Shown here: one piece after another, positions 1-64,000 of the stretch
How the letters are laid out: each line of letters starts with the position of its first letter
How positions within the stretch are numbered: the first letter of the stretch is position 1
Source of the DNA: an uncultured Gammaproteobacteria bacterium
Lineage (GTDB): Bacteria; Patescibacteriota; Patescibacteriia; Magasanikbacterales; UBA922
Reading direction: 5' to 3'
DNA length: 64,000 nucleotides
Assembly: GCA_964565405.1 (NCBI GenBank)
Contig: CAZMEW010000002.1
Location: 20,918 to 84,917 of the forward strand
Program-made: the position numbers and the translations under genes
The notes under the pieces: model-generated
Databases searched by the model: none
Told to the model about the DNA's origin: nothing
Seen by the model: only the letters and a program-made list of their open reading frames with translations

Positions 1-470
1 TTCAACAGGTATACGTCAATGCGGTTGTCTTCAACGAGTTGCAATAAGTCACGATCTCCAGTCACCAAAATACACGTAAGATCATTGTTTTCTTTCACCA
101 TTGTTTTTGCAAGTGTACCAATGAGGTCATCCGCTTCAAACCCGGTTTTGGTAAATACAGGAATATTAAATGCTTCAACGAGTTTGTGTACGAGTGGGAT
201 CTGATCATAGAGAGTCTGATCAGCCTTTACTCGAGTCGCCTTGTATTCTTTGTATATTTCATCACGAAAACTTCCTCCAGCAACGTCGAACGCTACCAGA
301 ATATACTCAGGTGTGAGATCGGCAATAACCTTCAAGAGCATTGAAGCAAATCCATAAACCGCATTCACGAGGGTCCCATCTGGGGCAGTTAGAGGAGGGA
401 GTGCATGGTATGCACGGTGGATTATGGCGTTTCCGTCGATTATGACGCAGGTTTTGTTCTTGGTAGACAT
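1..470 (-). CDS. 5'-3' exonuclease (DNA polymerase I N-terminal PIN/FEN-like domain), 3'-truncated by the window edge
   Basis: Minus-strand translation starting at the ATG complementary to 468-470 gives MSTKNKTCVIIDGNAIIHRAYHALPPL...GFEADDLIGTLA...VTGDRDLLQL. This is the classic Pol I / 5'-3' exonuclease N-terminus. It is absent from the ORF track because it runs off the window. Confidence 0.8.
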   Translation of the reverse strand, partial: MSTKNKTCVIIDGNAIIHRAYHALPPLTAPDGTLVNAVYGFASMLLKVIADLTPEYILVAFDVAGGSFRDEIYKEYKATRVKADQTLYDQIPLVHKLVEAFNIPVFTKTGFEADDLIGTLAKTMVKENNDLTCILVTGDRDLLQLVEDNRIDVYLL

Positions 471-645
471 AGATGTATAGGTTGGAGATAGTATAGCATG
501 GAACATATAACATAAAACATGTGAGACATATCGCAGAAGGCATTTTGTCATTCTTCATCTCGCAAAGGTGTTGGTTTAGGATGACAGAGGGTAGGCTAGA
601 TTGAGCAAAATTTGCTATATTAAGACAAAATATTGCATAAAAGGG

Positions 646-674
646 TTGACAAAATCCTTTATTTATGCTATACT
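646..674 (+). promoter_or_regulatory. sigma70-like promoter (TTGACA-17bp-TATACT)
   Basis: TTGACA at 646-651, a 17-bp spacer, and TATACT at 669-674, upstream of the small ORF at 751. Confidence 0.5.
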
Positions 675-750
675 CATTTGTTGGTCGATTGCAAACAGTC
701 GTCCTATTACTCTCATGTTCCGTGAGAGTAAAATTGAGTAGGGGGATAAG

Positions 751-945
751 ATGAAGATTGCGATCATTAACGCGATTCTCAGTGTGGTGCTCTTCCTGTT
801 GGGCTGGCTCCTCACGAAGGAGAATCATCCCATCATTGGCTCGATGTTGGCTGGAGCCAGTGGTAGCCTCGCAACTACTGCCATCAAAAAGTTCTGGGCC
901 TCAAGCTCAGACAAGTCCTATGGACTCCTGAAGTGTAAGACCTGA
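751..945 (+). CDS. small hydrophobic membrane protein (64 aa)
   Basis: ORF with a TM-like segment (ILSVVLFLLGWLL), preceded by a near-consensus promoter and followed by hairpins. Confidence 0.4.
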   Translation: MKIAIINAILSVVLFLLGWLLTKENHPIIGSMLAGASGSLATTAIKKFWASSSDKSYGLLKCKT

Positions 946-984
946 AAAGGTCTCCCACTCCTGGTCCGAAGGACTCAATGACCC

Positions 985-1022
985 CGCTCTGGCTATATGC
1001 TGCGCGGGGTTCATGATTTTTA
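985..1022 (+). terminator. putative rho-independent terminator
   Basis: Hairpin CCCCGC...GCGGGG followed by a T-rich tract. Confidence 0.35.
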
Positions 1023-1038
1023 TAGGGCAAAACTACCT

Positions 1039-1068
1039 TTGACAAATACCCTTCTTTTCGCTATAATC
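1039..1068 (+). promoter_or_regulatory. sigma70-like promoter for tig (TTGACA-18bp-TATAAT)
   Basis: TTGACA at 1039-1044 and TATAAT at 1063-1068. Confidence 0.5.
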
Positions 1069-1097
1069 AGCAAACTATTAGGTATAATTTATGTTAT

Positions 1098-2402
1098 ATG
1101 GAACACACATTAAAGAAACTCAAAAATTCAGAAATCGAGTTGATGATTACCGTGAATCCAGCAGAATACGAAAAACACTTGAAAAAAGCCGCCGAACGTA
1201 TTTCTGAACGAACATCAATCAAAGGATTCCGCAAAGGCCATACCCCATACGACATTGTTAAGCGTGAAATCGGGGAGATGCATATCCTGAACGAAGCACT
1301 TGAATTTATTATTCAGGAATCTTTTTTTGCAGCAGTGACCGAAGAAAAACTCGATACGATTGGCATGCCAAAAGTAAATGTAGAGAAAATTGCTCCAGGT
1401 AATGACCTTGTGTATAAAGCCGTAGTAGCACTTCTTCCAGCTGTGGATCTTCCAAAACTCGATAAAATAAAAGTACAACACAAAGCAAAGCCTGTAACTG
1501 AGACAGATGTTGATGAGGTGATTAATAACCTTACCAAAATGCAGGCAAAAGAAGTGGTAAAAAATGGAAAATCTACCAAAGTAGACAAGGTGGTAATTGA
1601 CATGAATCTGTTTGTTGACAATGTGCCCATGGAAGGCGGTCAAGCAAAAGATTATCAGGTGTACTTGTCAGAAAATCAGCATATTCCTGGATTTAATGAT
1701 CATCTGGTTGGTGTTTCAAAGGATGAAGAAAAAGAATTTACGGTTCCGTTCCCCAAAGATTATTACAATAAAACTCTTGCTGGAAAAAAAGGGACTTTTA
1801 AAGTAAAAGTAAAAGAAGTATATGAGCGACAGTTCCCAGAAATTACTGATGAGTTCGCAAAAACATTGGGGCAAGAAAGTGTTGCTAAGCTTAGAGAATT
1901 ATTATCACATAACCTTGAGCATGAAGCGCTTCATAAGGCTGATGAAGTGGCAGAAATTGAAATGTTCGATACGTTAATTGAAAAATCAAAGTTTGAAGAA
2001 ATTCCAGAAGTATTGGTCGATGCTGAGAGAAAGAAGATGTTCTATGAACTCAAGCGTGACCTCGAAAAAAATGGAATCACGGTGGATCAATATCTAGCTG
2101 ACCTGAAAAAAAGCGAGGAAGATATTCAGAAAGACTTTACTGAGCAGGCAACCAAGCGGGCGAAAGCAGCGCTCGTATCTCGACAGATTGCGCGAGATGA
2201 GAATATGATTATCGATGATAAAGAGCTTAAAGCTGAGATTGAAAAGATGAAGATTGAATACAAAGATCATCCAGAATATCTCGAAAATCTTACCAAACCA
2301 GAAGTTCAAGATTCGATTCGAGTTTACATGGTTAATCGAAAAGTAATTGAATTTTTAAAAACCAGAATTCTTACCGGAAGACCGGAGCATACACATGAGT
2401 AA
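1098..2402 (+). CDS. tig: trigger factor (ribosome-associated chaperone / PPIase)
   Basis: 434 aa. The N-terminus (ribosome-binding GFRKGH motif region), length and domain order are typical of Tig. Confidence 0.9.
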   Translation: MEHTLKKLKNSEIELMITVNPAEYEKHLKKAAERISERTSIKGFRKGHTPYDIVKREIGEMHILNEALEFIIQESFFAAVTEEKLDTIGMPKVNVEKIAPGNDLVYKAVVALLPAVDLPKLDKIKVQHKAKPVTETDVDEVINNLTKMQAKEVVKNGKSTKVDKVVIDMNLFVDNVPMEGGQAKDYQVYLSENQHIPGFNDHLVGVSKDEEKEFTVPFPKDYYNKTLAGKKGTFKVKVKEVYERQFPEITDEFAKTLGQESVAKLRELLSHNLEHEALHKADEVAEIEMFDTLIEKSKFEEIPEVLVDAERKKMFYELKRDLEKNGITVDQYLADLKKSEEDIQKDFTEQATKRAKAALVSRQIARDENMIIDDKELKAEIEKMKIEYKDHPEYLENLTKPEVQDSIRVYMVNRKVIEFLKTRILTGRPEHTHE

Positions 2403-2421
2403 TCAATTCATGGTAGTGTGA

Positions 2422-2455
2422 AAAAACAGGTGGTATAAGCCGCCTGTTTTTTGTA
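2422..2455 (+). terminator. rho-independent terminator after tig
   Basis: ACAGG(tggtataagccg)CCTGT hairpin followed by TTTTTT. Confidence 0.6.
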
Positions 2456-2467
2456 TACTGATGATAT

Positions 2468-2686
2468 ATGAGAATATCAGTTATTGTAAAAACGCGTTCT
2501 CCAAGAAGAGAGGTAACAAAAATATCGGACACAGAGTATCGGGTACGGGTGACTGCGTCTCCCGTAGATAACGAGGCGAATGAACAAGTGCGACAGCTAT
2601 TGAGCGAACATTTTAAGGTGAGTAAAACAATGATTAGAATTGCGAAGGGGAAAACTTCAAAAAATAAGATTATTGATATTGGATAA
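2468..2686 (+). CDS. DUF167 / YggU-family small protein
   Basis: 72 aa. The ...ANEQVRQLLSEHFKVSKTMIRIAKGKTSKNKII pattern resembles the UPF0235/YggU family. Confidence 0.55.
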   Translation: MRISVIVKTRSPRREVTKISDTEYRVRVTASPVDNEANEQVRQLLSEHFKVSKTMIRIAKGKTSKNKIIDIG

Positions 2687-2689
2687 AAA

Positions 2690-2756
2690 ACACCGTCTGC
2701 CCTCCTTTGTTCGACCCAAAATATTTTTTTAGGTATAACAAAGGCATGCAGACGGT
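2690..2756. repeat. long nested inverted repeat (CACCGTCTGCC...CCTTTGTT / AACAAAGG...GCAGACGGTG)
   Basis: 10-bp and 8-bp perfect inverted repeats form a hairpin of about 21 bp with an AT-rich loop. It lies between two convergent genes and at the edge of a GC-rich patch. Confidence 0.45.
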
Positions 2757-2806
2757 GAATGGTGTTCGCTCGGGTGTGGATTGACCGTGACATGCCAAGG
2801 ACAGAA

Positions 2807-3151
2807 TTAGTTCTTTGAAATTGCATGTTCCGATCGCGTGAGAGGGCGCCAGTCGTCGCAGTGGTTCAGGTGGTCGCCGTAGATGGCAACTTCCTCGAAC
2901 CGAGTGAAATCCCCCAGACGGGGACAGTCGGTGAACCAATAGATTTCGTCGAGGTCCATATTCATGATGAAAATAGTATATTCACCACGAAACACGGGAT
3001 ATCCGATTGCAGGTCGCCGGTCGAGTGCGGCCACGATCGTGTTCCGTCCGTGCTCACTGATCAGCAGTAGTGGACCGATCACGAATAAGATCGTGTAGGT
3101 CCAGATGAGTGCTTCGATGCGAAGCCGTTTTACTTTAGGTTTTTCTGCCAT
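2807..3151 (-). CDS. hypothetical membrane-anchored protein in a GC-rich patch
   Basis: Start at MAEKPKVKRLRIEALIWTYTILFVIGPLLLI, which has one TM segment. Local GC is visibly higher than the flanks. The antisense ORF 2825-3070 was rejected. Confidence 0.4.
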   Translation of the reverse strand: MAEKPKVKRLRIEALIWTYTILFVIGPLLLISEHGRNTIVAALDRRPAIGYPVFRGEYTIFIMNMDLDEIYWFTDCPRLGDFTRFEEVAIYGDHLNHCDDWRPLTRSEHAISKN

Positions 3152-3215
3152 CTCAATTCTCCGTTGGGAAAGAGCGAACATTAGTATCTATTAATCCCAG
3201 AAAGGATAAAAGGTG

Positions 3216-4337
3216 TCAAGTTTTTTTAAATTTCCAAATTTCACGACCAACGAATTGATTTTCTCGATGGTAGAGCAGGGAGGTGTGGGTCGAGTCAAAG
3301 GGGATTATTTCAAATCCAAGTTTTTCTATTTCTTTTTCAGCACCAATCTTTATCCACTCTTTTTCAGATTTGAACATGGGTATGATAAAAATAACTACCG
3401 CCCCTGTATATAGGATAGTATTAAAACTGCAAAAACTTTTGGTATAGAGATCTTTGAGATCACGTGCCTGAGTCTGGAGTACGGGGTTACTTTCATGCCC
3501 ATGGAGTGGTTTGCCCATGTATGGCTCTGAGATAATCGCATGAATACTATCTTTTTTGAAAATATGTTCAAGTTTGGTGGCGGACGCAAGATGAATTGCG
3601 GTGTGAACTTTTTTTTCGGGGTTGTCTTTCAAAAACCAACCCACATTTGCAATAGAATCTTCCACTGCTTTGTCGGAATTATCTGATCCTGAAACATGTG
3701 TATATCCGAGCGATAATGCTTCGGTTAGAACCGTTCCAGAACCACAGAACGGATCGAGGATGGGGGCGTCGAGAGGGCTCTCCGAGAGATTCACCATGAT
3801 ACGAGCAAGTTTGGGAGGGAGCATGCCACTCCTGCTATCAGTGCGTGGCCGTTCATAATCACGTTTAGTAAAGGATTCAATATCTTGTACGGCAATAGTT
3901 ACAAACCACTCATTTCCAATATGGGTAATATCACCCTTTTTTTCAACCAAATTATTATGAATAATGGTTGCTGCATTCTTCGCCTCGATATATCGGACTG
4001 ATCTACCTTTTTGTTTTAGATATTTTTTTACTTCAAGTGCTAGGGATTTTGAACTAAAGCCGGTAAGCGAAAAATGAATTTTCCCTTCGTTGGTTTCTAG
4101 ATGCTTGGCAATAGTTAGAATATCAGTATCTTTTTGTTCAATTGCGCGCGCGATTTTAATGGTACCTCCCAAGATACGCATCAAATCATTCGCCGGTAGA
4201 GCGATTGAAGACTCGAGAATCAAGTGTGATACCGTGGTATTGATTTCTTGATATGGTAGTGATAGTCGGCGAAGTACAGATCGCACCTCAGCACACGAAA
4301 TGTGTGGCTGATGACCGAGTTCAAACGCGTATTTCAT
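3216..4337 (-). CDS. SAM-dependent RNA (guanine-N2 / adenine-N6 type) methyltransferase, THUMP-like N-terminus
   Basis: LDPFCGSGT SAM-binding motif. The overall architecture resembles Trm14/RlmL-type N2-G methylases. Confidence 0.65.
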   Translation of the reverse strand: MKYAFELGHQPHISCAEVRSVLRRLSLPYQEINTTVSHLILESSIALPANDLMRILGGTIKIARAIEQKDTDILTIAKHLETNEGKIHFSLTGFSSKSLALEVKKYLKQKGRSVRYIEAKNAATIIHNNLVEKKGDITHIGNEWFVTIAVQDIESFTKRDYERPRTDSRSGMLPPKLARIMVNLSESPLDAPILDPFCGSGTVLTEALSLGYTHVSGSDNSDKAVEDSIANVGWFLKDNPEKKVHTAIHLASATKLEHIFKKDSIHAIISEPYMGKPLHGHESNPVLQTQARDLKDLYTKSFCSFNTILYTGAVVIFIIPMFKSEKEWIKIGAEKEIEKLGFEIIPFDSTHTSLLYHRENQFVGREIWKFKKT

Positions 4338-4732
4338 AGAGAAGTGGAAGAAGAGGTTTCTGCAGAGCTCGAGGGCGTACTGGTGGTGCGCAAATCAAAA
4401 AGATTTGATTGTGTTGAGGTAATTGCACGGTCATAGAACGGATTTCGGGAATATGGTACAAATGTAAAATTTTGCTTTGCCTGGTCAATCGAGAGTATCT
4501 GTTCAAGAAGTTTAAAATTAATTGGAGCAACTCGGGCAGACATAGACTCGACTTGAAATATTGTTTCATAATGAGCAAGTCGATTGGACATGGTATATAC
4601 AATCCAGGTTGCATAACTTACCATAATGAGAGATAAGCAGGCAACCCCTATGGTAATAAATCTCAATATAGAAACATTCGCATATTCGGGGGGGATGGGA
4701 TTGTGGATTTTTTTGGGAGTAGTGGAAGTCAT
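4334..4732 (-). CDS. hypothetical membrane protein, last gene of the T4P assembly operon (PilP-like position)
   Basis: Single N-terminal TM segment and a Ser/Thr-rich tail. Its position directly after pilO is the basis for the call. Confidence 0.4.
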   Translation of the reverse strand: MTSTTPKKIHNPIPPEYANVSILRFITIGVACLSLIMVSYATWIVYTMSNRLAHYETIFQVESMSARVAPINFKLLEQILSIDQAKQNFTFVPYSRNPFYDRAITSTQSNLFDLRTTSTPSSSAETSSSTSL

Positions 4733-4734
4733 AC

Positions 4735-5283
4735 TTAGGATTCAATAAAACTATTCAAAGTCGCACTGAAATTAATGGTAACAAATTCACCTTCTAGGCT
4801 CGATGTTTTTTCGAGATCCAGTTTGCCAATATTCAAGTAATAGGGGATGGATTCGAGTTCAGCGAGATAACTCATGATATTTTCAAATACCCCGGTAGTC
4901 CTAAAAGAAAATAGATAATATCCACCAAAAGGACCGGCGGTTTCATATTCTTTGAAAGAAACAGAAAGTTCCTGTTGAACATTGTGCTTGTCTGCAATTA
5001 ATTCAATAAGACCGATCAATTTATTTTCTTCAGATCGCTCAGTCGCGATACGGTCAGTTTTTGATAACTCTTCTCTTACGGTCTTAATCTCGCTAAGCGA
5101 TCGACGCAAAAGGCGGACACGTTCAAATTCGGCATTTTCTGATTGTACTTGCGCAACCATGGCGTTTGTTGTGTCAGTAATTGACTTGAGTGATGGGCGT
5201 ATCAATAACATTATTATTACAATGCTAAGAGATGCAAAGAATAGTATGGTAATAACGAGTTTGTGTGTAATAGTGAAACGCAT
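4735..5283 (-). CDS. pilO: type IV pilus assembly protein PilO-like
   Basis: N-terminal TM segment plus a coiled-coil, about 180 aa, in the pilM-N-O order. Confidence 0.55.
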   Translation of the reverse strand: MRFTITHKLVITILFFASLSIVIIMLLIRPSLKSITDTTNAMVAQVQSENAEFERVRLLRRSLSEIKTVREELSKTDRIATERSEENKLIGLIELIADKHNVQQELSVSFKEYETAGPFGGYYLFSFRTTGVFENIMSYLAELESIPYYLNIGKLDLEKTSSLEGEFVTINFSATLNSFIES

Positions 5284-5286
5284 AGA

Positions 5287-5817
5287 TTATTTGAGTATCG
5301 CGGTGATCGTAAAAGGAATATTTTCTTTTCGGGTGAGTTCTCCCTCAGGTATGGTTACTGCTTCAAGGGAGGGCAAACTTTTTACCGCCTTCTCACAGCG
5401 TGCAAGTGTGTCACGATTCTCGGCAACTCCAGCAAGAGAAAATGTGTGTGAATCGCGATCAAAGATGACCGAACTTACCTCAACACCTTCAGGAAGTATA
5501 TTGAAAATTTCATGAATTCGAGGTGACCAGAGGATAAATTGTTTTTGTATTTCGTCTACAGTCTGGATTTGATTATTAATATCAACGATGTGTTTTGTAT
5601 CCGTATGATACGAATTTTTTTGAGAAAGCATACTCACGGTGAGTGCTGCCTGGTAATTGATAAAAAAACTCTGAGCAATAAGTAGAATTGCTGCGAGAAT
5701 TGCAACAATTGAAAAAACTAATGCGCATGAAGTCTTGAGGTAAGTAAAAAGTGCAAGTCTTTTTAAATGCGTCTTTTTGGTATCTGATAATACGTTGATT
5801 CTGACTGGAAACATCAT
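5287..5817 (-). CDS. pilN: type IV pilus assembly protein PilN-like
   Basis: Bitopic protein with N-terminal TM segment, 176 aa, directly downstream of pilM. Confidence 0.55.
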   Translation of the reverse strand: MMFPVRINVLSDTKKTHLKRLALFTYLKTSCALVFSIVAILAAILLIAQSFFINYQAALTVSMLSQKNSYHTDTKHIVDINNQIQTVDEIQKQFILWSPRIHEIFNILPEGVEVSSVIFDRDSHTFSLAGVAENRDTLARCEKAVKSLPSLEAVTIPEGELTRKENIPFTITAILK

Positions 5818-5822
5818 AATAT

Positions 5823-6929
5823 TTAGATGGTATCTCGAGTGGTGAAAGGATTGTCTGCAGCACGAAGGGCAAGGCCGATAGCAGTGGCGTAGGTAAGTGC
5901 TGATGTATTATCCATGGGTGCGTGTGCGGGATCGATTCCTAAATTTTTCCATACATTACCGCGTACACATTCAATAGAGAGGAGCTTACTGAGAACTTCA
6001 TCAAGATGTGGAAGGTTGCACGCGCCACCGCACAACACCATACGTGTAATTCGATGGGCGTGTACATTGTGTCCGTAGTATGATGAGAAAGTATGTTCAA
6101 GCGCGTGTGCAAACTGTGTTACAAATTTGAGAAGAACATTATCCTTCTTTTTACCTTCAGAAATCGAAAGGCCCACTTCTTTTTTTATTTTTTCAGCGGC
6201 AACTACATCCACCTTTTCTGTTTGCATGATTGCATTGGTAAGAATTTCACCTGAGAAGGGGAGTACTGTACTGAATTGTATCACGTCTCGATCATAGATT
6301 ATAACTTGTGTTCGGGTAGATCCAATATCAATGATTGCACGGGCTTCCTCTTTGTATTCTTTGTGTGCTGTGACCATAGACCGAGCAATGGCGACCTCCT
6401 CAATTTCAAGGGCCATAACACCAAGTCCGAGACTCTCAAGTAAATAGGTATAACTATCACCTACACGCTTGGGGATTGCTCCAACAAGTATTCGCATGTC
6501 AGTCTCAGTAGTTTCTGGTTGCACCACGTGCCAATCGATAGAATAATTTTCAACGTCATCAACAGGAAGATATTGTCCGATGTACGGTATAAGATCAGAC
6601 GATTGGATCGAACCCATCTCGTGTTCTGGAATCGTAATTAACTTGAGAAAACTATGATTTTCAGGAACTGAAGCAACAACCCAAGGACTCTTGATAGATT
6701 TTTCTCCTTTGTTTGATCCTCTGATTAGCTGTTCAATTTTTTTTCGGAGTGCTTCGGGTTGTTCAATAAGTCCATTAACAACCAATCCGGGTTCAAGAGG
6801 GCACATACGCATCGCAACAGGTGCAAACGTGGTACTCCGAAGCTTTTCTACGTTCTTAAGTTGGACCAGTTTTACTGAACGGTCTCCAATATCAATACCA
6901 AATGCATGAGGAAATGGGTGTGAGAGCAT
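5823..6929 (-). CDS. pilM: type IV pilus assembly protein PilM (actin-like ATPase fold)
   Basis: GIDIGDRSVKLV...IDIGSTRTQVIIYDRD, an FtsA/PilM-like fold. Confidence 0.8.
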   Translation of the reverse strand: MLSHPFPHAFGIDIGDRSVKLVQLKNVEKLRSTTFAPVAMRMCPLEPGLVVNGLIEQPEALRKKIEQLIRGSNKGEKSIKSPWVVASVPENHSFLKLITIPEHEMGSIQSSDLIPYIGQYLPVDDVENYSIDWHVVQPETTETDMRILVGAIPKRVGDSYTYLLESLGLGVMALEIEEVAIARSMVTAHKEYKEEARAIIDIGSTRTQVIIYDRDVIQFSTVLPFSGEILTNAIMQTEKVDVVAAEKIKKEVGLSISEGKKKDNVLLKFVTQFAHALEHTFSSYYGHNVHAHRITRMVLCGGACNLPHLDEVLSKLLSIECVRGNVWKNLGIDPAHAPMDNTSALTYATAIGLALRAADNPFTTRDTI

Positions 6930-6938
6930 GTGATGAGT

Positions 6939-8030
6939 CTAAAAAGTTTGAATAAGTGAATACATCGGCATGATAATGGATACTGCGATTCCTGCGACTC
7001 CAACGCCGAGCAGAATAATAACCACTGGTTCGATAATAGTCGAAAAGTTTTTCATGGTCTTATCTACCTCGTTTGAATAAAATGACGCAAGTTCTTGGAG
7101 TAAATGATCAATCTCACCAGTTTTTTCTCCAACCATTACCATTTCGGTAACCATGGGTGGAAATAAATTTTCAGAACGTGCAAGAATATCGGAAAGTTGT
7201 TCACCTTTTGATAGTGTCTCAGTCGCTTCCTTGAGAGCTTTTTGGTAACGTACATTTTTGCAAGTTTCACCGGCGATTCTCACTGCATCAACGATGGGGA
7301 TGGTGCTTTTCAAAAGTGAAGAAAGTGTCATGGAAAAACGAGCTAGATTGATTTTTTTGGATATTAAACCAAAAATCGGGAGACGGAGAAAAATACCGTG
7401 CATAATAAATCGGAAGGATTGATTTTTTTTTAACATAAACAGAAATATCGCCATGGACAGTATCGTCGCTCCTAAAACTAGGATGAGGTTGATAGGATTG
7501 GAAAGAAAATCGGTTACCGCGATCAGTATCCGAGTAGATAGAGGCAATTCAGCGCCAAATTCATCAAACATCGCGGTAAGTTTTGGTAATACGAGGGTCA
7601 CCATGAGAATACCTATAACGATGATCGCACCGACGATTACCGAGGGGTAAATCATGGCACCTTTGACAGTCGAGGTGAGTTCATGGCTTTTTTTCATTTG
7701 AACAACGACCTGATCGAGCGCGTCCTCAAGCTTTCCTGCAATTTCACCAGATGCAATCATGTTTGTTTGTAGGGGCGGAAAAATTTTTGGGTATAATTTG
7801 AGACTCTCGCTCAGTTGGTTACCTTTTTCCACATATTGGGTGATATCATGTACGATTGAGGCAAATTTTTTATTTTGAGTTTCTTTTCCGAGTACATGCA
7901 AACCCTCAATGAGTGATAGGCCTGCATGTATCATAGTCCTTAAATGGTCGAGAAAAAAAATCCGATCTACAATTGGGACGTGGATAAAGCCGATACGTTT
8001 GGGAGGAGATTGTATTTCTACATCTTTCAT
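6939..8030 (-). CDS. pilC: type IV pilus inner-membrane platform protein PilC (GspF family)
   Basis: Two T2SSF repeats and three TM regions. The ORF track start at 8069 overlaps pilB, and the internal Met at 8030 is the likelier start. Confidence 0.85.
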   Translation of the reverse strand: MKDVEIQSPPKRIGFIHVPIVDRIFFLDHLRTMIHAGLSLIEGLHVLGKETQNKKFASIVHDITQYVEKGNQLSESLKLYPKIFPPLQTNMIASGEIAGKLEDALDQVVVQMKKSHELTSTVKGAMIYPSVIVGAIIVIGILMVTLVLPKLTAMFDEFGAELPLSTRILIAVTDFLSNPINLILVLGATILSMAIFLFMLKKNQSFRFIMHGIFLRLPIFGLISKKINLARFSMTLSSLLKSTIPIVDAVRIAGETCKNVRYQKALKEATETLSKGEQLSDILARSENLFPPMVTEMVMVGEKTGEIDHLLQELASFYSNEVDKTMKNFSTIIEPVVIILLGVGVAGIAVSIIMPMYSLIQTF

Positions 8031-8037
8031 AAGTGGT

Positions 8038-9753
8038 TTAGTCTTTGGTGGCGCGAAGAATCTCTTCAATAGTGGTCAGTCCTTGCTTTGCCTTTATCAA
8101 TCCGTCCTGGAGTAAGGTGATCATGCCATTTTTAAGAGCATATTCTTTGATTTCTGTCGCATTTGCCTTGGTATTGATAATTTTTTGGAGTCCAGGATCG
8201 ATGACCATGACTTCATAGATTCCAATTCTACCCTTATACCCAGAGCCACCGCATTTTTTGCAACCCTTGCCTCGGTAGAACGTGAAGGATTCCAATGTTT
8301 TTTCTGTACTTGAAAGCTTTAAATGTTGTTCTTTGAATAAAGTGGAAAGTTTTGTTTTGTCGATCAAAACATGTAGTTGTTTTAATTCCTTACTTTCCAG
8401 TTTGAATGATTCTTTGCAATTCTGACATATTTTTCTGACTAAGCGCTGAGCAATAATGATGTTTGCAGTGAATGCAACAAGAAAGGGCGGGATGTCCATG
8501 TCAAGAAGACGGGGTAAAGTGGTCGGAGCGTCGTTGGTATGGAGCGTTGAAAGTACGAGGTGTCCAGTCATTGCTGCATGGATAGCTATTTCAGCCGTTT
8601 CCTTGTCTCGGATTTCTCCCACCATGATAATGTCAGGATCTTGGCGAAGAAATGCTCTGAGACCAGAGGCAAAGGTAAAACCAGCCTTAGGATTAATCTG
8701 GCTCTGATTGATACCACTAACGTGATACTCGATCGGATCCTCAATCGTGCAGATATTCACATCAGGTTGATTGAGCATGCCGAGAATAGAGTACAAGGTA
8801 GTCGTTTTTCCAGAACCCGTAGGACCAGTGACGAGAACCATACCGTGTGGTTTTTCAATCGCTTCCTCTACCAATTCTTTAACTCCTGGGAGAAAGCCGA
8901 GTTCATCGAGAGTGAGAGCCTTCTGCCCCTCATGCAACAAACGCATAACAATTTTTTCTCCATCGTATACAGGAATAATAGATACCCGAAAAGAAAGTGT
9001 TTCACCTTGTACTGAAATTTTGAATCGTCCGTCTTGCGGAACCATATGTTCATCAATTTTCAGATTTGAGAGAATTTTAATTCGAGCAACAATACCACTT
9101 TGGACTGCTTTGGGTAAATGCATCATCTCACGCAAGATTCCATCAATACGAAAGCGCACCACTACATCCAATTCAGTTGGTTCAATGTGTATATCACTTG
9201 AATTTTCAAAAACCGAGTGTTCGAGGACTGTATTGACGATATTGATAATAGGGAGCTCTTCGGCTGCTTTCTTCAAATCAGTGGGCTCTGAATGTGAAAG
9301 CGGTTGACTAAGTTCTTGTTTTAAATCAGAGTGATATTTACGCAGCGATTCTTTGATTTCTCGAGGAATAGTGATAAATATTTCAATATCCTTTCTAGTT
9401 TTTCTTCGGATAAATTCAATGGTCTGAACATCGGTTGGATCAGTCAAAGCAATCTTGAGTGAAGAATCAGTTTTTTCAAACGCAATAATATGGTGTGCTT
9501 CTGCAAAGGCTTCAGGTAGTTCATACAATGTTTCCTCAGGGATGTCGCGTCCTTTAAGAGAAATTCGCGAAACACCGTACTCATTAGCAATTGCATCATA
9601 GAGAGTATCTTCTTTGACAACATTTTTTTCGACTAGGTGAGTTTCAAGATCTTTACCACGATTGCGTGCGTCTTCAAGATAGGTCTCAATCTGAGAATCA
9701 GAAAGTTTGAATTTTTTTACAAGAATTTTTTTGAATTCTTCCAATGGTAACAT
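8038..9753 (-). CDS. pilB: type IV pilus assembly ATPase PilB (GspE family)
   Basis: Walker A motif VLVTGPTGSGKTTTLYS and a C-terminal tetracysteine Zn motif CQNCKESF...CKKCGGSG, with an N-terminal GSPII_E_N domain. Confidence 0.9.
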   Translation of the reverse strand: MLPLEEFKKILVKKFKLSDSQIETYLEDARNRGKDLETHLVEKNVVKEDTLYDAIANEYGVSRISLKGRDIPEETLYELPEAFAEAHHIIAFEKTDSSLKIALTDPTDVQTIEFIRRKTRKDIEIFITIPREIKESLRKYHSDLKQELSQPLSHSEPTDLKKAAEELPIINIVNTVLEHSVFENSSDIHIEPTELDVVVRFRIDGILREMMHLPKAVQSGIVARIKILSNLKIDEHMVPQDGRFKISVQGETLSFRVSIIPVYDGEKIVMRLLHEGQKALTLDELGFLPGVKELVEEAIEKPHGMVLVTGPTGSGKTTTLYSILGMLNQPDVNICTIEDPIEYHVSGINQSQINPKAGFTFASGLRAFLRQDPDIIMVGEIRDKETAEIAIHAAMTGHLVLSTLHTNDAPTTLPRLLDMDIPPFLVAFTANIIIAQRLVRKICQNCKESFKLESKELKQLHVLIDKTKLSTLFKEQHLKLSSTEKTLESFTFYRGKGCKKCGGSGYKGRIGIYEVMVIDPGLQKIINTKANATEIKEYALKNGMITLLQDGLIKAKQGLTTIEEILRATKD

Positions 9754-9913
9754 AAGAAAATGAGTTGAAGCTCAAGTAATCAGTGCATAGTATAGCATAT
9801 TTGAAAATCAAAAGGAAAAATCAAAAGTCAAAACAAAACGTCGATTTATTTTTTAACTAGTGTGTATTAGTTTTTTACATTTTTAGGCGCACCTTTTCCT
9901 TTATAGGCTGTAT

Positions 9914-9941
9914 TGACAAAATTAAAATCTACTGCTATAGT
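9914..9941 (+). promoter_or_regulatory. sigma70-like promoter for the rpsF operon (TTGACA-16bp-TATAGT)
   Basis: TTGACA at 9914-9919 and TATAGT at 9936-9941. Confidence 0.45.
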
Positions 9942-10016
9942 ATGCGCGGTCGTTTAATTGGTGTTACGAGTATCTAAAATTATTTAATTTAACGTGTATT
10001 TGAAAGGTAAAAAGTT

Positions 10017-10547
10017 ATGAAAAAGTACGAGATATTGTGTGTGCTTCCAGGAACGCTCGCTGAAAGCGAAGTGTCCCCAATAGCTACACAAATCGAAGAA
10101 CAAATCAAAGCGCATGGTGCTGAAGAAGTCACCAAGAATGATTTAGGAAAAAGCAGACTCGCATATCCGATAGAGCATATCCGATATGGGTATTTTGAGT
10201 TTTTTACCGCGCTCATTGCGCCAGAAAAGGTACAAGCTCTTGAACGAGGAATCAGACTTCTCGGTGGCATTCTCCGGGTAAGTATCCAGGTGTATAACCC
10301 AAAACAGAAAGCTGCAATTTCTCTTGCTCTTGATCCAACAGCACTCAGCGCTCCTCAGAAAAGTGAAGAGGGTGGAAAGCCAGCTCGATCAAGCGAGCGC
10401 GGTTCATTCAGAAAAGAAGTTAAAGAACGCACTGAAGTAGCGGTACCTGAAGAGACAAAAGAGAAGGTCGTGGCTCCAAGCCTCAATCTAGAAAATATTG
10501 GAGAAAAACTTGATGAGATATTGCAGAAAGATATTGATAATGTATAA
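10017..10547 (+). CDS. rpsF: 30S ribosomal protein S6 with an extended charged C-terminus
   Basis: YEILCVL...SRLAYPIEHIRYGYF, in the conserved rpsF-ssb-rpsR gene order. Confidence 0.85.
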   Translation: MKKYEILCVLPGTLAESEVSPIATQIEEQIKAHGAEEVTKNDLGKSRLAYPIEHIRYGYFEFFTALIAPEKVQALERGIRLLGGILRVSIQVYNPKQKAAISLALDPTALSAPQKSEEGGKPARSSERGSFRKEVKERTEVAVPEETKEKVVAPSLNLENIGEKLDEILQKDIDNV

Positions 10548-10619
10548 TGGCAATATTATTCATATACTGCGTCTGCCTGACGTAAAGGGGGGTATGCGCA
10601 ATAACTAAATAAAGCTCAT

Positions 10620-11069
10620 ATGGATCTCAATCGAGCAATGATCCTGGGTCGTCTTACTCGAGACCCTGAGGTCAAAAGTACGCCTTCAGGGCAAAGTGTG
10701 GCAAATATCGGCGTTGCAACGAGTCGTGTCTGGAAGGACGCAGGCGGTACACGCCAGGAACGTCCCGAATATCACAATGTGGTATTGTGGGGGAAACTTG
10801 CGGATATTGCTGGTCAGTACTTGGGGAAAGGACGCCGCGTGTACATCGAAGGGCGACTTGAAACCCGAGATTGGACAGGGCAAGATGGAGTAAAGCGATA
10901 TCGGACTGAAATTATCGCAGAGAACCTAATCATGCTTGACGCTCCACGAGGAGGAAATGCATCGGGAGAAAACTTTGGAAGTTCACGAGATGAAGACCGA
11001 AGCCATACAGCCGCACCTTCAACGGCTGCGCCAGATGACGAGATAAAAGTAGAAGATATTCCGTTTTAA
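10620..11069 (+). CDS. ssb: single-stranded DNA-binding protein
   Basis: OB-fold N-terminus and an acidic C-terminal tail ending DDEIKVEDIPF. Confidence 0.9.
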   Translation: MDLNRAMILGRLTRDPEVKSTPSGQSVANIGVATSRVWKDAGGTRQERPEYHNVVLWGKLADIAGQYLGKGRRVYIEGRLETRDWTGQDGVKRYRTEIIAENLIMLDAPRGGNASGENFGSSRDEDRSHTAAPSTAAPDDEIKVEDIPF

Positions 11070-11084
11070 ATCATGAATTAATGT

Positions 11085-11318
11085 ATGAAAACAGTGAAGA
11101 ATCAAACGCAGAAAAAACAAAAACAATGTTATTTCTGTATCAATAAAGAAAAGCAAATCGATTATAAGGACAATGAAGGGTTGAGACGTTTCACCTCTTC
11201 ATATATGAAGATACAACCTCGAAGACGCAGTGGACTCTGTGCCAAACATCAGCGACATATTGCGAGAGCTATCAAGCAGGCTCGTATCGCAGGACTGCTC
11301 GCTTTTGTACCAAAATAA
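11085..11318 (+). CDS. rpsR: 30S ribosomal protein S18
   Basis: CYFC...DYKD...LRRF...KHQR, typical of bS18. Confidence 0.85.
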   Translation: MKTVKNQTQKKQKQCYFCINKEKQIDYKDNEGLRRFTSSYMKIQPRRRSGLCAKHQRHIARAIKQARIAGLLAFVPK

Positions 11319-11335
11319 ATTTTTTCGAACACAGA

Positions 11336-11372
11336 TAAAAAACATCCGAGTATATCGGATGTTTTTTATTGT
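11336..11372 (+). terminator. rho-independent terminator
   Basis: CATCCGA(gtatat)CGGATG hairpin followed by TTTTTT. Confidence 0.6.
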
Positions 11373-11478
11373 AGATTAATAATAATCAAAATATGGTATA
11401 CTATTAAAAATAAAATTGTACAAAAACTTGTTGATATTAAAACAAAATTCAGAGCCAACAAAAGATAATATTTTTTGA

Positions 11479-13251
11479 ATGAGAAGAATAGTAAGAAACA
11501 CAGGGTTTACTCTGATTGAAGCCGTAATCGCAATCGGTATTTTTGCTATTTTTGTGACGGGAATCTACGGGAGTATACAACTGAGTTTTTCATTGGTTTA
11601 CCATTCTCGTGTGAGGATTCTGGGTACAGCCCTTTTAAACGAACAAATGGAGATTGTACATAACGCACCGTTTGATAGTATCGGTATTGTCAATGGGAGT
11701 CCTGCGGGTATATTCGAGTATGTGACAACCACCGAGAGAAATGGAGTAAAATTTGAAATTACACGCACGATACGTAATGTTGATGATCCATTTGATGGCA
11801 CCATTGGAGGTTCTCCTGCAGATACAGCGCCAAATGACTATAAATTTGTACAAATTGAAGTACGGTGTACCTCTTGTGGACAGGTACAACCGCTTTCAAT
11901 GTACACCTACATTGCCCCCAAATATTTGGAAGGAAATCTTAATCATGGAGCACTGTTTGTGCATGTAATAGACGCATATGGCGCTGCAGTATCAAATGCG
12001 TCTGTTACTATAATTGCAACCAGTACAAATCCTACATACAATTTTACCGATACGACTGATGTAAATGGTTATTTGCGTATTTATGATCTGGCAACTGGGA
12101 CCGCAAAATATTTTATACAGACTACGAAGAGTGGTTATACCGTGGATAGGACATACGCACCTAGCTCCACGAATCCGAATCCGAGTACTCCTCATATCAC
12201 TATTATTAAGCAGGCCGTTAGTAATTTGACTCTAACGATTGATCAGACTTCAACACTATCACTCACTACAAAAAATAATCAGTGTACGCCAGTAGCTGGA
12301 GTGCCAGTCCAGATAAAAGGAAGTAGACTTATCGGGACAAACCCGAGCGTATATCTAATAAATGAAAATTACACAACAAATGTACTAGGACAAACCGGTA
12401 TACTGGATGTGCCGTGGGATAGTTATGGTATGAGTGTTACGGGCTATGACTTGATTGGGACAATTCCTGATGTGCCGATGTCCATCCTACCTGGATCGTC
12501 GCAAGTTGGTGATTTGATTATAGGACCAAATACCACCCGATCACTAGTGGTAATGGCAAAAAATCAGGGGGCTCCAATCGCTGGAGCAACAGTAACGATA
12601 ACTGGGCCAAATAATTTTTCATTGATACAGAAAACCGGGGTTGGAAGTATTGCGCAAACCGATTGGTCACTCGGACCAGATAACGATGTATTTGGAGCAG
12701 GGCAGGGGTATAGTAGTGGAAGTGGTGTGGATCCATATACGAGTGCAGGAAATGTGACACTTGCAAAGAATGGTAGTGTGTATGTATCAAGTGGTTATCT
12801 TGAGTCTTCAACGATTGATACAGGTGAGAATCCACACTATGTTATATGGTCATGGAATCCTATCGCACAATCACCCTCGACAACGCTTCGTGTGCAGATT
12901 GCTACTAGTCCTTCGAGTACGGGACAAACGTGGAATTTTGTAGGACCCGATGGTACAAGTGCAACATATTTTACCGAAAACGACGTGACCATTTCTGGTG
13001 AACATGAGGGTGAGCAGTATATGAGATATCGAGTGTATCTTGATACGATCGATTCTTCCGTATCGCCGGTACTCTCTGATTTGACTCTTGTATACACAAA
13101 TGCGTGTACTCCTCCAGGCCAGGTATATGCTGGTGGGTTAGCAGCAGGACAATACACGGTTCACATACATGCTGATGGCTTCCAGGATCATGAAGATACA
13201 CTCGATGTAACGGGAGACCATTTCATAATAGCCGACCTAACTGCACTATGA
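11479..13251 (+). CDS. large prepilin-type (class III signal) minor pilin / pseudopilin, 590 aa, possible tip adhesin
   Basis: N-terminus NTGFTLIEAVIAIGIFAI fits the prepilin peptidase motif G/FTLIE. There is a long beta-rich ectodomain containing a CarboxypepD_reg-like segment. Confidence 0.7.
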   Translation: MRRIVRNTGFTLIEAVIAIGIFAIFVTGIYGSIQLSFSLVYHSRVRILGTALLNEQMEIVHNAPFDSIGIVNGSPAGIFEYVTTTERNGVKFEITRTIRNVDDPFDGTIGGSPADTAPNDYKFVQIEVRCTSCGQVQPLSMYTYIAPKYLEGNLNHGALFVHVIDAYGAAVSNASVTIIATSTNPTYNFTDTTDVNGYLRIYDLATGTAKYFIQTTKSGYTVDRTYAPSSTNPNPSTPHITIIKQAVSNLTLTIDQTSTLSLTTKNNQCTPVAGVPVQIKGSRLIGTNPSVYLINENYTTNVLGQTGILDVPWDSYGMSVTGYDLIGTIPDVPMSILPGSSQVGDLIIGPNTTRSLVVMAKNQGAPIAGATVTITGPNNFSLIQKTGVGSIAQTDWSLGPDNDVFGAGQGYSSGSGVDPYTSAGNVTLAKNGSVYVSSGYLESSTIDTGENPHYVIWSWNPIAQSPSTTLRVQIATSPSSTGQTWNFVGPDGTSATYFTENDVTISGEHEGEQYMRYRVYLDTIDSSVSPVLSDLTLVYTNACTPPGQVYAGGLAAGQYTVHIHADGFQDHEDTLDVTGDHFIIADLTAL

Positions 13252-13871
13252 AATTTTTTATACAAAAAATTAGTGGTATAAGGGGTGCGTCATTGTTGGA
13301 AGCAGTTGTAGTATTAGGTATAACGACCATTGTCACATTGGCCGCAACATCTTTTATTATTTTGAGTTTTCGAAATCAGCGTGTAATCAATGATCAGCTA
13401 TTTGGACAAAAGGAAGCGCGGCGAATTGTAGCTGAAATTGTGAATACTGCACGCACCGCCGAATCATCAAGCATCGGTTCATATGCAATTGCAGAGGCGA
13501 CTACCTCATCGTTAACCATTTATGCAAACATCGATACGGATAGTTTGCGTGAACGAGTACATTATTGGGTTTCAGGCACTGATCTCAAGCGGGGTATTTT
13601 GAAACCCAGTGGTAATCCACTTGCATATACAGGCGCTGAGCAGGTAACTGTATTGGCACATGATGTACAGAATATCTCTCGAGGAATTGCAACGTTTCAG
13701 TATTTTACTGAAAGCTACACAGGAAGCGGATCGGCAATGACGGTACCCATTACGATTCCAAATGTGCGTATGATAAAAGTGATGGTTGAAATCGAGAAAG
13801 ATGTTACCAAGAGTCCGGTTCCCTTGCGAGTTGAGTCGTTAATTCATATACGGAATCTGAAGACCAATTAG
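13248..13871 (+). CDS. prepilin-type minor pilin
   Basis: N-terminus IRGASLLEAVVVLGITTIV (class III-like). ATGA overlap with the upstream gene. Confidence 0.6.
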   Translation: MKFFIQKISGIRGASLLEAVVVLGITTIVTLAATSFIILSFRNQRVINDQLFGQKEARRIVAEIVNTARTAESSSIGSYAIAEATTSSLTIYANIDTDSLRERVHYWVSGTDLKRGILKPSGNPLAYTGAEQVTVLAHDVQNISRGIATFQYFTESYTGSGSAMTVPITIPNVRMIKVMVEIEKDVTKSPVPLRVESLIHIRNLKTN

Positions 13872-13875
13872 TATT

Positions 13876-15279
13876 ATGATGAAAAGTCATCTAGAAAGAA
13901 GAAAATATCCGGGCAATACACTACTCATTGTAATGGTATTCGGTACCGTAGCATTCGTATTAATGGTACTTGGTGTCTTAAGTTATGCACTTTTTGAACA
14001 TAAAATTTCAATGGAAGTCTATCGTCGTGATGTAGCCTTTCACATTGGTGAAGCAGGGATAAATTATTATCGCTGGCACCTGGCGCACAATCCAACTGAT
14101 TTTGCTGATGGCACAGGACAAGTCGGACAGACGTATACACACACACTGACAGATAAATTTGACGTTCCAGTTGGAACCTATGCAATCGGTATCTCATCCC
14201 CATTACCAAATTCCTCAGTTATCGCGGTCGCGTCTACTGGGACAGTACTTTCTTCCCCTAATGCAAATCGAACGCTCAAGGTCCGTCTGGGTTTTCCATC
14301 ATTCACAGATAGTGCATTCATTGAAAATGTAGATATGGAATTTAGTGCAACAACACAGGTGCACGGTGATGTAATGTCAAACGGCGGCATACGTTTTGAT
14401 GGGATAACCGATTCCTGGCTCAGGAGTGCGAAAACCACTTACAATTATCAAGGAGTAACCAAAAACGGCATATGGGGAATTGGAGGGCCGACATATTATT
14501 GGCAATTTCCCGTTCCTACTGCCGATTTTGCTTCAGTGTCTGCAGATCTTGCTGAAGTCAAAGCTGCAGCACAGAGCGGTGGAAAATATTTACTCTCTTC
14601 AGGAAAAGAAGGATATCAAATCGTATTTAATAATACACAATATACGGTGTATAAGGTAAATACGAGAGATTGTTATTATGGTGAAGGATCGTGGAGGCGA
14701 AATTGGCAAGGATGGTATTGGAATGGAACAACCTATTGTTATGATGTGGGAACCCGATCCTTAGTCGGAACGTATACACTCCCAGCGAATGGGACGATGT
14801 TTATTGAGGATAATACCTGGCTTGAGGGAACAGTAGATGGGCGTATCACCATTGGGGTGGGGAATTTTCCAGTACCATCGGATTATAAAGAGGTATTTAT
14901 TTCAAATAATCTACTACAAAAACAAAAATCAAGTGACGATGTTATTGGCATTATAGCGCAAGGTGACATCATCATACCCTACGAAGCTCCAAGTACAATG
15001 GAGGTTGATGCAGCCGCGCTCTCACAGTATGCAAAGATTTTTACTCCTTATTATAATCCGAATGAACATGCGGGAGCTCTCAAGAATTCTCTCACTTTCT
15101 TTGGTTCACAAATTTCTTACTCAGGTGGGGGATGGAAATATGTCACGGGACAAGGAACTGTAGTATCAGGATATTATAATACCAATCATGTGTATGATGG
15201 GAATTTGAAATATTATCCACCACCAGGGTTTCCTGTTGGATCAACATATGAATTGATCAGTTGGGAAGAAGTGAAGTAG
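13876..15279 (+). CDS. hypothetical pilus-associated protein (PilX-like position), N-terminal membrane anchor
   Basis: Hydrophobic N-terminus without an E+5 residue. It is co-operonic with the minor pilins. Confidence 0.45.
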   Translation: MMKSHLERRKYPGNTLLIVMVFGTVAFVLMVLGVLSYALFEHKISMEVYRRDVAFHIGEAGINYYRWHLAHNPTDFADGTGQVGQTYTHTLTDKFDVPVGTYAIGISSPLPNSSVIAVASTGTVLSSPNANRTLKVRLGFPSFTDSAFIENVDMEFSATTQVHGDVMSNGGIRFDGITDSWLRSAKTTYNYQGVTKNGIWGIGGPTYYWQFPVPTADFASVSADLAEVKAAAQSGGKYLLSSGKEGYQIVFNNTQYTVYKVNTRDCYYGEGSWRRNWQGWYWNGTTYCYDVGTRSLVGTYTLPANGTMFIEDNTWLEGTVDGRITIGVGNFPVPSDYKEVFISNNLLQKQKSSDDVIGIIAQGDIIIPYEAPSTMEVDAAALSQYAKIFTPYYNPNEHAGALKNSLTFFGSQISYSGGGWKYVTGQGTVVSGYYNTNHVYDGNLKYYPPPGFPVGSTYELISWEEVK

Positions 15280-15332
15280 GAGAAAGTAAAATTACTGTTA
15301 CTTTTCAATTTTTATTTTTCATTTACCTTCAC

Positions 15333-15345
15333 ATTGTGTTATACT
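15333..15345 (+). promoter_or_regulatory. extended -10 promoter element (TGTTATACT)
   Basis: TGn-TATACT upstream of galU. Confidence 0.35.
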
Positions 15346-15385
15346 ATTGTGTAATCGTATCGTTTATTTTTCCTCAAAATATTCT

Positions 15386-16225
15386 ATGAATAGAGTAAAG
15401 AAAGGAGTAATCATCGTGGCAGGACTTGGGACGAGGTTTTTACCTGCAACCAAATCAATGCCTAAGGAGATGTTGCCAGTTCTTGATAAACCAGTAGTTC
15501 AATATATTGTTGAGGAAATGGTCGCGAGTGGAATCACTGAAATAATTTTTGTAACCAGCTCGCAAAAGCGTGCAATTGAGGATCATTTTGATCGTGACCG
15601 TGACTTCGAGGCGTATCTTGAGAGTCAAGGAAAACTAGATCGAATTCAATCACTGATTGACCTAAGCACAAAAGTACGGTTTTTTTATACCAGACAGGCA
15701 GAGCCTCTGGGAAATGGACATGCATTACTCTGTGCACGTGAGTTTATCGGGAAGGAATCGTTCGCGTTTTCAGATGGAGATAGTATTATTGATGCGGGTA
15801 CGCCTGTAGTAGCACAACTCTTGGAAATGTTCTATAAGAAAAAAGCTTCAGTAATTGGGGTGCAGAAAATACAAGATCAGGAAGCCATGTCAAAAAAATA
15901 TGGAAATGTATATGGAAAATCAGTCGGGAAAGGAATATACCGTGTAAGCGAATTTCGAGAAAAACCACCGATCAATGAAGTTTCTCCGTTGGGTCTTATT
16001 GTTGGAGGAATGAGATATGTATTCACCGAAGATATTTGGCCCATGCTTGAGGCTCAGGGCAAGGGTCGGGATGGGGAAATTTGGCTCTCCGATGCCGCAA
16101 ATATGCTGGCTAAGAAAAAAAAGTTCTTTGCGTATGAATATGAGGGCGAATATTTTGATACAGGAAATCCACTTGCACTGCTTAAAACTGCGATTCATTT
16201 TGCAGAAAAACAAGGATTGCTTTGA
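15386..16225 (+). CDS. galU: UTP-glucose-1-phosphate uridylyltransferase
   Basis: GVIIVAGLGTRFLPATKSMPKEMLPV...; start chosen at MNRVKKG. Confidence 0.85.
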   Translation: MNRVKKGVIIVAGLGTRFLPATKSMPKEMLPVLDKPVVQYIVEEMVASGITEIIFVTSSQKRAIEDHFDRDRDFEAYLESQGKLDRIQSLIDLSTKVRFFYTRQAEPLGNGHALLCAREFIGKESFAFSDGDSIIDAGTPVVAQLLEMFYKKKASVIGVQKIQDQEAMSKKYGNVYGKSVGKGIYRVSEFREKPPINEVSPLGLIVGGMRYVFTEDIWPMLEAQGKGRDGEIWLSDAANMLAKKKKFFAYEYEGEYFDTGNPLALLKTAIHFAEKQGLL

Positions 16226-16237
16226 GAATTTGAAACT

Positions 16238-16945
16238 ATGGCGCACCATTTTAAAAAAACCCAAAAAACATTATTTTTTACCCTGGTTATAGCAGCGATA
16301 ATATTCGGTAATGCACCATCGGTATTTAGTATGGGGTCTGGTGACGGAAATGGTGGATCAGCACAGCAGCCAGCTGATCAGCAAGGACCTTCTGGAAATG
16401 GGGTATCAGGAACTCAGAGTTGTGGAACGACTGCAGACTGTGAGCAGGGACAAGCTTGTGTGAATAATGTCTGTGTTGCGAGTAGTCAAAATTCTAATAC
16501 GGGTGATCAGAGCTTAGAAGCAAGTGGAAGTTGTAAGGAAGATACAGATTGTGCAGACGGACAGACATGCAAAAATTACTCCTGTGTTGGTCCAACAGGT
16601 TCAGGTACGAGTAATACAAGTGGGGTAGGGAATAATAATGGGGATGGTGGGGCCACAAGTCCGGCAGGTTTAGAAAAGCTTCGCGGATTTACCAAAGACT
16701 TGAACAAGCTAAAAGTGGGAAGTGCCCAGGAATTGATGGGAGTATTAATTAGAGGATTGATGGGTATACTCGGAACTATCGCATTAATCATGATGCTCTA
16801 TGGAGGTATACTCTGGATGACTGCTAGAGGGAATTCAGAAAGCACATCAAAAGCGAGAGATACCATCCTCTGGGCAGGATTGGGAATTGTGGTGATTTTT
16901 GCAAGCTACGCGTTAGTAAACTTTGTGTTTGAAATTTTTAGATAA
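16238..16945 (+). CDS. TrbC/VirB2-like T4SS-pilin-family protein, paralog 1 (Cys-rich ectodomain)
   Basis: Signal peptide, a repeated Cys-rich module (C..DC..GQ.C.N..C), and a C-terminal LMGILGTIALIMMLYGGILWMTARGNSE...AGLGIVVIFASYALVNF two-helix domain. Confidence 0.7.
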   Translation: MAHHFKKTQKTLFFTLVIAAIIFGNAPSVFSMGSGDGNGGSAQQPADQQGPSGNGVSGTQSCGTTADCEQGQACVNNVCVASSQNSNTGDQSLEASGSCKEDTDCADGQTCKNYSCVGPTGSGTSNTSGVGNNNGDGGATSPAGLEKLRGFTKDLNKLKVGSAQELMGVLIRGLMGILGTIALIMMLYGGILWMTARGNSESTSKARDTILWAGLGIVVIFASYALVNFVFEIFR

Positions 16946-17019
16946 CAGTGATTTGTTGGTTATTTTATTATCTGGTTTGTCGTATAAGTAGAACCAGTGA
17001 ATGAAATAACTAGAAAACT

Positions 17020-18405
17020 ATGAAAAACAGAAAGTACTCACTTGTTTTTTCAATCATACTAACCATAGTAATGGTTTTTTCTGGTTTTGGCTGTAAATCC
17101 TTAACCCAGCAAGAGCAGGCCGCGGTACGTCCTGTAACACTCAATTATTGGACAGTATTCAATGATGTTGAGGAATTGAAAAAATACGCAGCCGAATACA
17201 AGCTGATGCGCCCTCAGGTAACAATCAATATACGACAAGTACGGTATGAAGAGTTTGATCGATTGTTTACAAATGCACTCGCGGATGATGTGGGCCCAGA
17301 TATCGTTTCTATGCATGTCAGATGGCTCCGAAAAAATCAGGCACGCCTATCTCCCGCACCTTCAAGCGTACAGGTCTCACGTCTTGTCCTCAAAAATAAA
17401 TATACGAAGGAACAAGAGGTAGTGGTGGATACCATTCCTCTCCCAAAAGAAAAGGATATTCGGAGTGAATACGTGAAGTCAGTGCAAGAAGATGTGATTA
17501 TCGGGGGTAAAATTTATGGTCTACCTCTTGCGTTTGATTCTCTCGCATTGTTTTATAATCAAACACTTCTTGACCGGGGAGGAATTGCCGAACCACCGAA
17601 GACATGGGAAGAATTTGTAACCGCAGTACAAAAAACCACTCGATTCAGTTCAGCATTGGATATTACACAGTCTGGAGTTGCGTTGGGAACTGCTGCTAAT
17701 ATTGATAATTTTTTTGATATCATATCGTTGTTCATGCTCCAAAGTGGTGTTACGCCAGTGAGTAATGGGAGAATTACTTTCGCGAATGGTGTAGACAGAT
17801 CTCAGGATCGATCCGTGCCTGTGCTTCAGGCACTTGATTTCTATACCGGATTTGCAAAACCAACCGCTGATCGATATAGCTGGAATGAGCGGATGCAAAA
17901 CGCCTTTGATGAGTTCGTTCGAGGGAAAACAACTTTTTTTCTCGGCTTTGCATATGATTATCCGAGAATTAAGGGGAGAGCTCCACAGCTAAATATCCAG
18001 ATTGCACCTATTCCACAACTGAATCCAGGGAGCCCCTCGAATGTTGCAAATTATTGGGTAGAGTCAGTTGTAAAAAAATCAAAATATCAGAATGAAGCAT
18101 GGGATTTTGTGCGATTCATTACTTCAAAAGAAAAAGTTAAGACTTATACCGCATCAACCTTCCGCCCGAGTCCATATCGCGAGCAGGTGAGTGAACAACA
18201 AAAAGATGAGAAGATGGGCCCATTTGCGACCCAGGCATTGTTTGCGGACAATTGGTACCGTGGCCGTGAAAGTGATTTGGCGGTAACCGCAATGGAAGAT
18301 ATGATAACGGCGTTCTTGCGGCCAGGGAATACTGAAGAAGAAACACTAAAGAAAGATAAAGCAATAATTCTCAATACAGCGGCGAAGATTCAGCAAACGT
18401 ACTAA
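17020..18405 (+). CDS. extracellular solute-binding protein (ABC SBP family 1) lipoprotein, orphan
   Basis: Lipobox SGFGC and a MalE-like SBP fold. No permease or ATPase gene is nearby. Confidence 0.7.
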   Translation: MKNRKYSLVFSIILTIVMVFSGFGCKSLTQQEQAAVRPVTLNYWTVFNDVEELKKYAAEYKLMRPQVTINIRQVRYEEFDRLFTNALADDVGPDIVSMHVRWLRKNQARLSPAPSSVQVSRLVLKNKYTKEQEVVVDTIPLPKEKDIRSEYVKSVQEDVIIGGKIYGLPLAFDSLALFYNQTLLDRGGIAEPPKTWEEFVTAVQKTTRFSSALDITQSGVALGTAANIDNFFDIISLFMLQSGVTPVSNGRITFANGVDRSQDRSVPVLQALDFYTGFAKPTADRYSWNERMQNAFDEFVRGKTTFFLGFAYDYPRIKGRAPQLNIQIAPIPQLNPGSPSNVANYWVESVVKKSKYQNEAWDFVRFITSKEKVKTYTASTFRPSPYREQVSEQQKDEKMGPFATQALFADNWYRGRESDLAVTAMEDMITAFLRPGNTEEETLKKDKAIILNTAAKIQQTY

Positions 18406-18411
18406 ATAGTT

Positions 18412-19770
18412 ATGAGCAGTTTCAATATAAAATTCTTTGTAATCGCATTGGGAATTGCAATCGGATTTTTTTTGCTACCAGAACAAGTATCAGCTGCAAT
18501 AAGTTGGAATACGAGTGCTTCCTTTAAAACACCTGAAACATTACCAAACGCGGAAGCTAGCGCGACATGTTCACAATTTCATGACACAATACCGGTAACA
18601 GCAAATGAACCGCGAGCATATAATATAGGAGTTAGTGGTGCCACGGAAGACCCAGTGATCACATGTTTAAATTGTGGGCCGAACGCCTCTATTTCACCGG
18701 GAATATTACCAGGTTTGGGGAAATACGCGACACTTACATGGAATATTCAGAATGAAGTTGTGGCTAAGTGGGACTGGACGTATATTAAAGTAGCAGCTCA
18801 AGTGGGCGGGGAAAAAATCTATGGAGCAATTTGTATTAAAGTAGAACCGCGATACTCAAACATCCAAGTATGGACAGATAATGTCATTCCCTTAAGAACC
18901 GCCGCTCCTTCAATGTGTGAAGACAGTAAATTAATGGGTGAAGTCAAAGTTGGTGAAAATAAAAAAATATCGTTTGAAACAAAACTTAGCAGTACAGTAT
19001 CACCAGGAAGCACCGGGGATAAAACCTTTACTTGTATTGATTGCAAAGGAAATACGACGTATAAAAAAAATAGTGACACCTCGGCAACTCTTGAGTGGGA
19101 CACAACAGGGGTTGATCTAACAAAGTTTGGAAGCTATGCAATGTGGAGAGTCATTGTAAGTCGGACAGAAAACCAGGCTCAATTACAATTCGGATTAGCG
19201 TGTGTAAAAATTATAGGACGATGTGCAAAAACCGATGCCACTTCTTGTAAGGGTGAAACAGGATGTGTGTGGTTACCTGCGGGGAAATGTGTTTCAAATG
19301 ATGATGTGAGTGTTAAATGTTCAGAAATAAGTGACCGGAATGTATGCGTATCTTTACTACATTGTAGATTCGAAGAGAATAGCAAGACTTGTTTATTAAA
19401 AAGCCAGGTAAATGTTGCGGAAGCAATAGATGCGCAAATAGCACAGACACATGGCATGCCTGCGGGGTACACAGGTCCCCTGCCCCCCTGTGCGTTTACC
19501 GGCACTTGTAATAGTGTTGAAGATTTGGTTCAGCTTGGAGTGAATGTGGCGAACTGGCTATTCGGCATAATCGCCGGGTTAGGATTCGCATTTTTTGTGT
19601 ATGGAGGACTGACCATGATATTGTCTTTTGGAAATGCGGAGAAAGTAAGCAGTGGAAAACAAATTCTCGTTGCCGCTGCCATTGGGATGATCATTGCGTT
19701 TTCCGCGTACGTGCTCATAAGTTTTGTTGTCAAGGCAATTGGGATTAATCCGAATTTGGTACCGTTTTAA
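18412..19770 (+). CDS. TrbC/VirB2-like pilin-family protein, paralog 2 (452 aa, Cys-rich)
   Basis: C-terminal VANWLFGIIAGLGFAFFVYGGLTMILSFGNAEK...AAAIGMIIAFSAYVLISF. Confidence 0.65.
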   Translation: MSSFNIKFFVIALGIAIGFFLLPEQVSAAISWNTSASFKTPETLPNAEASATCSQFHDTIPVTANEPRAYNIGVSGATEDPVITCLNCGPNASISPGILPGLGKYATLTWNIQNEVVAKWDWTYIKVAAQVGGEKIYGAICIKVEPRYSNIQVWTDNVIPLRTAAPSMCEDSKLMGEVKVGENKKISFETKLSSTVSPGSTGDKTFTCIDCKGNTTYKKNSDTSATLEWDTTGVDLTKFGSYAMWRVIVSRTENQAQLQFGLACVKIIGRCAKTDATSCKGETGCVWLPAGKCVSNDDVSVKCSEISDRNVCVSLLHCRFEENSKTCLLKSQVNVAEAIDAQIAQTHGMPAGYTGPLPPCAFTGTCNSVEDLVQLGVNVANWLFGIIAGLGFAFFVYGGLTMILSFGNAEKVSSGKQILVAAAIGMIIAFSAYVLISFVVKAIGINPNLVPF

Positions 19771-19796
19771 TTTGAGAACAACTTTACATTAGTGCT

Positions 19797-21041
19797 ATGA
19801 TCCAGAAATTAAAAAATACAGTACAACTAGGTATAGTTTTTTTTATTCTAACAATATTTTTTGATGTCGGTGCGGCGCTTGCGGTCACTCCTACAGCACA
19901 AAAAACTTCTCAAGGTGCTGTTGATAGGTATACCTATGAAACAGCCTGTACCAATATCGGAAATACATTGAAGACAGCACGACATATTCTCGTGCCTACG
20001 AACGGATTTGGGGGACGAGTGTCATATGTATATCTGCACGGAAACGATCAGCCGAATGGGTCGGATCTGTGTTCTGGCAAATATCATCTCTGTCAGGTGG
20101 CAGATGAGTTAGCGGAGGCGATTATCATTCCAGAAACCAAAGTTACAGGAAATAGCGTGTCACAAACGGTGAGTAGTGCGCAAATGAAGTGTGTGCTCGA
20201 TGAAGCGCGTGCAGTCATGCTCGCGAATGGAGTAGAACTTCCAGCTACGTATAGTCTGGCTGCGCATAGCGCTGGTGCATGGTTGGCAAATAAAATTGTC
20301 GCGAACAATATTCAGGGCTACACGCTTCAGGATACTCTTATTTTCGATGGATGTTATGGAGGTGGAAATAATGGTACGGGCAGTGGGAACTGGTGTACCC
20401 AAATAGTGGGCAAGGTGCAGAAAATGTATGTGTATTATCAAAATGGTGATGAAGGAACGCCCGCTGGTTCAAAAGCAGTAAAAGATAGTGCGCCAACAAA
20501 AGTCGTGTTATCCGAGGTGGGCGCAACGCATTGGGAACTACCAGATCTGTGCTTTGCCGATCATAGGAGTGGGGATAGGTGTAAGGGGAGGGTAGATGCA
20601 ACTGGGAGAGCAGCTTCGTGTCAGATCGATGTTGATTGTGTAGAGTCGGGTCTCGTCTGTAGGGACGGAAGTTGTGTCAAAGATACTAGTGTGCCAGGTA
20701 CATTAACTCCGCCTACCAGTGGCGGATCTTCGGCACCTTCGGCAGGTACTAGTGGTTGCCGACCTGGACAAGATTGTGTGCCATTGACCAACCCGCTTGC
20801 AACTACGGATATTAAGGTGATAATGGGTAATACCATCAAAGTAGTGATGGGAATTGTCGGCTCGATAACGTTGGTGATATTTCTCTACGGAGGATTTCTC
20901 TGGCTCACATCTGGTGGAAATTCTGAGAAGATTCAGAAGGGGCTTCAAGCCATGCTGTGGGCAGGGATTGGTATCATTGTGGTTTTTAGTAGCTATGCTA
21001 TAATTACGTTAATTTTAACGACCCTACAACAGGCGCCGTAA
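19797..21041 (+). CDS. TrbC/VirB2-like pilin-family protein, paralog 3 (414 aa)
   Basis: C-terminal VVMGIVGSITLVIFLYGGFLWLTSGGNSEK...AGIGIIVVFSSYAIITL. Confidence 0.65.
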   Translation: MIQKLKNTVQLGIVFFILTIFFDVGAALAVTPTAQKTSQGAVDRYTYETACTNIGNTLKTARHILVPTNGFGGRVSYVYLHGNDQPNGSDLCSGKYHLCQVADELAEAIIIPETKVTGNSVSQTVSSAQMKCVLDEARAVMLANGVELPATYSLAAHSAGAWLANKIVANNIQGYTLQDTLIFDGCYGGGNNGTGSGNWCTQIVGKVQKMYVYYQNGDEGTPAGSKAVKDSAPTKVVLSEVGATHWELPDLCFADHRSGDRCKGRVDATGRAASCQIDVDCVESGLVCRDGSCVKDTSVPGTLTPPTSGGSSAPSAGTSGCRPGQDCVPLTNPLATTDIKVIMGNTIKVVMGIVGSITLVIFLYGGFLWLTSGGNSEKIQKGLQAMLWAGIGIIVVFSSYAIITLILTTLQQAP

Positions 21042-21085
21042 TAAAAATATGGAAGTAAAACTTCAAAGGAAGGGAGGTGAAGAAT

Positions 21086-21526
21086 GTGAGTATTAAATCA
21101 AACTTGTTAAAGTATCGAAATGTTTTATTTGCTATAGTAGCAATAGTAAGTGTCTTTACTGTTGCCCCAGTTCAGTTGGCACATGCAGCTGATGATCCTA
21201 ATGATGCAACCGTAGAAGATGATTTCGGACTTGATCCACTTAATGAGCTTAATGTTAGTCAAAGCAAGGACTCAGCTCAGGTAGTAATCGTTCGTATTAT
21301 CAATCTCGCATTAACATTCCTTGGATTAATCGCTGTTATCTTGATCCTCTGGGGAGGATTCAAATGGATGACTGCTGGAGGAAATGACGAGAACGTAGAT
21401 GCGGCAAAGAAAATTATCATTGCAGCTGTAATTGGTCTTGCAATTATCATCTCAGCGTACGCAATCACGAATTTCTTTATTACATCAATCAAGAGTTCTG
21501 TGGAAGGTACTACCCCAGACCTCTAA
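21086..21526 (+). CDS. TrbC/VirB2-like pilin-family protein, paralog 4
   Basis: The GGAGGTG RBS favours a GTG start at 21086; the ORF track uses GTG at 21077. Motif LILWGGFKWMTAGGNDENV. Confidence 0.65.
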   Translation: MSIKSNLLKYRNVLFAIVAIVSVFTVAPVQLAHAADDPNDATVEDDFGLDPLNELNVSQSKDSAQVVIVRIINLALTFLGLIAVILILWGGFKWMTAGGNDENVDAAKKIIIAAVIGLAIIISAYAITNFFITSIKSSVEGTTPDL

Positions 21527-21616
21527 TGATAATAGGGATTTTGGCACCCATACGGGTCTCAGAGTTTTCTCGGCATTATATATGTGTCGAGAAAGCTTTG
21601 ACTCTCATATATTATT

Positions 21617-22045
21617 ATGAAAATGAAAAAAATTTTTACCTCGGTATTGCTCAGTATGTGCCTACTGATATTTTGTGGCTTATATCCAAGCTCTGTGATG
21701 GGAGAAGGATGTGACAAAGAAGGAGATATACTTGGTCTGAACTGCGCAAGCGAGCAATATTCAGGATTGAGTGGTCAGGATCCTCGCGTAATAACCGTAA
21801 GAATTATTAATTTCGCTCTTAGTTTGTTGGGAATTGTATCAGTGATTATCATTCTCTATGCCGGATTTACCTGGATGACTGCTGGAGGAAATGACGAGAA
21901 GGTGGGAAGCGCAAAAAAAATATTGTTCGCCGCTGTCATGGGACTCATTATTATCCTGGTTTCTTATTCACTTACGAGTTTCGTCCTGAGGTCGCTATGC
22001 AAGGCGACCGGATCCTGCGGGACCACCTATGGCATTTTTAATTAG
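21617..22045 (+). CDS. TrbC/VirB2-like pilin-family protein, paralog 5
   Basis: IILYAGFTWMTAGGNDEKV motif. It shares a 29-bp identical DNA stretch with paralog 4. Confidence 0.65.
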   Translation: MKMKKIFTSVLLSMCLLIFCGLYPSSVMGEGCDKEGDILGLNCASEQYSGLSGQDPRVITVRIINFALSLLGIVSVIIILYAGFTWMTAGGNDEKVGSAKKILFAAVMGLIIILVSYSLTSFVLRSLCKATGSCGTTYGIFN

Positions 22046-22053
22046 TAGTTTGT

Positions 22054-22980
22054 ATGAAAAAAAAGTACGGAATAGTCGGCATTATCATTGCTTTTACACT
22101 ATGCATGCTCGGTACTGTAGCGTTTGCTACCAATGATCCGTCATATGGGCTCAATGATACGGCAAAAGCAGCAAAATTGAATACTGAGTCAAGTGTTCCA
22201 ACAATCGCTGGAAACGTAATCGGAACATTATTATCCATGATTTCAGTCCTATTCTTCGTATTGGTACTCTATGGAGGCATACTCTGGATGACTGCCCGGG
22301 GAAGTTCTGAGACAACAGAAAAAGCACTGAATACGATTATTGCTGCAACCATTGGTATTATCATAATCATGGGTGCTTACGCGCTAACCAATTTTGTATT
22401 TAAGCTGGGCGGGAATGTGGGTAGTAGCGGTAGTCAAGAGCAAGGTGATAGTGGAGGAAATAATTCACCAGTCTCAAGTGAGATATGGTGTCTCGCGGTA
22501 GACCGTTGTTCTCAACAGGGTGACAGTTGTCCGAGTGGGACTGATTATAGGTCTCAAGGTGATTGTTTAGCTGCCCTAGAGGAAGAAAGTCCGGCTCCAG
22601 ATGGAGGAAATCAAGATCAATCATATTGCTATAATGATGATGTAGGTACGTGTAATCCTGGTTCTGGTGGAGGGTGTGAAAAAATCTTTACAGGCGGAAA
22701 TGCACAAGCTGAATGTGAAGCATTCAGTGGAAAGAGATGTGGTATCAAAGTATATCAAGGTCAGACCGAGTGTGACTCAATATTTTTAGATTTTGACAGT
22801 AACAAATCAGACTGCGCACTGCCTTACTGTAAGTTGATAACAGATTGTCCTGCTGGCAGTGATTGCACTGACCACAGAGATGGTGTTTGGATGTGCGAAG
22901 ATAACGGGGGGTGTAATAGTCTAAGTAATATACAGTGTGAGAGTACACCGGTATATGCAGAATACTGTGAATTGCAATAA
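22054..22980 (+). CDS. TrbC/VirB2-like pilin-family protein, paralog 6, with a long Cys-rich extension C-terminal to the two-helix domain
   Basis: VLVLYGGILWMTARGSSE...MGAYALTNFVF, followed by about 170 aa containing more than 20 Cys. Confidence 0.65.
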   Translation: MKKKYGIVGIIIAFTLCMLGTVAFATNDPSYGLNDTAKAAKLNTESSVPTIAGNVIGTLLSMISVLFFVLVLYGGILWMTARGSSETTEKALNTIIAATIGIIIIMGAYALTNFVFKLGGNVGSSGSQEQGDSGGNNSPVSSEIWCLAVDRCSQQGDSCPSGTDYRSQGDCLAALEEESPAPDGGNQDQSYCYNDDVGTCNPGSGGGCEKIFTGGNAQAECEAFSGKRCGIKVYQGQTECDSIFLDFDSNKSDCALPYCKLITDCPAGSDCTDHRDGVWMCEDNGGCNSLSNIQCESTPVYAEYCELQ

Positions 22981-22989
22981 ATTTGAGTT

Positions 22990-23379
22990 ATGAAGATAAA
23001 AAAAATAACAAGAATTTCTTTTATCTTTATTTCGTTACTATTTATTTCATTGCAGTTGACTAAAACAGCACAAGCCAAAAAAACCATAGAAGATGCAGGG
23101 TCAGCGCTCGAATCAGCAGTGAATCCGACTGGTTTGCCCAAAGGTGAAGTGGCCACATATATTGGATCAGTTGCACAATGGCTCTTTGGACTACTCGGAC
23201 TATTATTTTTTGGGCTAACACTATACGCGGGCGTGCTGTGGTTTACTGCACGTGGGGAAGATGAGCGAATCGCAAAAGCCCGCCAGACACTCATAACTGC
23301 AATCATTGGGATGATAATCGCAGTTAGTGCCTATGCAATAACCACATTTGTAACCAACGCAGCAATTCTCGGACAATAA
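22990..23379 (+). CDS. TrbC/VirB2-like pilin-family protein, paralog 7
   Basis: LTLYAGVLWFTARGEDER...AVSAYAITTF. Confidence 0.65.
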   Translation: MKIKKITRISFIFISLLFISLQLTKTAQAKKTIEDAGSALESAVNPTGLPKGEVATYIGSVAQWLFGLLGLLFFGLTLYAGVLWFTARGEDERIAKARQTLITAIIGMIIAVSAYAITTFVTNAAILGQ

Positions 23380-23391
23380 TTGTTAACTCAT

Positions 23392-23787
23392 ATGAAAAAA
23401 CAAGTGCAATATTTACATAAGACGTGGTTCAAGATAACTGTGGGTGCACTAACCCTGCTGACCATACCGCATCGTACGATTGCCCAGGGCAATCTCAATA
23501 ATGCAGGTGATAATTTGAAGAATGTCCAAAATGGAATAGGTGGGAATGTGCCAACCGATTTGTCGCTTATGGTTGGGAATGTGATAAAGGTAGTACTGAG
23601 TCTCGTGGGTATTATTTTTCTCATACTTACGGTATATGCCGGCTATCTCTGGATGACTGCGCGTGGTGATGACGAGCAGGTGAATAAGGCAAAAGAAATT
23701 ATCAAGTCATCAATCATGGGACTCTTTATAGTGGTATCCTCATATGCGATTACGGTATTTATTACCTCTAGATTTAGTGGTCAATAA
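23392..23787 (+). CDS. TrbC/VirB2-like pilin-family protein, paralog 8
   Basis: LTVYAGYLWMTARGDDEQVNKAK; start chosen at MKKQVQ. Confidence 0.65.
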   Translation: MKKQVQYLHKTWFKITVGALTLLTIPHRTIAQGNLNNAGDNLKNVQNGIGGNVPTDLSLMVGNVIKVVLSLVGIIFLILTVYAGYLWMTARGDDEQVNKAKEIIKSSIMGLFIVVSSYAITVFITSRFSGQ

Positions 23788-23788
23788 T

Positions 23789-24193
23789 ATGAAAAAAGTT
23801 CACAGTATAAAATATATCATGTTAAGTGTCTTTGTATTTTTGAGTCTAGTAACTCAGACAGCGTTTGCTCAGAACCTAGGCATCGACGATGTACATAAGG
23901 CAGGACAGCAAGCGGGGTATAAGCAAGCAACCGATACCAGTCTGTCAGAAAATATTGGAAAAATTATAACAATTTTATTCTCAATACTCGGTGTGTTGTT
24001 TACAGTCCTTATTGTATATGCCGGCTATCTCTGGATGACTGCGCGTGGTGATGACGAGCAGGTGAATAAGGCAAAAAATATTATTGGTCGGGCGGTGATT
24101 GGAATCATTATTCTACTTATGGCCTACAGTATCACCAACTTCGTGGTTCCACGAGTGATTGAAAGTACTGTACAAACTCCCACAGTCGAGTAA
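23789..24193 (+). CDS. TrbC/VirB2-like pilin-family protein, paralog 9
   Basis: LIVYAGYLWMTARGDDEQVNKAK. A 62-bp stretch is identical to paralog 8. The gap to the previous stop codon is 1 nt. Confidence 0.65.
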   Translation: MKKVHSIKYIMLSVFVFLSLVTQTAFAQNLGIDDVHKAGQQAGYKQATDTSLSENIGKIITILFSILGVLFTVLIVYAGYLWMTARGDDEQVNKAKNIIGRAVIGIIILLMAYSITNFVVPRVIESTVQTPTVE

Positions 24194-24194
24194 T

Positions 24195-24599
24195 ATGTAC
24201 AATCGTTTTAAACAGATTATCATAGCAATTGTATTTGCGTGTTCACTACTACTAGGCACACCTCATTCAACCGTGCAAGCGACCAGTACAGAGCCAGATA
24301 TACTTGAACAGTTGAATGCGGGGTCCAAAGCAGCGGGATATGGTACAAACGCCATCGATCCACGTATCGCCGTAGGAAACGGGATAAAACTCGTCCTTTC
24401 CCTTTTGGGAATAATATTCGTAGTATTAGTTTTTTATGCGGGGTTTCTTATTTTTAGTGCGGCAGGGGATGAAGAGAATATTGCAAAAGCAAAAAAAATT
24501 ATTAGTTACGCGGTCATAGGACTCATTATCATTATATCTGCTTATAGTATTACGAGTTTTATCACGAGCCGGATCGTAGCAGAGACGATCGGATACTAG
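24195..24599 (+). CDS. TrbC/VirB2-like pilin-family protein, paralog 10
   Basis: VLVFYAGFLIFSAAGDEENIAKAKK; start chosen at MYNRFKQ. Confidence 0.6.
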   Translation: MYNRFKQIIIAIVFACSLLLGTPHSTVQATSTEPDILEQLNAGSKAAGYGTNAIDPRIAVGNGIKLVLSLLGIIFVVLVFYAGFLIFSAAGDEENIAKAKKIISYAVIGLIIIISAYSITSFITSRIVAETIGY

Positions 24600-24606
24600 G
24601 TAAAAT

Positions 24607-25155
24607 ATGAAAACAATAAAAAAATTATTAGGTATCGGAGTGTTTATACTCTTTGTTTTGGGTATATTCTCACCTCTAGCGGTACAGGGGGATGCCAATC
24701 CCAAACCTTATCAAGGTTCAGAAATGGAAAGACAACTAAACGCGTTTGGAGGGAGTAATGGGGCGCAGTTGCAGTCGGCGACTGACCCAAGAATCGTAGT
24801 TGCACGACTTATCAAAATATTTTTGAGTGTTGTAGGGGTAGTGGCTGTAGCACTCGGTGCGTATGCAGGGTTTTTGATTATGACCTCAAGTGGAAACGAA
24901 GAAAAAATTGATGTAGGTAAAAAGATTCTCTTATATTGCGTCTCGGGGGTCGCGGTAATGCTCGCAGCCTATAGTATCGTGTATTTCATCTACGTGGGGA
25001 TCTATAAGAGTTTTGAGAATCCTGCATCTTTTGGCTGTGATGGGGGAGTATATGTGAGATCAAATGATTCAGATCTCTATAATCCAGACACTATTCAGGA
25101 AGATACGATCCAGAGCGGGTATGTGGGCGACTCTTTTGAATGGAGATGTAATTGA
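24607..25155 (+). CDS. TrbC/VirB2-like pilin-family protein, paralog 11
   Basis: LGAYAGFLIMTSSGNEEKIDVGKK...LAAYSIVYF. Confidence 0.6.
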   Translation: MKTIKKLLGIGVFILFVLGIFSPLAVQGDANPKPYQGSEMERQLNAFGGSNGAQLQSATDPRIVVARLIKIFLSVVGVVAVALGAYAGFLIMTSSGNEEKIDVGKKILLYCVSGVAVMLAAYSIVYFIYVGIYKSFENPASFGCDGGVYVRSNDSDLYNPDTIQEDTIQSGYVGDSFEWRCN

Positions 25156-26251
25156 GAATACGCCATCCATTAGGTCGCCCAGCTGGGCGACTTTTTTTTG
25201 TCTTTTCTTGAGAAAGATAAGTATGAGTAAGTTCAATGATACGAGCCGGATTGTTCGCATATCCACCAAGACCGTTTTTGATAATATGATTGGTATTAAA
25301 TTCTTCTTGGCCGGGGATAGGATTAATTGCGATAAGCGGAACACCTGCGACTGAGCATTCAGTGGTGGTTAATCCTCCAGGCTTGCTTATAACCACCTGA
25401 GAGGCAGACATAAGGTGGGGAATGTCATCAATCCAGCCTAATGGTCGATACGTAATATGTTCGGGGGGGTGTAATTTTGAAAGTTGGTTAAATAATTTTT
25501 TGTTCTTTCCCGCAATCGCAAATATAGTAACAGGTCGGGAAATATGTGAGAATAAATCTTTGACCGTATGTGCAATTTTAATCATTCCTTTACCACCTGA
25601 AAGTATGAGAATGATCGGTGATGGGGTGGGTAGGTGATATTTTGATCGAATCTCACGAAAAGAATGGGGTTCATAAAACCGAGGATCTACCGGGATACCG
25701 AATTCAAGAATACGGGAGGGGTGTATAGCGTATGTATGTATCAGTTCTTCTTTCATCTCGTGAGTACTTACGACGTAATCAGTATTACCTTCGACTACAC
25801 ACATCGGGTGAATACCATAGTCGGTGATAATCTGAGTAAGAGGAATGACATGATTTTGTTTTTTCATCGCATGCATGAGAATTTCAGCAGGGAGAAAATT
25901 AGTTGTAATAATATGATCAGGATTGAATCGGACCACTTCGTCGAGAAATTCAAATGAATTAAGCATTTTTAAATAATCCGTAAGTGTGTGGTACATTTTG
26001 ATAAATGCTTTATTGTCAGTCAACTTGAATAATGATGACCAGACCGTAGGCAAATGTGAAGCCAAAAAACCATACCCTTCTGCGGTAGCTTTTTTCAGCA
26101 CAGGAGTGATATAGTCAGCAATATCAATATGTCTGCAGATAAGCTCTGGGAAATGAAGTTTGGCAGTATTTTGGAGTGCCAATCCAGCTTGGATGTGTCC
26201 TGCTCCTGCAGAAAGAGATACAATGAGAATTTTTTTTCTTCGAATAGACAT
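25091..26251 (-). CDS. GT28-family glycosyltransferase (MGDG synthase / UgtP-like diacylglycerol glycosyltransferase)
   Basis: N-terminal ILIVSLSAGAGH and C-terminal ISKPGGLTTTECSVAGVPLIAINPIPGQEEFN. Confidence 0.7.
   Translation of the reverse strand: MSIRRKKILIVSLSAGAGHIQAGLALQNTAKLHFPELICRHIDIADYITPVLKKATAEGYGFLASHLPTVWSSLFKLTDNKAFIKMYHTLTDYLKMLNSFEFLDEVVRFNPDHIITTNFLPAEILMHAMKKQNHVIPLTQIITDYGIHPMCVVEGNTDYVVSTHEMKEELIHTYAIHPSRILEFGIPVDPRFYEPHSFREIRSKYHLPTPSPIILILSGGKGMIKIAHTVKDLFSHISRPVTIFAIAGKNKKLFNQLSKLHPPEHITYRPLGWIDDIPHLMSASQVVISKPGGLTTTECSVAGVPLIAINPIPGQEEFNTNHIIKNGLGGYANNPARIIELTHTYLSQEKTKKSRPAGRPNGWRILNYISIQKSRPHTRSGSYLPE
25171..25200 (+). terminator. rho-independent terminator ending the pilin array
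   Basis: GTCGCCCAGC/TGGGCGAC hairpin followed by TTTTTTTT. It lies inside the 3' coding end of the convergent glycosyltransferase gene. Confidence 0.55.
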
Positions 26252-26493
26252 AGATCAGGAGGGGTAGTTCCCGAAGATAAGTATAGCAATTCCATGAAAA
26301 CAATAAAACGCCATGACGGCGTTTTATGGTGAGATCCCCTTAGGGGTGACTAACGGGGCCTGGCCCAAGACTTTCGTATAATAGCAGCTTTATGGAGAAG
26401 GGTGCAATTATTGAATTGTGATGAACTAATTGCGGATAAAGATGATTCTGCGTCTATGGCAGCAGAGCAGGGAAGGTGTTAGAATAGCCGTAT

Positions 26494-27348
26494 ATGCAAA
26501 CTATCATAGTTCCAAAACCAAAAGATAAGAGTCTTACTTCACAGCTCGTGTCGCTCTATAACACATTTAAAGGTCCGTTACATGACGAACAGGTGACTTT
26601 TGATCTGTCTGAGGTGCCATGGGTGTGCCCCGCGTTATTGTTGCCAATCAGCGCATATATTAACTCCACGAGCAGTGAGTATAGTGTGAATACTAACGGT
26701 AACACTGCCGCCTATCTTGAAACAATTAAATTTCCAAAAGGGGTTGATTCAGTGTCAGTTTTTGAAGCACAGACACAAGAGCATAAAACCTTTATTCCTA
26801 TCAGTGTTTTAAAAAAGCAAATGGGGGTAGAACGAGAGCGGCTGGAGTCTATGTTTGGAAAAATGGTAAGTAAAGTCATAGAGGCTGCAACAGGTACACA
26901 AAATGCTATATATTATCCGATTAGTGAATTAGTCACTAATATCTTTGAACATAGTAAAAAAGAGGAAGGATATATTTTTGGGCAATGGTATCCAACAAAA
27001 GGTTATTTGGATATTTGTATTGTGGACCGGGGACGCGGTTTAGCTCAGTCATATAAAGATGAAAAAGACCAGATATTATCAGATGCAGACGCTATCGGTG
27101 CTGTTATGAACGGACAGTCAACTAAAGCAAACAAAGAGCGAGGTTACGGCATACGAACCTCTAAGCAGGTTGTATGCAAAGGATTGAAAGGTGAATTTAT
27201 GCTGGTTTCCGGCTCTGCCGCACTATTAACCACAGAAACAGAAGAGCGTTTGATTGCATTACCGGAGTTTTCATGGCAAGGAGTAATCATCGCGTACCGT
27301 ATACCTAAACCAGAGCACCCTGTTGACATTTCACCGTATTTGGAATAA
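26494..27348 (+). CDS. GHKL/HATPase_c-type ATP-binding protein (RsbW-like serine kinase fold) with an extra N-terminal domain
   Basis: ELVTNIFEHS (N-box), DRGRGL and GYGIRTSKQ (G-boxes). Confidence 0.55.
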   Translation: MQTIIVPKPKDKSLTSQLVSLYNTFKGPLHDEQVTFDLSEVPWVCPALLLPISAYINSTSSEYSVNTNGNTAAYLETIKFPKGVDSVSVFEAQTQEHKTFIPISVLKKQMGVERERLESMFGKMVSKVIEAATGTQNAIYYPISELVTNIFEHSKKEEGYIFGQWYPTKGYLDICIVDRGRGLAQSYKDEKDQILSDADAIGAVMNGQSTKANKERGYGIRTSKQVVCKGLKGEFMLVSGSAALLTTETEERLIALPEFSWQGVIIAYRIPKPEHPVDISPYLE

Positions 27349-27389
27349 AATGATTAATCCGCTATACTAGAAAAGCGGTAACGGAACAT

Positions 27390-27734
27390 ATGAAAGAGAA
27401 CGAAAAACATACAATAGATGTAGAGCAGCTTCTAGCACCAATAATTGGTTCGCGTGATATTGCTGACCGGTTGAAAGAAGCAATTGCAGACGCTCGCACC
27501 AAAGCGGTTGATTTGGATTTCCAAAATGTTGAATTTGTTTCTCGTTCAGCAGCGCATGAGATGCTTTTGATTAAAGAAGTTTTTAATCGTAAAGCTATAA
27601 ATAAAAAAGATGTTTCATTTGTGAATACAAATAAGGCAGTGACGGATATGTTTCGAGTTATTGCGGCAAATCGTGCAATCCCTAAAGCCCCTGCAAATTT
27701 TGATCCTCATCATATCTCGATAAATTCGCTGTAG
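27390..27734 (+). CDS. STAS-like (DUF4325-type) small protein, partner of the upstream GHKL ATPase
   Basis: 114 aa, DLDFQNVEFVSRSAAHEML. Pairs of these two protein types are a recurring module. Confidence 0.45.
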   Translation: MKENEKHTIDVEQLLAPIIGSRDIADRLKEAIADARTKAVDLDFQNVEFVSRSAAHEMLLIKEVFNRKAINKKDVSFVNTNKAVTDMFRVIAANRAIPKAPANFDPHHISINSL

Positions 27735-27756
27735 GCTTAAGTTTTGGTTACAGAAG

Positions 27757-27790
27757 CTCAAGCCTTACAGGGCTTGATTTTTTATTCTTT
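27757..27790 (+). terminator. rho-independent terminator
   Basis: CAAGCC(ttacagg)GCTTG hairpin followed by ATTTTTTATT. Confidence 0.55.
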
Positions 27791-27825
27791 ATAGTGTATA
27801 GTTGTCCAACAAAAGTCCCTGTAGG

Positions 27826-27900
27826 GGTGGCTATGGTGTAGTGGTAACACAGAGGTTTGTGGTACCTTTATCACGGGTTCGATCCCCGTTAGCCACCCCC
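27826..27900 (+). tRNA. tRNA-His (anticodon GTG) with encoded G-1
   Basis: G-1, acceptor stem GTGGCTA/TAGCCAC, D-arm GTGT..ACAC, anticodon loop TTGTGGT, T-arm ACGGG TTCGATC CCCGT, discriminator C. Confidence 0.8.
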
Positions 27901-27931
27901 ACCGGGATTTTTCTTTTTTAAAAGTTTTTTT

Positions 27932-28972
27932 ATGTCCTCTCAAATCATTATAAAAAACTCAGACCAACACTATCTAAAAACAGAGAAGTTTATTAGTGAA
28001 TGCGAGAAACGGTGTTTACGAACAGTCAATAAGGAATTGCTAAAGAAACTCAAAGAACTTGATTTGATTAATCCTATATTTACCTCAAAAGAAGGTGATT
28101 TTTATGATTTGTATCAACTCCTGGAAGTTAGTTTTATCGTCAAAAAATGTAAACTTACAGACTTAGAGAAAGAAAAGGTGCAAATTTTAGAAGAGCTGGG
28201 ACCGATAAAACGGATATTACCTTTACTTCAAGACATACGTTATTTTTATCAGCCGGAACTCTATGGACAAATTAGCAGCGGAGTCTTGCCGCCTGATGAG
28301 TTTGAGATAGAACCTTTTCAGGACGTTCTACGTAGTTATGAAAAGAATCTAAAAAGTTTTAAACCAACTGAATATATTAAAAAACATGGATTTGATAAAG
28401 AAGAGATTAAAGAAATCAGAGATTCAATTTTTATAAGAGCACATTGGTTTGACCCGATGCAGGATTGGTACGCGTTTTTAAGAACCATAAGAACTAAGGA
28501 TTACAGTAACTATTTTAAAAAGATAAAAGGAGACGTGCTACTTGCCCATGACTATTATATTGTTGCAGAGTTGTTGACGTTTCTTTATCGAGATTCTTTT
28601 AATGATTCAATCCTAGACCCGGAAGATATTATTGATGGAACAGGTGGCAAATGGAAAGAGGGGGAATGTGCTAATTGCGGTAAGAAAATTAAAAAGATAA
28701 ATTTTAGGCACCGATATTGTTACGAATGTAAGATAAACGAAAAAGAAACCAGAATAGATTTTCATCATTGTTGTAAATGTAATGAAGTATTATTACGATA
28801 CATCGATGGGAATATGGTATTTGAAAAAATAAGTACGCACAGTAAAGCAAAGAAGGGTACGTTAACAAAGCCTATTCAAATATCCCTAGAGTATGGAAAG
28901 ATGCACATAGAGGTAATATGTGCTGATTGTGACCAAATTAATCATATTCCACTTAGCAGCGGATGGTTCTAA
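27932..28972 (+). CDS. hypothetical protein with a C-terminal multi-Cys zinc-ribbon (island cargo)
   Basis: AT-rich ORF. C-terminal motifs CANCGKK...CYECK...HHCCKCN...CADCDQ. Confidence 0.5.
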   Translation: MSSQIIIKNSDQHYLKTEKFISECEKRCLRTVNKELLKKLKELDLINPIFTSKEGDFYDLYQLLEVSFIVKKCKLTDLEKEKVQILEELGPIKRILPLLQDIRYFYQPELYGQISSGVLPPDEFEIEPFQDVLRSYEKNLKSFKPTEYIKKHGFDKEEIKEIRDSIFIRAHWFDPMQDWYAFLRTIRTKDYSNYFKKIKGDVLLAHDYYIVAELLTFLYRDSFNDSILDPEDIIDGTGGKWKEGECANCGKKIKKINFRHRYCYECKINEKETRIDFHHCCKCNEVLLRYIDGNMVFEKISTHSKAKKGTLTKPIQISLEYGKMHIEVICADCDQINHIPLSSGWF

Positions 28973-29219
28973 ATTGACAGGGAATACATAGATGATATAA
29001 TACAATTGTTCATTTAAAACTACAGTCATCCGTGAGGTGACCAGTTCGGACAATGAAGGGCCGGACAACTAACTGATTCATCAGTCTTTTTAAGACGCGA
29101 GGAAAAAGTGGTTGTTCGGCTTTTTTATTTTACAACCTCTTTGACCTTCTAATTAAGCGAGCTCGAATCAAGCTCGTTTTTTGTTAGCATGAATAAAGAG
29201 AGAAATAAAAAAATGCATA

Positions 29220-30557
29220 GTGAGAAAAATAAAATCATTGCTACACAAATTGCACAATTTTTGTTTTCTATTTGGGAAAAAGAACTATTACATAACGGCA
29301 ATCAAGCTGCCGCCTCAAAGTCAGGTTTTCCGAGAGATTATCCTGGCAATGGGACGGCAACTTGATAGTCGACCAAAATCTCTCGGTATGGTCGACACAA
29401 TACGTCTTAAAATAGAGTCTTTTAATGCCCTAGATATGGGCTATTTTAACGAAGTACGAAAAAGAAGCGCAACCGATGAGATGAGAAATATAACCAAACA
29501 AATAACACGTACGAATAATAAATTTAGAAAACATAGACAAGATAAGGGGCTATATACTCCTAAATTTCAGATTGAAGAAAATTACTATGGGACAATAATG
29601 AAGAAAACACTTGTATTGGAATTGTCCTTGCCAAAATTTGTTTTTGGAACAAATCTACATGAGCTTACTCAAGCGGATTGGCTTGATACAGTACAAAAAC
29701 TCCTCTTCTTTTTAAAAGAAATAAAAGTTGAAGTATTTGAACAAGATATTATGCAGGCAATTGTAACAAGTATATCTTATTCAAGAAATTTAGATATAAC
29801 TGAAATCTGTACTGGTCAGCAAGCAATACGTCATCTTGCGCCATTTAATTATCGTCCGAGGTCTGATTATAATTATGTAATTCGTGAGCAAAAAAATGGT
29901 GGATCATATATTAAATACTTCAATAATTGCACATCCCTGATAATTTACGATAAATTACCTGAAATTGCGTACAATCCGGTAACCGCGATTGAAAAGGAAA
30001 TTGCAGAAATATGGAAAAGGCGAAGGGCAGGAGAATTTCCACAACGTGTGAAGGAGTATATTAGAGTGGAGGTAAGTTTACAGGACAAGGTGTCAATTAA
30101 ACAGGCAGTTCGTTCGGTAAATGGTCTAATACAAAATTCATTTACATTTAAAGAACTTTTTAATCAAGAACTAAGTAATCAGATTCTTCGCAAAGAGATT
30201 GATAGCGTTTTTAATCATTCATTACAAAAACCTATTCTACTATCTACCTATGACAGACCAACTGTACAGGCTTTACTGACTAAAAAGTTTCCTAGATTTA
30301 ATGAACGAATGAAAGTCGCAGGTTTTGTTGAAAAGTTACGGATTGAAAATATGGGGTTAAAAGAGCTCCGTAAGACTATGATAGATGGTTCCTGTGAACG
30401 AACTTGGTTTCGTTGGCAGAAAAAACTTAAAGAGCTTTTCGACGACATAGAACTCCGAGATTTAAAAATTTCAGAAACTCTCAGATCGGCTGATATTTTG
30501 AACTTTATTTTGAAAGAATTTAATTTAAAAGATAAAAAACAGCTATCACTTTTCTAG
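29220..30557 (+). CDS. hypothetical protein, possible mobile-element replication-initiation protein
   Basis: GTG start at 29220 per the ORF track; the internal ATG at 29349 (MGRQLDSRPKSLGMVDTIRLKIESF) is the more likely start. No confident family match from sequence alone. Context is a recombinase-bearing island. Confidence 0.4.
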   Translation: MRKIKSLLHKLHNFCFLFGKKNYYITAIKLPPQSQVFREIILAMGRQLDSRPKSLGMVDTIRLKIESFNALDMGYFNEVRKRSATDEMRNITKQITRTNNKFRKHRQDKGLYTPKFQIEENYYGTIMKKTLVLELSLPKFVFGTNLHELTQADWLDTVQKLLFFLKEIKVEVFEQDIMQAIVTSISYSRNLDITEICTGQQAIRHLAPFNYRPRSDYNYVIREQKNGGSYIKYFNNCTSLIIYDKLPEIAYNPVTAIEKEIAEIWKRRRAGEFPQRVKEYIRVEVSLQDKVSIKQAVRSVNGLIQNSFTFKELFNQELSNQILRKEIDSVFNHSLQKPILLSTYDRPTVQALLTKKFPRFNERMKVAGFVEKLRIENMGLKELRKTMIDGSCERTWFRWQKKLKELFDDIELRDLKISETLRSADILNFILKEFNLKDKKQLSLF

Positions 30558-30558
30558 T

Positions 30559-32121
30559 TTAGTTTTCTTCCTTCAGATTTGCAAAATACTCTCTTGCTTT
30601 CAGATTTATATAGTAATCACAATAGAGTTTCATAGCTATAACCTCAGTTAGGGTTATAGGGTGACTTTTCTCATGTTTTACATCAGCTTGAAGTGCGGTA
30701 GCAAGAGTTAAAGTTTTATCTAAATCCTTCATTTCTCCAATTTTACTAAGTTGTTTTTTGATAACTTCTCTAAAATCACTTATACCATCCCAATCGCCAA
30801 AGATAATCGTAGCGTTTTTGAGAGCTTTGTAAAAACTGTCAAATGCATTTGCCTCAAGTTGTAAGTGTATGTCAACTTTGCTGAAACAAGTGAGCCCCAT
30901 AGCATACTCTTTCAAAAAACTCTCTAGTTTTTTAGATTCCATCATGAAAAACGTAATAATATCGTAGGTTTTTCTTGCCGCGTTTTGGTCAAGTACTAGT
31001 CTTGCTTCATCAAAACCCACATGCAATCGTTTATGAGGTGAAACGACCAATTTTACACCACCGTTTGGGTCAGCTTCAAGATCAACAATATCTACATAAT
31101 AAGTGGATATATCCTTCTGTACATTCCACCAAAAAATACCTAAAGTCCCAACATTAAATGCGAGCACCACTGTCTTTGCCATAAAGAAACCGTGCTCCCA
31201 TACATAACTAGTATGAAGACCTTTCGGTAACGTAAGATCGATAAGAAGCTCGCCTTTTGTGAGTTTATTAGGGTCTTTACGGTTAGACTTATAGATCTTT
31301 ATACCCTCAACACCTTTATTCCAATCGGCAAACGCGTTATTCCGGATCGTATGAGAGGGGGTTTGGATTCGGATACGCATTCTATATTTTGGTGCGAAGG
31401 CTTCTTCACCTTCTGGCTTTTCCCGTTGCATTTCTTTCTGGGCATATTCTCGCATCGCAATCTCATTTTGACGATAGACTTCATGTAACCATTTAATCCA
31501 TTCCTTACCGTTTCCAAGTTCACCTAGTTTTTTTAAAGATAAGGGACCAAATATCTGTTTACGATACTCAGTATCTTCTGCTGCAGAAAAAAACCATATA
31601 ATTTCCTCAATATCACCATTTTCAAATGGTTTCAATTCAGTTGTCTTCTCAATTTCAAGTCGCGTACGTGTCAATCCAATAATCATCCGTGCTTCATCTT
31701 CCTTAACTCGCTTATTTATTGGTAAGGGATTTTGAGGATCTGTATAAAGCGACTCAAGTCGTCGCTCATGCAGATTGAGTGCTAAATGACGAGTTTTTTC
31801 AATGATTTCTTTTGTGAATTTTACATCGCGTAATATGTCTGCACCCCATATCGCCCAAAAAAGTTTTTTAACATGATCATCCATCGCACCTACAAGCTCT
31901 TCTCTTTCGGGGCGCATAGCAAAGCTCATATAGTTGATTGTTGACAATATAGATTTACCAATTTCTTCTAGTGCTAAAAGAGCAAGATGGAAACAAATGT
32001 GGTCTGCATTTTTTCCAATCTCATTTTCGGCCATGGACAGGAGTGCTTCTGCATTTGCAAGACACATTTCTCGCATTATTTTAAGTTTTTCATATTTTTC
32101 TTCGTGTTTCATAAATTTCAT
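30559..32121 (-). CDS. AbiV/HEPN-like N-terminal domain fused to a large unknown C-terminal domain (candidate abortive-infection / defence protein)
   Basis: N-terminal NAEALLSMAENEIGKNADHICFHLALLALEEIGKSIL resembles the AbiV-type HEPN helix pair. Total length is about 520 aa, against about 200 aa for AbiV. Confidence 0.45.
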   Translation of the reverse strand: MKFMKHEEKYEKLKIMREMCLANAEALLSMAENEIGKNADHICFHLALLALEEIGKSILSTINYMSFAMRPEREELVGAMDDHVKKLFWAIWGADILRDVKFTKEIIEKTRHLALNLHERRLESLYTDPQNPLPINKRVKEDEARMIIGLTRTRLEIEKTTELKPFENGDIEEIIWFFSAAEDTEYRKQIFGPLSLKKLGELGNGKEWIKWLHEVYRQNEIAMREYAQKEMQREKPEGEEAFAPKYRMRIRIQTPSHTIRNNAFADWNKGVEGIKIYKSNRKDPNKLTKGELLIDLTLPKGLHTSYVWEHGFFMAKTVVLAFNVGTLGIFWWNVQKDISTYYVDIVDLEADPNGGVKLVVSPHKRLHVGFDEARLVLDQNAARKTYDIITFFMMESKKLESFLKEYAMGLTCFSKVDIHLQLEANAFDSFYKALKNATIIFGDWDGISDFREVIKKQLSKIGEMKDLDKTLTLATALQADVKHEKSHPITLTEVIAMKLYCDYYINLKAREYFANLKEEN

Positions 32122-32199
32122 CAAGATGTATAAATTGAAGTACACGAAATATAACAAAACTTGCTAAATTGAGCAAAAATGGTAGTATATTCATGTCTG

Positions 32200-32362
32200 C
32201 CTACAATTTCACCGAGAGTTTATTTTTTTAAAGGACTATTAAGACTGTCTTGTCTTATCCGTTTTATTGCGGATAAAGATGGGCAGTCAACCTCCACAAA
32301 ACGGAAAGTCCTTGGACTCTCTGTGAATAGTGGGCAGACCGGTTTGGCTGCCCTTTTTTGTT
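32200..32362 (+). ncRNA. candidate structured small RNA / leader ending in an intrinsic terminator
   Basis: Nested complementary segments (AAGGACT...AGTCCTT; CCGTTTT...AAAACGG) and a terminal GGGCAGACC(ggttt)GGCTGCCC hairpin followed by TTTTTT. No ORF is present. Confidence 0.25.
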
Positions 32363-32390
32363 TTTATATTTAATTCTTCACTTTTCCGAT

Positions 32391-33116
32391 ATGGATAAAC
32401 CACAAGCTAACCACTCGCCGAAGAAACCATTTTATAAAACATGGTGGTTCGGTGTTATCATTCTTGGATGTATCATAGTTTCATTCAGTTCAAACTCTTC
32501 TAACGATAACATTTCGACTCAGCCGCCCGTACACCAACCTAATACACCAGTTGAGCAGACTGTCGTACCCACCGTAACCGATAAAACCCCCGCTAAAACA
32601 ACAGTAACACCCGCAGCCAAGAAAGACGAGCCTGTTACCGATGTAACCGCCCAGACAACCCAAAATACAGACCCTCAAAACCAGACAGGTTCAAACGTCT
32701 ACGATCAGATACGAAAAAGAGCACAGGAGAAATGGCCGAACGACCCTGACATGCAAGAATACACGTACGATAATCAAAAGGCTGCATACGAACAATTTTC
32801 ACTGATTACCGCGTATCCCAATATCAAAGCTCAAGCGGTTTCGAAGTGGCCGACGGACTACGAAATGCAAGTCTATATGTATAATGAACAAAAAACGGCA
32901 TATGAGCGAATGGAGATGATCACCAAATACCCGGAAATAAAAACATATGCCCAAAACAAATGGCCAACTGATTACAGTATGCAGGTCTACACCTATGATA
33001 ATCAGGTTACCGCTTATGAAACTATGCTTAATTATCCCAACAGTCCTAAAAAATCTGCCGCTCAGCGCAAATGGCCAAAAGACTATGAGATGCAGGTGTA
33101 TGAATATCAAAATTAG
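32391..33116 (+). CDS. membrane-anchored protein with 3.5 tandem ~37-aa repeats (KWP.DY.MQVY.Y...AYE)
   Basis: TM segment WWFGVIILGCIIVSF, then a Thr/Pro-rich linker, then repeats KWPNDPDMQEYTYDNQKAAYEQ / KWPTDYEMQVYMYNEQKTAYER / KWPTDYSMQVYTYDNQVTAYET / KWPKDYEMQVYEYQN. Confidence 0.55.
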   Translation: MDKPQANHSPKKPFYKTWWFGVIILGCIIVSFSSNSSNDNISTQPPVHQPNTPVEQTVVPTVTDKTPAKTTVTPAAKKDEPVTDVTAQTTQNTDPQNQTGSNVYDQIRKRAQEKWPNDPDMQEYTYDNQKAAYEQFSLITAYPNIKAQAVSKWPTDYEMQVYMYNEQKTAYERMEMITKYPEIKTYAQNKWPTDYSMQVYTYDNQVTAYETMLNYPNSPKKSAAQRKWPKDYEMQVYEYQN

Positions 33117-33303
33117 CTATCTTTTTGATTAGGTAGCACCTCCTCTCGTTTACTCTCCAATTGTCCCGCTTCAAGCATCATCGCTACATCAATAGGTGCT
33201 CGTACTTCGTGAGTAGTTCTTCATACTCATATGAGCTAATTCTAGCCTTGACAACAAGGATTTTTTGTGTTATTATCTCATGTTCCAAAACAGAGGAGGA
33301 TTC

Positions 33304-34002
33304 ATGGAACAACGAGTGATGAAGTACACGGAATGGGTAGGTTATTTTGAGGGGTGGGCTCAGCTAAAACTCCGCGGCCAGACATCCGATTCTCCGGGCA
33401 TCATCCCTCGGTGGACTGAGACTCGTGAGATTCGGGTGATGTGGGAAGAGGGCATCACTGATGACACGGGCGAGTTCGTAGTTCGAGAAATCGCGCAATG
33501 GATTCGTGAGCTTTGTCTCGGTCTTGAGTTCACCGTGGTGCCGTATGGCACCGGATGGCGTGAAGCAGGACGGCGCGTCAGCGTCACCGACTACATCCGC
33601 CCCGCACTGCTTCCGAGCGGTGTCGACTATGAACAGCTTTTTCGGCTGTCGTACCATGAGCCGTATCGACGTGTGCACCAACACGCAGACGTCTACATCA
33701 TGAAACGACCGTTTCATGATGACACGGTTTCGTGGGGATGCTCGATCTTCGAGTACGGTTGTCTACTATTGACGCTTCACGGCGGTCGACAGAACAACCG
33801 GGATTTCTTGCGCGGCGTGGTACGCCATGAACTCGGCCATCTCTTCGGGATGCCGATTCACTGTGACCATGTCGGTGTCGAAGGATGGGCCTACGACTCA
33901 TCCTGCAACATGCACTACGCGGTACCGTCTTCCAGACTGTGTCCGAAGTGTCGCTCTCTCCTTCATCTCTGGTGGCAGCACATCAAAGCTGCTCTCCGAT
34001 GA
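33304..34002 (+). CDS. archaemetzincin-like zinc metalloprotease (peptidase M54-like) in a GC-rich patch
   Basis: HELGHLFGMPIHCDH followed by C...CPKC, the archaemetzincin HExxHxxGxxHC + Cys4 signature. Local GC is markedly above the flanks. Confidence 0.55.
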   Translation: MEQRVMKYTEWVGYFEGWAQLKLRGQTSDSPGIIPRWTETREIRVMWEEGITDDTGEFVVREIAQWIRELCLGLEFTVVPYGTGWREAGRRVSVTDYIRPALLPSGVDYEQLFRLSYHEPYRRVHQHADVYIMKRPFHDDTVSWGCSIFEYGCLLLTLHGGRQNNRDFLRGVVRHELGHLFGMPIHCDHVGVEGWAYDSSCNMHYAVPSSRLCPKCRSLLHLWWQHIKAALR

Positions 34003-34250
34003 AGATGACCCTGATGCGTCGTGCATCTGGCTGAACCCCTCGGGGCTCGCTACATCGCACGCGCATCGGGGGACAGTCAAAAATACATCACACCTGTGGT
34101 GTCTTTTTGTTTATAATTATAATGTACCCCCACTAAATAAGTATTTCTCCAATAAGTATGACAAAAGTGTCAGTAGTTTATAGTGGTTTTGGCTAAAATA
34201 CTTGATTTTTAATAGAGGTTAGAACATACTGAGATAAACATTCTTCACCT

Positions 34251-35849
34251 ATGTCTAAAGAAAAAATCTCTCAAGCAACACTATCTAGGGCAGCTGCATA
34301 TATTCGAGAGAGTACCGAGGAACAGGATAAGGGATACTCACCGGATAACCAAAAAGAGACTATTTTAAGGTATGCCAGACAAAATGGGATTGAGGTAGTA
34401 GAGTGGTACAAGGACCTATTTACTGGGCGTAGTGCAGAAAAAAGAATTGATTTTCAACGAATGATTGCAGACGCAATGATGAAGAAATTTGACGTTATTT
34501 TGATATTTCATAGCTCTCGATTTGCACGAAATGTAGAAGAGTCACAGCAGTATAAAAAGTTACTGCGTAATAAATTAGGAATTAATGTTGTTTCGGTAAC
34601 ACAAAATTTTGGTGACCCTGACGATCCCGGCTCCTTCCTTAATGAAGGAATAAACGAATTGTTTGATGAACATGTATCGAGGAATATCGGTTTCTGGGTT
34701 GGTACGAGTTTAATGGCAAAACGACAAAAGGGTTATCAATTAGGAAATCCACCGCTTGGGTATTACAAAAAGAAGATAGGGTATGATAAAGAAAGAGATC
34801 GGGTGATGTATGAAGGGGTGTGGCGTGTAGAAACAGACGAAGCAAAGCTCGTAAACCAGATTTTCAATTTGTATATCGGAGGAAACATGTCCTTTGCTGA
34901 TATAGCGGCAGAGTTAAATAAAAATGGTGGTAAAACAAAACATGGACATCCTTTCACCTATAGCTCAATTAAAGATACGTTAAATAATCGTTCATATCTT
35001 GGTTACACATATTCTCCCCGTAGAAACTACCCAGAATTACGAGCGAAACATAAGCCAATTATAACTGAAGAGTTATTTAATAAGGCACAGGAAGTGCTCA
35101 ACGACCGTAGACGTTCGAAGGGTCGTTCAACTGCAAAACATAGGTTCTATTTTTTGCAGAGTTTAGTGTTTTGTTACGGTTGCTATAAGCATTTGAAAGG
35201 AAAAGAAAATAATCCATCGGCCCGGCTTTTGCCAAAAATGTACTGTGTCACACAGCCTTCAGATGGTAAGGAGTACTACAGTTATGCCTGTAAATATCGT
35301 CGTGAGAATCATAGCTGTAAGCAGAAGAGTGTTAAATGCGAGACGATTGATGATGAGGTTAGTACGTATTTAGAAGGCTTTACACTGCCTAAAGATGTTA
35401 TCGAGGATACCATCTCACAGGTACGGGAGATGATTCAGTCTGCAAAAAAGACGCCTGATATGGTAGGGCGCATCAAACGCTTGGAAGAAAAGAAGAAGAA
35501 AATTGAATTTATATTCACTAATACGTCAGAATTGAGTGAGGAACAATACTTAGGTAAGTTAGAGGAGGTGAATATCGAATTAAATAAGTATTCTCAATTC
35601 GACCGGGTAGCAAGTAATGCACGGCGTGAAGAAGAATTCATTAAAAAAACCGAGCGTTTGCTCGGGGATTTCAAATCTCTGTGGGATACGTTTGATAAGG
35701 TTGAACGACGAAGGTGGGCAATGATGACGTTGAGGCGTGTGTGGGTAAAAGATGGAAAAGTCTATGCAATCGAACCGCAAGAGGAGTATAAGCCATTATT
35801 TGTTGCACATAGGGAAGTCTTGGGTCGAGCGGAATTGAACCCGTGCTAG
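34251..35849 (+). CDS. large serine recombinase (resolvase catalytic domain + recombinase domain + zinc ribbon + coiled-coil)
   Basis: N-terminal AAYIRESTEEQ with catalytic Ser, Cys cluster CYGCYKH...C..C, 532 aa. Confidence 0.85.
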   Translation: MSKEKISQATLSRAAAYIRESTEEQDKGYSPDNQKETILRYARQNGIEVVEWYKDLFTGRSAEKRIDFQRMIADAMMKKFDVILIFHSSRFARNVEESQQYKKLLRNKLGINVVSVTQNFGDPDDPGSFLNEGINELFDEHVSRNIGFWVGTSLMAKRQKGYQLGNPPLGYYKKKIGYDKERDRVMYEGVWRVETDEAKLVNQIFNLYIGGNMSFADIAAELNKNGGKTKHGHPFTYSSIKDTLNNRSYLGYTYSPRRNYPELRAKHKPIITEELFNKAQEVLNDRRRSKGRSTAKHRFYFLQSLVFCYGCYKHLKGKENNPSARLLPKMYCVTQPSDGKEYYSYACKYRRENHSCKQKSVKCETIDDEVSTYLEGFTLPKDVIEDTISQVREMIQSAKKTPDMVGRIKRLEEKKKKIEFIFTNTSELSEEQYLGKLEEVNIELNKYSQFDRVASNARREEEFIKKTERLLGDFKSLWDTFDKVERRRWAMMTLRRVWVKDGKVYAIEPQEEYKPLFVAHREVLGRAELNPC

Positions 35850-35895
35850 GAGAGCCACAATCTCCTGTGCTACCATTACACCATAGCCACCCCTA
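35830..35895 (-). pseudogene. truncated tRNA-His-like fragment (5' about 60 nt only), inverted relative to the intact tRNA-His, overlapping the recombinase 3' end
   Basis: The reverse complement reads G-GTGGCTATGGTGTAATGGTAGCACAGGAGATTGTGGCTCTCCTAGCACGGGTTCAATTCC and then diverges (GCTCGACCCA), so the T-stem 3' half and the acceptor 3' strand are missing. It is about 80% identical to tRNA-His at 27826. Confidence 0.55.
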
Positions 35896-36022
35896 AATTG
35901 ACCTCAAATCAAATTGTGGAGACGAGTATACGTCAAAATAAGGCTTTTGTCAACGACAAGTATAACACAACCCTGCACCATATAGTGCAGGGTTTGGATA
36001 AAATAGTAGAGATTTTTGCGTA

Positions 36023-36754
36023 TTAACCTTTCTTCTCGAATGATCGAAGAACTTCAAGTGGGACTGCAAATATTATTGTGTTGGATTGATCAGAGCTCAC
36101 GTCATTGATCGTACTCAATGTTCGAAGATGTAGAGCTCCAGGGCTACTAGAAAGCATTGCAGCGGCTTTGGAGATATTTTCTGCGGCTGCGATTTCTCCT
36201 TCTGCCTTGATAATGACAGCCCGTTTCTCACGCTCAGCTTCTGCCTGTTTTGCGATCACACGCTGCATGTCATCAGGGAGGGTAATATCTTTTAGTTCAA
36301 CGGTTTCAACCTTGATACCCCAGACATCGGTCGCGACATCGATCAGCTCTTTAATTTTTTTTGCAGCTTCCTCACGATTTGCTAAAAGCTGGTCAAGTTC
36401 AAGTTGTCCGACCACATTTCGCATGGTGGTCTGTGCAAGCTGGGAAACAGCAAACCAGAAATTTTCTACTTCAAGCACGGCTTTTGCAGCGTCGGCTACG
36501 CGGTAATAAATAACAGCATTAATTTTTGCAGACACATTATCCTTGGTTATTGCCTCTTGATAAGGCACATCCACTGCTTTGGTACGGATATCTACTTTCT
36601 GCATACTCTGGATAACCGGGAAAACAAGTCTCCACCCTGGTTCAACGATTTTCGTATACTTACCCAACTGAAATTTGACCCCACGTTGGTATTGGTTTAC
36701 CTGGCGAATACTGATAAACACAAGGAACACTGCGATCGCTATGAGTACCCACAT
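36023..36754 (-). CDS. SPFH/band-7 (stomatin/HflC-like) membrane protein
   Basis: N-terminal TM segment plus SPFH core (YQRGVKFQLGKY...) and a coiled-coil. Confidence 0.8.
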   Translation of the reverse strand: MWVLIAIAVFLVFISIRQVNQYQRGVKFQLGKYTKIVEPGWRLVFPVIQSMQKVDIRTKAVDVPYQEAITKDNVSAKINAVIYYRVADAAKAVLEVENFWFAVSQLAQTTMRNVVGQLELDQLLANREEAAKKIKELIDVATDVWGIKVETVELKDITLPDDMQRVIAKQAEAEREKRAVIIKAEGEIAAAENISKAAAMLSSSPGALHLRTLSTINDVSSDQSNTIIFAVPLEVLRSFEKKG

Positions 36755-36862
36755 ATTGAGTTACATAAGAATTATACGGATAGTATTGCGTAATCAGGCC
36801 ATAATTGCAAGAGAGTGGTTGTCATAACAAAAATCCGCTTTTAATGACGGATTTTGTATATG

Positions 36863-36934
36863 TGAGCCCAGCAGGAATCGAACCTGCGTATCCAGCTTAG
36901 AAGGCTAGTGTTCTATCCACTGAACTATGGGCTC
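36863..36934 (-). tRNA. tRNA-Arg (anticodon TCT)
   Basis: Reverse complement GAGCCCA TA GTTC AGTGGATA GAAC A CTAGC CTTCTAA GCTGG ATAC GCAGG TTCGATT CCTGC TGGGCTC A. Confidence 0.8.
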
Positions 36935-36972
36935 ATGGATGTGGGAGAGTGTAATCGTAAATCGACCATTTG

Positions 36973-37977
36973 TCAATCATCCTTTCGCTTCTTACCATGG
37001 AATTTTTTGTGTATATTCAGCAATTCTTTGTCAGTAATATGGGTATAAATTTGGGTCGTGGTAATAGATGCATGTCCCAACATTGATTGGACGCTACGAA
37101 TATCAGCACCATTTTGTAGCAGGTCAGTTGCGTATGAATGGCGAAGCGTATGGGGTGTAACTGACTTAGTAATTCCAGCCTCACGTGCGTGTTTTTGTAC
37201 AATACGCTGTACTGAGCGTGTACTGAGCGGTTCGTCGTACCCGTCTTTGGATTTATTTGTTGCAATTTCTTGTTTTTTACTTCGCTTATCATGTGAAACA
37301 AAGAGATACGAATGGATATCATTTCGGGCGTCTAGATATTTTTTGAGCCAGTATTTTGCCTGTTCTGAGATAAAAACTACGCGGGTTTTGCGTCCCTTAC
37401 CCGTAACCCTAAATTCATCACGCGTAAGGTTGACATCATCTTTTTTTAGTTTCACGAGTTCTGATACGCGAAGACCTGTAGAAAATAACAGCTCGAGAAT
37501 TGATTTATCTCGATAGGCAATGAGCAGTGTTGGTCCTGCCGAAATCTTTTTCCCCTCCGCCTCGAGTTTTTTAGTGTTGATATTTTTAAGGGGGGCTTCA
37601 AGGATTCGATTAAGATCGCTTCCATCGAGAAAAGATACCTCCCGATCAGGCATCTTCATGAGCTCTATTTTTTCTGCGGGGAGTGTCGGGACGTCTCGTT
37701 TAGCCAAATATTTAAGAAACGTGCGAAGTGCGATCAGATGATAGTTCTGGGTATTCTTTTTGAGTGGTTCACCGTGTACATCAATAAGACGATTAAGCCA
37801 CAATCGAAATTGGCGAACATCTTCGTAGGTGAGGTCAGATGGTTTTTTGTTCGGACCAAACCACTCAACGAAACGTTTAAGATAAAAATCGTAGTTTTTG
37901 GTGGTTTTGTCACTTCGATTCTTCTCAATTTCAAGATGTTCGAGAAAATCAGTTTTGTATTGTGACAATGTTTGCAT
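36973..37977 (-). CDS. xerD: tyrosine recombinase XerC/XerD family
   Basis: HTLRHSYATDLL...GADIRSVQSMLGHASITTTQIYTH with the catalytic Tyr. Confidence 0.8.
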   Translation of the reverse strand: MQTLSQYKTDFLEHLEIEKNRSDKTTKNYDFYLKRFVEWFGPNKKPSDLTYEDVRQFRLWLNRLIDVHGEPLKKNTQNYHLIALRTFLKYLAKRDVPTLPAEKIELMKMPDREVSFLDGSDLNRILEAPLKNINTKKLEAEGKKISAGPTLLIAYRDKSILELLFSTGLRVSELVKLKKDDVNLTRDEFRVTGKGRKTRVVFISEQAKYWLKKYLDARNDIHSYLFVSHDKRSKKQEIATNKSKDGYDEPLSTRSVQRIVQKHAREAGITKSVTPHTLRHSYATDLLQNGADIRSVQSMLGHASITTTQIYTHITDKELLNIHKKFHGKKRKDD

Positions 37978-38056
37978 AAAAAAATAAATTTGTGTCGCAC
38001 AATACAGTATAGCAGGAAAATTTTTATTTTTCTAGTAAAAATGTCAAAAAAAGGGA

Positions 38057-38085
38057 TTGACAAAAGGCATTTTTTATGGTATAGT
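38057..38085 (+). promoter_or_regulatory. sigma70-like promoter (TTGACA-17bp-TATAGT)
   Basis: TTGACA at 38057-38062 and TATAGT at 38080-38085. Confidence 0.45.
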
Positions 38086-38162
38086 ATATAACGTTGCAAC
38101 ATAAAAAAAGATCTAGGCGAAGCTTTTGCGAAGCCAGATACAAAAAACAAATAAACAAACAT

Positions 38163-38291
38163 ATGCAACAGAAATATATGGCGACAGACGCCGCAAAGTC
38201 TGAGTTCTCTTTAGTATATTATTATCTTGCGACAGGGATAGCTATTGCGCTGGCAGTATTTATCTTTGTTCCTCGTTTAACATTAAGGTGA
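38163..38291 (+). CDS. possible small membrane protein (42 aa)
   Basis: MQQKYMATDAAKSEFSLVYYYLATGIAIALAVFIFVPRLTLR, followed by a GAAGCGGCCC/GGGCTGCTTC hairpin. Confidence 0.3.
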   Translation: MQQKYMATDAAKSEFSLVYYYLATGIAIALAVFIFVPRLTLR

Positions 38292-38352
38292 AAAGTGGAA
38301 GCGGCCCACCCGGGCTGCTTCTGTACACCAATTTTTATTTAATTAATCATGT

Positions 38353-39318
38353 ATGTTTAAGAAATTAGCTATAATAACTACATTAGCGCTCGCACTTGGG
38401 TCGGTAAGCATTCCTCGGTATGTAGTAGCAACTACCGATGATACCGTGTCGGTCGAAGTGGAGAGTCAGGTAGAAGTAAGTGCGGACACCAGCTCCACTG
38501 CCAGTGGAGAGGAAACGTCTACTTCCCCATGGAAACTGTTTGTCCTCGGAGTGAGAGAGCGACTATCACTCCTGACAACCTTTGATCCAGTAAAAAAGGC
38601 AGAGAAAGCCCTCAAGTTCGCCGAAGAGCGAACCAAAATAGCGGAAAAACTCGCTGAGAAGGCAGATGATCCAAAAGTGCAAGAACGTTTGGATAAGGTA
38701 CTCAAAAGGGCAGCAAGTCTGGAAGAAAGAGCGGATAGTGTCAAAGACCGGTTGCTCGATAATCCAGATGCCCGAAAAAAATTACTTTTGAAAAATTTGT
38801 TGAATTTTAAAGAACACAAAGAAGAAGTGTTTTCAAAGTTGGAAGAAAAACTAAATCCAGAACAAGTTGAAAAATTAAAACAACTTCACTCCCAAGCCGA
38901 AGAAAAGAGTAAGGCGTTATTAAACGCACTTGAAAATGAAAATCTTCCAGAAGAAATTCGAGAACACCTCGAAGGAGTAAAAGCAAAGATGGAAGAGAAC
39001 AAAAAAGAAGCTGAAGAGTTTCGCGGCGCGCAACAAGAGCTTATTGATCGCATTAAATCTGGAGATGAAGCTGCAAAAGAAGAATTACAGACGCTTCGAG
39101 AAGATAGAGCAGCAGAGATTAAAGTAAACGTCGAAGAACGGGTTGAAAAACGGGAACAATTAAAAGAAAATCTAAAGGTCAATGCTTCGACTACCCGCCC
39201 TCAAGTGCGACCTATCAAAAATAATCTTGAAGGGGAAGAAAAAAAGGTAGAGTCACGCTCTGAAACTCGTCCGCAGGTTCGCCCGATATTACCTCTTCGG
39301 GAAAGACCACAGAATTAA
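38353..39318 (+). CDS. secreted charged coiled-coil protein with a duplicated TRPQVRPI motif
   Basis: Signal peptide and a long K/E-rich helical region. Confidence 0.55.
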   Translation: MFKKLAIITTLALALGSVSIPRYVVATTDDTVSVEVESQVEVSADTSSTASGEETSTSPWKLFVLGVRERLSLLTTFDPVKKAEKALKFAEERTKIAEKLAEKADDPKVQERLDKVLKRAASLEERADSVKDRLLDNPDARKKLLLKNLLNFKEHKEEVFSKLEEKLNPEQVEKLKQLHSQAEEKSKALLNALENENLPEEIREHLEGVKAKMEENKKEAEEFRGAQQELIDRIKSGDEAAKEELQTLREDRAAEIKVNVEERVEKREQLKENLKVNASTTRPQVRPIKNNLEGEEKKVESRSETRPQVRPILPLRERPQN

Positions 39319-39369
39319 AGAAAAAAGACTGGTTGAAAACCAGTCTTTTTTTCGGTATGCTTATGCTCT

Positions 39370-39846
39370 ATGAAATATGATTTGGTTTTGATCTTGCCTA
39401 ATATCCGCTCCTGCCATAACGTAGGAGCTATGTTTCGGACAGCTGATGCCTGCGGATTTGGTAAGCTCTACCTCGTAGGATACACGCCAGTGCCACCGAG
39501 GAAAGAAATTGATAAAGTAGCCCTAGGTGCAGAGAAAAGCGTTGCCTGGGAGCAAAAACAAAGCTTAGGCAGGCTTATTCTTTCACTCAAAAGAAAGGGG
39601 TATACAATTGTTTCTTTGGAAAAGACAAACGAGAGTAAAGAATTGAATGTTCTCACCAAAAAGATACTTGGAGAAAAAATTGCACTCATCGTAGGGAATG
39701 AGGTTGACGGAATTGATAAAAAAACAATTGAAAAAAGTAATTACATCGTACACATTCCTATGCGAGGTGTAAAAGAAAGTCTCAATGTGTCTGTAGCGGC
39801 GGGTATTGCGATGTATACAATAAGTGACAAGGTGTATAGAGCATGA
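39370..39846 (+). CDS. SpoU/TrmH-family RNA 2'-O-methyltransferase
   Basis: LIVGNEVDGI...HIPMRGVKESLNVSVAAGIAMY, a SPOUT fold. Confidence 0.8.
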   Translation: MKYDLVLILPNIRSCHNVGAMFRTADACGFGKLYLVGYTPVPPRKEIDKVALGAEKSVAWEQKQSLGRLILSLKRKGYTIVSLEKTNESKELNVLTKKILGEKIALIVGNEVDGIDKKTIEKSNYIVHIPMRGVKESLNVSVAAGIAMYTISDKVYRA

Positions 39847-39930
39847 TACTAGGAGCTTGAAAAAAGCTCTTAATTTGTTATATTGTAAGTACTTAATCAC
39901 CAATTTTAGAGATATTGTAGATAAAAACCT

Positions 39931-40974
39931 ATGTCTGTAGATCCATCACTCCATTTTGTTCGTTCATTACCAGAAGGCACGGTAAATCGCAAAGAAGTGA
40001 GTATATCGATTAGAAGGATTTTGGAAGAAGCTGAAAGTTTGGGAATTATCTGGGAAATCATACCTGATACAGATATTGTTCGACTGAGCTATAAGGATAA
40101 GGTACAAGTCTTTAGAGCTGGTTTTCCAAACACCACGAGTTATAATGCGGCAGAGATTTGTTATGATAAGCAACTGTGCAAAAAGGTTCTCGAGAAAGCT
40201 GGATTAGAGGTTATGCCGGGATTTATGGTGTATGAAAAAGACTCAGAGGAGCGTATCAAATCCATGTGGGATACTCTACAAAAACCAGTAGTATTGAAAC
40301 CAGCAAAAGGTTCTCGTGGTAAGGGGGTGGTAATGGACATTACGGATTTTTCTCAATGTTTGAGTAATATTCATGAGTATTTTAAAGCACCTCTCTATGA
40401 AGGGGGTCTAATATTGGAGGAGATGTTTGTTGGAAAAGAATATCGAATCATGGCTACACCAGAAAAAACTTTGGCGGTATTAGAAAGAATTCCTGCACAT
40501 GTGATTGGTGACGGCGAGCATACGATTGAACAACTGATTGAAATCGAGAATAAAAATCCAATGCGCAACATTTCTCAAATAATTTACCCCCACATTGCAC
40601 TGAATAGTACTTCTCTTGAACTACTTAATAAACAAAAATTAACCAGAGCATCAGTACCCGAGAACGGGCAACATGTGGTACTTCAGAATATTTCTAATAT
40701 CATGGCCGGGGGGGTGGCGGTAGATAGAACTGATGAAGCACATGAGTCAGTCAAAAGAATCGCGGTAGAAGCGGTGCGCGCAATCCCAGGGCTCGGCTGG
40801 ACAGGTATTGATTTTATGACCAAAGATATCGAAGGACCACAATCAAAAGGCACCTACACAATTATTGAAATGAATTCTTCTCCTGAGTTCGATATGCACG
40901 ATATGCCTATGGAAGGAAAGCCCCGAGGAGTGACCAAAGAGTTTTTATTTACAATGTTTCCGGAGTTACGTTAA
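39931..40974 (+). CDS. ATP-grasp family ligase (RimK/cyanophycin-synthetase-like), paralog A
   Basis: VVLKPAKGSRGKGV and YTIIEMNSSPEF. Confidence 0.65.
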   Translation: MSVDPSLHFVRSLPEGTVNRKEVSISIRRILEEAESLGIIWEIIPDTDIVRLSYKDKVQVFRAGFPNTTSYNAAEICYDKQLCKKVLEKAGLEVMPGFMVYEKDSEERIKSMWDTLQKPVVLKPAKGSRGKGVVMDITDFSQCLSNIHEYFKAPLYEGGLILEEMFVGKEYRIMATPEKTLAVLERIPAHVIGDGEHTIEQLIEIENKNPMRNISQIIYPHIALNSTSLELLNKQKLTRASVPENGQHVVLQNISNIMAGGVAVDRTDEAHESVKRIAVEAVRAIPGLGWTGIDFMTKDIEGPQSKGTYTIIEMNSSPEFDMHDMPMEGKPRGVTKEFLFTMFPELR

Positions 40975-41008
40975 TAGAGATATACATAAAAACCGGCCAA
41001 GCCGGTTT

Positions 41009-41920
41009 TTATGATAAGTCCATAAATACGGCAGCCAATTTTTCTTTGAGGGTTTTGAAGACTGGGTGGTCAGCATTCGGCAGAAGTCCAAGTTCGGAGT
41101 TCATTTCTATGATTTTGTACCCCTGAGGAGTGGAAGCAAAATCAATGCCGTAAAATCTATGAGGGATGTGTGAAAAATGACGATCAATGGTTTTGGTAAT
41201 TTCAAAAATATCTCGAGGGAGTTTTTTCAATTCAACCATTGTAAACGTTCCACCCTGAGATACATTTGCGATCAGGCTCCCCTTTGGAGGAGTGCGAACA
41301 TACGAATAAAGAATTTCTCCATCAAATATTGCTACTCGCAAATCATGGGTTCCTTTGATAATGTTGGGGATCCCCTCTGAGCTATCAAGGAATTCAGATA
41401 CTACCGCAGGAAACATAAGCTTTCTTTCGTGTTTCTTAAAATATCTTTTTTCTTCGATCTTCACTCCAATGCCTTCAGCGCCAGCGTAGGGTTTGAAGAC
41501 TATATGCGTAGTGGTAATTTTGGGCAGAATAGAGTAGAGCTCTTGAGGGTTGGTAACAAAGAATGTTAATGGACAAAATTCAGAAAAATTCTGAAACATG
41601 AGCCATTTGTTATTGCAGATCAGGTTTAAGTGTGGAACATTGAAAACAGGGACGGTATTATCGGACACAAATAAACCTTTATCAAAAATTACCTCAGCTG
41701 TGATAGGCCCAGTCTCTTTAAGAGCACCGTCCTCAATAATCCATGATCGCGAAAAAGAACCGTTTCCTAAATATGTTTTTTGATCTCGTACAATATAGAA
41801 CTGTCCACCTTGAGTTGTGATCTCCTGTGATAATTCAGAATAAGCAGTCCAGTAATCACCTTTTGAAAAGGGCTCATCCATTGCTCCTGGGTGTCTGAAA
41901 AACACGGCAACTTTTTTCAT
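41009..41920 (-). CDS. ATP-grasp family ligase, paralog B
   Basis: IVFKPYAGAEGIGV and YKIIEMNSELG; start chosen at MKKVAVFF. Confidence 0.6.
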   Translation of the reverse strand: MKKVAVFFRHPGAMDEPFSKGDYWTAYSELSQEITTQGGQFYIVRDQKTYLGNGSFSRSWIIEDGALKETGPITAEVIFDKGLFVSDNTVPVFNVPHLNLICNNKWLMFQNFSEFCPLTFFVTNPQELYSILPKITTTHIVFKPYAGAEGIGVKIEEKRYFKKHERKLMFPAVVSEFLDSSEGIPNIIKGTHDLRVAIFDGEILYSYVRTPPKGSLIANVSQGGTFTMVELKKLPRDIFEITKTIDRHFSHIPHRFYGIDFASTPQGYKIIEMNSELGLLPNADHPVFKTLKEKLAAVFMDLS

Positions 41921-42020
41921 AGATTTTGTATTTATGAGAAGTGAGCCATATCTTATCATGTTTTTGCAAAAAATCAACCCATACCGTATAGTGTGAATTA
42001 TAAATAAATAAGTCTCAAAT

Positions 42021-42695
42021 ATGAATACTGTTGTATTTGATATTGAAACAATTCCGGTTGAATTTGATGGATTAGATTCCGAATGTCAGGAGTATCTGCT
42101 TAAATTTGCGAAAACTGATGAAGAAAAAGAAGATGTAAAGCAGCAAATGGCACTCTGGGCCCCTACGAATCAGATTGTCGCAATCGGAATGCTCTCAGTA
42201 GAGAGCGGGAAGGGGGCTGTGTATTTCCAGACTTCAAAAGAAGGCGTTGAATCGTATGAAAAAGATGGAATTAAGTACGAATGCGGGGGAGAAAAGGAAA
42301 TTCTTGAAAAATTCTGGAAGGCCATCTCGTTTTCACAGAAATTTGTGACTTTTAATGGTCGAGGATTTGATTGTCCAGTCCTCATGCTTCGCTCAGCAAT
42401 GGTTGGAGTAAAGCCGACTAAAAATCTTTCACCCTATCGCTACAGTACCGATGTACATGTGGATCTTCTTGAACAATTGACCTTCTATAACGCCTGCCGT
42501 AAATTCAATCTTGATTTTTATTGCAAAGCATTTGGTATTAAGTCCCCAAAATCAAATGGGGTAAATGGACATGAGGTATTACCCTTCTTCAGGGAAGGAA
42601 AATGTAAGGAAATTGCTGAATATTGCGCAGGGGATTTGCATGCGACGAAAGAGTTATATATACGATGGAAAGAGAACTTATCTTTTCAGCATTGA
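42021..42695 (+). CDS. DEDD-type 3'-5' exonuclease (RNase H-like fold, PolB-exonuclease-like)
   Basis: VFDIETIP (motif I), FNGRGFDCPVL (motif II), YCAGDLHAT (motif III, YxxxD). Confidence 0.65.
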   Translation: MNTVVFDIETIPVEFDGLDSECQEYLLKFAKTDEEKEDVKQQMALWAPTNQIVAIGMLSVESGKGAVYFQTSKEGVESYEKDGIKYECGGEKEILEKFWKAISFSQKFVTFNGRGFDCPVLMLRSAMVGVKPTKNLSPYRYSTDVHVDLLEQLTFYNACRKFNLDFYCKAFGIKSPKSNGVNGHEVLPFFREGKCKEIAEYCAGDLHATKELYIRWKENLSFQH

Positions 42696-42785
42696 TTATT
42701 TTGAATAGAAACGATCAACGAACAATGTGCAACAAGCGAATTTGAATTAAGGTCGTCGATCGTAGATTATTGTTCGTTGAGAAAT

Positions 42786-42820
42786 TCTTGATATGTGTTA
42801 CGTGATATGTGTTACGTGCT
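42786..42820 (+). repeat. tandem 14-bp direct repeat (ATATGTGTTACGTG x2) in the promoter region
   Basis: cttgATATGTGTTACGTGATATGTGTTACGTGctgtgcTATACT. Confidence 0.5.
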
Positions 42821-42839
42821 GTGCTATACTATCTCCACT

Positions 42840-43544
42840 ATGCAACCTATTGTCCAACACACACTATCAATCTACGAGACCATTCTCAATCGTCTCCCCC
42901 CATTAGTTCCTCAAAATATAAAACAAGCCCTGGAGGTGGAACTTGATCGTCTGTATAGAATAGAAGATCCTTCTCTTGGTGAAATTGAGCAATCTATGTC
43001 AGAGTATGGGATGAAAGTATGGCCGTATATTAAGGCGTTTGAAGAAATCATGGCATCCCATGAAGGACTTATTGCAGATAAGATTTTTATACAAAAAGCT
43101 TCTCTTCCGCTTCGCAAGAAGTATCTCTTGGTACGGGGACTCGGTGGGGGATTTCAATCAGTATATACTGGCTCTCTACGTGAACATTTTGACCATAATG
43201 AGAGGCGAGAGTTGAATGAACTTTTGGTAGACCTGAAACGTGATATTCGCCGCTATGCAATGCAGGCCGTATTGACCCATGATCGGAAAACATACGAAGA
43301 GAAAATCGAATATTATGGCCGTATGATCGAAGAAATTAATACCGTGGTCGGCTTGCTTCGTGAGATTGCCAAAGACCAGGGTGAAGATCATTATGATCTG
43401 GCGCTTGATGTACAGAGTAACATCAAAGCCATCGAACATAGCGTTGCATTTCTTGGTCCGATGATTAAGATAGAAGAAATCCGTCAGATGCCTGAATATT
43501 ATCACGGGAGGAGAGAAGAACGGAGAGTGCGGTGGGGAATATAA
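42840..43544 (+). CDS. hypothetical helical protein
   Basis: ORF with start chosen at MQPIVQH. No recognisable family. Confidence 0.5.
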   Translation: MQPIVQHTLSIYETILNRLPPLVPQNIKQALEVELDRLYRIEDPSLGEIEQSMSEYGMKVWPYIKAFEEIMASHEGLIADKIFIQKASLPLRKKYLLVRGLGGGFQSVYTGSLREHFDHNERRELNELLVDLKRDIRRYAMQAVLTHDRKTYEEKIEYYGRMIEEINTVVGLLREIAKDQGEDHYDLALDVQSNIKAIEHSVAFLGPMIKIEEIRQMPEYYHGRREERRVRWGI

Positions 43545-43562
43545 AACAAAAAAACCGGAGCG

Positions 43563-44861
43563 TTACTCCGGTTTTTTTGTTTCTGTTTCTATTTCAGTCA
43601 TCTGCTCGAGTCGTCTGATGTCTGCAAGAAGTTCTGATTTTTCTGGGTTGAAGAGAAGAATATTGAATACACTCGTGCCACCATGCTTGGCATACGTGCA
43701 CAAATCCCCGATTTTTTTGTTTACAATAATTTCTTTGAATGATTTGAGCTCCTGTGCCCGTTTCACTCCTGTTAACTTACTCAAGTACCCTTCTTTTTTT
43801 GCAAAAAATTTCATGTACACTGTATGTCCTTTGATTTTTCGTTTGATGTGTACCTGCTCTGGTATACGAATCAGAATATCATTGGCTGTATGGTTGATTC
43901 CGTATGAATATTCGTACATTTGTTGTCGGTAACCACCTACTCGAGCAGCAAGTTCAATAATTTTCCATCCAGCTTCAGTCTTCATAAGCTCAATATGTGC
44001 GGTAGTACTGCGAAGCGCGAGTGCTTTGATTGCTTGGCGTGCAACATCACGTGCGGCGGATGTACTTTCTTCATTGAGACCGGTTGGAGTCATCTGCTGA
44101 TATCCAAAAAAATCGTCAAATCCGATTGATCGTCCGGTTTTAATATGTACCATTGGAACAAAATATACTTTTCCTCTACCAGAAACGTAGGCATCGACTG
44201 AATACATGTCGCCATCCATGAATTGTTCGACGAGTACCTGTGGTTTCCAGTTACCGCCAGTCTCTTGATAGACTGAATTAATTTTTTTGAATACCTTTTT
44301 AAGACTCGCTTCGAGTTCTTCTTTGTGAAAACAGATAGTCACCAGCCTGCTTGCTGCGAGACCTGTTGGTTTTACCACGAGAGGGAATCCGACTTTTTGC
44401 TCGATTCGATCTAGGGAAGCTTTGGTCGTGTCAGTGACGATAGTATATTCAGGCGCGATTTTTTTGTTATAGGTATAGAGACGTCTCCGCATACTGAGTT
44501 TATCAGAGGCCCAGTGGAGTGATTCGGTGGTAGGAGTACGCAAATACGGTACAAAGGGGATAACTCGAGCAAACATTTCCATATAGTCTTCTCCGCGGCA
44601 AGAAATTGCGAGAAGTTGGTCTTCATAGGGTAGGAGAGTTTCCTGGATTGCTCTCTCTGAGAATGTGTCACAAGTCAGAGCGATATCAATACTTTTTAGT
44701 AATTCATCAGTCGGAGCGTGGCGTTTTTCTTTTGCATCATATAAAAGCGCAATTCGTAATTTGCGTTTGCTTTCTTTTTCATACGCACGAAGAGAAGTAA
44801 CCATGTATGGTTGGATTTTTCCCACGTAGAGTACGATATTCTGTTTATGTTTGGAAGACAT
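43563..44861 (-). CDS. ATP-grasp family ligase, paralog C (432 aa)
   Basis: FPLVVKPTGLAASRLV and KIIELAARVGG. Confidence 0.6.
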   Translation of the reverse strand: MSSKHKQNIVLYVGKIQPYMVTSLRAYEKESKRKLRIALLYDAKEKRHAPTDELLKSIDIALTCDTFSERAIQETLLPYEDQLLAISCRGEDYMEMFARVIPFVPYLRTPTTESLHWASDKLSMRRRLYTYNKKIAPEYTIVTDTTKASLDRIEQKVGFPLVVKPTGLAASRLVTICFHKEELEASLKKVFKKINSVYQETGGNWKPQVLVEQFMDGDMYSVDAYVSGRGKVYFVPMVHIKTGRSIGFDDFFGYQQMTPTGLNEESTSAARDVARQAIKALALRSTTAHIELMKTEAGWKIIELAARVGGYRQQMYEYSYGINHTANDILIRIPEQVHIKRKIKGHTVYMKFFAKKEGYLSKLTGVKRAQELKSFKEIIVNKKIGDLCTYAKHGGTSVFNILLFNPEKSELLADIRRLEQMTEIETETKKPE

Positions 44862-44928
44862 AGTCCAACATATATAAAATCAAAAAATGTTCGCTATTTT
44901 TATCATAAAATAGCGTTCTTGTCAAGTA

Positions 44929-45900
44929 TTAAGGAAGCTTTTTTGGCTCAATAGAGCTGTATTTTTTGATAATTTTTGAAATTTGTATTGTATTCTGGAG
45001 ACCTGTGTGACCGCCAAAGCGCTGTACAACTGACGAAGCGTTAGCACTACCCCACCGCATTGCTTCAACGATTGAATGTTTTTTGAGGATTGCAGCCATG
45101 AATCCACTTGCATATGCATCACCCGCACCAGTACGCGACACTGTTTTGACAGGAAAACATGCCATATGATGTATTATGCCGTTCTCAGATACATACGAAC
45201 CGCGACTACCGTCAGTAACAATTACGGTCTCAACCCCCGCGTGATGTAATAAAGAACACAGTTCTTTGATGTCAGCACTTTTTTTAGTTAATTTTTGTGC
45301 CTCTTCTTTGTTTACAAACAAAAAGTTAATGTAGGGGAGTAATTTTTTTGTATGACCGACCCCTTCAGCGCATTGATACGAACCCGGATTACAGGCAAGA
45401 ATAGTCTCTGGATGTCTTTTTTTATATAGTATTACATTTTTTTGGACCCTCTCAAATGTTTTACCAAGCGAAGTGTAGTAAATAGCCCTTGTAGAACCTA
45501 ATGCAGGAGGTGAGTAGACTCTTTTGGCATGGTATGAAAGGATTGTTCGTTCGCTTTTATAATTTAATACAACTGAATAACGGGTTTCTTTCCCCTTATT
45601 TATTTTAATATATCGTGTATCAACTCCAAGATGAGCCAAATCTTCTCTGATAACGAGTCCATTGGTATCATCACCAACTTCAGTAACTATCGCTGTTCGT
45701 AGACCCAGTTTTTGAGCCCCTACGGCCACATTTGCTGCGTTCCCGCCAACTCCCTGGTGCGCACCTGTAATGGGTATTTTTTCTGCATATGTAAAACACA
45801 ACTGACATTCGTTTGTTTTTACATCGCAATTAAGGGTTGCGTCGTCAATCTGGAGAAAGGTGTCAATCGTTGAATCTCCGATCGTTATGATATCGTACAT
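44929..45900 (-). CDS. PfkB-family carbohydrate/nucleoside kinase (ribokinase-like)
   Basis: GGNAANVAVG and TGAGDAYASGF motifs. Confidence 0.8.
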   Translation of the reverse strand: MYDIITIGDSTIDTFLQIDDATLNCDVKTNECQLCFTYAEKIPITGAHQGVGGNAANVAVGAQKLGLRTAIVTEVGDDTNGLVIREDLAHLGVDTRYIKINKGKETRYSVVLNYKSERTILSYHAKRVYSPPALGSTRAIYYTSLGKTFERVQKNVILYKKRHPETILACNPGSYQCAEGVGHTKKLLPYINFLFVNKEEAQKLTKKSADIKELCSLLHHAGVETVIVTDGSRGSYVSENGIIHHMACFPVKTVSRTGAGDAYASGFMAAILKKHSIVEAMRWGSANASSVVQRFGGHTGLQNTIQISKIIKKYSSIEPKKLP

Positions 45901-45902
45901 AC

Positions 45903-46220
45903 TTATCTCAATTTTTTAACCTGTTCCAATCTATCAGGGTTATGTTTATGTAATCCAGTGAGAATTTCGATAAATTCAATAAGTGAGTTGAGTCCGAATG
46001 TAGCGAATGCGAGTACAAAAATTAGATTTCGTATATACAATGCGTACACGAGAAGACAGACGGCGCCGAGTACGAATACAAGGTCTTGTCTGCGCTCGGC
46101 CTCGAGAAATACGCCGTATGAAAGAAAAATAATTCCAAGTCCGGCTACCACATATACTAACGTTTCTAAAATTGATGAAGGTAGCACAGGCAACCATGTT
46201 TCAAGAAGCATACATTTCAA
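45903..46220 (-). CDS. small integral membrane protein (3 TM)
   Basis: 105-aa hydrophobic ORF, co-directional with the downstream kinase. Confidence 0.45.
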   Translation of the reverse strand: MKCMLLETWLPVLPSSILETLVYVVAGLGIIFLSYGVFLEAERRQDLVFVLGAVCLLVYALYIRNLIFVLAFATFGLNSLIEFIEILTGLHKHNPDRLEQVKKLR

Positions 46221-46348
46221 ACTTAAAACTCAAAAATAAAAATCTAAAACTAGATTCAGTATAACATAAGAAGTGTAAAACCAAAATCTATTAATTTGAT
46301 ATGACAGGTCTTGAAGGATTAGATAATATAGAAAGAATAGAAAGAAAT

Positions 46349-47317
46349 CTATTCTTCCCACTTATTGACGTATTCAATTGCTGAGAGAGCTGCGGTAACT
46401 CCCTGTCCAGCAGCAATCACGATTTGTTTGTAGGGAACTGTAGTCACATCTCCTGCTGCAAAGATTCCAGGAATTGAGGTTGCACATTTGAGATCAACGA
46501 CAATCTCTCCTAATGGAGTTTTGTGTACAATCGAGGCAAAGCCCGAGTTTGGGATATTACCAATATGAATCATGACGCCATTGGCGGCAACATCTTTTGT
46601 TTCGTTGGTGGCGATATCACGATAGGTAATACCTTCGACCATGTCAGCTCCCTTGATGTCGATAGTTTGGGCCGCATAAATAATTTCAATGTTCTTCGCT
46701 TTTTTTACTTTATCAATCAAGATGTTTTCACCCTTTGGAAATCCTCCCTTAGTTTCCTTAGTATTAGGGAACTTAGTAATCAAAAATACTTTTTGTGCGA
46801 GTTCAGACATCATAAGAGCTGATTCGAGGGCCGCATTACCTGCTCCAATCGTCACCGTGACCTTTCCTCGGTAGAGAGGTCCATCGCATACGGTGCAATA
46901 GGTAACACCCTTACCTCGAAGTTCTTTTTCCCGGGGAATACCCAATTCTCGAGGGTGAATTCCACTTCCGATCAGTACTGTTTTGGTATAGTAATTTTTT
47001 TCCTCTTTTGAATAATTCTGTGTTTTTACGACAAAATAATTATTCTCTTTCTCGATGTCGATTACTTCATATCCGGTATCGGCTTTTATGCCGTATGATT
47101 CTGCATGTTTATAAAAATCCTGTGCAAGCTGAAATCCAGTCGTGTGAATAATACCTGGCCAGTTCTCTACTTCTCCTGAGAGGGCAACTTCTCCTCCGAT
47201 GTCTTTGGTTACTATTGCAAATTTGAGATTTCGTCGTGCCGCATAGACTGCCGCAGCGCATCCTGCAGCTGCAGCACCGATAATCACGAGGTCATAAAGT
47301 TCATTTTTTTGAGACAT
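46349..47317 (-). CDS. trxB: thioredoxin-disulfide reductase
   Basis: Motifs GAAAAG and CTVCDG for the redox centre and GAGNAA for NADPH binding. Confidence 0.85.
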   Translation of the reverse strand: MSQKNELYDLVIIGAAAAGCAAAVYAARRNLKFAIVTKDIGGEVALSGEVENWPGIIHTTGFQLAQDFYKHAESYGIKADTGYEVIDIEKENNYFVVKTQNYSKEEKNYYTKTVLIGSGIHPRELGIPREKELRGKGVTYCTVCDGPLYRGKVTVTIGAGNAALESALMMSELAQKVFLITKFPNTKETKGGFPKGENILIDKVKKAKNIEIIYAAQTIDIKGADMVEGITYRDIATNETKDVAANGVMIHIGNIPNSGFASIVHKTPLGEIVVDLKCATSIPGIFAAGDVTTVPYKQIVIAAGQGVTAALSAIEYVNKWEE

Positions 47318-47321
47318 AGTA

Positions 47322-47972
47322 TTAGTTATCTATTTTTGTTAATTGTTTTTTTATTGTCATAACTTGTTCTGCTGCAGCAATATCACGTTTGAATACCATA
47401 CTACCAGGGCAAATCGCATGCACACCACTTTTGGTAATTGCTTCAAGTGTATCTTCGTGCACCCCACCATCAAGTTCAGTGTATAAGTCTGGATATTTTT
47501 CTCTACATTCTCGTATTTTTTTTAGCACGTTTGGAATAAGCTTTTGTCCCTGGAAACCAGGTACTACACCCATAAAAAGAATGCCATCAATGGTATCTTT
47601 TATCAATTCGATCTGACTAAGTGGTGTTTTTGGATTAAGGGCTACAAAAATTTCCTGATTATACTCTCGCGCATTCGCGATTGTTTCAGAAATATTTTTC
47701 ATTGATTCAAGATGGATAATAAAACGAACAACAGAGGAGGTGGTACTCCATTCAGCTATCACCTCGAGAGGTGAGGCAACCATCAAATGAAGTTCGAATG
47801 TATAGTCTTCGACCTGCTGGATTGCTTCGGGTTCCCCCCATGTGGTATTAGGTACAAAAGTACCATCAGCAATATCTAATTGAACATGATTAACTGTATG
47901 TTCTAAAGAGTTAAGTTGATTAAAAAATTCTTCTTTGGTTTTGACCAAAATCGAAGGAATAACGTCAATCAT
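47322..47972 (-). CDS. rpe: ribulose-phosphate 3-epimerase
   Basis: IPSILVK...HLMV...GFQGQK...DGGV TIM-barrel motifs. Confidence 0.85.
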   Translation of the reverse strand: MIDVIPSILVKTKEEFFNQLNSLEHTVNHVQLDIADGTFVPNTTWGEPEAIQQVEDYTFELHLMVASPLEVIAEWSTTSSVVRFIIHLESMKNISETIANAREYNQEIFVALNPKTPLSQIELIKDTIDGILFMGVVPGFQGQKLIPNVLKKIRECREKYPDLYTELDGGVHEDTLEAITKSGVHAICPGSMVFKRDIAAAEQVMTIKKQLTKIDN

Positions 47973-48427
47973 ACACTTCCTTCATATTCTTCAATTTTGG
48001 ACAAACGTCTCGTATGCCTATCAGCTTCACTAAAAGGTGTTTCAAGCCATCGCTTCACAATAGCCATAGCAAAATCTTCTGAGAGGTGATCAGCAGCAAG
48101 GCAGAGTATATTGGTATTATCATCTTTCATCATTGATTCTGCTACTGCAATGTTATATCCAATGCCTGCGCGAACTCCTTTGACTTTATTTGCTGCGATG
48201 CACACTCCAATACCATTACGACACACCAGGATGCCACGGGCGGTTTCTTCGACGACACGCTTGGCAAGGGGAAATGCATAGTCTGTATAATCATCGTCTT
48301 CGACATGATGCGCAGGACCGAGATCGGCGACTGGTCGATTGAGCTCATTCTCAATAAAACGAACCAGGCGTTTTTTCAAAGCATATCCACCATGGTCCCC
48401 ACTAATATAGAGTGCGCCTGTGTACAT
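47969..48427 (-). CDS. rpiB: ribose-5-phosphate isomerase B (RpiB/LacAB family)
   Basis: Start chosen at MYTGALYISGDHGG; GILVCRNGIGVCIAANK. Confidence 0.8.
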   Translation of the reverse strand: MYTGALYISGDHGGYALKKRLVRFIENELNRPVADLGPAHHVEDDDYTDYAFPLAKRVVEETARGILVCRNGIGVCIAANKVKGVRAGIGYNIAVAESMMKDDNTNILCLAADHLSEDFAMAIVKRWLETPFSEADRHTRRLSKIEEYEGSV

Positions 48428-48612
48428 AATAAAATCAGTTATCCCAGTGTTAATTATAGAAGAAAGTATACTGTTTTTGTAGTCTGAGGTAAAGAGAGTA
48501 TAGTCATAATTTGACGGTAGCACAAGTTGCAGCTATGATAGAAAATATAGTACAAATTATTCGCATCTCTACCGACATATCCCTGATTTCTTTACTTCTA
48601 ATTATTTTTTAT

Positions 48613-49062
48613 ATGAAAGTTAAAGAATTGATGGACACCAATGCGGTTTCGGTCTCTCCTGAAACAACATATGAAGAAGTGGCACGTCTACTCTACACTC
48701 ATCAAGTAAGTGGTGCACCAGTACTTGATGATAAGGAGCGTGTGATTGGGTTTGTGTCAGAGAAAGATATTGTACGGATCCTGTATCCCTGGTACAAGAG
48801 TTTCTACGAAAGTCCTGAGAGCTATACGGATATGGAAGCACGAGAGTCAAAAGCAGGCGACATTCGTAATACCAAGGTAGAAGTATTCATGAAGCGGAAT
48901 ATTATAACCGTGACTCCTGACGATCCTATTATGAAAGCCTGCGCTCTCATGCTCGCGCACGATATCAATCGTCTGCCTGTAGTGGAATATGGAAAAGTAG
49001 TAGGAGCAGTGAGTAGGGATAGTATCTATAAGGCAGTACTCAAGAAGAATTTTTCGCTCTAA
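48613..49062 (+). CDS. CBS-domain pair protein
   Basis: Two CBS motifs. Start chosen at MKVKELMDTNAVSV; the ORF track start at 48511 would add a hydrophobic N-terminal extension. Confidence 0.65.
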   Translation: MKVKELMDTNAVSVSPETTYEEVARLLYTHQVSGAPVLDDKERVIGFVSEKDIVRILYPWYKSFYESPESYTDMEARESKAGDIRNTKVEVFMKRNIITVTPDDPIMKACALMLAHDINRLPVVEYGKVVGAVSRDSIYKAVLKKNFSL

Positions 49063-49084
49063 TTTTGACTTTTTACTTTTATTC

Positions 49085-49295
49085 CTGTAAAGTTGCTTAT
49101 ACAATTCTATAAGCGCTTTTTCTGCTATCAACAGAAATTCCTTCGGGAGCGCTAGAGGAAGAACCCCGCCCTTTGCGAAGGGCTAGGAGTAGAACCTCTC
49201 GGGTATGCCCGTAATCGCATCTATGAAGCAGCCGCTGTGGAAGTGAGGTGGTACCGCCCAATCAGGGTCCTCACACTGGGGGCTTTTTATTTTTT
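49085..49295 (+). promoter_or_regulatory. probable T-box leader upstream of ileS
   Basis: GAGGTGGTACCGCCC matches the T-box consensus (GGGTGGTACCGCG). A terminator-like TGAGG...CCTCA hairpin is followed by GGGGGCTTTTTATTTTTTT. ATC triplets in stem I are candidate Ile specifiers. Confidence 0.45.
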
Positions 49296-49303
49296 TACAA
49301 CGT

Positions 49304-52300
49304 ATGCCATATAATGCAAAAGACCAGGAACTAGAAGTACTGAAACATTGGGATAAGACCGATGCTTTTCGAAAATCTGTCGAAAATCGACCAGTAAAAA
49401 ATCGATATGCTTTTTATGATGGTCCTCCATTTGCAACTGGTCTACCGCACTATGGGCATATTGTAGCATCTGTCATGAAAGATGCGGTTCCACGCTACTG
49501 GACTATGCAAGGATATCGAGTTGAACGAGTCTGGGGATGGGATTGTCATGGACTTCCGATTGAAAATATTGTTGAAAAAGAACTTGGTACCAAAAGTAAA
49601 AAAGATATTGAGGAAATGGGGGTAGCTGAATTCAATGAGCGATGCCGTTCAAAAGTGTTGAGCTATGTAGGCGAGTGGGAGAAAACGATCACACGTCTCG
49701 GTCGCTGGGTAGATATGAAGAATGCGTATCGTACGATGGATAATGGCTACATGGAATCAGTGTGGGCTGTATTCAAACAACTCTGGGATAAAGATCTGAT
49801 TTATCATGGGTATAAACCGATGCACATTTGTCCTCGTTGTGAGACGACTTTGTCTCAACAAGAAGTTACTGAAGGATATAAAGATATCAAAGATATTTCA
49901 GTAACAGCAAAGTTTAAGGTGACAAATGCTAAAGAAAAATTAGGAATTGATGGTGATGTTTATATACTTGCGTGGACTACAACGCCGTGGACATTGCCGG
50001 GGAATGTGTTGTTAGCAGTCGGAAACGAAATCGATTATATTTCAGCAGAAACTTTGTTATTTAAGGGTGAAGACGAGACCTATATTGTGTCTAAACAGGC
50101 TTTGCAACATCATTTATTGAAAGGTGCTGATGAACAGGTTTTTAGTCAATTATTGGGGCTGGATGATCATCATTGGATTGTGGGTGCAAAAGAAAATCAT
50201 TCGGAAAGAGTGAGAGAATTTAAGGGAAAAGATTTAGTTGGCCTTACATACGAACCATTATTCCCATATTTTGCTGATAGTAAAAATTCTTTCCGTGTAG
50301 TTGCGGCAGATTTTGTAACGACTGAGGATGGAAGTGGTGTGGTACACCTTGCACCTGCGTTTGGTACGGATGATTACGAAGTATTCAAAAAAGAAAACGT
50401 ACCGTTTATTCAGCATGTAAAAATGGATGGAACATTTATTGACGCAGTCACGGATTTTGCAGGCATGCATGTGAAACCTGCAGAAGACCACATGGCAACT
50501 GATGTTGAAATCGTGAAGTGGCTCGCACACAATGGCAAACTTTTCTCAAAGAAAAAATACGAACACAGCTACCCCCATTGTTGGCGTTGTGATACTCCAC
50601 TCATCAATTATGCGACCAGTAGTTGGTTTGTAAATGTAACGAAAATAAAAGCAAAAGCTCTCAAGCAAGCAGAGAAGATTAATTGGTCGCCCGAGCATAT
50701 TAAGGAAGGTCGATTCGGTAAATGGCTGGAAGGTGCGCGTGACTGGTCTATTTCCCGACAGCGATTCTGGGCAACGGTTATTCCAGTCTGGCAGAACGCA
50801 GATGGTGATTCGATTTGTGTTGGTTCTCTTAAAGAACTCGAAGAATTGTCAGGACAGAAAATAGATGATCTGCATAAACATATTGTCGACAAAATTACAT
50901 TTGAAAAAGATGGAAAAACGTATACACGTGTTCCGGATGTACTCGATACGTGGTTCGATTCCGGCTCCATGCCGTATGCAGAGGTACATTATCCATTTGA
51001 AAATAAAGAAAAATTTGAGGATAGTTTCCCTGCAGAATTTATTGCAGAAGGTCAGGATCAGACGCGTGCATGGTTCTATTACTTACACGTACTTGCAGTG
51101 AGTCTTTTTGGAAAACCAGCGTATAAGAATGTAATCGTGAATGGAATTGTCTTGGCAGAAGACGGGAAAAAGATGAGTAAGAAATTGCAGAATTATCCTG
51201 ATCCAAATATCTTACTTGAAAAATACGGAGCAGATGCGCTTCGATATTATTTGCTGACGTCACCAGTGATGGCAGCAGAGAATCTCAATTTTGCTGAAGC
51301 GGGCGTGCGAGAAATGTATAACAAACTCGTAAATACGCTATGGAATGTGTGTGAGTTTTATGAGTTGTTTGCAGAAAAAGTCGAAAGTCGAAAGTCGAAA
51401 GTCGAAAGTAAACACATTTTGGATCGTTGGATTCTTTCCAAACTTAATATTTTGGTTAAGGAAGTTACTGGTGGAATGGAATCGTATAAATTAGCGGAAG
51501 CGAGTCGACCAATTGTGGAATTTGTTACTGAATTATCACAATGGTATGTACGCCGAAGTCGGGATCGATTTAAAAAAATAACGAATAACGAACAACGAAC
51601 AACGAACAAAAATACAGAAGATGATTTTTATGCAGCACTGTCTACATTACGATATGTTTTGTTAACCCTGTCAAAAGTGATGGCACCATTCACGCCGTTT
51701 ATCGCAGAAACGCTGTATCAAAAAGTGGGGGGAGTCATGGGAAGTGTGCACCTTGAAGATTTTCCCGTATATAATAAGAAGGAAGTAGATGAAAAAGTAT
51801 TGGAAGAGATGCAGAGTATTCGAAAAGTGGTAGAAATGGGTCTTGCACTTCGAGCACAATCTGGAATAAAAGTACGCCAGACTTTATCAACATTATATTT
51901 TAGTGGAGTTACTCTTTCTGACGCCGGGCAGGAAATTATTGCAGATGAGATGAATGTAAAATCGGTCGTACATAAGGTTCCTGAAGCGACTGAACGTGTG
52001 AGGGTTAAAGAAGAAAATGCGATAAAAGTAGGATTAGATATCGAAATAACAGATGAATTGAAAAAAGAAGGACTAGTCCGAGAAATAGTAAGAGCGGTGA
52101 ATCAGATGAGAAAAGAGCGGGGGTTAACCGTAGAAGATATGGTTACTCTGTACTGGCACACGGGGGATGAACAATTGCGAGAAGTGTTTGAGAATTATTC
52201 AAAAGAAATCGCAACTGGAGTATTGGCAGGGAGTATTGTAGAGCAAAAAAATGAGGGAAGTGTAGAAATTGAAGGAGTACAAATTTCACTAACTATTGAA

Positions 52301-52309
52301 AAGAAATAA
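49304..52309 (+). CDS. ileS: isoleucyl-tRNA synthetase
   Basis: HIGH-type motif PPFATGLPHYGH, KMSKS motif KMSKKLQN, editing domain, 1001 aa. Confidence 0.9.
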   Translation: MPYNAKDQELEVLKHWDKTDAFRKSVENRPVKNRYAFYDGPPFATGLPHYGHIVASVMKDAVPRYWTMQGYRVERVWGWDCHGLPIENIVEKELGTKSKKDIEEMGVAEFNERCRSKVLSYVGEWEKTITRLGRWVDMKNAYRTMDNGYMESVWAVFKQLWDKDLIYHGYKPMHICPRCETTLSQQEVTEGYKDIKDISVTAKFKVTNAKEKLGIDGDVYILAWTTTPWTLPGNVLLAVGNEIDYISAETLLFKGEDETYIVSKQALQHHLLKGADEQVFSQLLGLDDHHWIVGAKENHSERVREFKGKDLVGLTYEPLFPYFADSKNSFRVVAADFVTTEDGSGVVHLAPAFGTDDYEVFKKENVPFIQHVKMDGTFIDAVTDFAGMHVKPAEDHMATDVEIVKWLAHNGKLFSKKKYEHSYPHCWRCDTPLINYATSSWFVNVTKIKAKALKQAEKINWSPEHIKEGRFGKWLEGARDWSISRQRFWATVIPVWQNADGDSICVGSLKELEELSGQKIDDLHKHIVDKITFEKDGKTYTRVPDVLDTWFDSGSMPYAEVHYPFENKEKFEDSFPAEFIAEGQDQTRAWFYYLHVLAVSLFGKPAYKNVIVNGIVLAEDGKKMSKKLQNYPDPNILLEKYGADALRYYLLTSPVMAAENLNFAEAGVREMYNKLVNTLWNVCEFYELFAEKVESRKSKVESKHILDRWILSKLNILVKEVTGGMESYKLAEASRPIVEFVTELSQWYVRRSRDRFKKITNNEQRTTNKNTEDDFYAALSTLRYVLLTLSKVMAPFTPFIAETLYQKVGGVMGSVHLEDFPVYNKKEVDEKVLEEMQSIRKVVEMGLALRAQSGIKVRQTLSTLYFSGVTLSDAGQEIIADEMNVKSVVHKVPEATERVRVKEENAIKVGLDIEITDELKKEGLVREIVRAVNQMRKERGLTVEDMVTLYWHTGDEQLREVFENYSKEIATGVLAGSIVEQKNEGSVEIEGVQISLTIEKK
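51377..51409 (+). repeat. 7-bp tandem repeat (AAAGTCG x4.7) inside ileS
   Basis: aaagtcgaaagtcgaaagtcgaaagtcgaaagt, encoding KVESRKSKVESK. Confidence 0.8.
51581..51608 (+). repeat. 7-bp tandem repeat (ACGAAYA x4) inside ileS
   Basis: acgaataacgaacaacgaacaacgaaca, encoding TNNEQRTTNK. Confidence 0.8.
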
Positions 52310-52315
52310 TCACCT

Positions 52316-53821
52316 ATGAAATACACGACACAAACCAATATCAATGAATTAAAACCGTGCAACGTAATTATATTTCCAATATTTGAAGATCAGAAAGTAG
52401 AGTCTGAGTTGAAAAGTTTTGGAATGCTCGATGATCGAAGAAAAAAGATCGTTGATGCAATTGAACTTGAGGAATTCAAAGGAAGAAAATTTGAACGATT
52501 AGTACTGCATACCGAAGATGCACATCATCCTCGAATCATGCTCGTGGGGCTTGGAAAAGAAAAGGAATATTCAGTAAAAAAATTACGTGAATGTGTGGGT
52601 GCTGGATTTATCCATGCACAAGGTAAAAAATGGAAAAAAGTTTCAGTAGTGGTTACCGGCGCTCTCAGAAAGAAAGAAACGAGTGAACAGATCGGATCTC
52701 TCCTCACACGTGCAGTAGAAATTTCTACCTATGCCTATGATGAACACAAGACTGACAAAGAAGCTCGAACAGTCCCTCTCGATGAAGTTCAGTTTGTTGG
52801 ATTAGTAAATGCTACTGAGAAAAAAGCGTTTGAGAAGGGTGTAAGTCATGGGAAAATCGTTGCTGGAGGTGTGAATTTTACCCGTCACCTAGGGAATACT
52901 CCTCCGAGCACTATGACTCCAGAATATCTAGCACATGCTGCAGTTGAAATGACAAAGAAAACTAAACTCAAAACAAAAATTTTGAACAAAGCAGAGATTC
53001 AAAAACTAGGAATGGGCTGTTTGTTGGGAGTTGCACAAGGATCTGAACATGAACCAAAATTTATCATTGTGGAATATTGGGGTGCGGCAAAGTCACAGAA
53101 GCCAATTGTATTGGTGGGTAAAGGAATCACATTTGATTCTGGTGGATTATCAATCAAGCCAGCAAACTGGATGTCTGAAATGAAGTATGACATGCTTGGC
53201 GGGGCGGCTGTACTTGGTGCGATCAAGGTTGCGTCAGAGCTTAAATTGAAAAAAAATATTGTAGGACTTATTCCGAGTGCAGAAAACATGCCAAGTGGTA
53301 CTGCATTTCGCCCAGATGATATTCTTGTTGCCATGAATGGAAAAACAGTTGAAATTCTAAATACTGATGCAGAAGGACGACTTATTCTTGCGGACGCTCT
53401 ATGCTACGCAAAGAAATACGAACCAGCAGAAGTGATTGATCTCGCCACTCTTACAGGTGCATGTATGGGTGCTCTCGGGTCAGAACGTTCGGGATTATTC
53501 ACTCCAGATGATAAAATGTGTGAGAGACTCGTTGAAGCAGGGGATGGTGTAGGTGAGCTATTGTGGAGATTACCTCTTGGTGAAGAATATAGTGAAGCTA
53601 TGAAAAGTGAAATTGCTGATATCAAAAATCTTGGTGGCGTAGGGAACCCTGCATTTGGTGGAGCATCGACCGCTGCTGCATTCCTTCAATTCTTCGTAGA
53701 TTACAAATGGGCGCACATTGATCTTGCAAGCGCCATATTTATGGGCAAAGCAAAACCATGGCTTCGTCCTGGCGCAAATGGATTTGGTGTTGAAACTCTT
53801 GTTTCCTACCTTTCACGTTAA
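52316..53821 (+). CDS. pepA: leucyl aminopeptidase (M17)
   Basis: NTDAEGRL motif and M17 catalytic-domain residues. Confidence 0.85.
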   Translation: MKYTTQTNINELKPCNVIIFPIFEDQKVESELKSFGMLDDRRKKIVDAIELEEFKGRKFERLVLHTEDAHHPRIMLVGLGKEKEYSVKKLRECVGAGFIHAQGKKWKKVSVVVTGALRKKETSEQIGSLLTRAVEISTYAYDEHKTDKEARTVPLDEVQFVGLVNATEKKAFEKGVSHGKIVAGGVNFTRHLGNTPPSTMTPEYLAHAAVEMTKKTKLKTKILNKAEIQKLGMGCLLGVAQGSEHEPKFIIVEYWGAAKSQKPIVLVGKGITFDSGGLSIKPANWMSEMKYDMLGGAAVLGAIKVASELKLKKNIVGLIPSAENMPSGTAFRPDDILVAMNGKTVEILNTDAEGRLILADALCYAKKYEPAEVIDLATLTGACMGALGSERSGLFTPDDKMCERLVEAGDGVGELLWRLPLGEEYSEAMKSEIADIKNLGGVGNPAFGGASTAAAFLQFFVDYKWAHIDLASAIFMGKAKPWLRPGANGFGVETLVSYLSR

Positions 53822-53824
53822 TCT

Positions 53825-54403
53825 ATGATCGCACATATTCAAGGAATGATTATTGGAAGTACCAAACAAAGTGTGATTGTGGGAACACAGTCAGGACTTG
53901 GATATGAAGTAGTACTTCCAACGTATAAGCTTCTTGAATTAAACACAGGAGTTCCAGTGTCATTTTTCATCTATCACAAAGTCAGTGAGAATAGCCAGGA
54001 ATTATTTGGCTTTTCAGTTATGGAAGAGCGAGAGTTCTTTATGCTCCTCATGACTGTCTCTGGAATTGGACCGAAAAGTGCAATGAATATTATGTCACTC
54101 GGATCAGTCGAGGATATCCGGGACGCAATTGCGAGAGGTGATGTAGGCTACCTTACCTCAATTCAAGGAATGGGGAAGAAAACTGCAGAGAGATTGGTGG
54201 TTGAGTTGAAAAGTAAAATTGATCTCGGATCACGAGTATCGGTTCGCTCCAAACCTGCTGACGGAGTGCTCGATGATGTGGTTGAAGGTTTGATATCTAT
54301 GGGATATACCAAAGATGAATCAAGAGACATGCTTCAGAATGTGGAAGGTGAAGGAAAGAGTGCCGCAGAAATTTTGAAAGAAGTATTGTCGAGAAAGCGT
54401 TAA
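53825..54403 (+). CDS. ruvA: Holliday junction branch-migration protein RuvA
   Basis: N-terminal OB domain plus two HhH motifs (SGIGPKSA, IQGMGKKTAERL). Confidence 0.85.
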   Translation: MIAHIQGMIIGSTKQSVIVGTQSGLGYEVVLPTYKLLELNTGVPVSFFIYHKVSENSQELFGFSVMEEREFFMLLMTVSGIGPKSAMNIMSLGSVEDIRDAIARGDVGYLTSIQGMGKKTAERLVVELKSKIDLGSRVSVRSKPADGVLDDVVEGLISMGYTKDESRDMLQNVEGEGKSAAEILKEVLSRKR

Positions 54404-54424
54404 CTAAAAATTTAGAAACAAAAA

Positions 54425-54460
54425 ACCAGGCTGATGAAGCGTGGTTTTTTGTTCTAACCT
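54425..54460 (+). terminator. rho-independent terminator after ruvA
   Basis: AACCAGGC...GCGTGGTT hairpin followed by TTTTTT. Confidence 0.5.
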
Positions 54461-54542
54461 ATTTGCAAAATTTACAAACATGTTTCGCAGGCCCCTTTTT
54501 CAGTGTGGGGCGCACTGCCGGTTAGCACCGGCGGTATATTCG

Positions 54543-54986
54543 CTAGCGAGGCGGGACCCAGCCTTGCACATCCATGTCGAGGTTGAGGCCGAGTTCGTTC
54601 AGCACCTCAATCGTCTTCTCGAGATGCTTTTTGCCGAAGCCGTCGAGCTTCAGGAGTTCCTCACGTGTCATCTGAACGATCTGACCAACATAGGAGATAC
54701 CTGTGTGGGAGAACGTAGCCCACTTTTGACTGTTGAGGTATTTCCCATAGTTCAGCTCGTGGATACTTTTGTTAAGCTTCTCCATGAGTGAAGCGTGGAT
54801 TCGATCTGCTTCCTGTACAGCGTACGACCCACGCTGCACTTGTTTGAACGTGAGATGATTTCGAGCCCACCAATTCGCTGTTTCCTCGTCCATGTCCATC
54901 GGAATTGCCGCTACGGCCATTATCACAAGCCTACGGTATGTTTCAGGTTTCATAGCGCTACCTTCCTCATTTGTCTGTTTTGGCAA
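54543..54986 (-). CDS. stand-alone RNA polymerase alpha-subunit C-terminal-domain-like (HhH) protein, GC-rich
   Basis: VGQIVQMTREELLKLDGFGKKHLEKTIEVLNELGLNL matches the alpha-CTD consensus (T..ELLK.pNlGKKSL.EI...L...GL.L). The start could instead be the internal MKPETYRR. Confidence 0.5.
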   Translation of the reverse strand: MPKQTNEEGSAMKPETYRRLVIMAVAAIPMDMDEETANWWARNHLTFKQVQRGSYAVQEADRIHASLMEKLNKSIHELNYGKYLNSQKWATFSHTGISYVGQIVQMTREELLKLDGFGKKHLEKTIEVLNELGLNLDMDVQGWVPPR

Positions 54987-55035
54987 CCGATCTTTTTATC
55001 ATAAAAATTAATTTCTGTCAATCCTCAAATCAAAA

Positions 55036-55062
55036 ACCACCCTCATCAGGTGGTTTTTGATA
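55036..55062. repeat. 27-bp hairpin repeat copy 1 (AAAACCACCCTCATCAGGTGGTTTTT)
   Basis: Identical to the copy at 55922-55948. It is terminator-like in both orientations. Confidence 0.8.
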
Positions 55063-55144
55063 TCTAAAAATGAAGAAGATCTCCGTATCAACTGCACAGA
55101 AGTGCACGTTGTTACGGAGATCTAGACTAGGAGTGTGGTAGTAG

Positions 55145-55771
55145 CTAAGGTCGTTTCAGACCGCAGAACCACACACAGTCGTTGTAGCTCGTGTGCCGGG
55201 AGAAGGAGAACAGAAGGGTGCTTCGATCACCGTACGCACCGAGCACTAGCAGGTTTCCCTTCTCTTCTTCCCATGTCGCATCGGGATTGAAGATCCAGGT
55301 ACCATTTGTAGAACGCCAGATGCTTTTGACGTGCTGTTCGATGAGGGCTGCGATGTGCTCGAAGCCAGCTGGATCGAGATCGAGAAGTTCTCGGATCCGT
55401 TTGGCATGTTTGATGTTGGGGCGGTAGCTCAGTCGGTAGATGACGACGGTTGCGGTCGTCTTTTCACCCACAGTCCGGATGAGTGGGCCGAATGTCTCGG
55501 AGTCGAAGTGAATGGTCGCCCGGTTGATTCCTTCCAGACGTTTGCCCCAGTCTTCAGGGGTCAGTGTGGGATCGATCGTGACCACATACTCCCGCTTCTC
55601 TTTGACGAGTGCAGTGGGTCCATCATGGAGTTTCTGGAGAAGACCTCCGACCGAATCGGGATTCTCGATCCATTGCTGGGCAATGTTCGAGAATATATAT
55701 CCCGGGAGTTTTTGTACGAGTAGAGCGCTCAGCTCTTGGAGCTGCCCTTTACTCGCGTAGGAGTCTGACAT
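55145..55771 (-). CDS. hypothetical protein, GC-rich
   Basis: Start chosen at MSDSYASKG. No recognisable family. GC is much higher than the genome background. Confidence 0.45.
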   Translation of the reverse strand: MSDSYASKGQLQELSALLVQKLPGYIFSNIAQQWIENPDSVGGLLQKLHDGPTALVKEKREYVVTIDPTLTPEDWGKRLEGINRATIHFDSETFGPLIRTVGEKTTATVVIYRLSYRPNIKHAKRIRELLDLDPAGFEHIAALIEQHVKSIWRSTNGTWIFNPDATWEEEKGNLLVLGAYGDRSTLLFSFSRHTSYNDCVWFCGLKRP

Positions 55772-55921
55772 GTGATTTTTCTCCTTGGCTCTCTTTTGGT
55801 ATGAGTGTAACCTGACCAAAAGCCGACCAGAGGTAGTTTTTTATGGCAGGAGCACCATTACCACTGCCACCTGGATAGAAATATGATACAAAATATGATT
55901 TTTGTCAATCATAAGACAAAC

Positions 55922-55948
55922 TAAAACCACCCTCATCAGGTGGTTTTT
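55922..55948. repeat. 27-bp hairpin repeat copy 2
   Basis: aaaaccaccctcatcaggtggttttt, identical to copy 1. Confidence 0.8.
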
Positions 55949-55976
55949 ATATTTCTAATCTTGAGTCAATCAATTT

Positions 55977-58508
55977 CTATTCTCCCTCTTCTTCCTTTCC
56001 CGACTCAAGTAGCGCAAGACTTGCGACTTTATCACCCTCTTGCTTGAACCGCATGATGCGTACTCCTTGAGTAGCTCGACCAAGCGTTGAGATAGACTTG
56101 ATTGGGGTTCTAATTACCTGACCTTTTACGGAAATAATCATGAGATCTTGTGTCTCGGTATTATTGATTACGCGAGCACTTATGATATGTCCGGTCTTTG
56201 CAGTAACATCCATGGTTTTGATACCGCTACCTCCACGACTCTGTACTTTGTATTCCGTAAGCATGGTGCGTTTACCGAGACCATTTTCGGAGACTACTAG
56301 TAACTCTAATACTTTTTTCTTAACAAGATCTGAGGATACTACGTCCATACCTACGACTACATCATTGGAACGTAGTTTGATAGCCCTGACCCCGCTCGCA
56401 GTGCGTCCCATAGGGCGTACTTCTTTTTCCTGGAATCGAATTGCCTGACCACCTGAAGTTATAATAATAATATCGTTACTGCCGCTTGAAGGGCGTACCC
56501 ATTCGAGCATGTCATCTTCTTTGAGTTTCAAAGCGATCAATCCAGATCGACGAACGTTTTTGAAATCGTCAAGTTTGGTTTTTTTGATCGTACCTTTATT
56601 AGTTAGCATGACGAGATATTCGTATTTGGTCATGTCGTCCATAGAAAGAATGGTCGACATTTTTTCATTGGGTGCCAACTGGAGGAAATTTACGAGTGCT
56701 TGACCTTTAGCGGTACGACTTCCTTGTGGGATATCATACGCTCGAAGCTGGAATACACGTCCACGCGTGGTAAAGAATAGAATATTGTCATGGGTGTTGG
56801 TTGAGATTATTTGGTCGACCACATCTTCTTCTTTGGTTGTAAGCCCCATAACTCCCTTTCCACCACGACTCTGCTGCTTGAACGTATCTGGAGGAAGGCG
56901 TTTGATATAGCCATCCGCGGTCGTAATTATAAGTGTAGGCTCATTCGGCACCAAATCTTCGATAGAAAATTCCTTAACGCCGTGTTGAATAATTTTTGTT
57001 CTTCGATCTTCCGCGAACCGTTCACGGATTTCGGTAACTTCGCCTTTGATAATAGCAAGTATTTTTGCAGGACTCTTCAAGATCGATTCAAGTTCGGCAA
57101 TCAGCTTCTTCTTTTCCTTGAGTTCATCTTCAATTTTTTGTCTCTCGAGGTTTGCGAGTTGTTGTAAGCGCATTTCAAGAATCGCAACCGTCTGTCTCTC
57201 TGTAAAATCAAATTTTTTCATGAGGTTCACTTTCGCTTCTTCTTTATCTTTGGATTTACGAATAGTGGTGATGATGAGATCGATTTTGTCGAGCGCTTTT
57301 TTCAGTCCTTCGAGAATATGCGCACGATCCTTCGCTTTTTCAAGATCAAATTCAGTTCGTCTTCGAATGACCACTTGTCGGTGTTTGATAAATTCCTCAA
57401 GTACTGATTTTAGGTTCAACACGCGCGGTTGAATACCGTCAACCAGCGCAAGCATATTTACATGGAACGTGGTCTGGAGTTCGGTTAATTTGAATAATTG
57501 ATTTAAGACTTTTTTAGGATACGAATCTTTTTTGAGCTCAATCACGATACGTACTCCATCTTTGTTTGACTCATCACGCAGATCTTTGATTCCATCAAGT
57601 TTTTTTTCTTGTACTAAGGTGGCAATTTTTTCAATCAGAGTCGCCTTGTTCACCTGGTAGGGAACTTCACTCACAATAATATTGAATCGATCACCAGCAA
57701 GTTCAACAATCTCAGTTTTTGCTCGCATAACAATCCCACCTCGTCCGGTTGCGTATGCTGCGAGAATATCATTTTTACTATAGATAATTCCACCCGTCGG
57801 GAAATCAGGACCTTTGATATGATCAACTAATTCTTCAATCGTAATTTTCGGGTTTTCAATGAGCGCAGCAATACCATCGCATAATTCTCCCAAGTTGTGC
57901 GGAGGGATATTAGTTGCCATACCAACCGCAATACCCATGCTCCCATTCAAGAGTAGGTTGGGAAATTTGCTTGGAAGTACCCGAGGTTCCTTGTGGGAGC
58001 CATCGTAGGTGGGCGCAAAATCAACGGTATTTTTTTCGATATCAAGAAGCATTTCTTCTGCGAGTGAACGAAGTTTTACTTCAGTGTAACGCATGGCTGC
58101 GGCACTATCTCCATCCATGGAACCGAAGTTTCCTTGACCGTGCACAAGCATGTGGCGCATGTTGAATTCTTGCGCCATTCTAACCAATGAATCGTAGATC
58201 GCTGAATCTCCGTGAGGATGGTATTTACCCATCACGTCTCCTACGACGTGTGCAGATTTTCTGAATTTTGCAGTATGTTTCAATCCGATGCCCCACATGG
58301 CATATAAAATACGTCGATGCACGGGCTTGAAACCATCTCGAACATCAGGTAGTGCTCGAGAAACAATCACACTCATTGCATAATCAAGATATGAAGTGCG
58401 CATTTCTTCTACTAAATTGACCGTTTCGACTTTTCCCTCAGTTAGACTTGGTTGGACTGGTTTAGGTACTACAGGTTCTACAATTTCTTTGGTGTCTTTT
58501 TTACTCAT
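55977..58508 (-). CDS. gyrA: DNA gyrase subunit A
   Basis: Active-site region ...[35 protein letters not shown], GyrA-box QSRGGKG, 843 aa. Confidence 0.9.
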
Positions 58509-58521
58509 AAGATAGTTTTAA

Positions 58522-59043
58522 TTATGGTGTAGTCGCAGAAAAGTTTTCGGGTGATTGGTCGGATGTGCTTGATGTGGTAGTCGTGATAGGTGCGGTTGAG
58601 GTGGTGCTAGAGGCGGTGATCATGGGCAGGAGCGCTTGCACTACCATTGCTTTTAATTCCCCAGGGCTTTTGATAGTACCTTTGAGTTTTTCTTCCATAC
58701 GGGTGAAGGTAGAAATCAGCATCGACAGGTCTTCCTGACCCGAGTCAGTAAAACTTTTTGTAGGGTTGAGTGTCTCTTTATTTTGCGCAATGGTATTTGA
58801 AATATAGACGACCCAAAATGCGAAAATACAGAGTGTACATCCGATAACTCCAGCAGCCATCCATCGCTTGCTGTGTAGGGGTGATTTATAAATTGGTGAT
58901 GATTTTTGCTCAGCAGTATCATGTTGTCGAGGGGACTCTTCTTCTGGGTGTGTTGAATTTTTTTTGAACTCCTCAACAATAAGAGTGGGAATTTCTTTTA
59001 CTGCCTGTGAAATTTCAGAAGATGTCGCACGTCTATGGGGCAT
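58522..59043 (-). CDS. hypothetical membrane protein with a Thr/Ser-rich tail
   Basis: One TM segment (AAGVIGCTLCIFAFWVVYI). Co-directional with gyrA. Confidence 0.45.
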   Translation of the reverse strand: MPHRRATSSEISQAVKEIPTLIVEEFKKNSTHPEEESPRQHDTAEQKSSPIYKSPLHSKRWMAAGVIGCTLCIFAFWVVYISNTIAQNKETLNPTKSFTDSGQEDLSMLISTFTRMEEKLKGTIKSPGELKAMVVQALLPMITASSTTSTAPITTTTSSTSDQSPENFSATTP

Positions 59044-59075
59044 ACCACTAATATGTCTTTATAAAAGACTTGGAA

Positions 59076-59690
59076 TTATTCTTTCCCAAGTAAAATTACT
59101 CGAGTTTCTTCCTCAGGGAGATCTTTCTTTTTAATTATTACTTTCTTTTCCTCACTTGGTACTTGGAGTCCGAGACCGCGGATAAAGGCATCAGGAGTAC
59201 TTGCGTCCGGATCATTATCGGATTTAAATGCAATAGGTACTACAATGCGAGGTTCAATACTATTGACGATCTTAATTGCTGCTTCAGTCTCTAACGCTGC
59301 TTTATTACCAGCAGGAATAAAGACTATATCAACTCCAGAGAGTATTTCGAGTTGAGTTGGGGTTAGAGAGTCTTTGAGTAAACCCAGGTGTGCCATACTA
59401 ATTCCTTCGATATCAATCCGGAACATCATCGAATCTTCAGTATGTCCCGAAACACCGGTAACCAGTACTCCCTTTGAGTCAATTTCTCCAGGTGTATCAA
59501 GGATAAAAGGAGTGCCAGAGAGAGTAAACATATCCTTTTCACCGCGGCACAACAATACTACGTCTGCAGTAAGACTGCGTGGGGAAGTACCTTGTGAAGC
59601 TTTATAAGGGTCTACAAGCACTATCACATCCGAATCAAGATATTTTGTCTGAAGTTTAATCGTCGTGCCCCCAAGCCAAGAAATGTGCAT
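59076..59690 (-). CDS. MBL-fold metallo-hydrolase
   Basis: Start chosen at MHISWLGGTTIKL; VTGVSGHTEDS region; beta-lactamase-like fold. Confidence 0.6.
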   Translation of the reverse strand: MHISWLGGTTIKLQTKYLDSDVIVLVDPYKASQGTSPRSLTADVVLLCRGEKDMFTLSGTPFILDTPGEIDSKGVLVTGVSGHTEDSMMFRIDIEGISMAHLGLLKDSLTPTQLEILSGVDIVFIPAGNKAALETEAAIKIVNSIEPRIVVPIAFKSDNDPDASTPDAFIRGLGLQVPSEEKKVIIKKKDLPEEETRVILLGKE

Positions 59691-60028
59691 AATAAATCTG
59701 GATAATTCAAGGATAATATTATGGAGATAGTATACAAGGTTTTTAGTATATAGGCAAGGGTATTTTGTAAGCTCAAAACACCACACTCAAAGCTGGAAAG
59801 GAGTGGGAAATTATATATATATTGCTGAGTTTAAAGTTATAGTTGTGCACTTAGAGTTTTGAGCTTTAATTTAAGACGTTTAGGGGGTATCCAGACTGAC
59901 TATCAGATGCCCCTTGCAAAATGTAAGAAATCCTGCTACACTAAGCCCACTTTTATTTAACCCAGGCTTTCTGGGACTTACCTTGATGGTAGGTTAAGTC
60001 ATGATCTTGGCTAAAACAAGAGAAAAAT

Positions 60029-61189
60029 ATGACACAAACTCAAAAATTTGAAGAGTTATTAAAGGATTATTTTGCACAAATACCACAAGTTGGTGATTTG
60101 GTAAAAGGTAAAGTTATCTCGATTGATCGAGGGGAAGTACGCGTTGACATCAATGGCATTATCATTGGTGTAGTTCGTGGGGAAGAATTATTTAGCGAAT
60201 CAAAAGAATTTGCACATATCAAAATCGGAGACGAAGTAGAGGCTACGGTCGTCGAAGATGAGAATGAAAACGGAGAAATGGAACTCTCATTCCGTGTTGC
60301 TGGACATCGATTGGTCTGGGAGCGCATGGCAAAGTATGTAAAAGAAGGAACCGTGATCAAGGCAAAAATTATACAGGCAAACAAAGGTGGTCTGATGCTT
60401 CAGGCAGACGCTCTTACTGGATTTATGCCTGTATCACAGCTGAACCCTGATAACTATCCACGCGTACAAGGTGGAGACAAGAACCGAATTTTGGAACACC
60501 TAAAGAAGTTTGTTGGAACCACGATCAAAGTGAAAGTGCTTGATGCAAACATGGATGATGAGAAGCTTATTTTCTCAGAGAAAGAAGTGTGGGAAGAGGA
60601 GCAGAAGAATATCCTTGATTCATACAAAGTGGGAGACAAGATTGAGGGGGAAGTTTCAGCATTGACCCCATTTGGAGCGTTTGTAAAATTTGGCGAGGGT
60701 CTCGAAGGATTGGTACATATTTCAGAGATTGTATGGCAGAGAATTGACCATCCAAAAGACATCTTGAAAGTTGGAGATAAAGTGAAAGCACAAATTATCG
60801 ACCTCAATAAATCAAAAATTTACCTCTCACTTAAACGTCTCGTTGATGATCCATGGAAATCAGTAAAAGAAAAATATACTATCGGACAAATTGTAAAGGG
60901 AGAGGTACACAAGGTAGAGTCTTTCGGCCTGATGGTAAAATTAGATAATGAAATTCATGGGCTGGCGCATATCTCTGATCTCTCAGACAAGCGCGTTGCT
61001 GATCCGAAGGAATTATTAGTCAAATTTGAAATTGGGAAGCCGTACAACTTTGAAATCATCTCGATTGAACCTGGAGAACACCGCCTCGGACTTCGTCTCG
61101 AAGGGGTAAAGAAAAAGGAATCGAAGAAAGAGGATGAAAAAGTTGAAGAGAAGAAAGAAGAAGTAAAAGGTGAAGAAAAAACCGCATAA
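60029..61189 (+). CDS. rpsA: 30S ribosomal protein S1 (four S1 domains)
   Basis: Repeated S1 OB-fold motifs (GDLVKGKV..., GTVIKAKI..., GDKIEGEV..., GQIVKGEV...). Confidence 0.85.
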   Translation: MTQTQKFEELLKDYFAQIPQVGDLVKGKVISIDRGEVRVDINGIIIGVVRGEELFSESKEFAHIKIGDEVEATVVEDENENGEMELSFRVAGHRLVWERMAKYVKEGTVIKAKIIQANKGGLMLQADALTGFMPVSQLNPDNYPRVQGGDKNRILEHLKKFVGTTIKVKVLDANMDDEKLIFSEKEVWEEEQKNILDSYKVGDKIEGEVSALTPFGAFVKFGEGLEGLVHISEIVWQRIDHPKDILKVGDKVKAQIIDLNKSKIYLSLKRLVDDPWKSVKEKYTIGQIVKGEVHKVESFGLMVKLDNEIHGLAHISDLSDKRVADPKELLVKFEIGKPYNFEIISIEPGEHRLGLRLEGVKKKESKKEDEKVEEKKEEVKGEEKTA

Positions 61190-61197
61190 ATAAGATA

Positions 61198-61232
61198 AAC
61201 CCCGCACATATCATGCGGGGTTTTGATTATTG
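61198..61232 (+). terminator. rho-independent terminator after rpsA
   Basis: CCCCGCA(catatca)TGCGGGG hairpin followed by TTTTG. Confidence 0.6.
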
Positions 61233-61293
61233 ACAAAGGCACATTATTTACATATACTCATTCTATTACCCAGTAAATTGAACATAGCGATTT

Positions 61294-63132
61294 ATGAAGC
61301 AACTATTGAAAAATTTTTTTATCGTTTTTGCAACACTTTTTGTGATTGCGGCGGCTGTTTCCATGATTAATTTCACTGGAGTTCACCCTAAATCTGCAAA
61401 TATCTCGGAGCTCGTCAATAAGATTAAGGCGGACGAAGTTTCGGTTGTTGAAGTACGTGGAGATACGCTGATTGTAAAATTAAAAGACACAAACGCGCAA
61501 CCGCTCGAAATAAAGAGAGAAACCAGTGTGTCTTTTGGAGAATTACTGACACCATATGGTGTCACACCAGAAGAATTAAACAAAATTTCAGTTGAAGTCA
61601 AAGAAGAATCAGGTTGGAGATTCTGGGTGGGGGTATTAGTGCCCTGGATCGTACCCCTAGGACTAATCTTAGTGTTTATTTTTTTCGTTACTCGACAGGT
61701 ACAGGGAGCGAATAGTCGTGCAATGGGATTTGGAGAAAGTAAGGCAAAAGAAGCAAAGCCAGATGATAACAATCGAAAGACATTTGTCGACGTAGCAGGT
61801 GCAAAAGAGGCAAAAGAAGAATTACTTGAAGTGGTAGACTTCTTGAAGGATCCGAAAAAATTTACTGACATGGGAGCGAAAATTCCACGCGGAGTGTTAC
61901 TGATGGGCTCACCGGGCACCGGGAAAACACTACTTGCAAAAGCAGTTGCTGGAGAAGCTGGAGTTCCCTTTTTTCACATATCGGGATCTGAATTTGTCGA
62001 GATGTTTGTAGGAGTCGGGGCTTCACGAGTTCGAGATTTATTCAACAAAGCAAAAAAATCAGCTCCCGCAATTGTATTTATTGACGAAATCGATGCCGTT
62101 GGGCGAAAACGTGGGGCTGGGCTTGGCGGAAGTCATGATGAACGAGAACAGACATTGAATCAAATTCTTGTTGAAATGGACGGATTTGATCCAAACTTGG
62201 GGGTAATTGTCATGGCTGCAACCAATAGACCTGATGTACTTGACCCGGCTCTATTGCGCCCTGGCCGATTTGATCGACGGGTAGTCATTGATCTTCCTGA
62301 TATCAATGATCGCGAAGAGATACTCGTAGTACATGCAAAAAATAAAAAACTTGCAGGGAATGTATCACTCAAAAAAATTGCCGAACGAACCCCAGGATTT
62401 TCTGGTGCTGATTTGGAAAATTTATTGAACGAAGCGGCAATTCTCGCCGTTAGACGTGGCAAACAAATTATCGATGAGATCGAAATTCTTGAAAGCATCG
62501 AGAAAGTAATTTTGGGTCCAGAGAAAAAATCTCGACTCATGACGCAAAAAGATCGTGAAATGACTGCCTATCATGAAGCAGGGCATGCAATTGTTGGCCA
62601 CTTTCTACCCAATTGTGATCCAGTACGCAAAGTATCCATTATTGGTCGGGGTATGGCAGGCGGATACACACTCAGTATGCCTGAAAGCGACGTGCGATAT
62701 CGAACTCTTGCTAAGTTCAAAGATGAGATTGCTATGATGCTCGGGGGATATGTTACTGAACGTTTGATCTATGGACATGATCAGCTCTCGACCGGACCAT
62801 CAAGTGATCTAAAAAAAGCAACGTCAACTGCACGGTCAATGATTCTTAAATATGGTATGAGTGAAAAATTGGGCCCGCGCCAATATGGAGAAAATGAGGA
62901 AATGATATTTCTAGCTCAGGAAATTCATGATAAGAAAAACTATAGTGAAAAAACAGCAGAATTAATCGATGCAGAAATTAGCCAGGTGCTCGATGACGCA
63001 CTCAAAGTTGCTGAGCGAGTAATTACCGAACATCGCAAGCAGATGGATGATCTCGTCAAAGTATTGATTGAAAAAGAAACTGTTGAACAAGAAGAGTTTA
63101 AGAAAATAATGGGAGATGTAGCTATGGCTTAA
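61294..63132 (+). CDS. ftsH: ATP-dependent zinc metalloprotease FtsH
   Basis: Walker [12 protein letters not shown] motif, HEAGHAIVG zinc site, two N-terminal TM segments. Confidence 0.9.
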
Positions 63133-63147
63133 ATTTCCATCAATACA

Positions 63148-63182
63148 TCATGCACCGCGGAAACGCGGTGTTTTGCTTTGAA
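63148..63182 (+). terminator. rho-independent terminator after ftsH
   Basis: CACCGCG(gaaa)CGCGGTG hairpin followed by TTTTG. Confidence 0.55.
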
Positions 63183-63252
63183 TTTTTATCTTTTCCTTTT
63201 GACTCTGCATTGTGCTATACTATGCACAATTACATTCTTCTTAATTTTCAAT

Positions 63253-64000
63253 TATGCAAGAGCCGACACTTCGTGACGTATTCAGAATAAGCTGGAAATT
63301 AACATTCCGGTACAAAGTCTTATGGGTTTTAGGTCTTGGTGCATTGATTTTCGGGCAATTAGGATTGCTTGACGTGGTGACCGGCATCATTAAGGGTGTA
63401 TCGCCTGACAAAGGATTGACGTTTGGAAGTCAAGTTGCGTATTTGTTTTCTCCCAGCACTATCGAGAAGATCGGAAGTACGCTTAATTATTCTTTTGATT
63501 CATGGGCAGCCCTCGCATGGCTACTGATCATCATATTAGGTTTTGGAATTATTTTTGTAATTGTTGCTTCAATCGCGCAGGGTGCGATGGTCCATGCAGC
63601 TGCGCTTTCGATGGAGCACGGACTCAAATCAATTGAGAAGTTTGACGAGTCGTGGCATGCTGGTGCTAAGAATGTTTCTTCTATATTACTTCTCAATGTT
63701 TTGAAAAAAAGTGTACTGTTTGCAATGTCACTGATTGTAGGCGCTGCGGCATTTGCTGCCCTGGTGTATGGCGATGTAAGTTCGACTATTTTGTTTATTA
63801 TCTGCTTTATCTCAGCACTTATTATTGGCATGACAGCATCAGTCGTAAGTATCTTTGCAGTAGGGTATTTGGTAATTGAAAAAAAGAGTTTGTTCAATGC
63901 ACTGGCTAGTGCCTGGAAGTTGTTTACGAAGCACTGGCTCGTGTCCTGTGAAGTGGGAATGGTACTTATCACGTTCAATGTGGTGGTGTGCGTGCTCTTA
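63253..64000 (+). CDS. polytopic integral membrane protein, 3'-truncated by the window edge
   Basis: Open frame from ATG at 63253 to the window end with at least 5 hydrophobic helices. It is absent from the ORF track because no stop codon falls in the window. Preferred over the antisense ORF 63487-63978. Confidence 0.5.

Follow-up and report, generated by a model that had tools for sequence, protein, structure and literature searches.

The window analysed here, a 64-kb stretch of a Patescibacteria (CPR) contig, contains an intact tRNA-His(GTG) and, on the opposite strand, a truncated tRNA-His copy fused to the end of a large serine recombinase (LSR) gene. The question is whether a mobile element has integrated at this locus and, if so, where it ends and what the two tRNA copies are to it. 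The original prediction placed an element at 27826-35900, with the intact tRNA-His as one attachment site and the truncated inverted copy as the other. Our analysis upheld an integrated element with an LSR abutting a tRNA-derived junction, on the basis of both junctions, the attP arms and related loci, and moved its left boundary. The segment 26358-35830 (9,473 bp; 9.47 kb) is very probably an LSR integrative element inserted in the host tRNA-His, with its own intact tRNA-His as replacement.

Attachment junctions and the two tRNA-His copies

The features of the junctions and of the tRNA-His copies are as follows.

26342..26355, minus strand: 3′ end of the split host tRNA-His (H3b), CGTTAGTCACCCCT, 14 nt; left attachment junction
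26356..26357: left crossover dinucleotide, GG on the plus strand, CC in tRNA orientation
26358..26380, plus strand: Q arm of attP, gcctggCCCAAGACTTtcgtat, an inverted copy of the LSR-side P arm
27774..27802, plus strand: promoter-like site upstream of the cargo tRNA-His, TTGATT-17-TATAGT, 9/12 consensus positions (consensus match only)
27826..27901, plus strand: cargo tRNA-His(GTG), 'His_a', called by ARAGORN; Rfam tRNA 61.9 bits
35808..35830, plus strand: P arm of attP, atagggAAGTCTTGGGtcgagc, within the LSR coding sequence
35831..35832: right crossover dinucleotide, GG on the plus strand, CC in tRNA orientation, tRNA positions 61-62
35833..35902, minus strand: 5′ part (G-1 to T-loop) of the split host tRNA-His (H5b); right attachment junction
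35925..35953, minus strand: promoter-like site of the split host tRNA-His, TTGACA-17-TATACT, 11/12 consensus positions (consensus match only)

The truncated minus-strand copy scored 31.8 bits with the Rfam tRNA model (gathering score 29) and received no ARAGORN call; it is not a second functional tRNA. A repeat search found it to form with the intact gene a 72-nt inverted repeat (arms 27815-27886 and 35831-35902, 78% complementary), of which BLAST aligned 65 nt at 80%; the longest run common to both copies is 19 nt. Both copies are real, as had been predicted. H5b is colinear with the intact tRNA-His from G-1 to the T-loop and divergent beyond, and its D-arm is similar to that of the tRNA-His of the syntenic relatives L001 and L004. 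Since the anticodon stems of the truncated and intact copies differ in a compensatory manner (gaggt/acctt versus ggaga/tctcc), the match is not due to chance: the truncated copy derives from a distinct tRNA-His that was once functional.

The 3′ end belonging to H5b was found beside the host MGDG-synthase gene. H3b has two mismatches to the reverse complement of the tRNA-His 3′ end (chance expectation 0.06 in the pattern search), and one change turns a G-C pair into G-U. ARAGORN accepted H5b+CC+H3b as a valid tRNA-His, and rejected H5b+P and Q+H3b as they stand. The left core lies between H3b and the Q arm, in a register that matches the right junction. Within the 64 kb, AAGTCTTGGG has two copies only, at 26364-26373 (-) and 35815-35824 (+), where 0.07 would be expected by chance; the copies are mutually inverted and each lies 6 nt from a core, so that both junctions consist of a 2-bp core flanked by inverted arm copies (AAGTCTTGGG+6 nt). 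The arms are imperfect inverted repeats around the 2-bp crossover, attL and attR each combine attP with attB sequence, and attP, as reconstructed from the sequence of the two junctions, is palindromic (...AAGTCTTGGGTCGAGC-GG-GCCTGGCCCAAGACTT...). The attB site overlaps the host tRNA gene, and integration leaves no functional tRNA rebuilt. Both junctions of the window were reproduced at 100% identity in independent Logan assemblies from two other runs.

The crossover point was narrowed to the CC dinucleotide by a three-way comparison at the core of the cargo copy (a, GGGTTCGATC-CC-CGTTA), the split host copy (b, GGGTTCAATT-CC-GCTCG) and the Logan contig L078 (GGGTTCGATC-CC-GCTCG). It is in this dinucleotide of the cargo tRNA, at 27885-27886, that L078 is recombined.

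We propose that the LSR recombined its palindromic attP with an attB inside the host tRNA-His, exchanging strands at the CC of tRNA positions 61-62, on the border of the T-loop and the 3′ T-stem. The host gene is split, with its 5′ part abutting the LSR 3′ end on the opposite strand and its 14-nt 3′ part at the far end. The structure of both junctions, the attP and attB reconstructions and the pattern across the family are directly supported by the data. The complete tRNA-His of the element, with its promoter-like site, should make the insertion survivable and imprecise loss of the element costly; the element may still excise. The cargo tRNA may not be essential, as a further tRNA-His copy is possible beyond the 64-kb window. 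Against this model, the attB-like cargo tRNA in cis with attP should provoke self-recombination on the excised circle. No excised circle of the window element was retrieved.

Recombinase, cargo genes and related loci

The genes of the element are as follows.

26494..27348, plus strand: histidine-kinase-like ATPase protein (Pfam HATPase_c weak, 1.1e-4; phrog_3364, 2.6e-36)
27390..27734, plus strand: STAS-like small protein (Pfam STAS 3.1e-3, below the family cut-off; phrog_20761, 3.6e-4)
27932..28972, plus strand: 346-aa ORF (p346) with C-terminal CxxC pairs
29388..30557, plus strand: probable rolling-circle replication initiator (Rep) of the filamentous-phage gene II (G2P/CRI) type, assigned via homologues
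30559..32157, minus strand: HEPN/AbiV-like protein (Pfam PF18728, HEPN_AbiV, 2.1e-10)
32358..33116, plus strand: membrane-anchored repeat protein (phrog_4980, superinfection exclusion, 1.8e-6; repeats visible in the translation)
33265..34002, plus strand: GC-rich ORF with a HELGH motif (GC 0.51 versus ~0.40 around it; zincin matches weak, E 0.2-0.4)
34251..35849, plus strand: LSR, 532 aa (Pfam Resolvase and Recombinase), ending ...VLGRAELNPC*

The LSR matched Resolvase (PF00239, 1.3e-23, residues 14-161), the Recombinase domain (PF07508, 2.2e-19) and the integrase family phrog_95 (1.9e-82). Residues R19, E20, S21 and T22 are invariant among 22 homologues, as befits a serine catalytic domain, and so are C308, C347 and C356, with C311 nearly so. 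As to the zinc-ribbon and coiled-coil region expected after the Recombinase domain, the window LSR fell below the threshold for PF13408, a family to which many homologues have a precomputed match. Homologues formed more than 100 clusters; among those at 39-56% identity, the named ones are Patescibacteria-group taxa. The fusion of this 532-aa protein to a tRNA-His fragment, noticed in the original prediction, proved correct: the end of the LSR gene crosses the att core into host tRNA DNA, and the final 8 codons run antisense to the tRNA fragment. One attP arm is the LSR's own last codons, and therefore its C-terminal residues vary with the recombination state: attP predicts a protein of 568 aa, while the length is 532 aa in the window and 531 aa in L078. 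The near-consensus promoter-like site of the split gene (35925..35953) is now aimed antisense into the LSR 3′ end.

Among the cargo, the predicted AbiV/HEPN-like gene was borne out by its Pfam match. The predicted Rep gained support from its homologues: 4 of the 9 aligned matched PF05144 (G2P/Phage_CRI; best E 4.4e-6), with the window protein itself below threshold. The Rep ORF is open from 29220, MVDTIRLK at 29388 being the likelier start, and the gene is kept beside the LSR in 9 other loci. A metalloprotease had also been proposed, for which the HELGH ORF gave weak matches only. Pfam, PHROG and PADLOC searches with p346 were without match; it has one homologue, at the same position in L074 (27% identity). 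The HATPase-like and STAS-like genes (26494-27734), beyond the left limit first drawn, are also taken in by the element. However, the left junction may instead be what remains of an older element, in which case these two genes would be host or older DNA. The PHROG search found no phage structural family among the element ORFs, profile searches found no Zot/pI morphogenesis ATPase among them, and no relatives of the element were found in IMG/VR. The cargo set points to a small element, plasmid-like or satellite-like, and away from a tailed prophage. An inovirus-like prophage was also considered and rejected, there being no Zot/pI match and the G2P-type Rep being supported through homologues only.

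About 49 distinct Patescibacteria loci show a like design, with a split tRNA-His and the stop-codon region of an LSR embedded in the att site. In the common polarity (~42 of the ~49) the LSR end reads ...GGTCAAGC-CC-CGTTAGCCACCCCA, that is, P arm, core and tRNA-His 3′ end, and is translated as GQAPLATP. The reverse polarity, P-GG followed by the reverse complement of the tRNA-His 5′ part, was seen in 7, including the window. The truncated copy had been described as atypical in being inverted and a 5′ fragment; this follows directly from an LSR crossover at tRNA positions 61-62 together with a core polarity reversed relative to most relatives. In 11 loci the arm after the 5′ fragment co-varies with the LSR arm of the same locus, which shows a palindromic attP and a true attL.

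At least 18 related loci share with the window the arrangement of an intact tRNA-His (27826-27901 in the window) inside the element. Within flanks fetched up to 10 kb, 16 common-polarity loci have an intact tRNA-His upstream of the LSR on the same strand (11 of the 18 common-polarity loci with a full 10-kb flank were positive), and so do L086 and L170, both of reverse polarity. In common-polarity relatives, the identity between split host copy and cargo copy is 95-100%. The gene order of L004 is Xer, tRNA-Arg(TCT), SPFH, the element (split tRNA-His, intact tRNA-His, cargo, LSR and H3) and MGDG synthase; the same host genes flank 26358-35830 in the window. Different LSR elements (38-52% identity) occupy this same locus in L004, L020 and L022, in both orientations. 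Repeated insertion into whichever tRNA-His was functional at the time is indicated by 5′ fragments stacked in L020 and L085 and by relic junctions in L091 and L170.

These relatives bear on two other readings of the locus. That the truncated copy is a decayed duplicate tRNA beside a resident recombinase, with no mobile element involved, is extremely improbable: dozens of loci are broken at precisely one and the same tRNA position, and at a syntenic locus matching 5′ and 3′ fragments flank LSR segments that differ in cargo and lie in either orientation. It would agree with our finding no empty site, since no intact host tRNA-His between SPFH and MGDG synthase was retrieved from a close relative. 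Limits of 27826-35900, with the two tRNA copies as the two att sites, would account for the inverted repeat that brackets this interval and for the mixed composition inside it. We consider them very unlikely nonetheless, because neither half of the intact gene's own sequence is missing, the partner 3′ end of the fragment lies with its core and arm at 26342-26380, and inverted sites with a non-palindromic CC core cannot end one simple insertion. In relatives, moreover, the intact tRNA lies inside attL. The intact tRNA-His is thus cargo and not a boundary, and the true left junction is at 26342-26357.

The recombined junction in contig L078

Contig L078, from Logan run SRR32414319, matches the window at 100% over 32624-35830 and then continues, again at 100%, with the reverse complement of 27886-27823, so that an identical LSR is fused to the cargo tRNA 5′ half in its last 64 nt. 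The switch point falls within the 2-bp CC, with mismatches on both sides. The state found in the window was seen in two runs and the flipped-state junction in this one other run. The two copies share runs of at most 19 nt, from which we infer that the junction is neither a de Bruijn-graph artefact (k=31) nor a product of homologous recombination.

Two routes to this junction were weighed. Its formation by ordinary attP x attB recombination, through self-recombination of the circle in cis or integration into an a-type tRNA-His elsewhere, has a near-even chance in our estimate. It requires only canonical LSR chemistry; the near-identity of host and cargo copies in common-polarity relatives means that an identical host gene is not unusual, and the stacked fragments and relic junctions described above indicate repeated insertion. 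L078 also stops 3 nt past the tRNA with 'tcta', which differs from the window flank, where an inversion predicts 'taca'. On the other hand, if an a-type cargo copy were also present, the 64-nt repeat, being longer than k, should have broken the contig, which is unbroken; and 100% identity over 64 nt to the cargo copy is more simply explained by the same molecule. In another genome, such an a-type tRNA-His might be a native host gene or cargo that an earlier element left behind.

The other route, raised as an alternative in the original prediction and now a rival with a junction of its own in L078, is in-situ inversion. The LSR would recombine the cargo tRNA (27885-27886) with the inverted right junction (35831-35832), flipping 7,944 bp; such flipping would come on top of integration, as a further activity of the inserted element, and would not take its place as an explanation. 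We regard it as possible, though tentative. In the flipped state, H5b would be completed by the 3′ half of the element's tRNA into a working tRNA-His at its native position, and the cargo 5′ half would become the truncated copy fused to the LSR, whose C-terminus would change from ...GRAELNPC to ...GRAGSNP. L078 carries the predicted junction and is unbroken through the 64-nt 5′ half, which argues against a second copy in the sample. The predicted reciprocal product, H5b+CC+H3a, is a valid tRNA-His by ARAGORN, and promoter-like sites are kept at both 5′ halves. A second pair of loci shows a similar relation: in L086 the LSR ends on a host-type fragment with an intact cargo tRNA, and in the 87%-identical L091 it is fused to a cargo-type 5′ half, with an arm-CC-H3 junction 185 nt on. 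However, the acceptor strand of the L091 3′ fragment is mismatched to that cargo-type 5′ half. The reciprocal junction was not found, so that one of the two predicted junctions has been seen, in a sample other than that of the window, and SRR32414319 has no record of the exact STAS, HATPase, p346 and SPFH proteins. To our knowledge, characterised LSRs such as the phiC31, Bxb1 and A118 integrases do not pair attB with attL or attR.

Were the inversion to occur, the 7.9-kb body might flip such that one tRNA 3′ end is joined alternately to two promoter-bearing 5′ halves, a tRNA-gene switch that we put forward tentatively. The switch would rewrite the LSR C-terminus and change transcription antisense to the LSR, and successive elements would over evolution replace, and sometimes invert, the essential tRNA-His of Patescibacteria lineages. 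An integrase-type serine recombinase acting on a non-canonical site pair and switching an essential RNA gene would be unusual. Like Hin, Gin and shufflon-like switches, the window has inverted sites flanking a segment with the recombinase, and one flipped junction was seen (L078); it differs in that the recombinase is an LSR and not a small invertase, and the sites are a tRNA gene and an att junction.

Relation to known integration systems

The LSR resembles the integrases phiC31, Bxb1, A118, TP901-1, SPbeta SprA and SpoIVCA in its Resolvase and Recombinase domains and conserved cysteines. With these it further shares imperfect inverted-repeat arms, a 2-bp crossover and disruption of the target gene; it differs in its tRNA target, in the attP arm in the last LSR codons and in the attB-like site in cis. 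An attP inside a phage gene is found in BPs and Brujita, which show integration-dependent immunity, and with SSV1-type integrases. There, as here, recombination alters the 3′ end of an element-encoded gene, but it is the repressor gene that is changed or the integrase gene that is split, by a tyrosine recombinase, whereas here the last few LSR codons are affected.

The closest parallel in logic is the tRNA-dependent lysogeny of actinobacteriophages, for example Fionnbharth and Cluster L phages (Guerrero-Bustamante & Hatfull 2024, PMC10865867), in which attB likewise overlaps an essential host tRNA gene and the junctions are without a functional tRNA. Those systems belong to temperate tailed phages, whose integrases are of the tyrosine type and whose common core measures ~10 bp. 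The element described here has an LSR, a 2-bp core, a tRNA-His target in Patescibacteria and a 9.5-kb length, with a rolling-circle Rep and no virion genes detected. It works alike, but we rejected its membership in that family as described, since its recombinase is of the serine and not the tyrosine type. tRNA-dependent integration by an LSR thus varies a logic that had earlier been described only for tyrosine-integrase phages (2024, PMC10865867).

Compensation for a destroyed essential tRNA by a cargo copy, described in 2024 for tyrosine-integrase mycobacteriophages, would be extended to LSRs, to a small element of non-viral appearance and to Patescibacteria, a group with poorly known mobile elements. 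The tRNA-His of a small genome may come to depend on a mobile element, a form of addiction. The natural attP and attB for a whole LSR clade, at single-dinucleotide resolution, are useful for LSR-based genome engineering, and the annotation of CPR genomes is aided, in which a split tRNA-His and odd LSR C-termini (PLATP, ESDPR, GSNP) would otherwise look like errors.

Actinomycetota relatives of the LSR (32-35% identity) have a reading frame that ends antisense inside an opposite-strand tRNA gene in 59 of 98 loci. They lie on tRNA-Asp(GTC), and the overlapped tRNA-Asp is complete according to ARAGORN; this would fit the classical arrangement with the element supplying the 3′ part. In the Patescibacteria branch, in contrast, the tRNA stays broken and the element brings a separate copy as cargo.

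Limits of the element and its attachment sites

ARAGORN called two tRNAs in the window, tRNA-His(GTG) at 27826-27901 (+) and tRNA-Arg(TCT) at 36862-36934 (-), both confirmed by Rfam, which also gave a marginal tRNA match at 35821-35890 (-) (31.8 bits versus a gathering score of 29). A repeat search of the window revealed a 72-nt inverted repeat (78%) with arms at 27815-27886 and 35831-35902. Alignment of the two tRNA-His-like sequences, proposed as a check with the original prediction, found the minus-strand copy colinear with the intact gene over G-1, the D-arm, the anticodon arm (GTG) and the T-loop, and divergent beyond; the differences in the anticodon stem were paired changes, indicating that this copy was formerly a separate working tRNA-His. 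It lacks only the last ~14 nt of the tRNA. Past the point of divergence, its sequence is antisense to the final codons of ORF 34251-35849, which encodes a large serine recombinase (LSR) of 532 aa containing Resolvase and Recombinase domains. The original description of an intact tRNA-His and an inverted truncated copy diverging into the C-terminal codons of a serine recombinase was accurate.

The missing 3′ fragment was absent beside the intact tRNA-His and was located instead at 26342-26355: reverse-complement searching gave one extra tRNA-His 3′-end match, 26342-26358, just downstream of the host MGDG-synthase gene (0.06 expected by chance). On the + strand the left junction reads AGGGGTGACTAACG-GG-GCCTGGCCCAAGACTTTCG and the right junction ...GGGAAGTCTTGGGTCGAGC-GG-AATTGAACCCGTGC..., GG (CC in tRNA orientation) being the crossover core. 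The decamer AAGTCTTGGG has exactly two copies in 64 kb, inverted and each 6 nt from the GG core (0.07 expected). When joined, the outer halves gave the host 5′ part followed by CC and CGTTAGTCACCCCT, which ARAGORN folded into a normal tRNA-His containing one G-U pair, and the inner halves gave a palindromic attP; neither junction as it stands is a tRNA. This junction anatomy places the element at 26358-35830 (9,473 bp), with HATPase-like and STAS-like genes and the intact tRNA-His inside. The mobile element originally predicted at tRNA-His is therefore a real LSR element, but with these limits and with the intact tRNA-His internal. The finding holds up and is more coherent than originally supposed: the LSR element, delimited at both ends, interrupts tRNA-His and carries a spare copy.

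In the excised (attP) form, with 34251-35832 joined to 26358 onward, the LSR frame was predicted to continue into the inverted arm copy at the left junction, giving 568 aa. The tail is thus 36 aa longer in the reconstructed attP form than in the window, and the integrated forms have 532 aa (window) and 531 aa (the related contig L078). These predicted lengths suggest that the recombinase C-terminus depends on the recombination state. An IMG/VR search for free or circular forms found no close relatives. The split host tRNA-His retains an 11/12 sigma-70-like promoter (TTGACA-17-TATACT, 35925-35953, -; consensus match only), now pointing across the 5′ fragment, antisense to the LSR 3′ end, and an antisense RNA against the recombinase might arise from it.

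Cargo and genomic setting

A 445-aa cargo ORF, probably starting at 29388, is conserved in nine other loci, and four of nine homologues matched the G2P/Phage_CRI family; its product is probably a rolling-circle Rep. This candidate had no PDB sequence match, queried alone or as a profile, no close homologues in a word-indexed search and no record in an exact-protein look-up. The cargo also encodes a HEPN/AbiV-like protein, a protein resembling a superinfection-exclusion PHROG and an ATPase-like member of phrog_3364. The cargo had no detectable virion or Zot-like gene, and PADLOC gave no convincing match there.

The window also includes gyrA, IleRS, and type IV pilin-like and T4SS-pilin-like genes. 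LSR homologue clusters numbered more than 100, and the source-named ones at 39-56% identity were from Patescibacteria-group taxa; 77 loci were fetched from species-representative genomes and 80 from metagenomes. The related locus L004 has the order Xer, tRNA-Arg(TCT), SPFH, split tRNA-His, intact tRNA-His, cargo, LSR, tRNA 3′ fragment and MGDG-synthase homologue, and the host genes flanking 26358-35830 are the same as those of L004. Two further loci, L020 and L022, carry additional, differing LSR elements at this place. No empty site was retrieved among related loci, and exact-protein look-ups of Xer and MGDG synthase gave no record. Arrays of paralogous ~130-180-aa genes, kin to a 182-aa ORF of the window, adjoin the tRNA-His locus in several Patescibacteria:

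window 24607-25155 (182-aa ORF)
L004:13021-18523, related paralogues
L007:2522-4931, related paralogues
L020:912-2123, related paralogues

Two core polarities in one recombinase family

The common type comprises about 42 distinct loci; in these, the coding strand of the LSR ends ...AAAGTCTTGGGTCAAGC-CC-CGTTAGCCACCCCA, that is, the LSR-side attP arm, the core and the tRNA-His 3′ end all on one strand, translated as ...KVLGQAPLATP. In the reverse-polarity type (n = 7: the window, L001, L003, L019, L085, L086/87 and L091) the same arm leads into GG and then into the tRNA 5′ part in reverse complement, with translations ending ...ELNPC, ESDPR or GSNP. The upstream tRNA-His 5′ fragment of the common type stops at the identical position in the tRNA, and the arm after it matches the reverse complement of the LSR arm of its own locus (CAATGACTTTT in L006, CAATCACTT in L022 and CTGACCCAAGACT in L114). 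Such locus-specific matching is diagnostic of a genuine attL whose attP is palindromic. Since the two arms co-vary within each locus, a palindromic attP is a more parsimonious reading than restoration of the tRNA in most relatives by an element-borne 3′ end.

Sixteen common-type loci (11 of 18 among those with a full 10-kb flank) have an intact tRNA-His, on the same strand as the LSR, between the LSR and attL; the reverse-polarity L086, L170 and the window show it likewise. The window is therefore an ordinary member of this LSR family with the core polarity reversed, and this reversal accounts for the inverted orientation of its cargo tRNA with respect to the split host gene. A neighbour-joining tree (without support values) did not group the reversed type as a single clade. 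No contig of a reverse-polarity locus, in which the LSR converges on the tRNA 5′ fragment, ended inside a tRNA-His, an ending that would have suggested inversion-induced assembly breaks. The left junction of L086 was not found in the 4.1 kb of available sequence.

ARAGORN called tRNA genes at L004:2515-2583, L074:1776-1848 and L001:7409-7479, where a truncated tRNA-His 5′ fragment is fused to an att arm, because part of the arm resembles the acceptor 3′ strand; spurious second tRNA-His genes will be reported by automated annotation of such genomes. L095, L097, L100 and L101 have a second, short ORF directly before the full-length LSR (about 150-600 nt upstream); it is similar to residues ~122-289 of the LSR (33-37% identity), in the recombinase domain. 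In L098 (1600-1660) the LSR ends ...RKDGVQVP and stop, running forward through the entire T-arm and acceptor 3′ strand (ACGGGGTTCAAGTCCCGTAGGCCACCC), a junction position differing from the remainder of the family. In L170 (Logan run SRR31558123), two convergent LSR genes at 5720-8599 (~63% nucleotide identity) overlap tail to tail on AAACTTATTGCGCAAGG-GG-GGTTGAGAAATGAGTTT, and the last codons of each are the arm of the other. This site looks like an attP built by two recombinase genes with opposite core polarity; a free attP, as it first looked, was rejected because the site is shared by both genes. No overlap of the contig ends pointed to a circular form. The same contig carries:

L170:242-315, intact tRNA-His

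The L078 junction, probable repeated insertion and known systems

The second member of the window LSR's 90% cluster, P0001, ends ...GRAGSNP versus ...GRAELNPC. Its contig, L078 (Logan run SRR32414319, 3,274 bp), matches window 32624-35830 without a difference and is continued by the cargo tRNA's 5′ half, as an exact reverse complement of 27886-27823. Comparison of the three sequences confined the exchange to CC at 27885-27886 / 35831-35832, the dinucleotide of the integration core. The longest run common to both tRNA copies is 19 nt, which argues against the junction being a k=31 graph assembly artefact or a product of homologous recombination; the latter was ruled out, the exchange lying in a 2-bp identity with mismatches either side. 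The reciprocal exchange would yield a valid tRNA-His.

One possible origin is inversion in situ of the 7,944-bp body, but this needs a reaction between attB-like and attR-type sites which characterised LSRs are not known to perform. The junction may also have arisen on the excised circle by recombination of attP with the cargo tRNA, which is canonical LSR chemistry, or by integration into an identical tRNA-His of another genome. L078 ends 3 nt beyond the tRNA, its final bases mismatching the window's flank, and exact-protein look-ups of STAS, HATPase, SPFH and p346 (a 346-aa cargo ORF) returned no contig from SRR32414319. If true, inversion, or recombination at the cargo tRNA, would be the surprising part. 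A similar contrast was found between L086 and the pair L091 and L085: L091 has an arm-CC-tRNA 3′ part junction 185 nt past the fused 5′ half, and the upstream flanks of the cargo and split copies are similar to each other; the acceptor strands are mismatched. Serial insertion into the cargo tRNA of an earlier element explains this contrast equally well.

Two stacked tRNA-His 5′ fragments were seen beside a functional or fused copy at L020:3119-3280 and at L085:3350-3422 and 3780-3807, with a GIY-YIG gene between the two in L085; those of L020 are on the opposite strand relative to Xer-Arg-SPFH. The stacking and the opposite strand suggest that the resident tRNA-His has been repeatedly replaced by such elements through insertions at one locus.

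The element varies a known strategy rather than representing a new kind of system: it behaves like tRNA-dependent lysogeny, in which integration at attB destroys the host's tRNA, for which an element-borne tRNA of the same isotype can substitute (PMC10865867). That system was described for tyrosine integrases of tailed mycobacteriophages, with no serine-integrase case (PMC10865867). No literature combining LSRs, tRNA-His and Patescibacteria was found, and the element belongs to a sizeable, apparently undescribed Patescibacteria family.

In Actinomycetota relatives of 32-35% identity (L027-L077 and L115-L167, mostly Solirubrobacterales), the LSR frame ends antisense inside tRNA-Asp(GTC), which in contrast was called as a full gene. 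ARAGORN placed this tRNA on the opposite strand at the LSR 3′ end in 59 of 98 loci, so that the wider LSR clade appears to be tRNA-targeting; the overlapping C-termini include ...GSDGTRTRDLRRDRPAL and ...RRDSNPRP, each followed by a stop.

Follow-up and report, generated by a model that had tools for sequence, protein, structure and literature searches.

The 64,000-nucleotide stretch of DNA analysed here (the window) encodes, on its minus strand, a long member of the AbiV family in which an N-terminal HEPN domain of AbiV type is joined to a C-terminal module of ~370 residues that is outside any described family. This pairing is a stable family architecture, not a one-off fusion: a profile search with the C-module returned 687 cluster representatives, and the module starts at about residue 130–150 in every full-length protein among the 150 matches listed. 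The long AbiV variant is probably a self-contained toxin or defence gene; by analogy with AbiV of Lactococcus, its product probably acts as a self-regulated RNase toxin. The gene and the parts of its product are as follows.

30559..32121, minus strand: long AbiV-family gene, 520 residues from an ATG (ORF list)
31642..32106, minus strand: AbiV-type HEPN domain, residues ~6–160 (Pfam, NCBIfam, model and Foldseek)
31873..31875, minus strand: codon of invariant H83, the predicted AbiV-type 'alternative' catalytic histidine, in the helix-2/helix-3 insert
31744..31770, minus strand: H118-E-R-R121-x4-Y126, end of HEPN helix 3 (conservation)
31393..31641, minus strand: helical linker, residues 161–243 (model and conservation)
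31072..31392, minus strand: α/β module, residues 244–350, modelled with β-α-β-β-α-β (ferredoxin-like) topology
30562..31071, minus strand: variable loop (351–378) and C-terminal helical bundle (379–520) (conservation and model)

An alternative upstream TTG start at 32157 would extend the gene to 30559..32157 (minus strand; 532 residues), and an NCBI protein 100% identical to the window protein starts at the ATG at 32112 (517 residues). A promoter scan returned a site count no higher than in shuffled sequence. In an AlphaFold (AF2) model of the full 520-residue protein (pLDDT 85.6), the HEPN domain is followed by a linker of helices, then by an α/β module with a ferredoxin-like fold and finally by a bundle of helices. 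Across the family, only residues 61–80, 351–378 and 446–488 are variable.

PF18728 (HEPN_AbiV) covers residues 16–148 with 41.5 bits (cut-off 27.1; E = 2e-10), and TIGR04498 covers residues 18–146 with 36.4 bits (cut-off 27); since both exceed their cut-offs and PF18728 is matched by 89/89 aligned homologs, the resemblance to AbiV is not due to chance. In a Foldseek search with the full model, the N-terminal domain was matched best by AF0298-like HEPN-T and sacsin HEPN structures (2hsb, 3o10 and 1ufb; probability 0.99–1.0, sequence identity 14–17%), and the AbiV crystal structure 9bj7 was matched with probability 0.93–0.94 and TMt 0.50–0.56. The E-values are weak (0.05–0.5) because the search used the whole 520-residue protein as query. 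The HEPN matches vanish when residues 137–520 are searched alone, and therefore derive from the N-terminal domain. Curated HMM cut-offs and fold thus bear out the AbiV/HEPN-like N-terminus of the original prediction, and the motif quoted for it is present, with NAEALL beginning at residue 23 and HLALLALEEIGKSIL at 45. The helix pair of ~120 residues described there is indeed an AbiV-type HEPN, but in size and shape it is a four-helix unit of ~150 residues (modelled helices at 6–34, 40–69, 104–125 and 141–160, with an insert at 70–103).

Conserved residues of the HEPN domain comprise E52, E53, G55, K56, D82, H83, K86, H118, R121 and Y126; E52, G55, H83, K86, H118 and Y126 are invariant across the homolog alignment, E53 and R121 are each conserved in at least 90% of sequences, and K56 in at least 70%. 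Both AbiV and AF0298 have an alternative conserved histidine in place of the canonical Rx4-6H motif (PMC3710099), and the residues reported for AbiV are E67/K70 and R91/H97 (bioRxiv 10.1101/2024.05.05.592566). Judged by motif and spacing, the helix-2 E-E-x-G-K dimerisation motif is kept and corresponds to the E67/K70 dimer interface of AbiV. By its spacing from E53/K56, H83 appears equivalent to H97, which likewise lies in the flexible helix-2/3 insert. Unlike in AbiV, the R91-type arginine 4–6 residues before the histidine is missing from the window protein, and the segment preceding H83 is acidic whereas the corresponding AbiV segment is basic. R121-x4-Y126 occupies the canonical Rx4-6H position, with tyrosine replacing histidine. 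The original prediction had looked to a conserved Rx4-6H motif in an alignment of homologs; an arginine 4–6 residues before H83 occurs in only 5/89 sequences and is lacking in 84/89, and it is the AbiV-type alternative histidine that is conserved. The pairing of an alternative histidine in the insert (here H83) with a basic residue where the Rx4-6H motif has degenerated (here R121) is the one described for such HEPN domains (PMC3710099).

The C-terminal ~370 residues match nothing in Pfam, NCBIfam, PADLOC, PHROGs or BFVD, in agreement with the earlier view that this region has no recognisable family, and searches of the PDB by phmmer and by profile found no meaningful sequence relative. Its parts are nonetheless conserved. 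The linker has W176/F177, S195, W208, W211 and E230, and the α/β module K245, S256, H257, N268, G328, F330, W331, W332 and D347, of which H257 and D347 are invariant; by mean pairwise identity the α/β module and the HEPN core are equally conserved (0.45 and 0.42, respectively). The bundle carries Y406, K415-x-D417-x-H419-x-R-x-E423 and ITLTE..K498..CD502, with residues 446–488 forming a variable patch. In Foldseek, the α/β module gives only weak PII/S6-like matches (probability 0.15–0.33), and the sole non-trivial PDB fold match of the bundle is to the HepT HEPN toxin 7ae6 (probability 0.63, TM 0.38). The possibility that the bundle is an internal duplicate of the N-terminal HEPN was rejected at the sequence level, as hhalign (local, with sub-alignments) gave a probability of at most 0.5% for all pairs. 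A second HEPN domain in the chain would bring the protein close to the two-HEPN single-chain nucleases (Cas13-like logic). With an α/β module as conserved as the HEPN core and with H257, D347, D417 and H419 of its own, the C-module is more suggestive of an enzyme's active site or a site for a conserved ligand than of a fast-evolving phage sensor. We tentatively suggest, as one possible reading, that the C-module is an undescribed domain pair, an α/β domain and perhaps a degenerate-HEPN bundle, whose His/Asp site acts as a sensor (for a ligand, an RNA or a phage factor) and so gates the AbiV-type RNase in cis.

The protein could also be read the other way round, with the C-module as the catalytic unit of an enzyme that is not necessarily defensive and the HEPN domain as a non-nuclease that binds substrate or nucleotide or mediates dimerisation. 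HEPN domains do serve as helical binding or dimerisation domains in the kanamycin and lincosamide nucleotidyltransferases. We consider this arrangement rather unlikely here. Inspection of the alignment shows no nucleotidyltransferase signature in the C-module (no G[SG] and DxD in the strands where they would be expected), and Foldseek found no nucleotidyltransferase fold match for residues 137–520. The invariant H83, K86, H118 and Y126, together with R121, lie at predicted AbiV-type active-site positions (PMC3710099), and the sporadic distribution of the family and its fusions to HTH antitoxin domains fit a toxin better.

At least 188 homologs were found; the full-length ones are mostly ~500–550 residues long, a few being longer through N-terminal fusions, and some carry antitoxin-type Xre HTH domains (PF13744/PF13443) fused at the N-terminus. 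The 102 confirmed matches in 185,579 species genomes are distributed among more than 10 phyla. The family occurs chiefly in uncultivated lineages (Patescibacteria, Poribacteria, Acidobacteriota and Bacteroidota), of whose defence repertoires little is known, and the closest homologs of the window protein are in Saccharibacteria and Paceibacterota MAGs, both Patescibacteria. Homologs already carry the label 'AbiV family abortive infection protein' at NCBI and JGI, although this leaves two thirds of the protein unaccounted for, and PADLOC overlooks the family (no PADLOC-DB 2.0 protein family matched the window protein at E ≤ 1). The novelty originally claimed therefore holds for the architecture, which is undescribed, but not for the proteins themselves, hundreds of full-length homologs having been labelled as AbiV family.

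The family is mostly chromosomal and strongly conserved along its whole sequence, and some of its neighbours are related to translation (ribosomal protein S9, EF-Tu, an rRNA/protein methyltransferase), as might be expected if the protein were a housekeeping factor that processes RNA or associates with the ribosome in Patescibacteria and other lineages. A role of this kind is nevertheless highly improbable, given that only about 100 of the species genomes searched contain the gene, that homologs of 70–78% identity have wholly different neighbours, that one copy is truncated, and that the window gene lies within a low-GC island. Uniformly housekeeping homologs, which the original prediction had named as evidence against itself, were not seen; the homologs are sporadic accessory genes.

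The island is ~8 kb long and is delimited by, or contains, the following features besides the long AbiV-family gene.

27826..27901, plus strand: tRNA-His(GTG), left island edge (ARAGORN; Rfam, 61.9 bits)
27932..34002, plus strand: span of four other island ORFs (27932–28972, 29220–30557, 32358–33116 and 33265–34002)
34251..35849, plus strand: large serine recombinase with Resolvase and Recombinase domains (Pfam), Ccr/XisF-like (NCBIfam)
35821..35890, minus strand: diverged inverted tRNA-His-like copy, right island edge (Rfam tRNA, 31.8 bits; alignments)

As had been noted at the outset, the gene is antisense to the rest of the island, being the sole minus-strand gene among the four ORFs and the recombinase gene. 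GC content is 0.351 for 27902–32357 against 0.409 for the window. The right-hand tRNA-His-like copy is identical to tRNA-His at 54/70 nucleotides and has the same anticodon loop with a degenerate acceptor stem; it overlaps the 3′ end of the recombinase gene and is not called by ARAGORN. No convincing flanking direct repeats (att sites) were found, the boundary signal being instead this inverted copy. The serine recombinase is likely the mobility gene of the island. The four other ORFs have no confident family and no meaningful PADLOC match; they never recur beside homologs elsewhere, and are therefore not partners of the gene. Nor was a conserved partner found when the three neighbours on either side in 80 loci, and small upstream same-strand ORFs, were clustered, no family extending beyond 6 loci.

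This setting raises the question of whether the protein works as an addiction module of toxin type, stabilising the integrated element or chromosomal region that carries it, with no anti-phage role. The recombinase on the window's island, large, unrelated serine recombinases within 8 kb of the gene in 10/80 loci, and transposases flanking some homolog copies would all suit such a module, as would the Xre-HTH fusions in some homologs, which are typical of toxin–antitoxin autoregulation. We still regard it as distinctly unlikely: about 85% of loci have no recombinase within 8 kb, tblastn found no copy in 72,556 plasmids, a frequent location of addiction modules, and AbiV, the experimentally studied family member, is an anti-phage system.

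A defence role, as originally predicted, is one that we infer. PADLOC recognises none, tblastn against 50,697 phages gave no match, as for plasmids, and defence or mobility genes (recombinases, methylases, one prophage) are a minority among the neighbours, most of which are not defence genes. In IMG/VR there is a single locus, a viral contig on which the gene occupies a moron position next to a baseplate gene.

AbiV is among the few Abi systems whose mechanism has been worked out: it is an rRNA-degrading HEPN RNase, and an RNA antitoxin restrains it. In Lactococcus this antitoxin, abiV2, is essential, ~170 nt long and located directly upstream of AbiV1. AbiV of Lactococcus cremoris (AbiV1 + abiV2; 9bj7) falls in the same HEPN subfamily as the window protein by PF18728/TIGR04498 cut-offs and by fold, and an RNA-targeting, toxin-like role is presumed for the latter by analogy. 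It differs in being a single-domain protein of 201 residues (bioRxiv 10.1101/2024.05.05.592566) that lacks the 370-residue C-module; the window protein is ~2.6 times as long, close to the ~2.5 times first estimated. It also differs in that the long family occurs mostly in uncultivated lineages, is not represented in plasmid or phage collections and is missed by PADLOC models, and in that no conserved upstream element resembling abiV2 was seen for the long family, as judged from sequence alone. In the window, the sequence gives no sign of an abiV2-like RNA or type III repeat antitoxin: the 236 nt upstream of the gene contain no Rfam match, tandem repeat or significant structure; a plus-strand hairpin with a T-run at ~32332–32365 is not significant (z = -1.24). 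The upstream gap is shorter than 100 nt in 39/79 loci, and no conservation of upstream DNA was seen among the closest homologs.

The long form thus keeps the AbiV-type HEPN core, and a fused conserved module apparently replaces the separate RNA partner. The reading that we favour, and to which we give an even chance, is that the gene encodes a single-polypeptide AbiV variant, an HEPN RNase toxin regulated in cis by its C-module, for abortive infection and/or element stabilisation. The HEPN domain would dimerise and act as an endoribonuclease toxin, as Lactococcus AbiV does, on rRNA or another abundant RNA, leading to translation arrest. The C-module would fill the role that the separate abiV2 RNA has in Lactococcus, restraining the RNase in cis until a trigger, which may be a phage factor, a small ligand or an RNA, binds at the conserved His/Asp site and releases it; abortive infection, stabilisation of the carrier element, or both would follow. 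In favour of this reading are the HMM and fold matches, the conserved residues of AbiV type, the constant fusion to the C-module, the lack of a conserved partner gene or upstream element, the Xre HTH fusions, the recombinases near some loci, the viral copy and the sporadic distribution; against it are the absence of the canonical Rx4-6H motif, the acidic segment before H83, the lack of matches in PADLOC and in the plasmid and phage collections, the mostly non-defence neighbours and the strong conservation of the C-module. If the C-module is a regulator or sensor, it represents a new way to control an HEPN toxin and a new domain for defence-finder models. If the gating reading is true, the family would be an abortive-infection system that is widespread, works as a single chain and needs no antitoxin, and the genome-reduced Patescibacteria would have in it one of their few recognisable innate defences.

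Other known systems share parts of this arrangement. The AF0298-like and sacsin HEPN proteins resemble the window protein in their fold and, for AF0298, in the alternative conserved histidine, but are ~130-residue single-domain proteins or have unrelated architectures, and none has the C-module. CapRel(SJ46), for which PMC13064643 cites Zhang et al. 2022, is analogous in concept only, as a fused single-chain toxin and regulator: its C-terminal domain reportedly auto-inhibits the N-terminal toxin, and binding of a phage protein lifts the block. Its fold and chemistry are unrelated, and its sensor is hypervariable whereas most of the long family's C-module is strongly conserved. In HepT-MNT (7ae6), an HEPN RNase toxin is held inactive by a dedicated partner, as we propose for the window protein; here, in contrast, the partner is fused, its α/β module has neither the signature nor the fold of a nucleotidyltransferase, and the HepT match is weak. 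HepT is regulated by AMPylation of a tyrosine next to its Rx4H motif; more speculatively, the invariant tyrosine of R121-x4-Y126 may parallel that residue.

The originally predicted minus-strand ORF at 30559–32121 is confirmed; it is intact and opens with ATG to encode 520 residues; a TTG start further upstream, at 32157, would give 532, and the otherwise identical NCBI protein (P0001) begins three residues later, with 517. The motif quoted for its N-terminus (NAEALL...) lies at residues 23–59. The proposed resemblance to AbiV/HEPN proteins holds: residues 16–148 match the Pfam family HEPN_AbiV (PF18728; E = 2e-10, 41.5 bits, gathering score 27.1), residues 18–146 match NCBIfam TIGR04498 ‘AbiV family abortive infection protein’ (36.4 bits, cut-off 27), and all 89 of 89 aligned homologs match PF18728 (best E-value 1.2e-18). 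An AlphaFold2 model of the full-length protein, built on the alignment of these homologs, has a mean pLDDT of 85.6 and a pTM of 0.67, and every PDB entry that Foldseek matches to it with high probability is a HEPN domain: AF0298 (2hsb, probability 1.0), the sacsin HEPN domain (3o10, chains A and C, 0.99–1.0), TT1696 (1ufb, 0.99) and the crystal structure of Lactococcus AbiV (9bj7, 0.93–0.94). These matches are lost with residues 137–520 alone as the query, and therefore belong to the N-terminal domain, which is very probably a member of the AbiV family.

The canonical HEPN RNase motif, Rx4–6H, which the original prediction proposed to seek in a homolog alignment, is not conserved; an arginine stands 4–6 residues before the conserved histidine (H83) in only 5 of 89 sequences, and the segment preceding H83 is acidic. 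This absence is a known AbiV peculiarity: according to Anantharaman et al. (PMC3710099), AbiV and AF0298-like HEPN domains are without the canonical histidine and carry another, strongly conserved histidine in the helix-2/helix-3 insert, a possible partner for the basic residue that the degenerate motif retains. In the long-AbiV family (an AbiV-type HEPN domain followed by a ~370-residue C-module), H83 lies in this insert and is invariant, as are K86 and H118, whilst the end of helix 3 carries R121 (conservation of at least 90%), followed by an invariant tyrosine (R121-x4-Y126). The AbiV authors name E67 and K70 as the most conserved dimer-interface residues (bioRxiv 10.1101/2024.05.05.592566). 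Judged by spacing, not by direct alignment, the helix-2 motif E52-E53-x-G55-K56 would correspond to this pair and H83 to AbiV H97, since each histidine follows the glutamate by 30 residues. With H83, K86, H118, R121, Y126 and the helix-2 motif all conserved, the N-terminal domain is therefore a genuine HEPN of the AbiV type, in which the putative active-site residues of the family are preserved.

The C-terminal 370 residues match no Pfam, NCBIfam, PADLOC or PHROG family and have no sequence relative in the PDB, in line with the claim that this region belongs to no recognisable family; taken whole, the module is undescribed. The full-length model and one built for residues 137–520 only (pLDDT 77.5) divide it into the same three parts:

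Residues 161–243, helical linker, with no fold evidence
Residues 244–350, α/β module of β-α-β-β-α-β order (ferredoxin-like), with weak PII/S6-like matches (probability 0.15–0.33)
Residues 379–520, helical bundle, best match the HepT HEPN toxin 7ae6 (probability 0.63, TM 0.38)

With the weak HepT match on one side and a negative profile–profile test for internal HEPN duplication on the other, a second, degenerate HEPN in the bundle is possible but unproven. Across 38 sequences, non-redundant at 60% identity, mean pairwise identity is 0.45 in the α/β module and 0.42 in the HEPN core, with variable patches limited to residues 61–80, 351–378 and 446–488. Near-invariant polar residues occur in both the α/β module (K245, S256, H257, N268 and D347) and the bundle (K415, D417, H419, E423, K498 and D502). 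As read from the alignment, this pattern argues for a putative defined catalytic or ligand-binding site in the C-module rather than a rapidly evolving sensor surface. The main alternative, in which the HEPN serves for binding or dimerisation without catalysis and the enzyme is the C-module, draws on these same residues; it has to be set beside the intact putative active site of the HEPN, and we consider it unlikely. Were the C-module to prove a new regulatory or enzymatic domain, the significance of the family would be greater.

A word-indexed search returned at least 188 homologs, the full-length ones mostly of ~500–550 residues with PF18728. A profile of just the C-module matched 687 of 1.84 billion cluster representatives at E ≤ 1e-3, and 541 of these at E ≤ 1e-10. 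Among the 150 listed, every full-length match has the module beginning around residue 120–170 (mostly 130–150) of a ~510-residue protein, so the C-module, by this sequence measure, travels with the AbiV HEPN; the shorter entries listed are apparently fragments, and N-terminal fusions account for the few longer ones. The family combines conserved putative active-site and dimer residues with an obligate fusion of the HEPN to a conserved, novel module. Extra N-terminal domains (a Xre-type HTH, PF13744/PF13443; DUF4926, PF16277; or a ~250-residue α/β-hydrolase) occur in some homologs (P0084, P0093, P0095, P0119; P0094, P0100, P0105; P0111, L026, L034). N-terminal Xre-type HTH fusions are typical of toxin–antitoxin autoregulation. 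The claim of novelty stands for the architecture, on which a literature search found no paper and which PADLOC, run as a check, missed; it does not stand for the gene, of which databases hold hundreds of copies auto-labelled AbiV, several of them entered at NCBI or JGI as ‘AbiV family abortive infection protein’.

Scanning one genome for each of 185,579 species gave 102 confirmed loci, the closest (73–78% identity) in Saccharibacteria and Paceibacterota MAGs (Patescibacteria), with others in Poribacteria, Acidobacteriota, Bacteroidota, Nitrospirota, Planctomycetota, Verrucomicrobiota, Chloroflexota and further phyla; the distribution is sporadic and HGT-like. The family was not found in 72,556 plasmids or 50,697 phage genomes, and occurs once in 2.9 million viral contigs (IMG/VR UViG_3300046478_000055, 4096–5634, antisense to its neighbours). 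That copy lies between a lipase-like gene cluster and two unannotated proteins of 1242 and 701 residues followed by a Baseplate_J gene, a typical moron-like position in a tail module, near baseplate and tail-fibre-sized genes. On a Saccharibacteria contig (L020, 8001–8645), only the C-terminal part of a homolog is present (residues 306–520, 80% identity); as it lies far from either contig end, it may be a copy that was truncated or has decayed.

No neighbour family occurs in more than 6 of 80 homolog loci, no small upstream ORF family was found at the loci, and none of the window's island ORFs recurs beside homologs. The 128 immediate neighbours include DNA methyltransferases (3), PD-(D/E)xK nucleases (2), a CHAT protease (1), a KAP NTPase (1), DDE transposases (2), resolvases (2) and LexA repressors (4), the remainder including housekeeping genes; 10/80 loci have an unrelated large serine recombinase no more than 8 kb away. 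Long-AbiV is a standalone gene of sporadic distribution, sometimes linked to mobile elements. An element-addiction role, for which the recombinases have to be weighed against the lack of any copy in the plasmids, is improbable; a housekeeping role in RNA processing, with housekeeping genes among the neighbours on one side and the sporadic distribution on the other, is very improbable indeed.

Lactococcus AbiV is an rRNA-degrading RNase held back by the RNA antitoxin abiV2 (bioRxiv 10.1101/2024.05.05.592566; PMC13064643). The long-AbiV protein departs from that system in size, which is not ~200 residues, and probably also in the conserved upstream RNA partner: the upstream gap of homologs has a median of 100 nt (below 100 nt in 39/79 loci), and no alignment is seen between the window and its closest homologs in the DNA upstream of the gene. 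On sequence evidence, the family is therefore unlikely to share a conserved ~170-nt abiV2-like RNA. Homology with Lactococcus AbiV suggests that the HEPN domain would dimerise and cleave RNA, arresting translation, and that the fused C-module would stand in for the RNA antitoxin, regulating the domain in cis by auto-inhibition and by sensing a trigger. By this analogy we regard an RNase-toxin or defence function as an even proposition, and the cis-regulatory role of the C-module as a tentative suggestion.

In four Patescibacteria loci (L004, L005, L018 and L022) a divergent LexA-like repressor gene (LexA_DNA_bind and Peptidase_S24) lies ~60–80 bp upstream of the homolog, in L018 also with a DNA methylase-like C-terminal part; this could reflect SOS-linked regulation or merely local synteny. 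Just upstream of the start in the Patescibacteria loci L004, L006 and L018 (upstream-DNA alignment A5, columns ~385–415) is the motif ‘AATCAA..(N)..TTATCCACAC’, which may be a promoter or operator element and is not found in the window.

Around the gene, the features of the window are:

27826–27901 (+), tRNA-His, left edge of the island
32358–33116 (+), 252-residue ORF with a hydrophobic segment at its N-terminus, oriented divergently to the long-AbiV gene
33265–34002 (+), 245-residue ORF with a local GC spike (0.51 vs ~0.40)
34251–35849 (+), large serine recombinase, Ccr/XisF type
35821–35890 (−), diverged inverted tRNA-His copy, overlapping the 3′ end of the recombinase gene
36862–36934 (−), tRNA-Arg(TCT), past the right edge
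36973–37977 (−), tyrosine recombinase, XerC/phage-integrase type, adjoining tRNA-Arg(TCT)

The real tRNA-His and its inverted copy bracket a low-GC island of ~8 kb (GC 0.351 for 27902–32357 vs 0.409 for the whole window). It holds four ORFs without confident family, the recombinase and the long-AbiV gene, which is, as predicted, antisense to the rest: it is the sole minus-strand gene beside the ORFs at 27932–28972, 29220–30557, 32358–33116, 33265–34002 and 34251–35849. The inverted copy is identical to tRNA-His at 54/70 nt and shares its GTG anticodon loop, and its acceptor stem is degenerate; the Rfam tRNA model gives it 31.8 bits, and ARAGORN does not call it. An att relic would usually be a direct copy, not an inverted one, and no flanking direct repeats were found. 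The island reading, with boundaries at ~27.9 and 35.9 kb, is reasonable; the segment is not otherwise recognisable as a defence island. The 252-residue ORF has four tandem ~25-residue repeats (‘KWP.D..MQ.Y.Y..Q..AYE’) and a weak match to PHROG 4980 ‘superinfection exclusion’ (E = 1.8e-6); the 245-residue ORF has a HELGH zinc-metalloprotease-like motif and a sub-threshold archaemetzincin match (E = 0.0085), with no Pfam family matched. On the strand opposite to the long-AbiV gene, upstream of its start, a GC-rich hairpin (GGGCAGACC...GGCUGCCC, then UUUUUUGUUUUU; 32332–32365, +) looks like an intrinsic terminator of a plus-strand transcript; its folding falls short of significance (z = −1.24), and homolog loci do not conserve it. 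The stretch just past the right edge (36023–37977) also holds a minus-strand SPFH/Band-7 gene; in it the second recombinase, beside tRNA-Arg, may mark another integration hotspot.

Follow-up and report, generated by a model that had tools for sequence, protein, structure and literature searches.

The window analysed here (the whole stretch of DNA, 64,000 nucleotides) belongs to a Magasanikbacteria-like CPR bacterium with a tiny genome. The five ORFs described in the initial annotation are all present in it, at 39931-40974 (+), 41009-41977 (-), 42021-42695 (+), 42795-43544 (+) and 43563-44861 (-), and three of them encode ATP-grasp enzymes, called A, B and C below. With two start sites revised, the genes and associated features are as follows:

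39370-39846, plus strand: SpoU-family RNA methyltransferase (PF00588, E 3e-33)
39857-39884, plus strand: predicted promoter-like site upstream of A, TTGAAA-16-TATATT with TG (consensus scan)
39931-40974, plus strand: A, putative stand-alone ATP-grasp ligase of the CphA G-domain/GshF C-terminal clade, 347 aa
41009-41920, minus strand: B, ATP-grasp ligase of the GshB/RimK/LysX clade, 303 aa
41921-42020: divergent B/Exo intergenic region with predicted promoter-like sites
42021-42695, plus strand: Exo, PolB-exonuclease-like DEDDy 3'-5' exonuclease (PF10108), 224 aa
42789-42818, plus strand: exact 14-bp tandem repeat TGATATGTGTTACG, 2.1 copies, 100% match
42802-42830, plus strand: predicted H promoter, GTGATA-17-TATACT with TG (consensus scan)
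42840-43544, plus strand: H, all-helical protein without a known domain, from a conserved family, 234 aa
43544-43582: predicted bidirectional intrinsic terminator where H and C converge, with A and T runs on either side of a 17-bp stem
43563-44861, minus strand: C, putative L-amino-acid-ligase-type ATP-grasp enzyme (PF13535, PF18603, NF005543), 432 aa
44896-44925, minus strand: predicted promoter-like site for C, TTGACA-18-AAAAAT
44929-45900, minus strand: PfkB-family sugar kinase upstream of C (PF00294, E 2e-47)

The mechanical ORF of B extends to a TTG at 41977, but its real start is the ATG at 41920 (MKKVAVFF), since most of its 58 homologues are about 300-305 aa long and a recorded 303-aa protein (P0355) is identical over its full length. 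H starts at the ATG at 42840, because its homologues align from residue 3-6 and a conserved TATACT box lies just upstream; the protein is therefore 234 aa long and not 249 aa as first given.

Each of the three ligases matches ATP-grasp models, as had been proposed, and each has intact catalytic motifs: K123, EEMF 163-166, D294, E313 and N315 in A, K143, HDLR 192-195, D260, E272 and N274 in B, and K164, E212, H289/E291 and E303-x3-R307 in C, the ATP- and Mg-binding residues being invariant across each family. The GxxGxG and IIE(M/L)N motifs that had been attributed to all three are found in A (GSRGKG 127-132, IIEMN 311-315) and B (GAEGIG, IIEMN), but not in C, which has VKPTGLAAS and IIELAAR, the LAL/BacD form (IESAARFAG in BacD). 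Nor are the three genes paralogues in the sense of duplicates of one another, as the initial annotation had it: no pair gives a significant match in mutual BLASTP (best E 0.025-1.4, over segments of 59 aa or less). Their clustering is nonetheless as unusual as was claimed, with a simulated chance probability of about 1.5e-4 to 8e-3 for three ATP-grasp genes among five consecutive genes, on the assumption of 4-10 such genes in a total of 700-1000. Ddl, PurK, CarB, true RimK and CphA identities were considered and rejected; in profile searches A, B and C all score far under the Ddl, PurK, PurD, CarB, RimK, GshB and CphA cut-offs, so the clean placement in housekeeping families that had been named as counting against a special role is not what is seen. 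The three genes do not share a strand, and their promoter-like sites and terminators are separate, so they do not form an operon. The predicted site for A overlaps a terminator-like hairpin (39850-39872) downstream of SpoU, that for C adjoins a hairpin (44892-44915) that follows PfkB, and B (42025-41997, minus) and Exo (41964-41992, plus) have predicted sites in and around their divergent intergenic region.

Protein A is predicted to be a stand-alone ligase resembling the G domain of cyanophycin synthetase and GshF; it matches positions 152-473 of the 862-position model TIGR02068 (E 1e-74, 252 bits, cut-off 850) and the GshAB model NF002688 (E 3e-52), and in the PDB it finds CphA1 (7wac, E 5e-46) and GshAB (3ln7, E 6e-40). 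The CphA G domain and the ATP-grasp half of GshAB extend a peptide by an amino acid at its C-terminal carboxylate. B belongs with the GshB/RimK/LysX-like ligases. Its best Pfam match is PF02955 (GSH-S_ATP, E 2e-7), followed by PF08443 (E 9e-6); no GSH-S_N domain was detected in Pfam searches, a sequence search of the PDB gave no match, and it scores 44 bits against RimK (cut-off 143) and 36.5 against GshB (cut-off 272). An AF2 model of B (pLDDT 95, pTM 0.91) has ArgX (3vpb), E. coli GshB (1gsa, TMq 0.72), LysX and RimK as its top fold matches. C is by its motifs and domains a putative BacD-like L-amino acid ligase and the conserved member of the set (PF13535, E 1e-19; PF18603, LAL_C2, E 2e-4; NF005543, E 4e-26); its PDB matches are BL00235 and BacD, and it has at least 1480 homologues, the best 120 of which are all at least 56% identical.

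Exo matches PF10108 (E 2e-24, 87 bits) and has the motifs D7/E9, D117 and Y201/D205, so the earlier description of a DEDD exonuclease holds in its DEDDy form, but the protein is not of the DnaQ family proper. H has 121 representative homologues but no match in Pfam or NCBIfam; a fold search of the PDB with its AF2 model (pLDDT 92, pTM 0.84) gave no neighbour (best E 0.96, TM < 0.25), nor did a profile search. The tandem repeat noted before H, a putative operator, does exist; it is one of only five arrays scoring at least 50 in the 64 kb, and 13 relatives lack it at that position. Its second copy provides the -35-like GTGATA of the predicted H promoter, whose -10 box ends 9 nt ahead of the ATG, so the predicted transcript would be nearly leaderless; a TATACT/TATAAT-type box lies close upstream of the H start codon in most of 14 loci, typically within about 12 nt.

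Comparison with relatives separates a conserved backbone from a variable slot. SpoU is syntenic in all Magasanikbacteria relatives examined and forms the left edge of the slot, PfkB is likewise a syntenic backbone gene, and the order SpoU-(Exo)-H> <C-PfkB-TrxB-Rpe-RpiB occurs without A or B in three relatives (L037, L039 and L040) and, with other cargo, in a fourth (L126). A and B thus fill a slot whose cargo differs from genome to genome, whether by insertion or loss, and in the sub-lineage of the window this slot lies between SpoU and Exo. It holds A+B, A alone, B alone, B+B or nothing, or unrelated ORFs of 336 aa (L126) and 101 aa (L037); L006 retains A with no B nearby, and MATCAP (a carboxypeptidase) or p267 is also found between H and C. 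A second lineage-specific insertion is present in the window at 26-36 kb. C is a conserved resident of this housekeeping backbone, and H is its backbone partner within Magasanikbacteria only, adjacent to C down to 27% H identity.

Beyond these relatives the ligase families meet repeatedly, as the neighbourhood comparison suggested earlier has borne out. B-family genes adjoin C-family genes in 18 of 87 loci, and of 28 independent C lineages 10 have B no more than three genes away from C, in at least eight arrangements (among them C>B>, B<C>, B>C> and C>C>B>), some of these lineages lacking the Magasanikbacteria backbone and slot. A- and B-family genes are neighbours both in close relatives and in three CPR groups far removed from them; adjacency of A to C, apart from weak phmmer matches in L061 and L072, is confined to the lineage of the window itself. 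RloB-like genes for a 7TM protein and RloC-like genes, the latter encoding an ATP-grasp protein fused to a retropepsin or a MATCAP carboxypeptidase, accompany A-family genes in 17 of 32 loci (an eighteenth, with only a truncated RloC-like match at a contig end, is left out), in at least four arrangements that span Magasanik-, Woese-, Doudna- and Moranbacteria. The namesake of these genes is the rloABC operon of Pseudomonas, which encodes a retropepsin (RloA), an inactive-transglutaminase 7TM protein (RloB) and an ATP-grasp protein (RloC) (mBio 2025, PMC12239564). B-family genes occupy the position of A in two Rlo-like loci (L123 and L125), C-adjacent and Rlo-adjacent B genes are intermixed in a neighbour-joining tree built without support values, and MATCAP is next to C in three loci (L041, L094 and L122). 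No RloB-like, RloC-like or MATCAP gene is present in the 64-kb window.

These comparisons suggest that A, B and C are functionally linked and form part of a single contextual network of peptide ligases and peptidases in CPR. The reading we prefer, with a probability of roughly 0.5, is that the locus is composite and that the three are stepwise ligases that build a short peptide, their common pathway, its sequence of steps and its end product being inferred from clades, motifs and neighbourhoods. Each would convert a carboxylate to an acyl-phosphate with ATP and couple it to an amino group; C would condense free amino acids into a dipeptide-like starter, B would extend a C-terminal or side-chain carboxylate by one or more residues, and A would add a further residue or oligomerise the product, to give a short peptide or peptide tail of non-ribosomal origin that may be associated with the envelope. 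The shared ligation role first proposed is plausible in the light of the B-C and A-B adjacencies, but not its extension to Exo and H. That extension, in which the two would work with the ligases in a five-gene unit, for instance one that modifies peptides in a regulated or nucleic-acid-linked way, could appeal to the 20 of 87 loci that have Exo close to C, arranged as either C>H<Exo< or C>k5>Exo>, and to the persistent H-C adjacency. Of the 28 C lineages, however, only 2 have Exo within three genes of C and only 3 have H within two, the pattern expected of inherited synteny; L037 and L039 lack Exo and retain H and C, both genes are missing from the Rlo-type loci of A and B, H is served by a conserved promoter of its own, and a strong predicted terminator separates it from C. 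This suggests that both accompany C through inherited synteny alone, as independently transcribed bystanders, Exo being a backbone neighbour that is probably outside the ligase set, and it makes the five-gene unit very improbable.

A stronger competitor, possible although we doubt it, is coincidence at a recombination-prone hotspot, where the SpoU|Exo/H junction accepts foreign genes and A, B and C are independent. The unrelated cargo means that insertion alone could account for A+B there, and the second insertion, the monocistronic ligase genes on different strands and the many genomes that keep C alone, with no other ligase near most C loci, all agree with it; it does not explain why B-C adjacency recurs outside the backbone, why A-B adjacency recurs in distant CPR classes, or why MATCAP, a partner of RloC-like ligases, is also found beside C. 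Synthesis of a glutathione-like low-molecular-weight thiol or tripeptide, with C replacing GshA and B and/or A performing the second step, draws on the best full-length matches of A after CphA, the best Pfam and fold matches of B, and the redox genes found beside C, namely TrxB in the lineage with the Magasanikbacteria backbone and a DsbA-like gene in a second lineage. It is improbable, as all scores are far below family cut-offs, B lacks a detected GSH-S_N domain and fits ArgX/LysX and RimK equally well by fold, and the redox adjacency is lineage synteny that may be irrelevant. Least probable of all is a RiPP/graspetide system, or else one of the classic housekeeping functions (Ddl, PurK/PurD, CarB, RimK-S6, cyanophycin). 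Graspetide clusters are known in CPR (PMC8939145), the cyclases PsnB and MdnC are among the fold matches of B, and A strongly resembles the CphA G domain; but those cyclases fit B less well (TMq 0.56-0.60, against 0.66-0.72 for GshB/ArgX/RimK), the small precursor-peptide ORF that had been thought worth seeking is not found in the 18-144 nt intergenic gaps, every housekeeping model scores far below its cut-off, and the ribosomal protein S6 encoded in the window ends in ...DIDNV and not in Glu.

Among known systems, C is most like the L-amino acid ligases BacD/YwfE and BL00235, with which it shares the ATP-grasp_4 core, a weak LAL_C2 C-terminal domain and the E-x-A-A-R motif; the likeness is remote (family profile against BacD, E 1e-12), and C is a backbone gene strongly conserved across Magasanikbacteria, not part of an antibiotic cluster. 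B has the fold of the GshB/RimK/LysX-ArgX clade (TMq 0.66-0.72 to 1gsa, 3vpb, 5k2m and 5zct) and its K, R, R, D, E, N catalytic constellation, but only 14-18% sequence identity; S6 lacks a terminal Glu, as described above, and a LysW-like carrier gene was not seen. A aligns along its full length with the G domain of CphA1/CphA2 and the ATP-grasp half of GshAB (GshF) and retains the ATP- and Mg-binding residues, but it lacks the N domain and the MurE-like M domain of CphA and the GshA domain of GshAB, has no Mur-ligase gene nearby, and its relatives are paired with RloB-like and RloC-like genes rather than with cyanophycinase. The Pseudomonas rloABC operon is matched in other CPR genomes, though not in the window, by RloB-like genes (NF052267, PF14402) and RloC-like genes with a retropepsin domain (TIGR02291, E 3e-88; PF14397) beside A- or B-family genes. 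These CPR versions differ from it in that the peptidase is fused to RloC or MATCAP is swapped in, RloB often has PKD domains replacing the transglutaminase-like part, and A, B or both are present as one to three additional ATP-grasp ligases.

The three ATP-grasp ligase genes A, B and C lie between two flanking backbone genes, together with an exonuclease gene (Exo) and a gene for a helical protein (H):

39370-39846, + strand, SpoU methyltransferase (flanking backbone gene)
39931-40974, + strand, ligase A, 347 aa
41009-41920, - strand, ligase B, 303 aa
42021-42695, + strand, Exo, 224 aa
42840-43544, + strand, H, 234 aa
43563-44861, - strand, ligase C, 432 aa
44929-45900, - strand, PfkB kinase (flanking backbone gene)

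The start of B is corrected here to the ATG at 41920 (MKKVAVFF), since most of 58 homologues are about 300-305 aa long and protein P0355 (303 aa) is identical to it over the full length. The start of H is placed at the ATG at 42840 because homologue alignments begin at residues 3-6 and a conserved -10 box lies just 5' of this codon.

The initial annotation regarded A, B and C as paralogues carrying GxxGxG and IIEMN motifs. No pair of them gives a significant BLASTP alignment, and the motifs are present in A and B and absent from C, which has IIELAAR instead. That none of the three belongs to a housekeeping family is upheld: all fall under the cut-offs for Ddl, PurK, PurD, PurT, CarB, RimK, GshB and CphA (the best Ddl and PurK scores, both from A, are 52 bits versus a cut-off of 243 and 22 versus 318; C scores 31 bits versus 288 for PurD and 22 versus 1027 for CarB). 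They are new members of known ATP-grasp clades, and within each ligase family the residues that bind ATP and Mg do not vary, so all three are probably active.

Ligase A matches the cyanophycin synthetase model TIGR02068 at E 1e-74 (252 bits versus a cut-off of 850) over model positions 152-473 of 862, and CphA1 structures in the PDB at about E 1e-45 (7wac at 5e-46). It shares the ATP-grasp G domain of CphA1 and CphA2, but has neither their N-terminal domain nor their MurE-like M domain and lies below the curated full-length cut-off; a Pfam search found no Mur-ligase domain in A or its neighbours. Judged by its sequence, A consists of a cyanophycin-synthetase G domain standing alone. The next best family matches are N-acetylglutaminylglutamine synthetase and the ATP-grasp half of GshAB (GshF), the latter at positions 430-755 of 756 only (178 bits versus a cut-off of 425).

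Ligase B has weak Pfam matches to the GSH-S_ATP (PF02955) and RimK models; of the GshB domains PF02955, the ATP-grasp part, is the only one matched, the GSH-S_N domain (PF02951) is not reported, and sequence search found no PDB relative. Its AlphaFold (AF2) model (pLDDT 95, pTM 0.91) is matched by Foldseek to 3vpb and 1gsa at E 1e-14 with TMq 0.70-0.72, and superimposes best on ArgX/LysX, E. coli GshB (TMq 0.72) and RimK and less well on graspetide cyclases; B is thus predicted to have the three-domain ATP-grasp fold of the GshB/RimK/LysX clade. It is unlike its characterized members in scoring only 43.8 bits on TIGR00768 (RimK, cut-off 143.4) and 36.5 bits on NF003573 (GshB, cut-off 272). E. 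coli RimK needs an S6 acceptor with a Glu-terminated C-terminus; the S6 protein encoded in the window (10017-10547) ends ...QKDIDNV, and a RimK-S6 role for B was rejected on this ground.

Ligase C has an ATP-grasp_4 core (PF13535, 71 bits versus a cut-off of 27); its family profile matches BacD in the PDB at E 1e-12, and C also matches NF005543 and BL00235. Its IELAARVGG aligns with BacD IESAARFAG, the ExAAR Mg-site motif, and IIELAAR is the usual form of this motif in L-amino acid ligases (LALs) and no defect. The LAL_C2 domain (PF18603) is matched weakly in C (21.9 bits versus a cut-off of 29.4) and is recorded for many homologues. With the core and the ExAAR motif of BacD and BL00235, C appears to be an L-amino-acid-ligase-type enzyme.

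Metagenome contigs were scanned with a C-family profile, which gave 80 loci at 46-60% identity, and all neighbouring genes were clustered; C lineages are defined as clusters at 60% identity (28 lineages from 87 loci). In 18 of the 87 loci, representing 10 of the 28 lineages, C has a B-family gene at most a few genes away, in the arrangements C>B>, B<C>, C>B<, B>C>, B>B<C>, B>k17<C>, C>C>B> and B>x>C>C>. Counted in this way, Exo is found near C in 2 lineages, and H and the k17 family (also called p267) in 3 each, so the proposal that Exo and H belong to the ligase unit is not supported. Two C-family genes stand side by side in L051, L062, L072, L111, L117 and L119 (divergent in L072, otherwise tandem), with a B-family gene beside or near the pair in L111, L117 and L119.

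Members of the k17 family are about 250-267 aa long (L006, 12733-13536; L042, 7529-8332; also in L050, L078, L080, L087, L108, L121 and L122) and have no Pfam, NCBIfam or PDB match. They always directly adjoin the C-family ligase, as C>k17> or k17<C>, and carry a conserved motif, SHGxDRNPYG...FKLSVG, which we take to be faintly reminiscent of Fem/GNAT-type transferases. The members in L001 and L006 were considered as a relocated B and rejected; they are unrelated to B and form this separate C-associated family.

By the names of its homologues the window belongs to Patescibacteria/CPR, close to Candidatus Magasanikbacteria. In other Magasanikbacteria the backbone order is RpiB-Rpe-TrxB-(m102)-(PfkB)-C> <H-(Exo)-SpoU-DUF5667...integrase-Band_7-MGDG synthase, without A or B; it is seen in L037, L039 and L040, and in L126, where H is just 27% identical. 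Additional genes occupy two slots, one between SpoU and Exo/H and one between H and C.

Contents of the two slots beside the C-family ligase (locus: slot 1, SpoU to Exo/H; slot 2, H to C)
window: A and B; empty
L005: A and B; contig ends
L006: A only; 267-aa protein (k17)
L041 (C 95% identical): one B; stand-alone MATCAP peptidase
L042: two B paralogues; 267-aa protein (k17)
L040: empty; empty
L037: unrelated 101-aa ORF; empty
L126: unrelated 336-aa ORF; empty

Three more A+B pairs are inferred on short Logan contigs whose lengths agree between the A and B matches. The 336-aa ORF of L126 was considered as a divergent A or B and rejected, as it has no similarity to them even with family HMMs. 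Three ligases thus come to lie within 5 kb because the slot next to the resident C is plastic and holds A and B.

Exo matches PF10108 (87 bits versus a cut-off of 24) with intact DEDDy motifs, FDIET (D7, E9), FNGRGFD (D117) and YCAGD (Y201, D205), which identifies it as a PolB-exonuclease-like DEDDy nuclease. The family of H comprises about 121 representative clusters and has no Pfam or NCBIfam match. The AF2 model of H is all-helical, with nine helices (pLDDT 92, pTM 0.84), and neither Foldseek (best E 0.96) nor a profile search found a meaningful PDB neighbour; we flag H separately, as it is conserved and confidently modelled and no structural neighbour turned up in the PDB. Each gene has a promoter-like site, by consensus prediction only. 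That of H is GTGATA-17-TATACT, and its -35 box is overlapped by a 14-bp tandem repeat (42789-42818, 2.1 exact copies), which the initial annotation took for an operator; the repeat is real and its copies exact, but it is absent from the relatives among 14 H loci compared. Most of these loci have a TATACT/TATAAT-type -10 box near the ATG, usually no more than about 12 nt away; H transcripts would then be nearly leaderless. A bidirectional terminator with a 17-bp stem and A7 and T7 flanks is predicted at 43544-43582 between the convergent genes H and C; it is strikingly long, is common to both genes and overlaps the last codons of C.

Elsewhere in the window, a lineage-specific insertion of about 9.7 kb (26300-36000, GC down to 0.34-0.36) splits the MGDG synthase (25091-26251) and Band_7 (36023-36754) genes, which are neighbours in relatives. 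It contains a tRNA-His gene (27826-27901), a HATPase_c-like ORF, an AbiV-type HEPN protein (30559-32157), a large serine recombinase (34251-35849), several unannotated ORFs and a weak tRNA-like match (35821-35890), and is probably a mobile element that has integrated here, or a defence island. The S6 protein is 176 aa long; the Pfam S6 domain covers residues 3-90 only, and the long C-terminal extension, ending ...DIDNV, is Lys/Glu-rich. An isoleucyl-tRNA synthetase-like ORF (49304-52309) contains two 7-bp tandem arrays, AAAGTCG x4.7 (51377-51409, 100% match) and AACGAAC x4.3 (51580-51609), a period unusual for a coding region in not being a multiple of three. The regions 8038-9753 and 11479-21041 carry genes for a type IV pilus ATPase and for a pilin-like protein bearing an N-terminal methylation motif, and several large ORFs that terminate in T4SS_pilin domains (16238-16945, 18412-19770, 19797-21041); the syntenic position in relatives holds arrays of small T4SS_pilin genes.

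A-family neighbourhoods were compared in 32 loci of species-representative genomes. There A adjoins a 7TM protein (PF14402; RloB-like, NF052267) and an ATPgrasp_ST ligase (PF14397; TIGR02291 at E 3e-88), both being beside A in 17 of the 32 loci, with a truncated ligase match at a contig end in an eighteenth. The RloC-like ligase has a C-terminal retropepsin-like domain (PF05618, RloA/RimB-like) or a fused or adjacent MATCAP peptidase (PF08014), and the linkage occurs in at least four arrangements across Magasanik-, Woese-, Doudna- and Moranbacteria. B-family genes lie beside A in six loci; in L123 a 49%-identical B homologue adjoins MATCAP, RloC-like and RloB-like genes, and in L125 (RuvC>RloB>RloC-retropepsin>B>B>B>...PBP1a) B genes occupy the position that A has in Moranbacteria loci. 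A neighbour-joining tree of B proteins, drawn without support values, does not separate the members that adjoin C from those that adjoin Rlo-like genes. These partners of A and B, RloB-like, RloC-like and peptidase, correspond to the rloABC operon of Pseudomonas. The Rlo-like loci of CPR bacteria (L007/L008, 5044-11053; L009-L011; L020, 4795-10990; L022-L036; L123; L125) encode a 7TM protein often with PKD domains, a RloC-like ATP-grasp protein fused to retropepsin or MATCAP and one to three extra A/B-family ATP-grasp proteins; those of Moranbacteria lie between ruvC and the PBP1a gene.

How, then, did the three ligases come together? With the gene counts assumed, the probability that three ATP-grasp genes would cluster by chance is about 1e-4 to 8e-3, and clustering by chance alone is unlikely. 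The reading with the best support, given a probability of about 0.5, makes A, B and C three distinct ligases of amino acids or peptides within one contextual network of CPR bacteria. C would be the conserved member of the set and A and B accessory, exchangeable extenders, the three together probably assembling a short peptide stepwise; Exo and H would be syntenic bystanders and should not be counted in the unit. The main rival is that a recombination-prone slot brought functionally independent ligases side by side. The turnover of slot 1 is what such a slot might look like; on the other side stand the recurrence of B near C in 10 lineages and the shared Rlo-like partners of A and B, and we think this rival the less probable of the two. 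That CPR/Patescibacteria, with their minimal biosynthetic capacity, maintain as many as three distinct ATP-dependent peptide ligases at one site implies that a peptide product of some kind is important to them.

What that product would be is a further question. A glutathione-like compound is a sub-hypothesis that is attractive but has weak support: A resembles the ATP-grasp domain of GshF, B resembles GshB, and TrxB or DsbA-like genes lie nearby. The N-terminal glutamate-cysteine ligase domain fused to ATP-grasp in GshAB is missing from A. The intergenic gaps of the region are 18-144 nt long, and a search of them for the precursor peptide expected of graspetide or other RiPP ATP-grasp clusters found no credible candidate (the single ATG-started ORF mostly outside genes is 20 aa); the region differs in this from such clusters, in which the precursor gene adjoins the ligase.

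More tentatively, the network of different ligases favoured here may be part of a modular multi-ligase peptide-assembly system of CPR bacteria, of which the window would hold a three-ligase variant. C would be its LAL-type starter, B (GshB/RimK-like) and A (CphA-G-like) its stackable extenders, and a MATCAP-type metallocarboxypeptidase or retropepsin its trimming peptidase; a RloB-like 7TM/PKD membrane protein would often be included, and a short peptide or C-terminal peptide tail would be built and edited, by addition and removal, at the cell envelope. A tblastn search with CPR RloB-like and RloC-MATCAP proteins found no RloB-like, RloC-like or MATCAP gene within the 64-kb window (the single match, a weak one to a pilin-like CarboxypepD_reg protein at 11479-13251, is spurious), and the window differs in this from the Rlo-like loci, where these genes adjoin the ligases. 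The literature searched describes neither an Rlo-like system in CPR bacteria nor, in these organisms, an association of RloB-like proteins and MATCAP or retropepsin peptidases with ligases of the LAL, GshB/RimK and CphA-G types. RloB has been reported as 96% proteobacterial in a 2025 paper (PMC12239564), so the CPR loci extend the known distribution and architecture of Rlo-like systems. The Pseudomonas Rlo system has strong envelope, antibiotic-tolerance and biofilm phenotypes and its biochemistry is unsolved (PMC12239564). The comparative data tie the three ligase clades to it, and A, B and C, as small soluble CPR enzymes, would suit in vitro substrate screening. A multi-ligase system of this kind, if true, would give a biochemical handle on the Rlo product, and would be a bacterial counterpart to cycles of ligase and carboxypeptidase like that of tubulin tyrosination.
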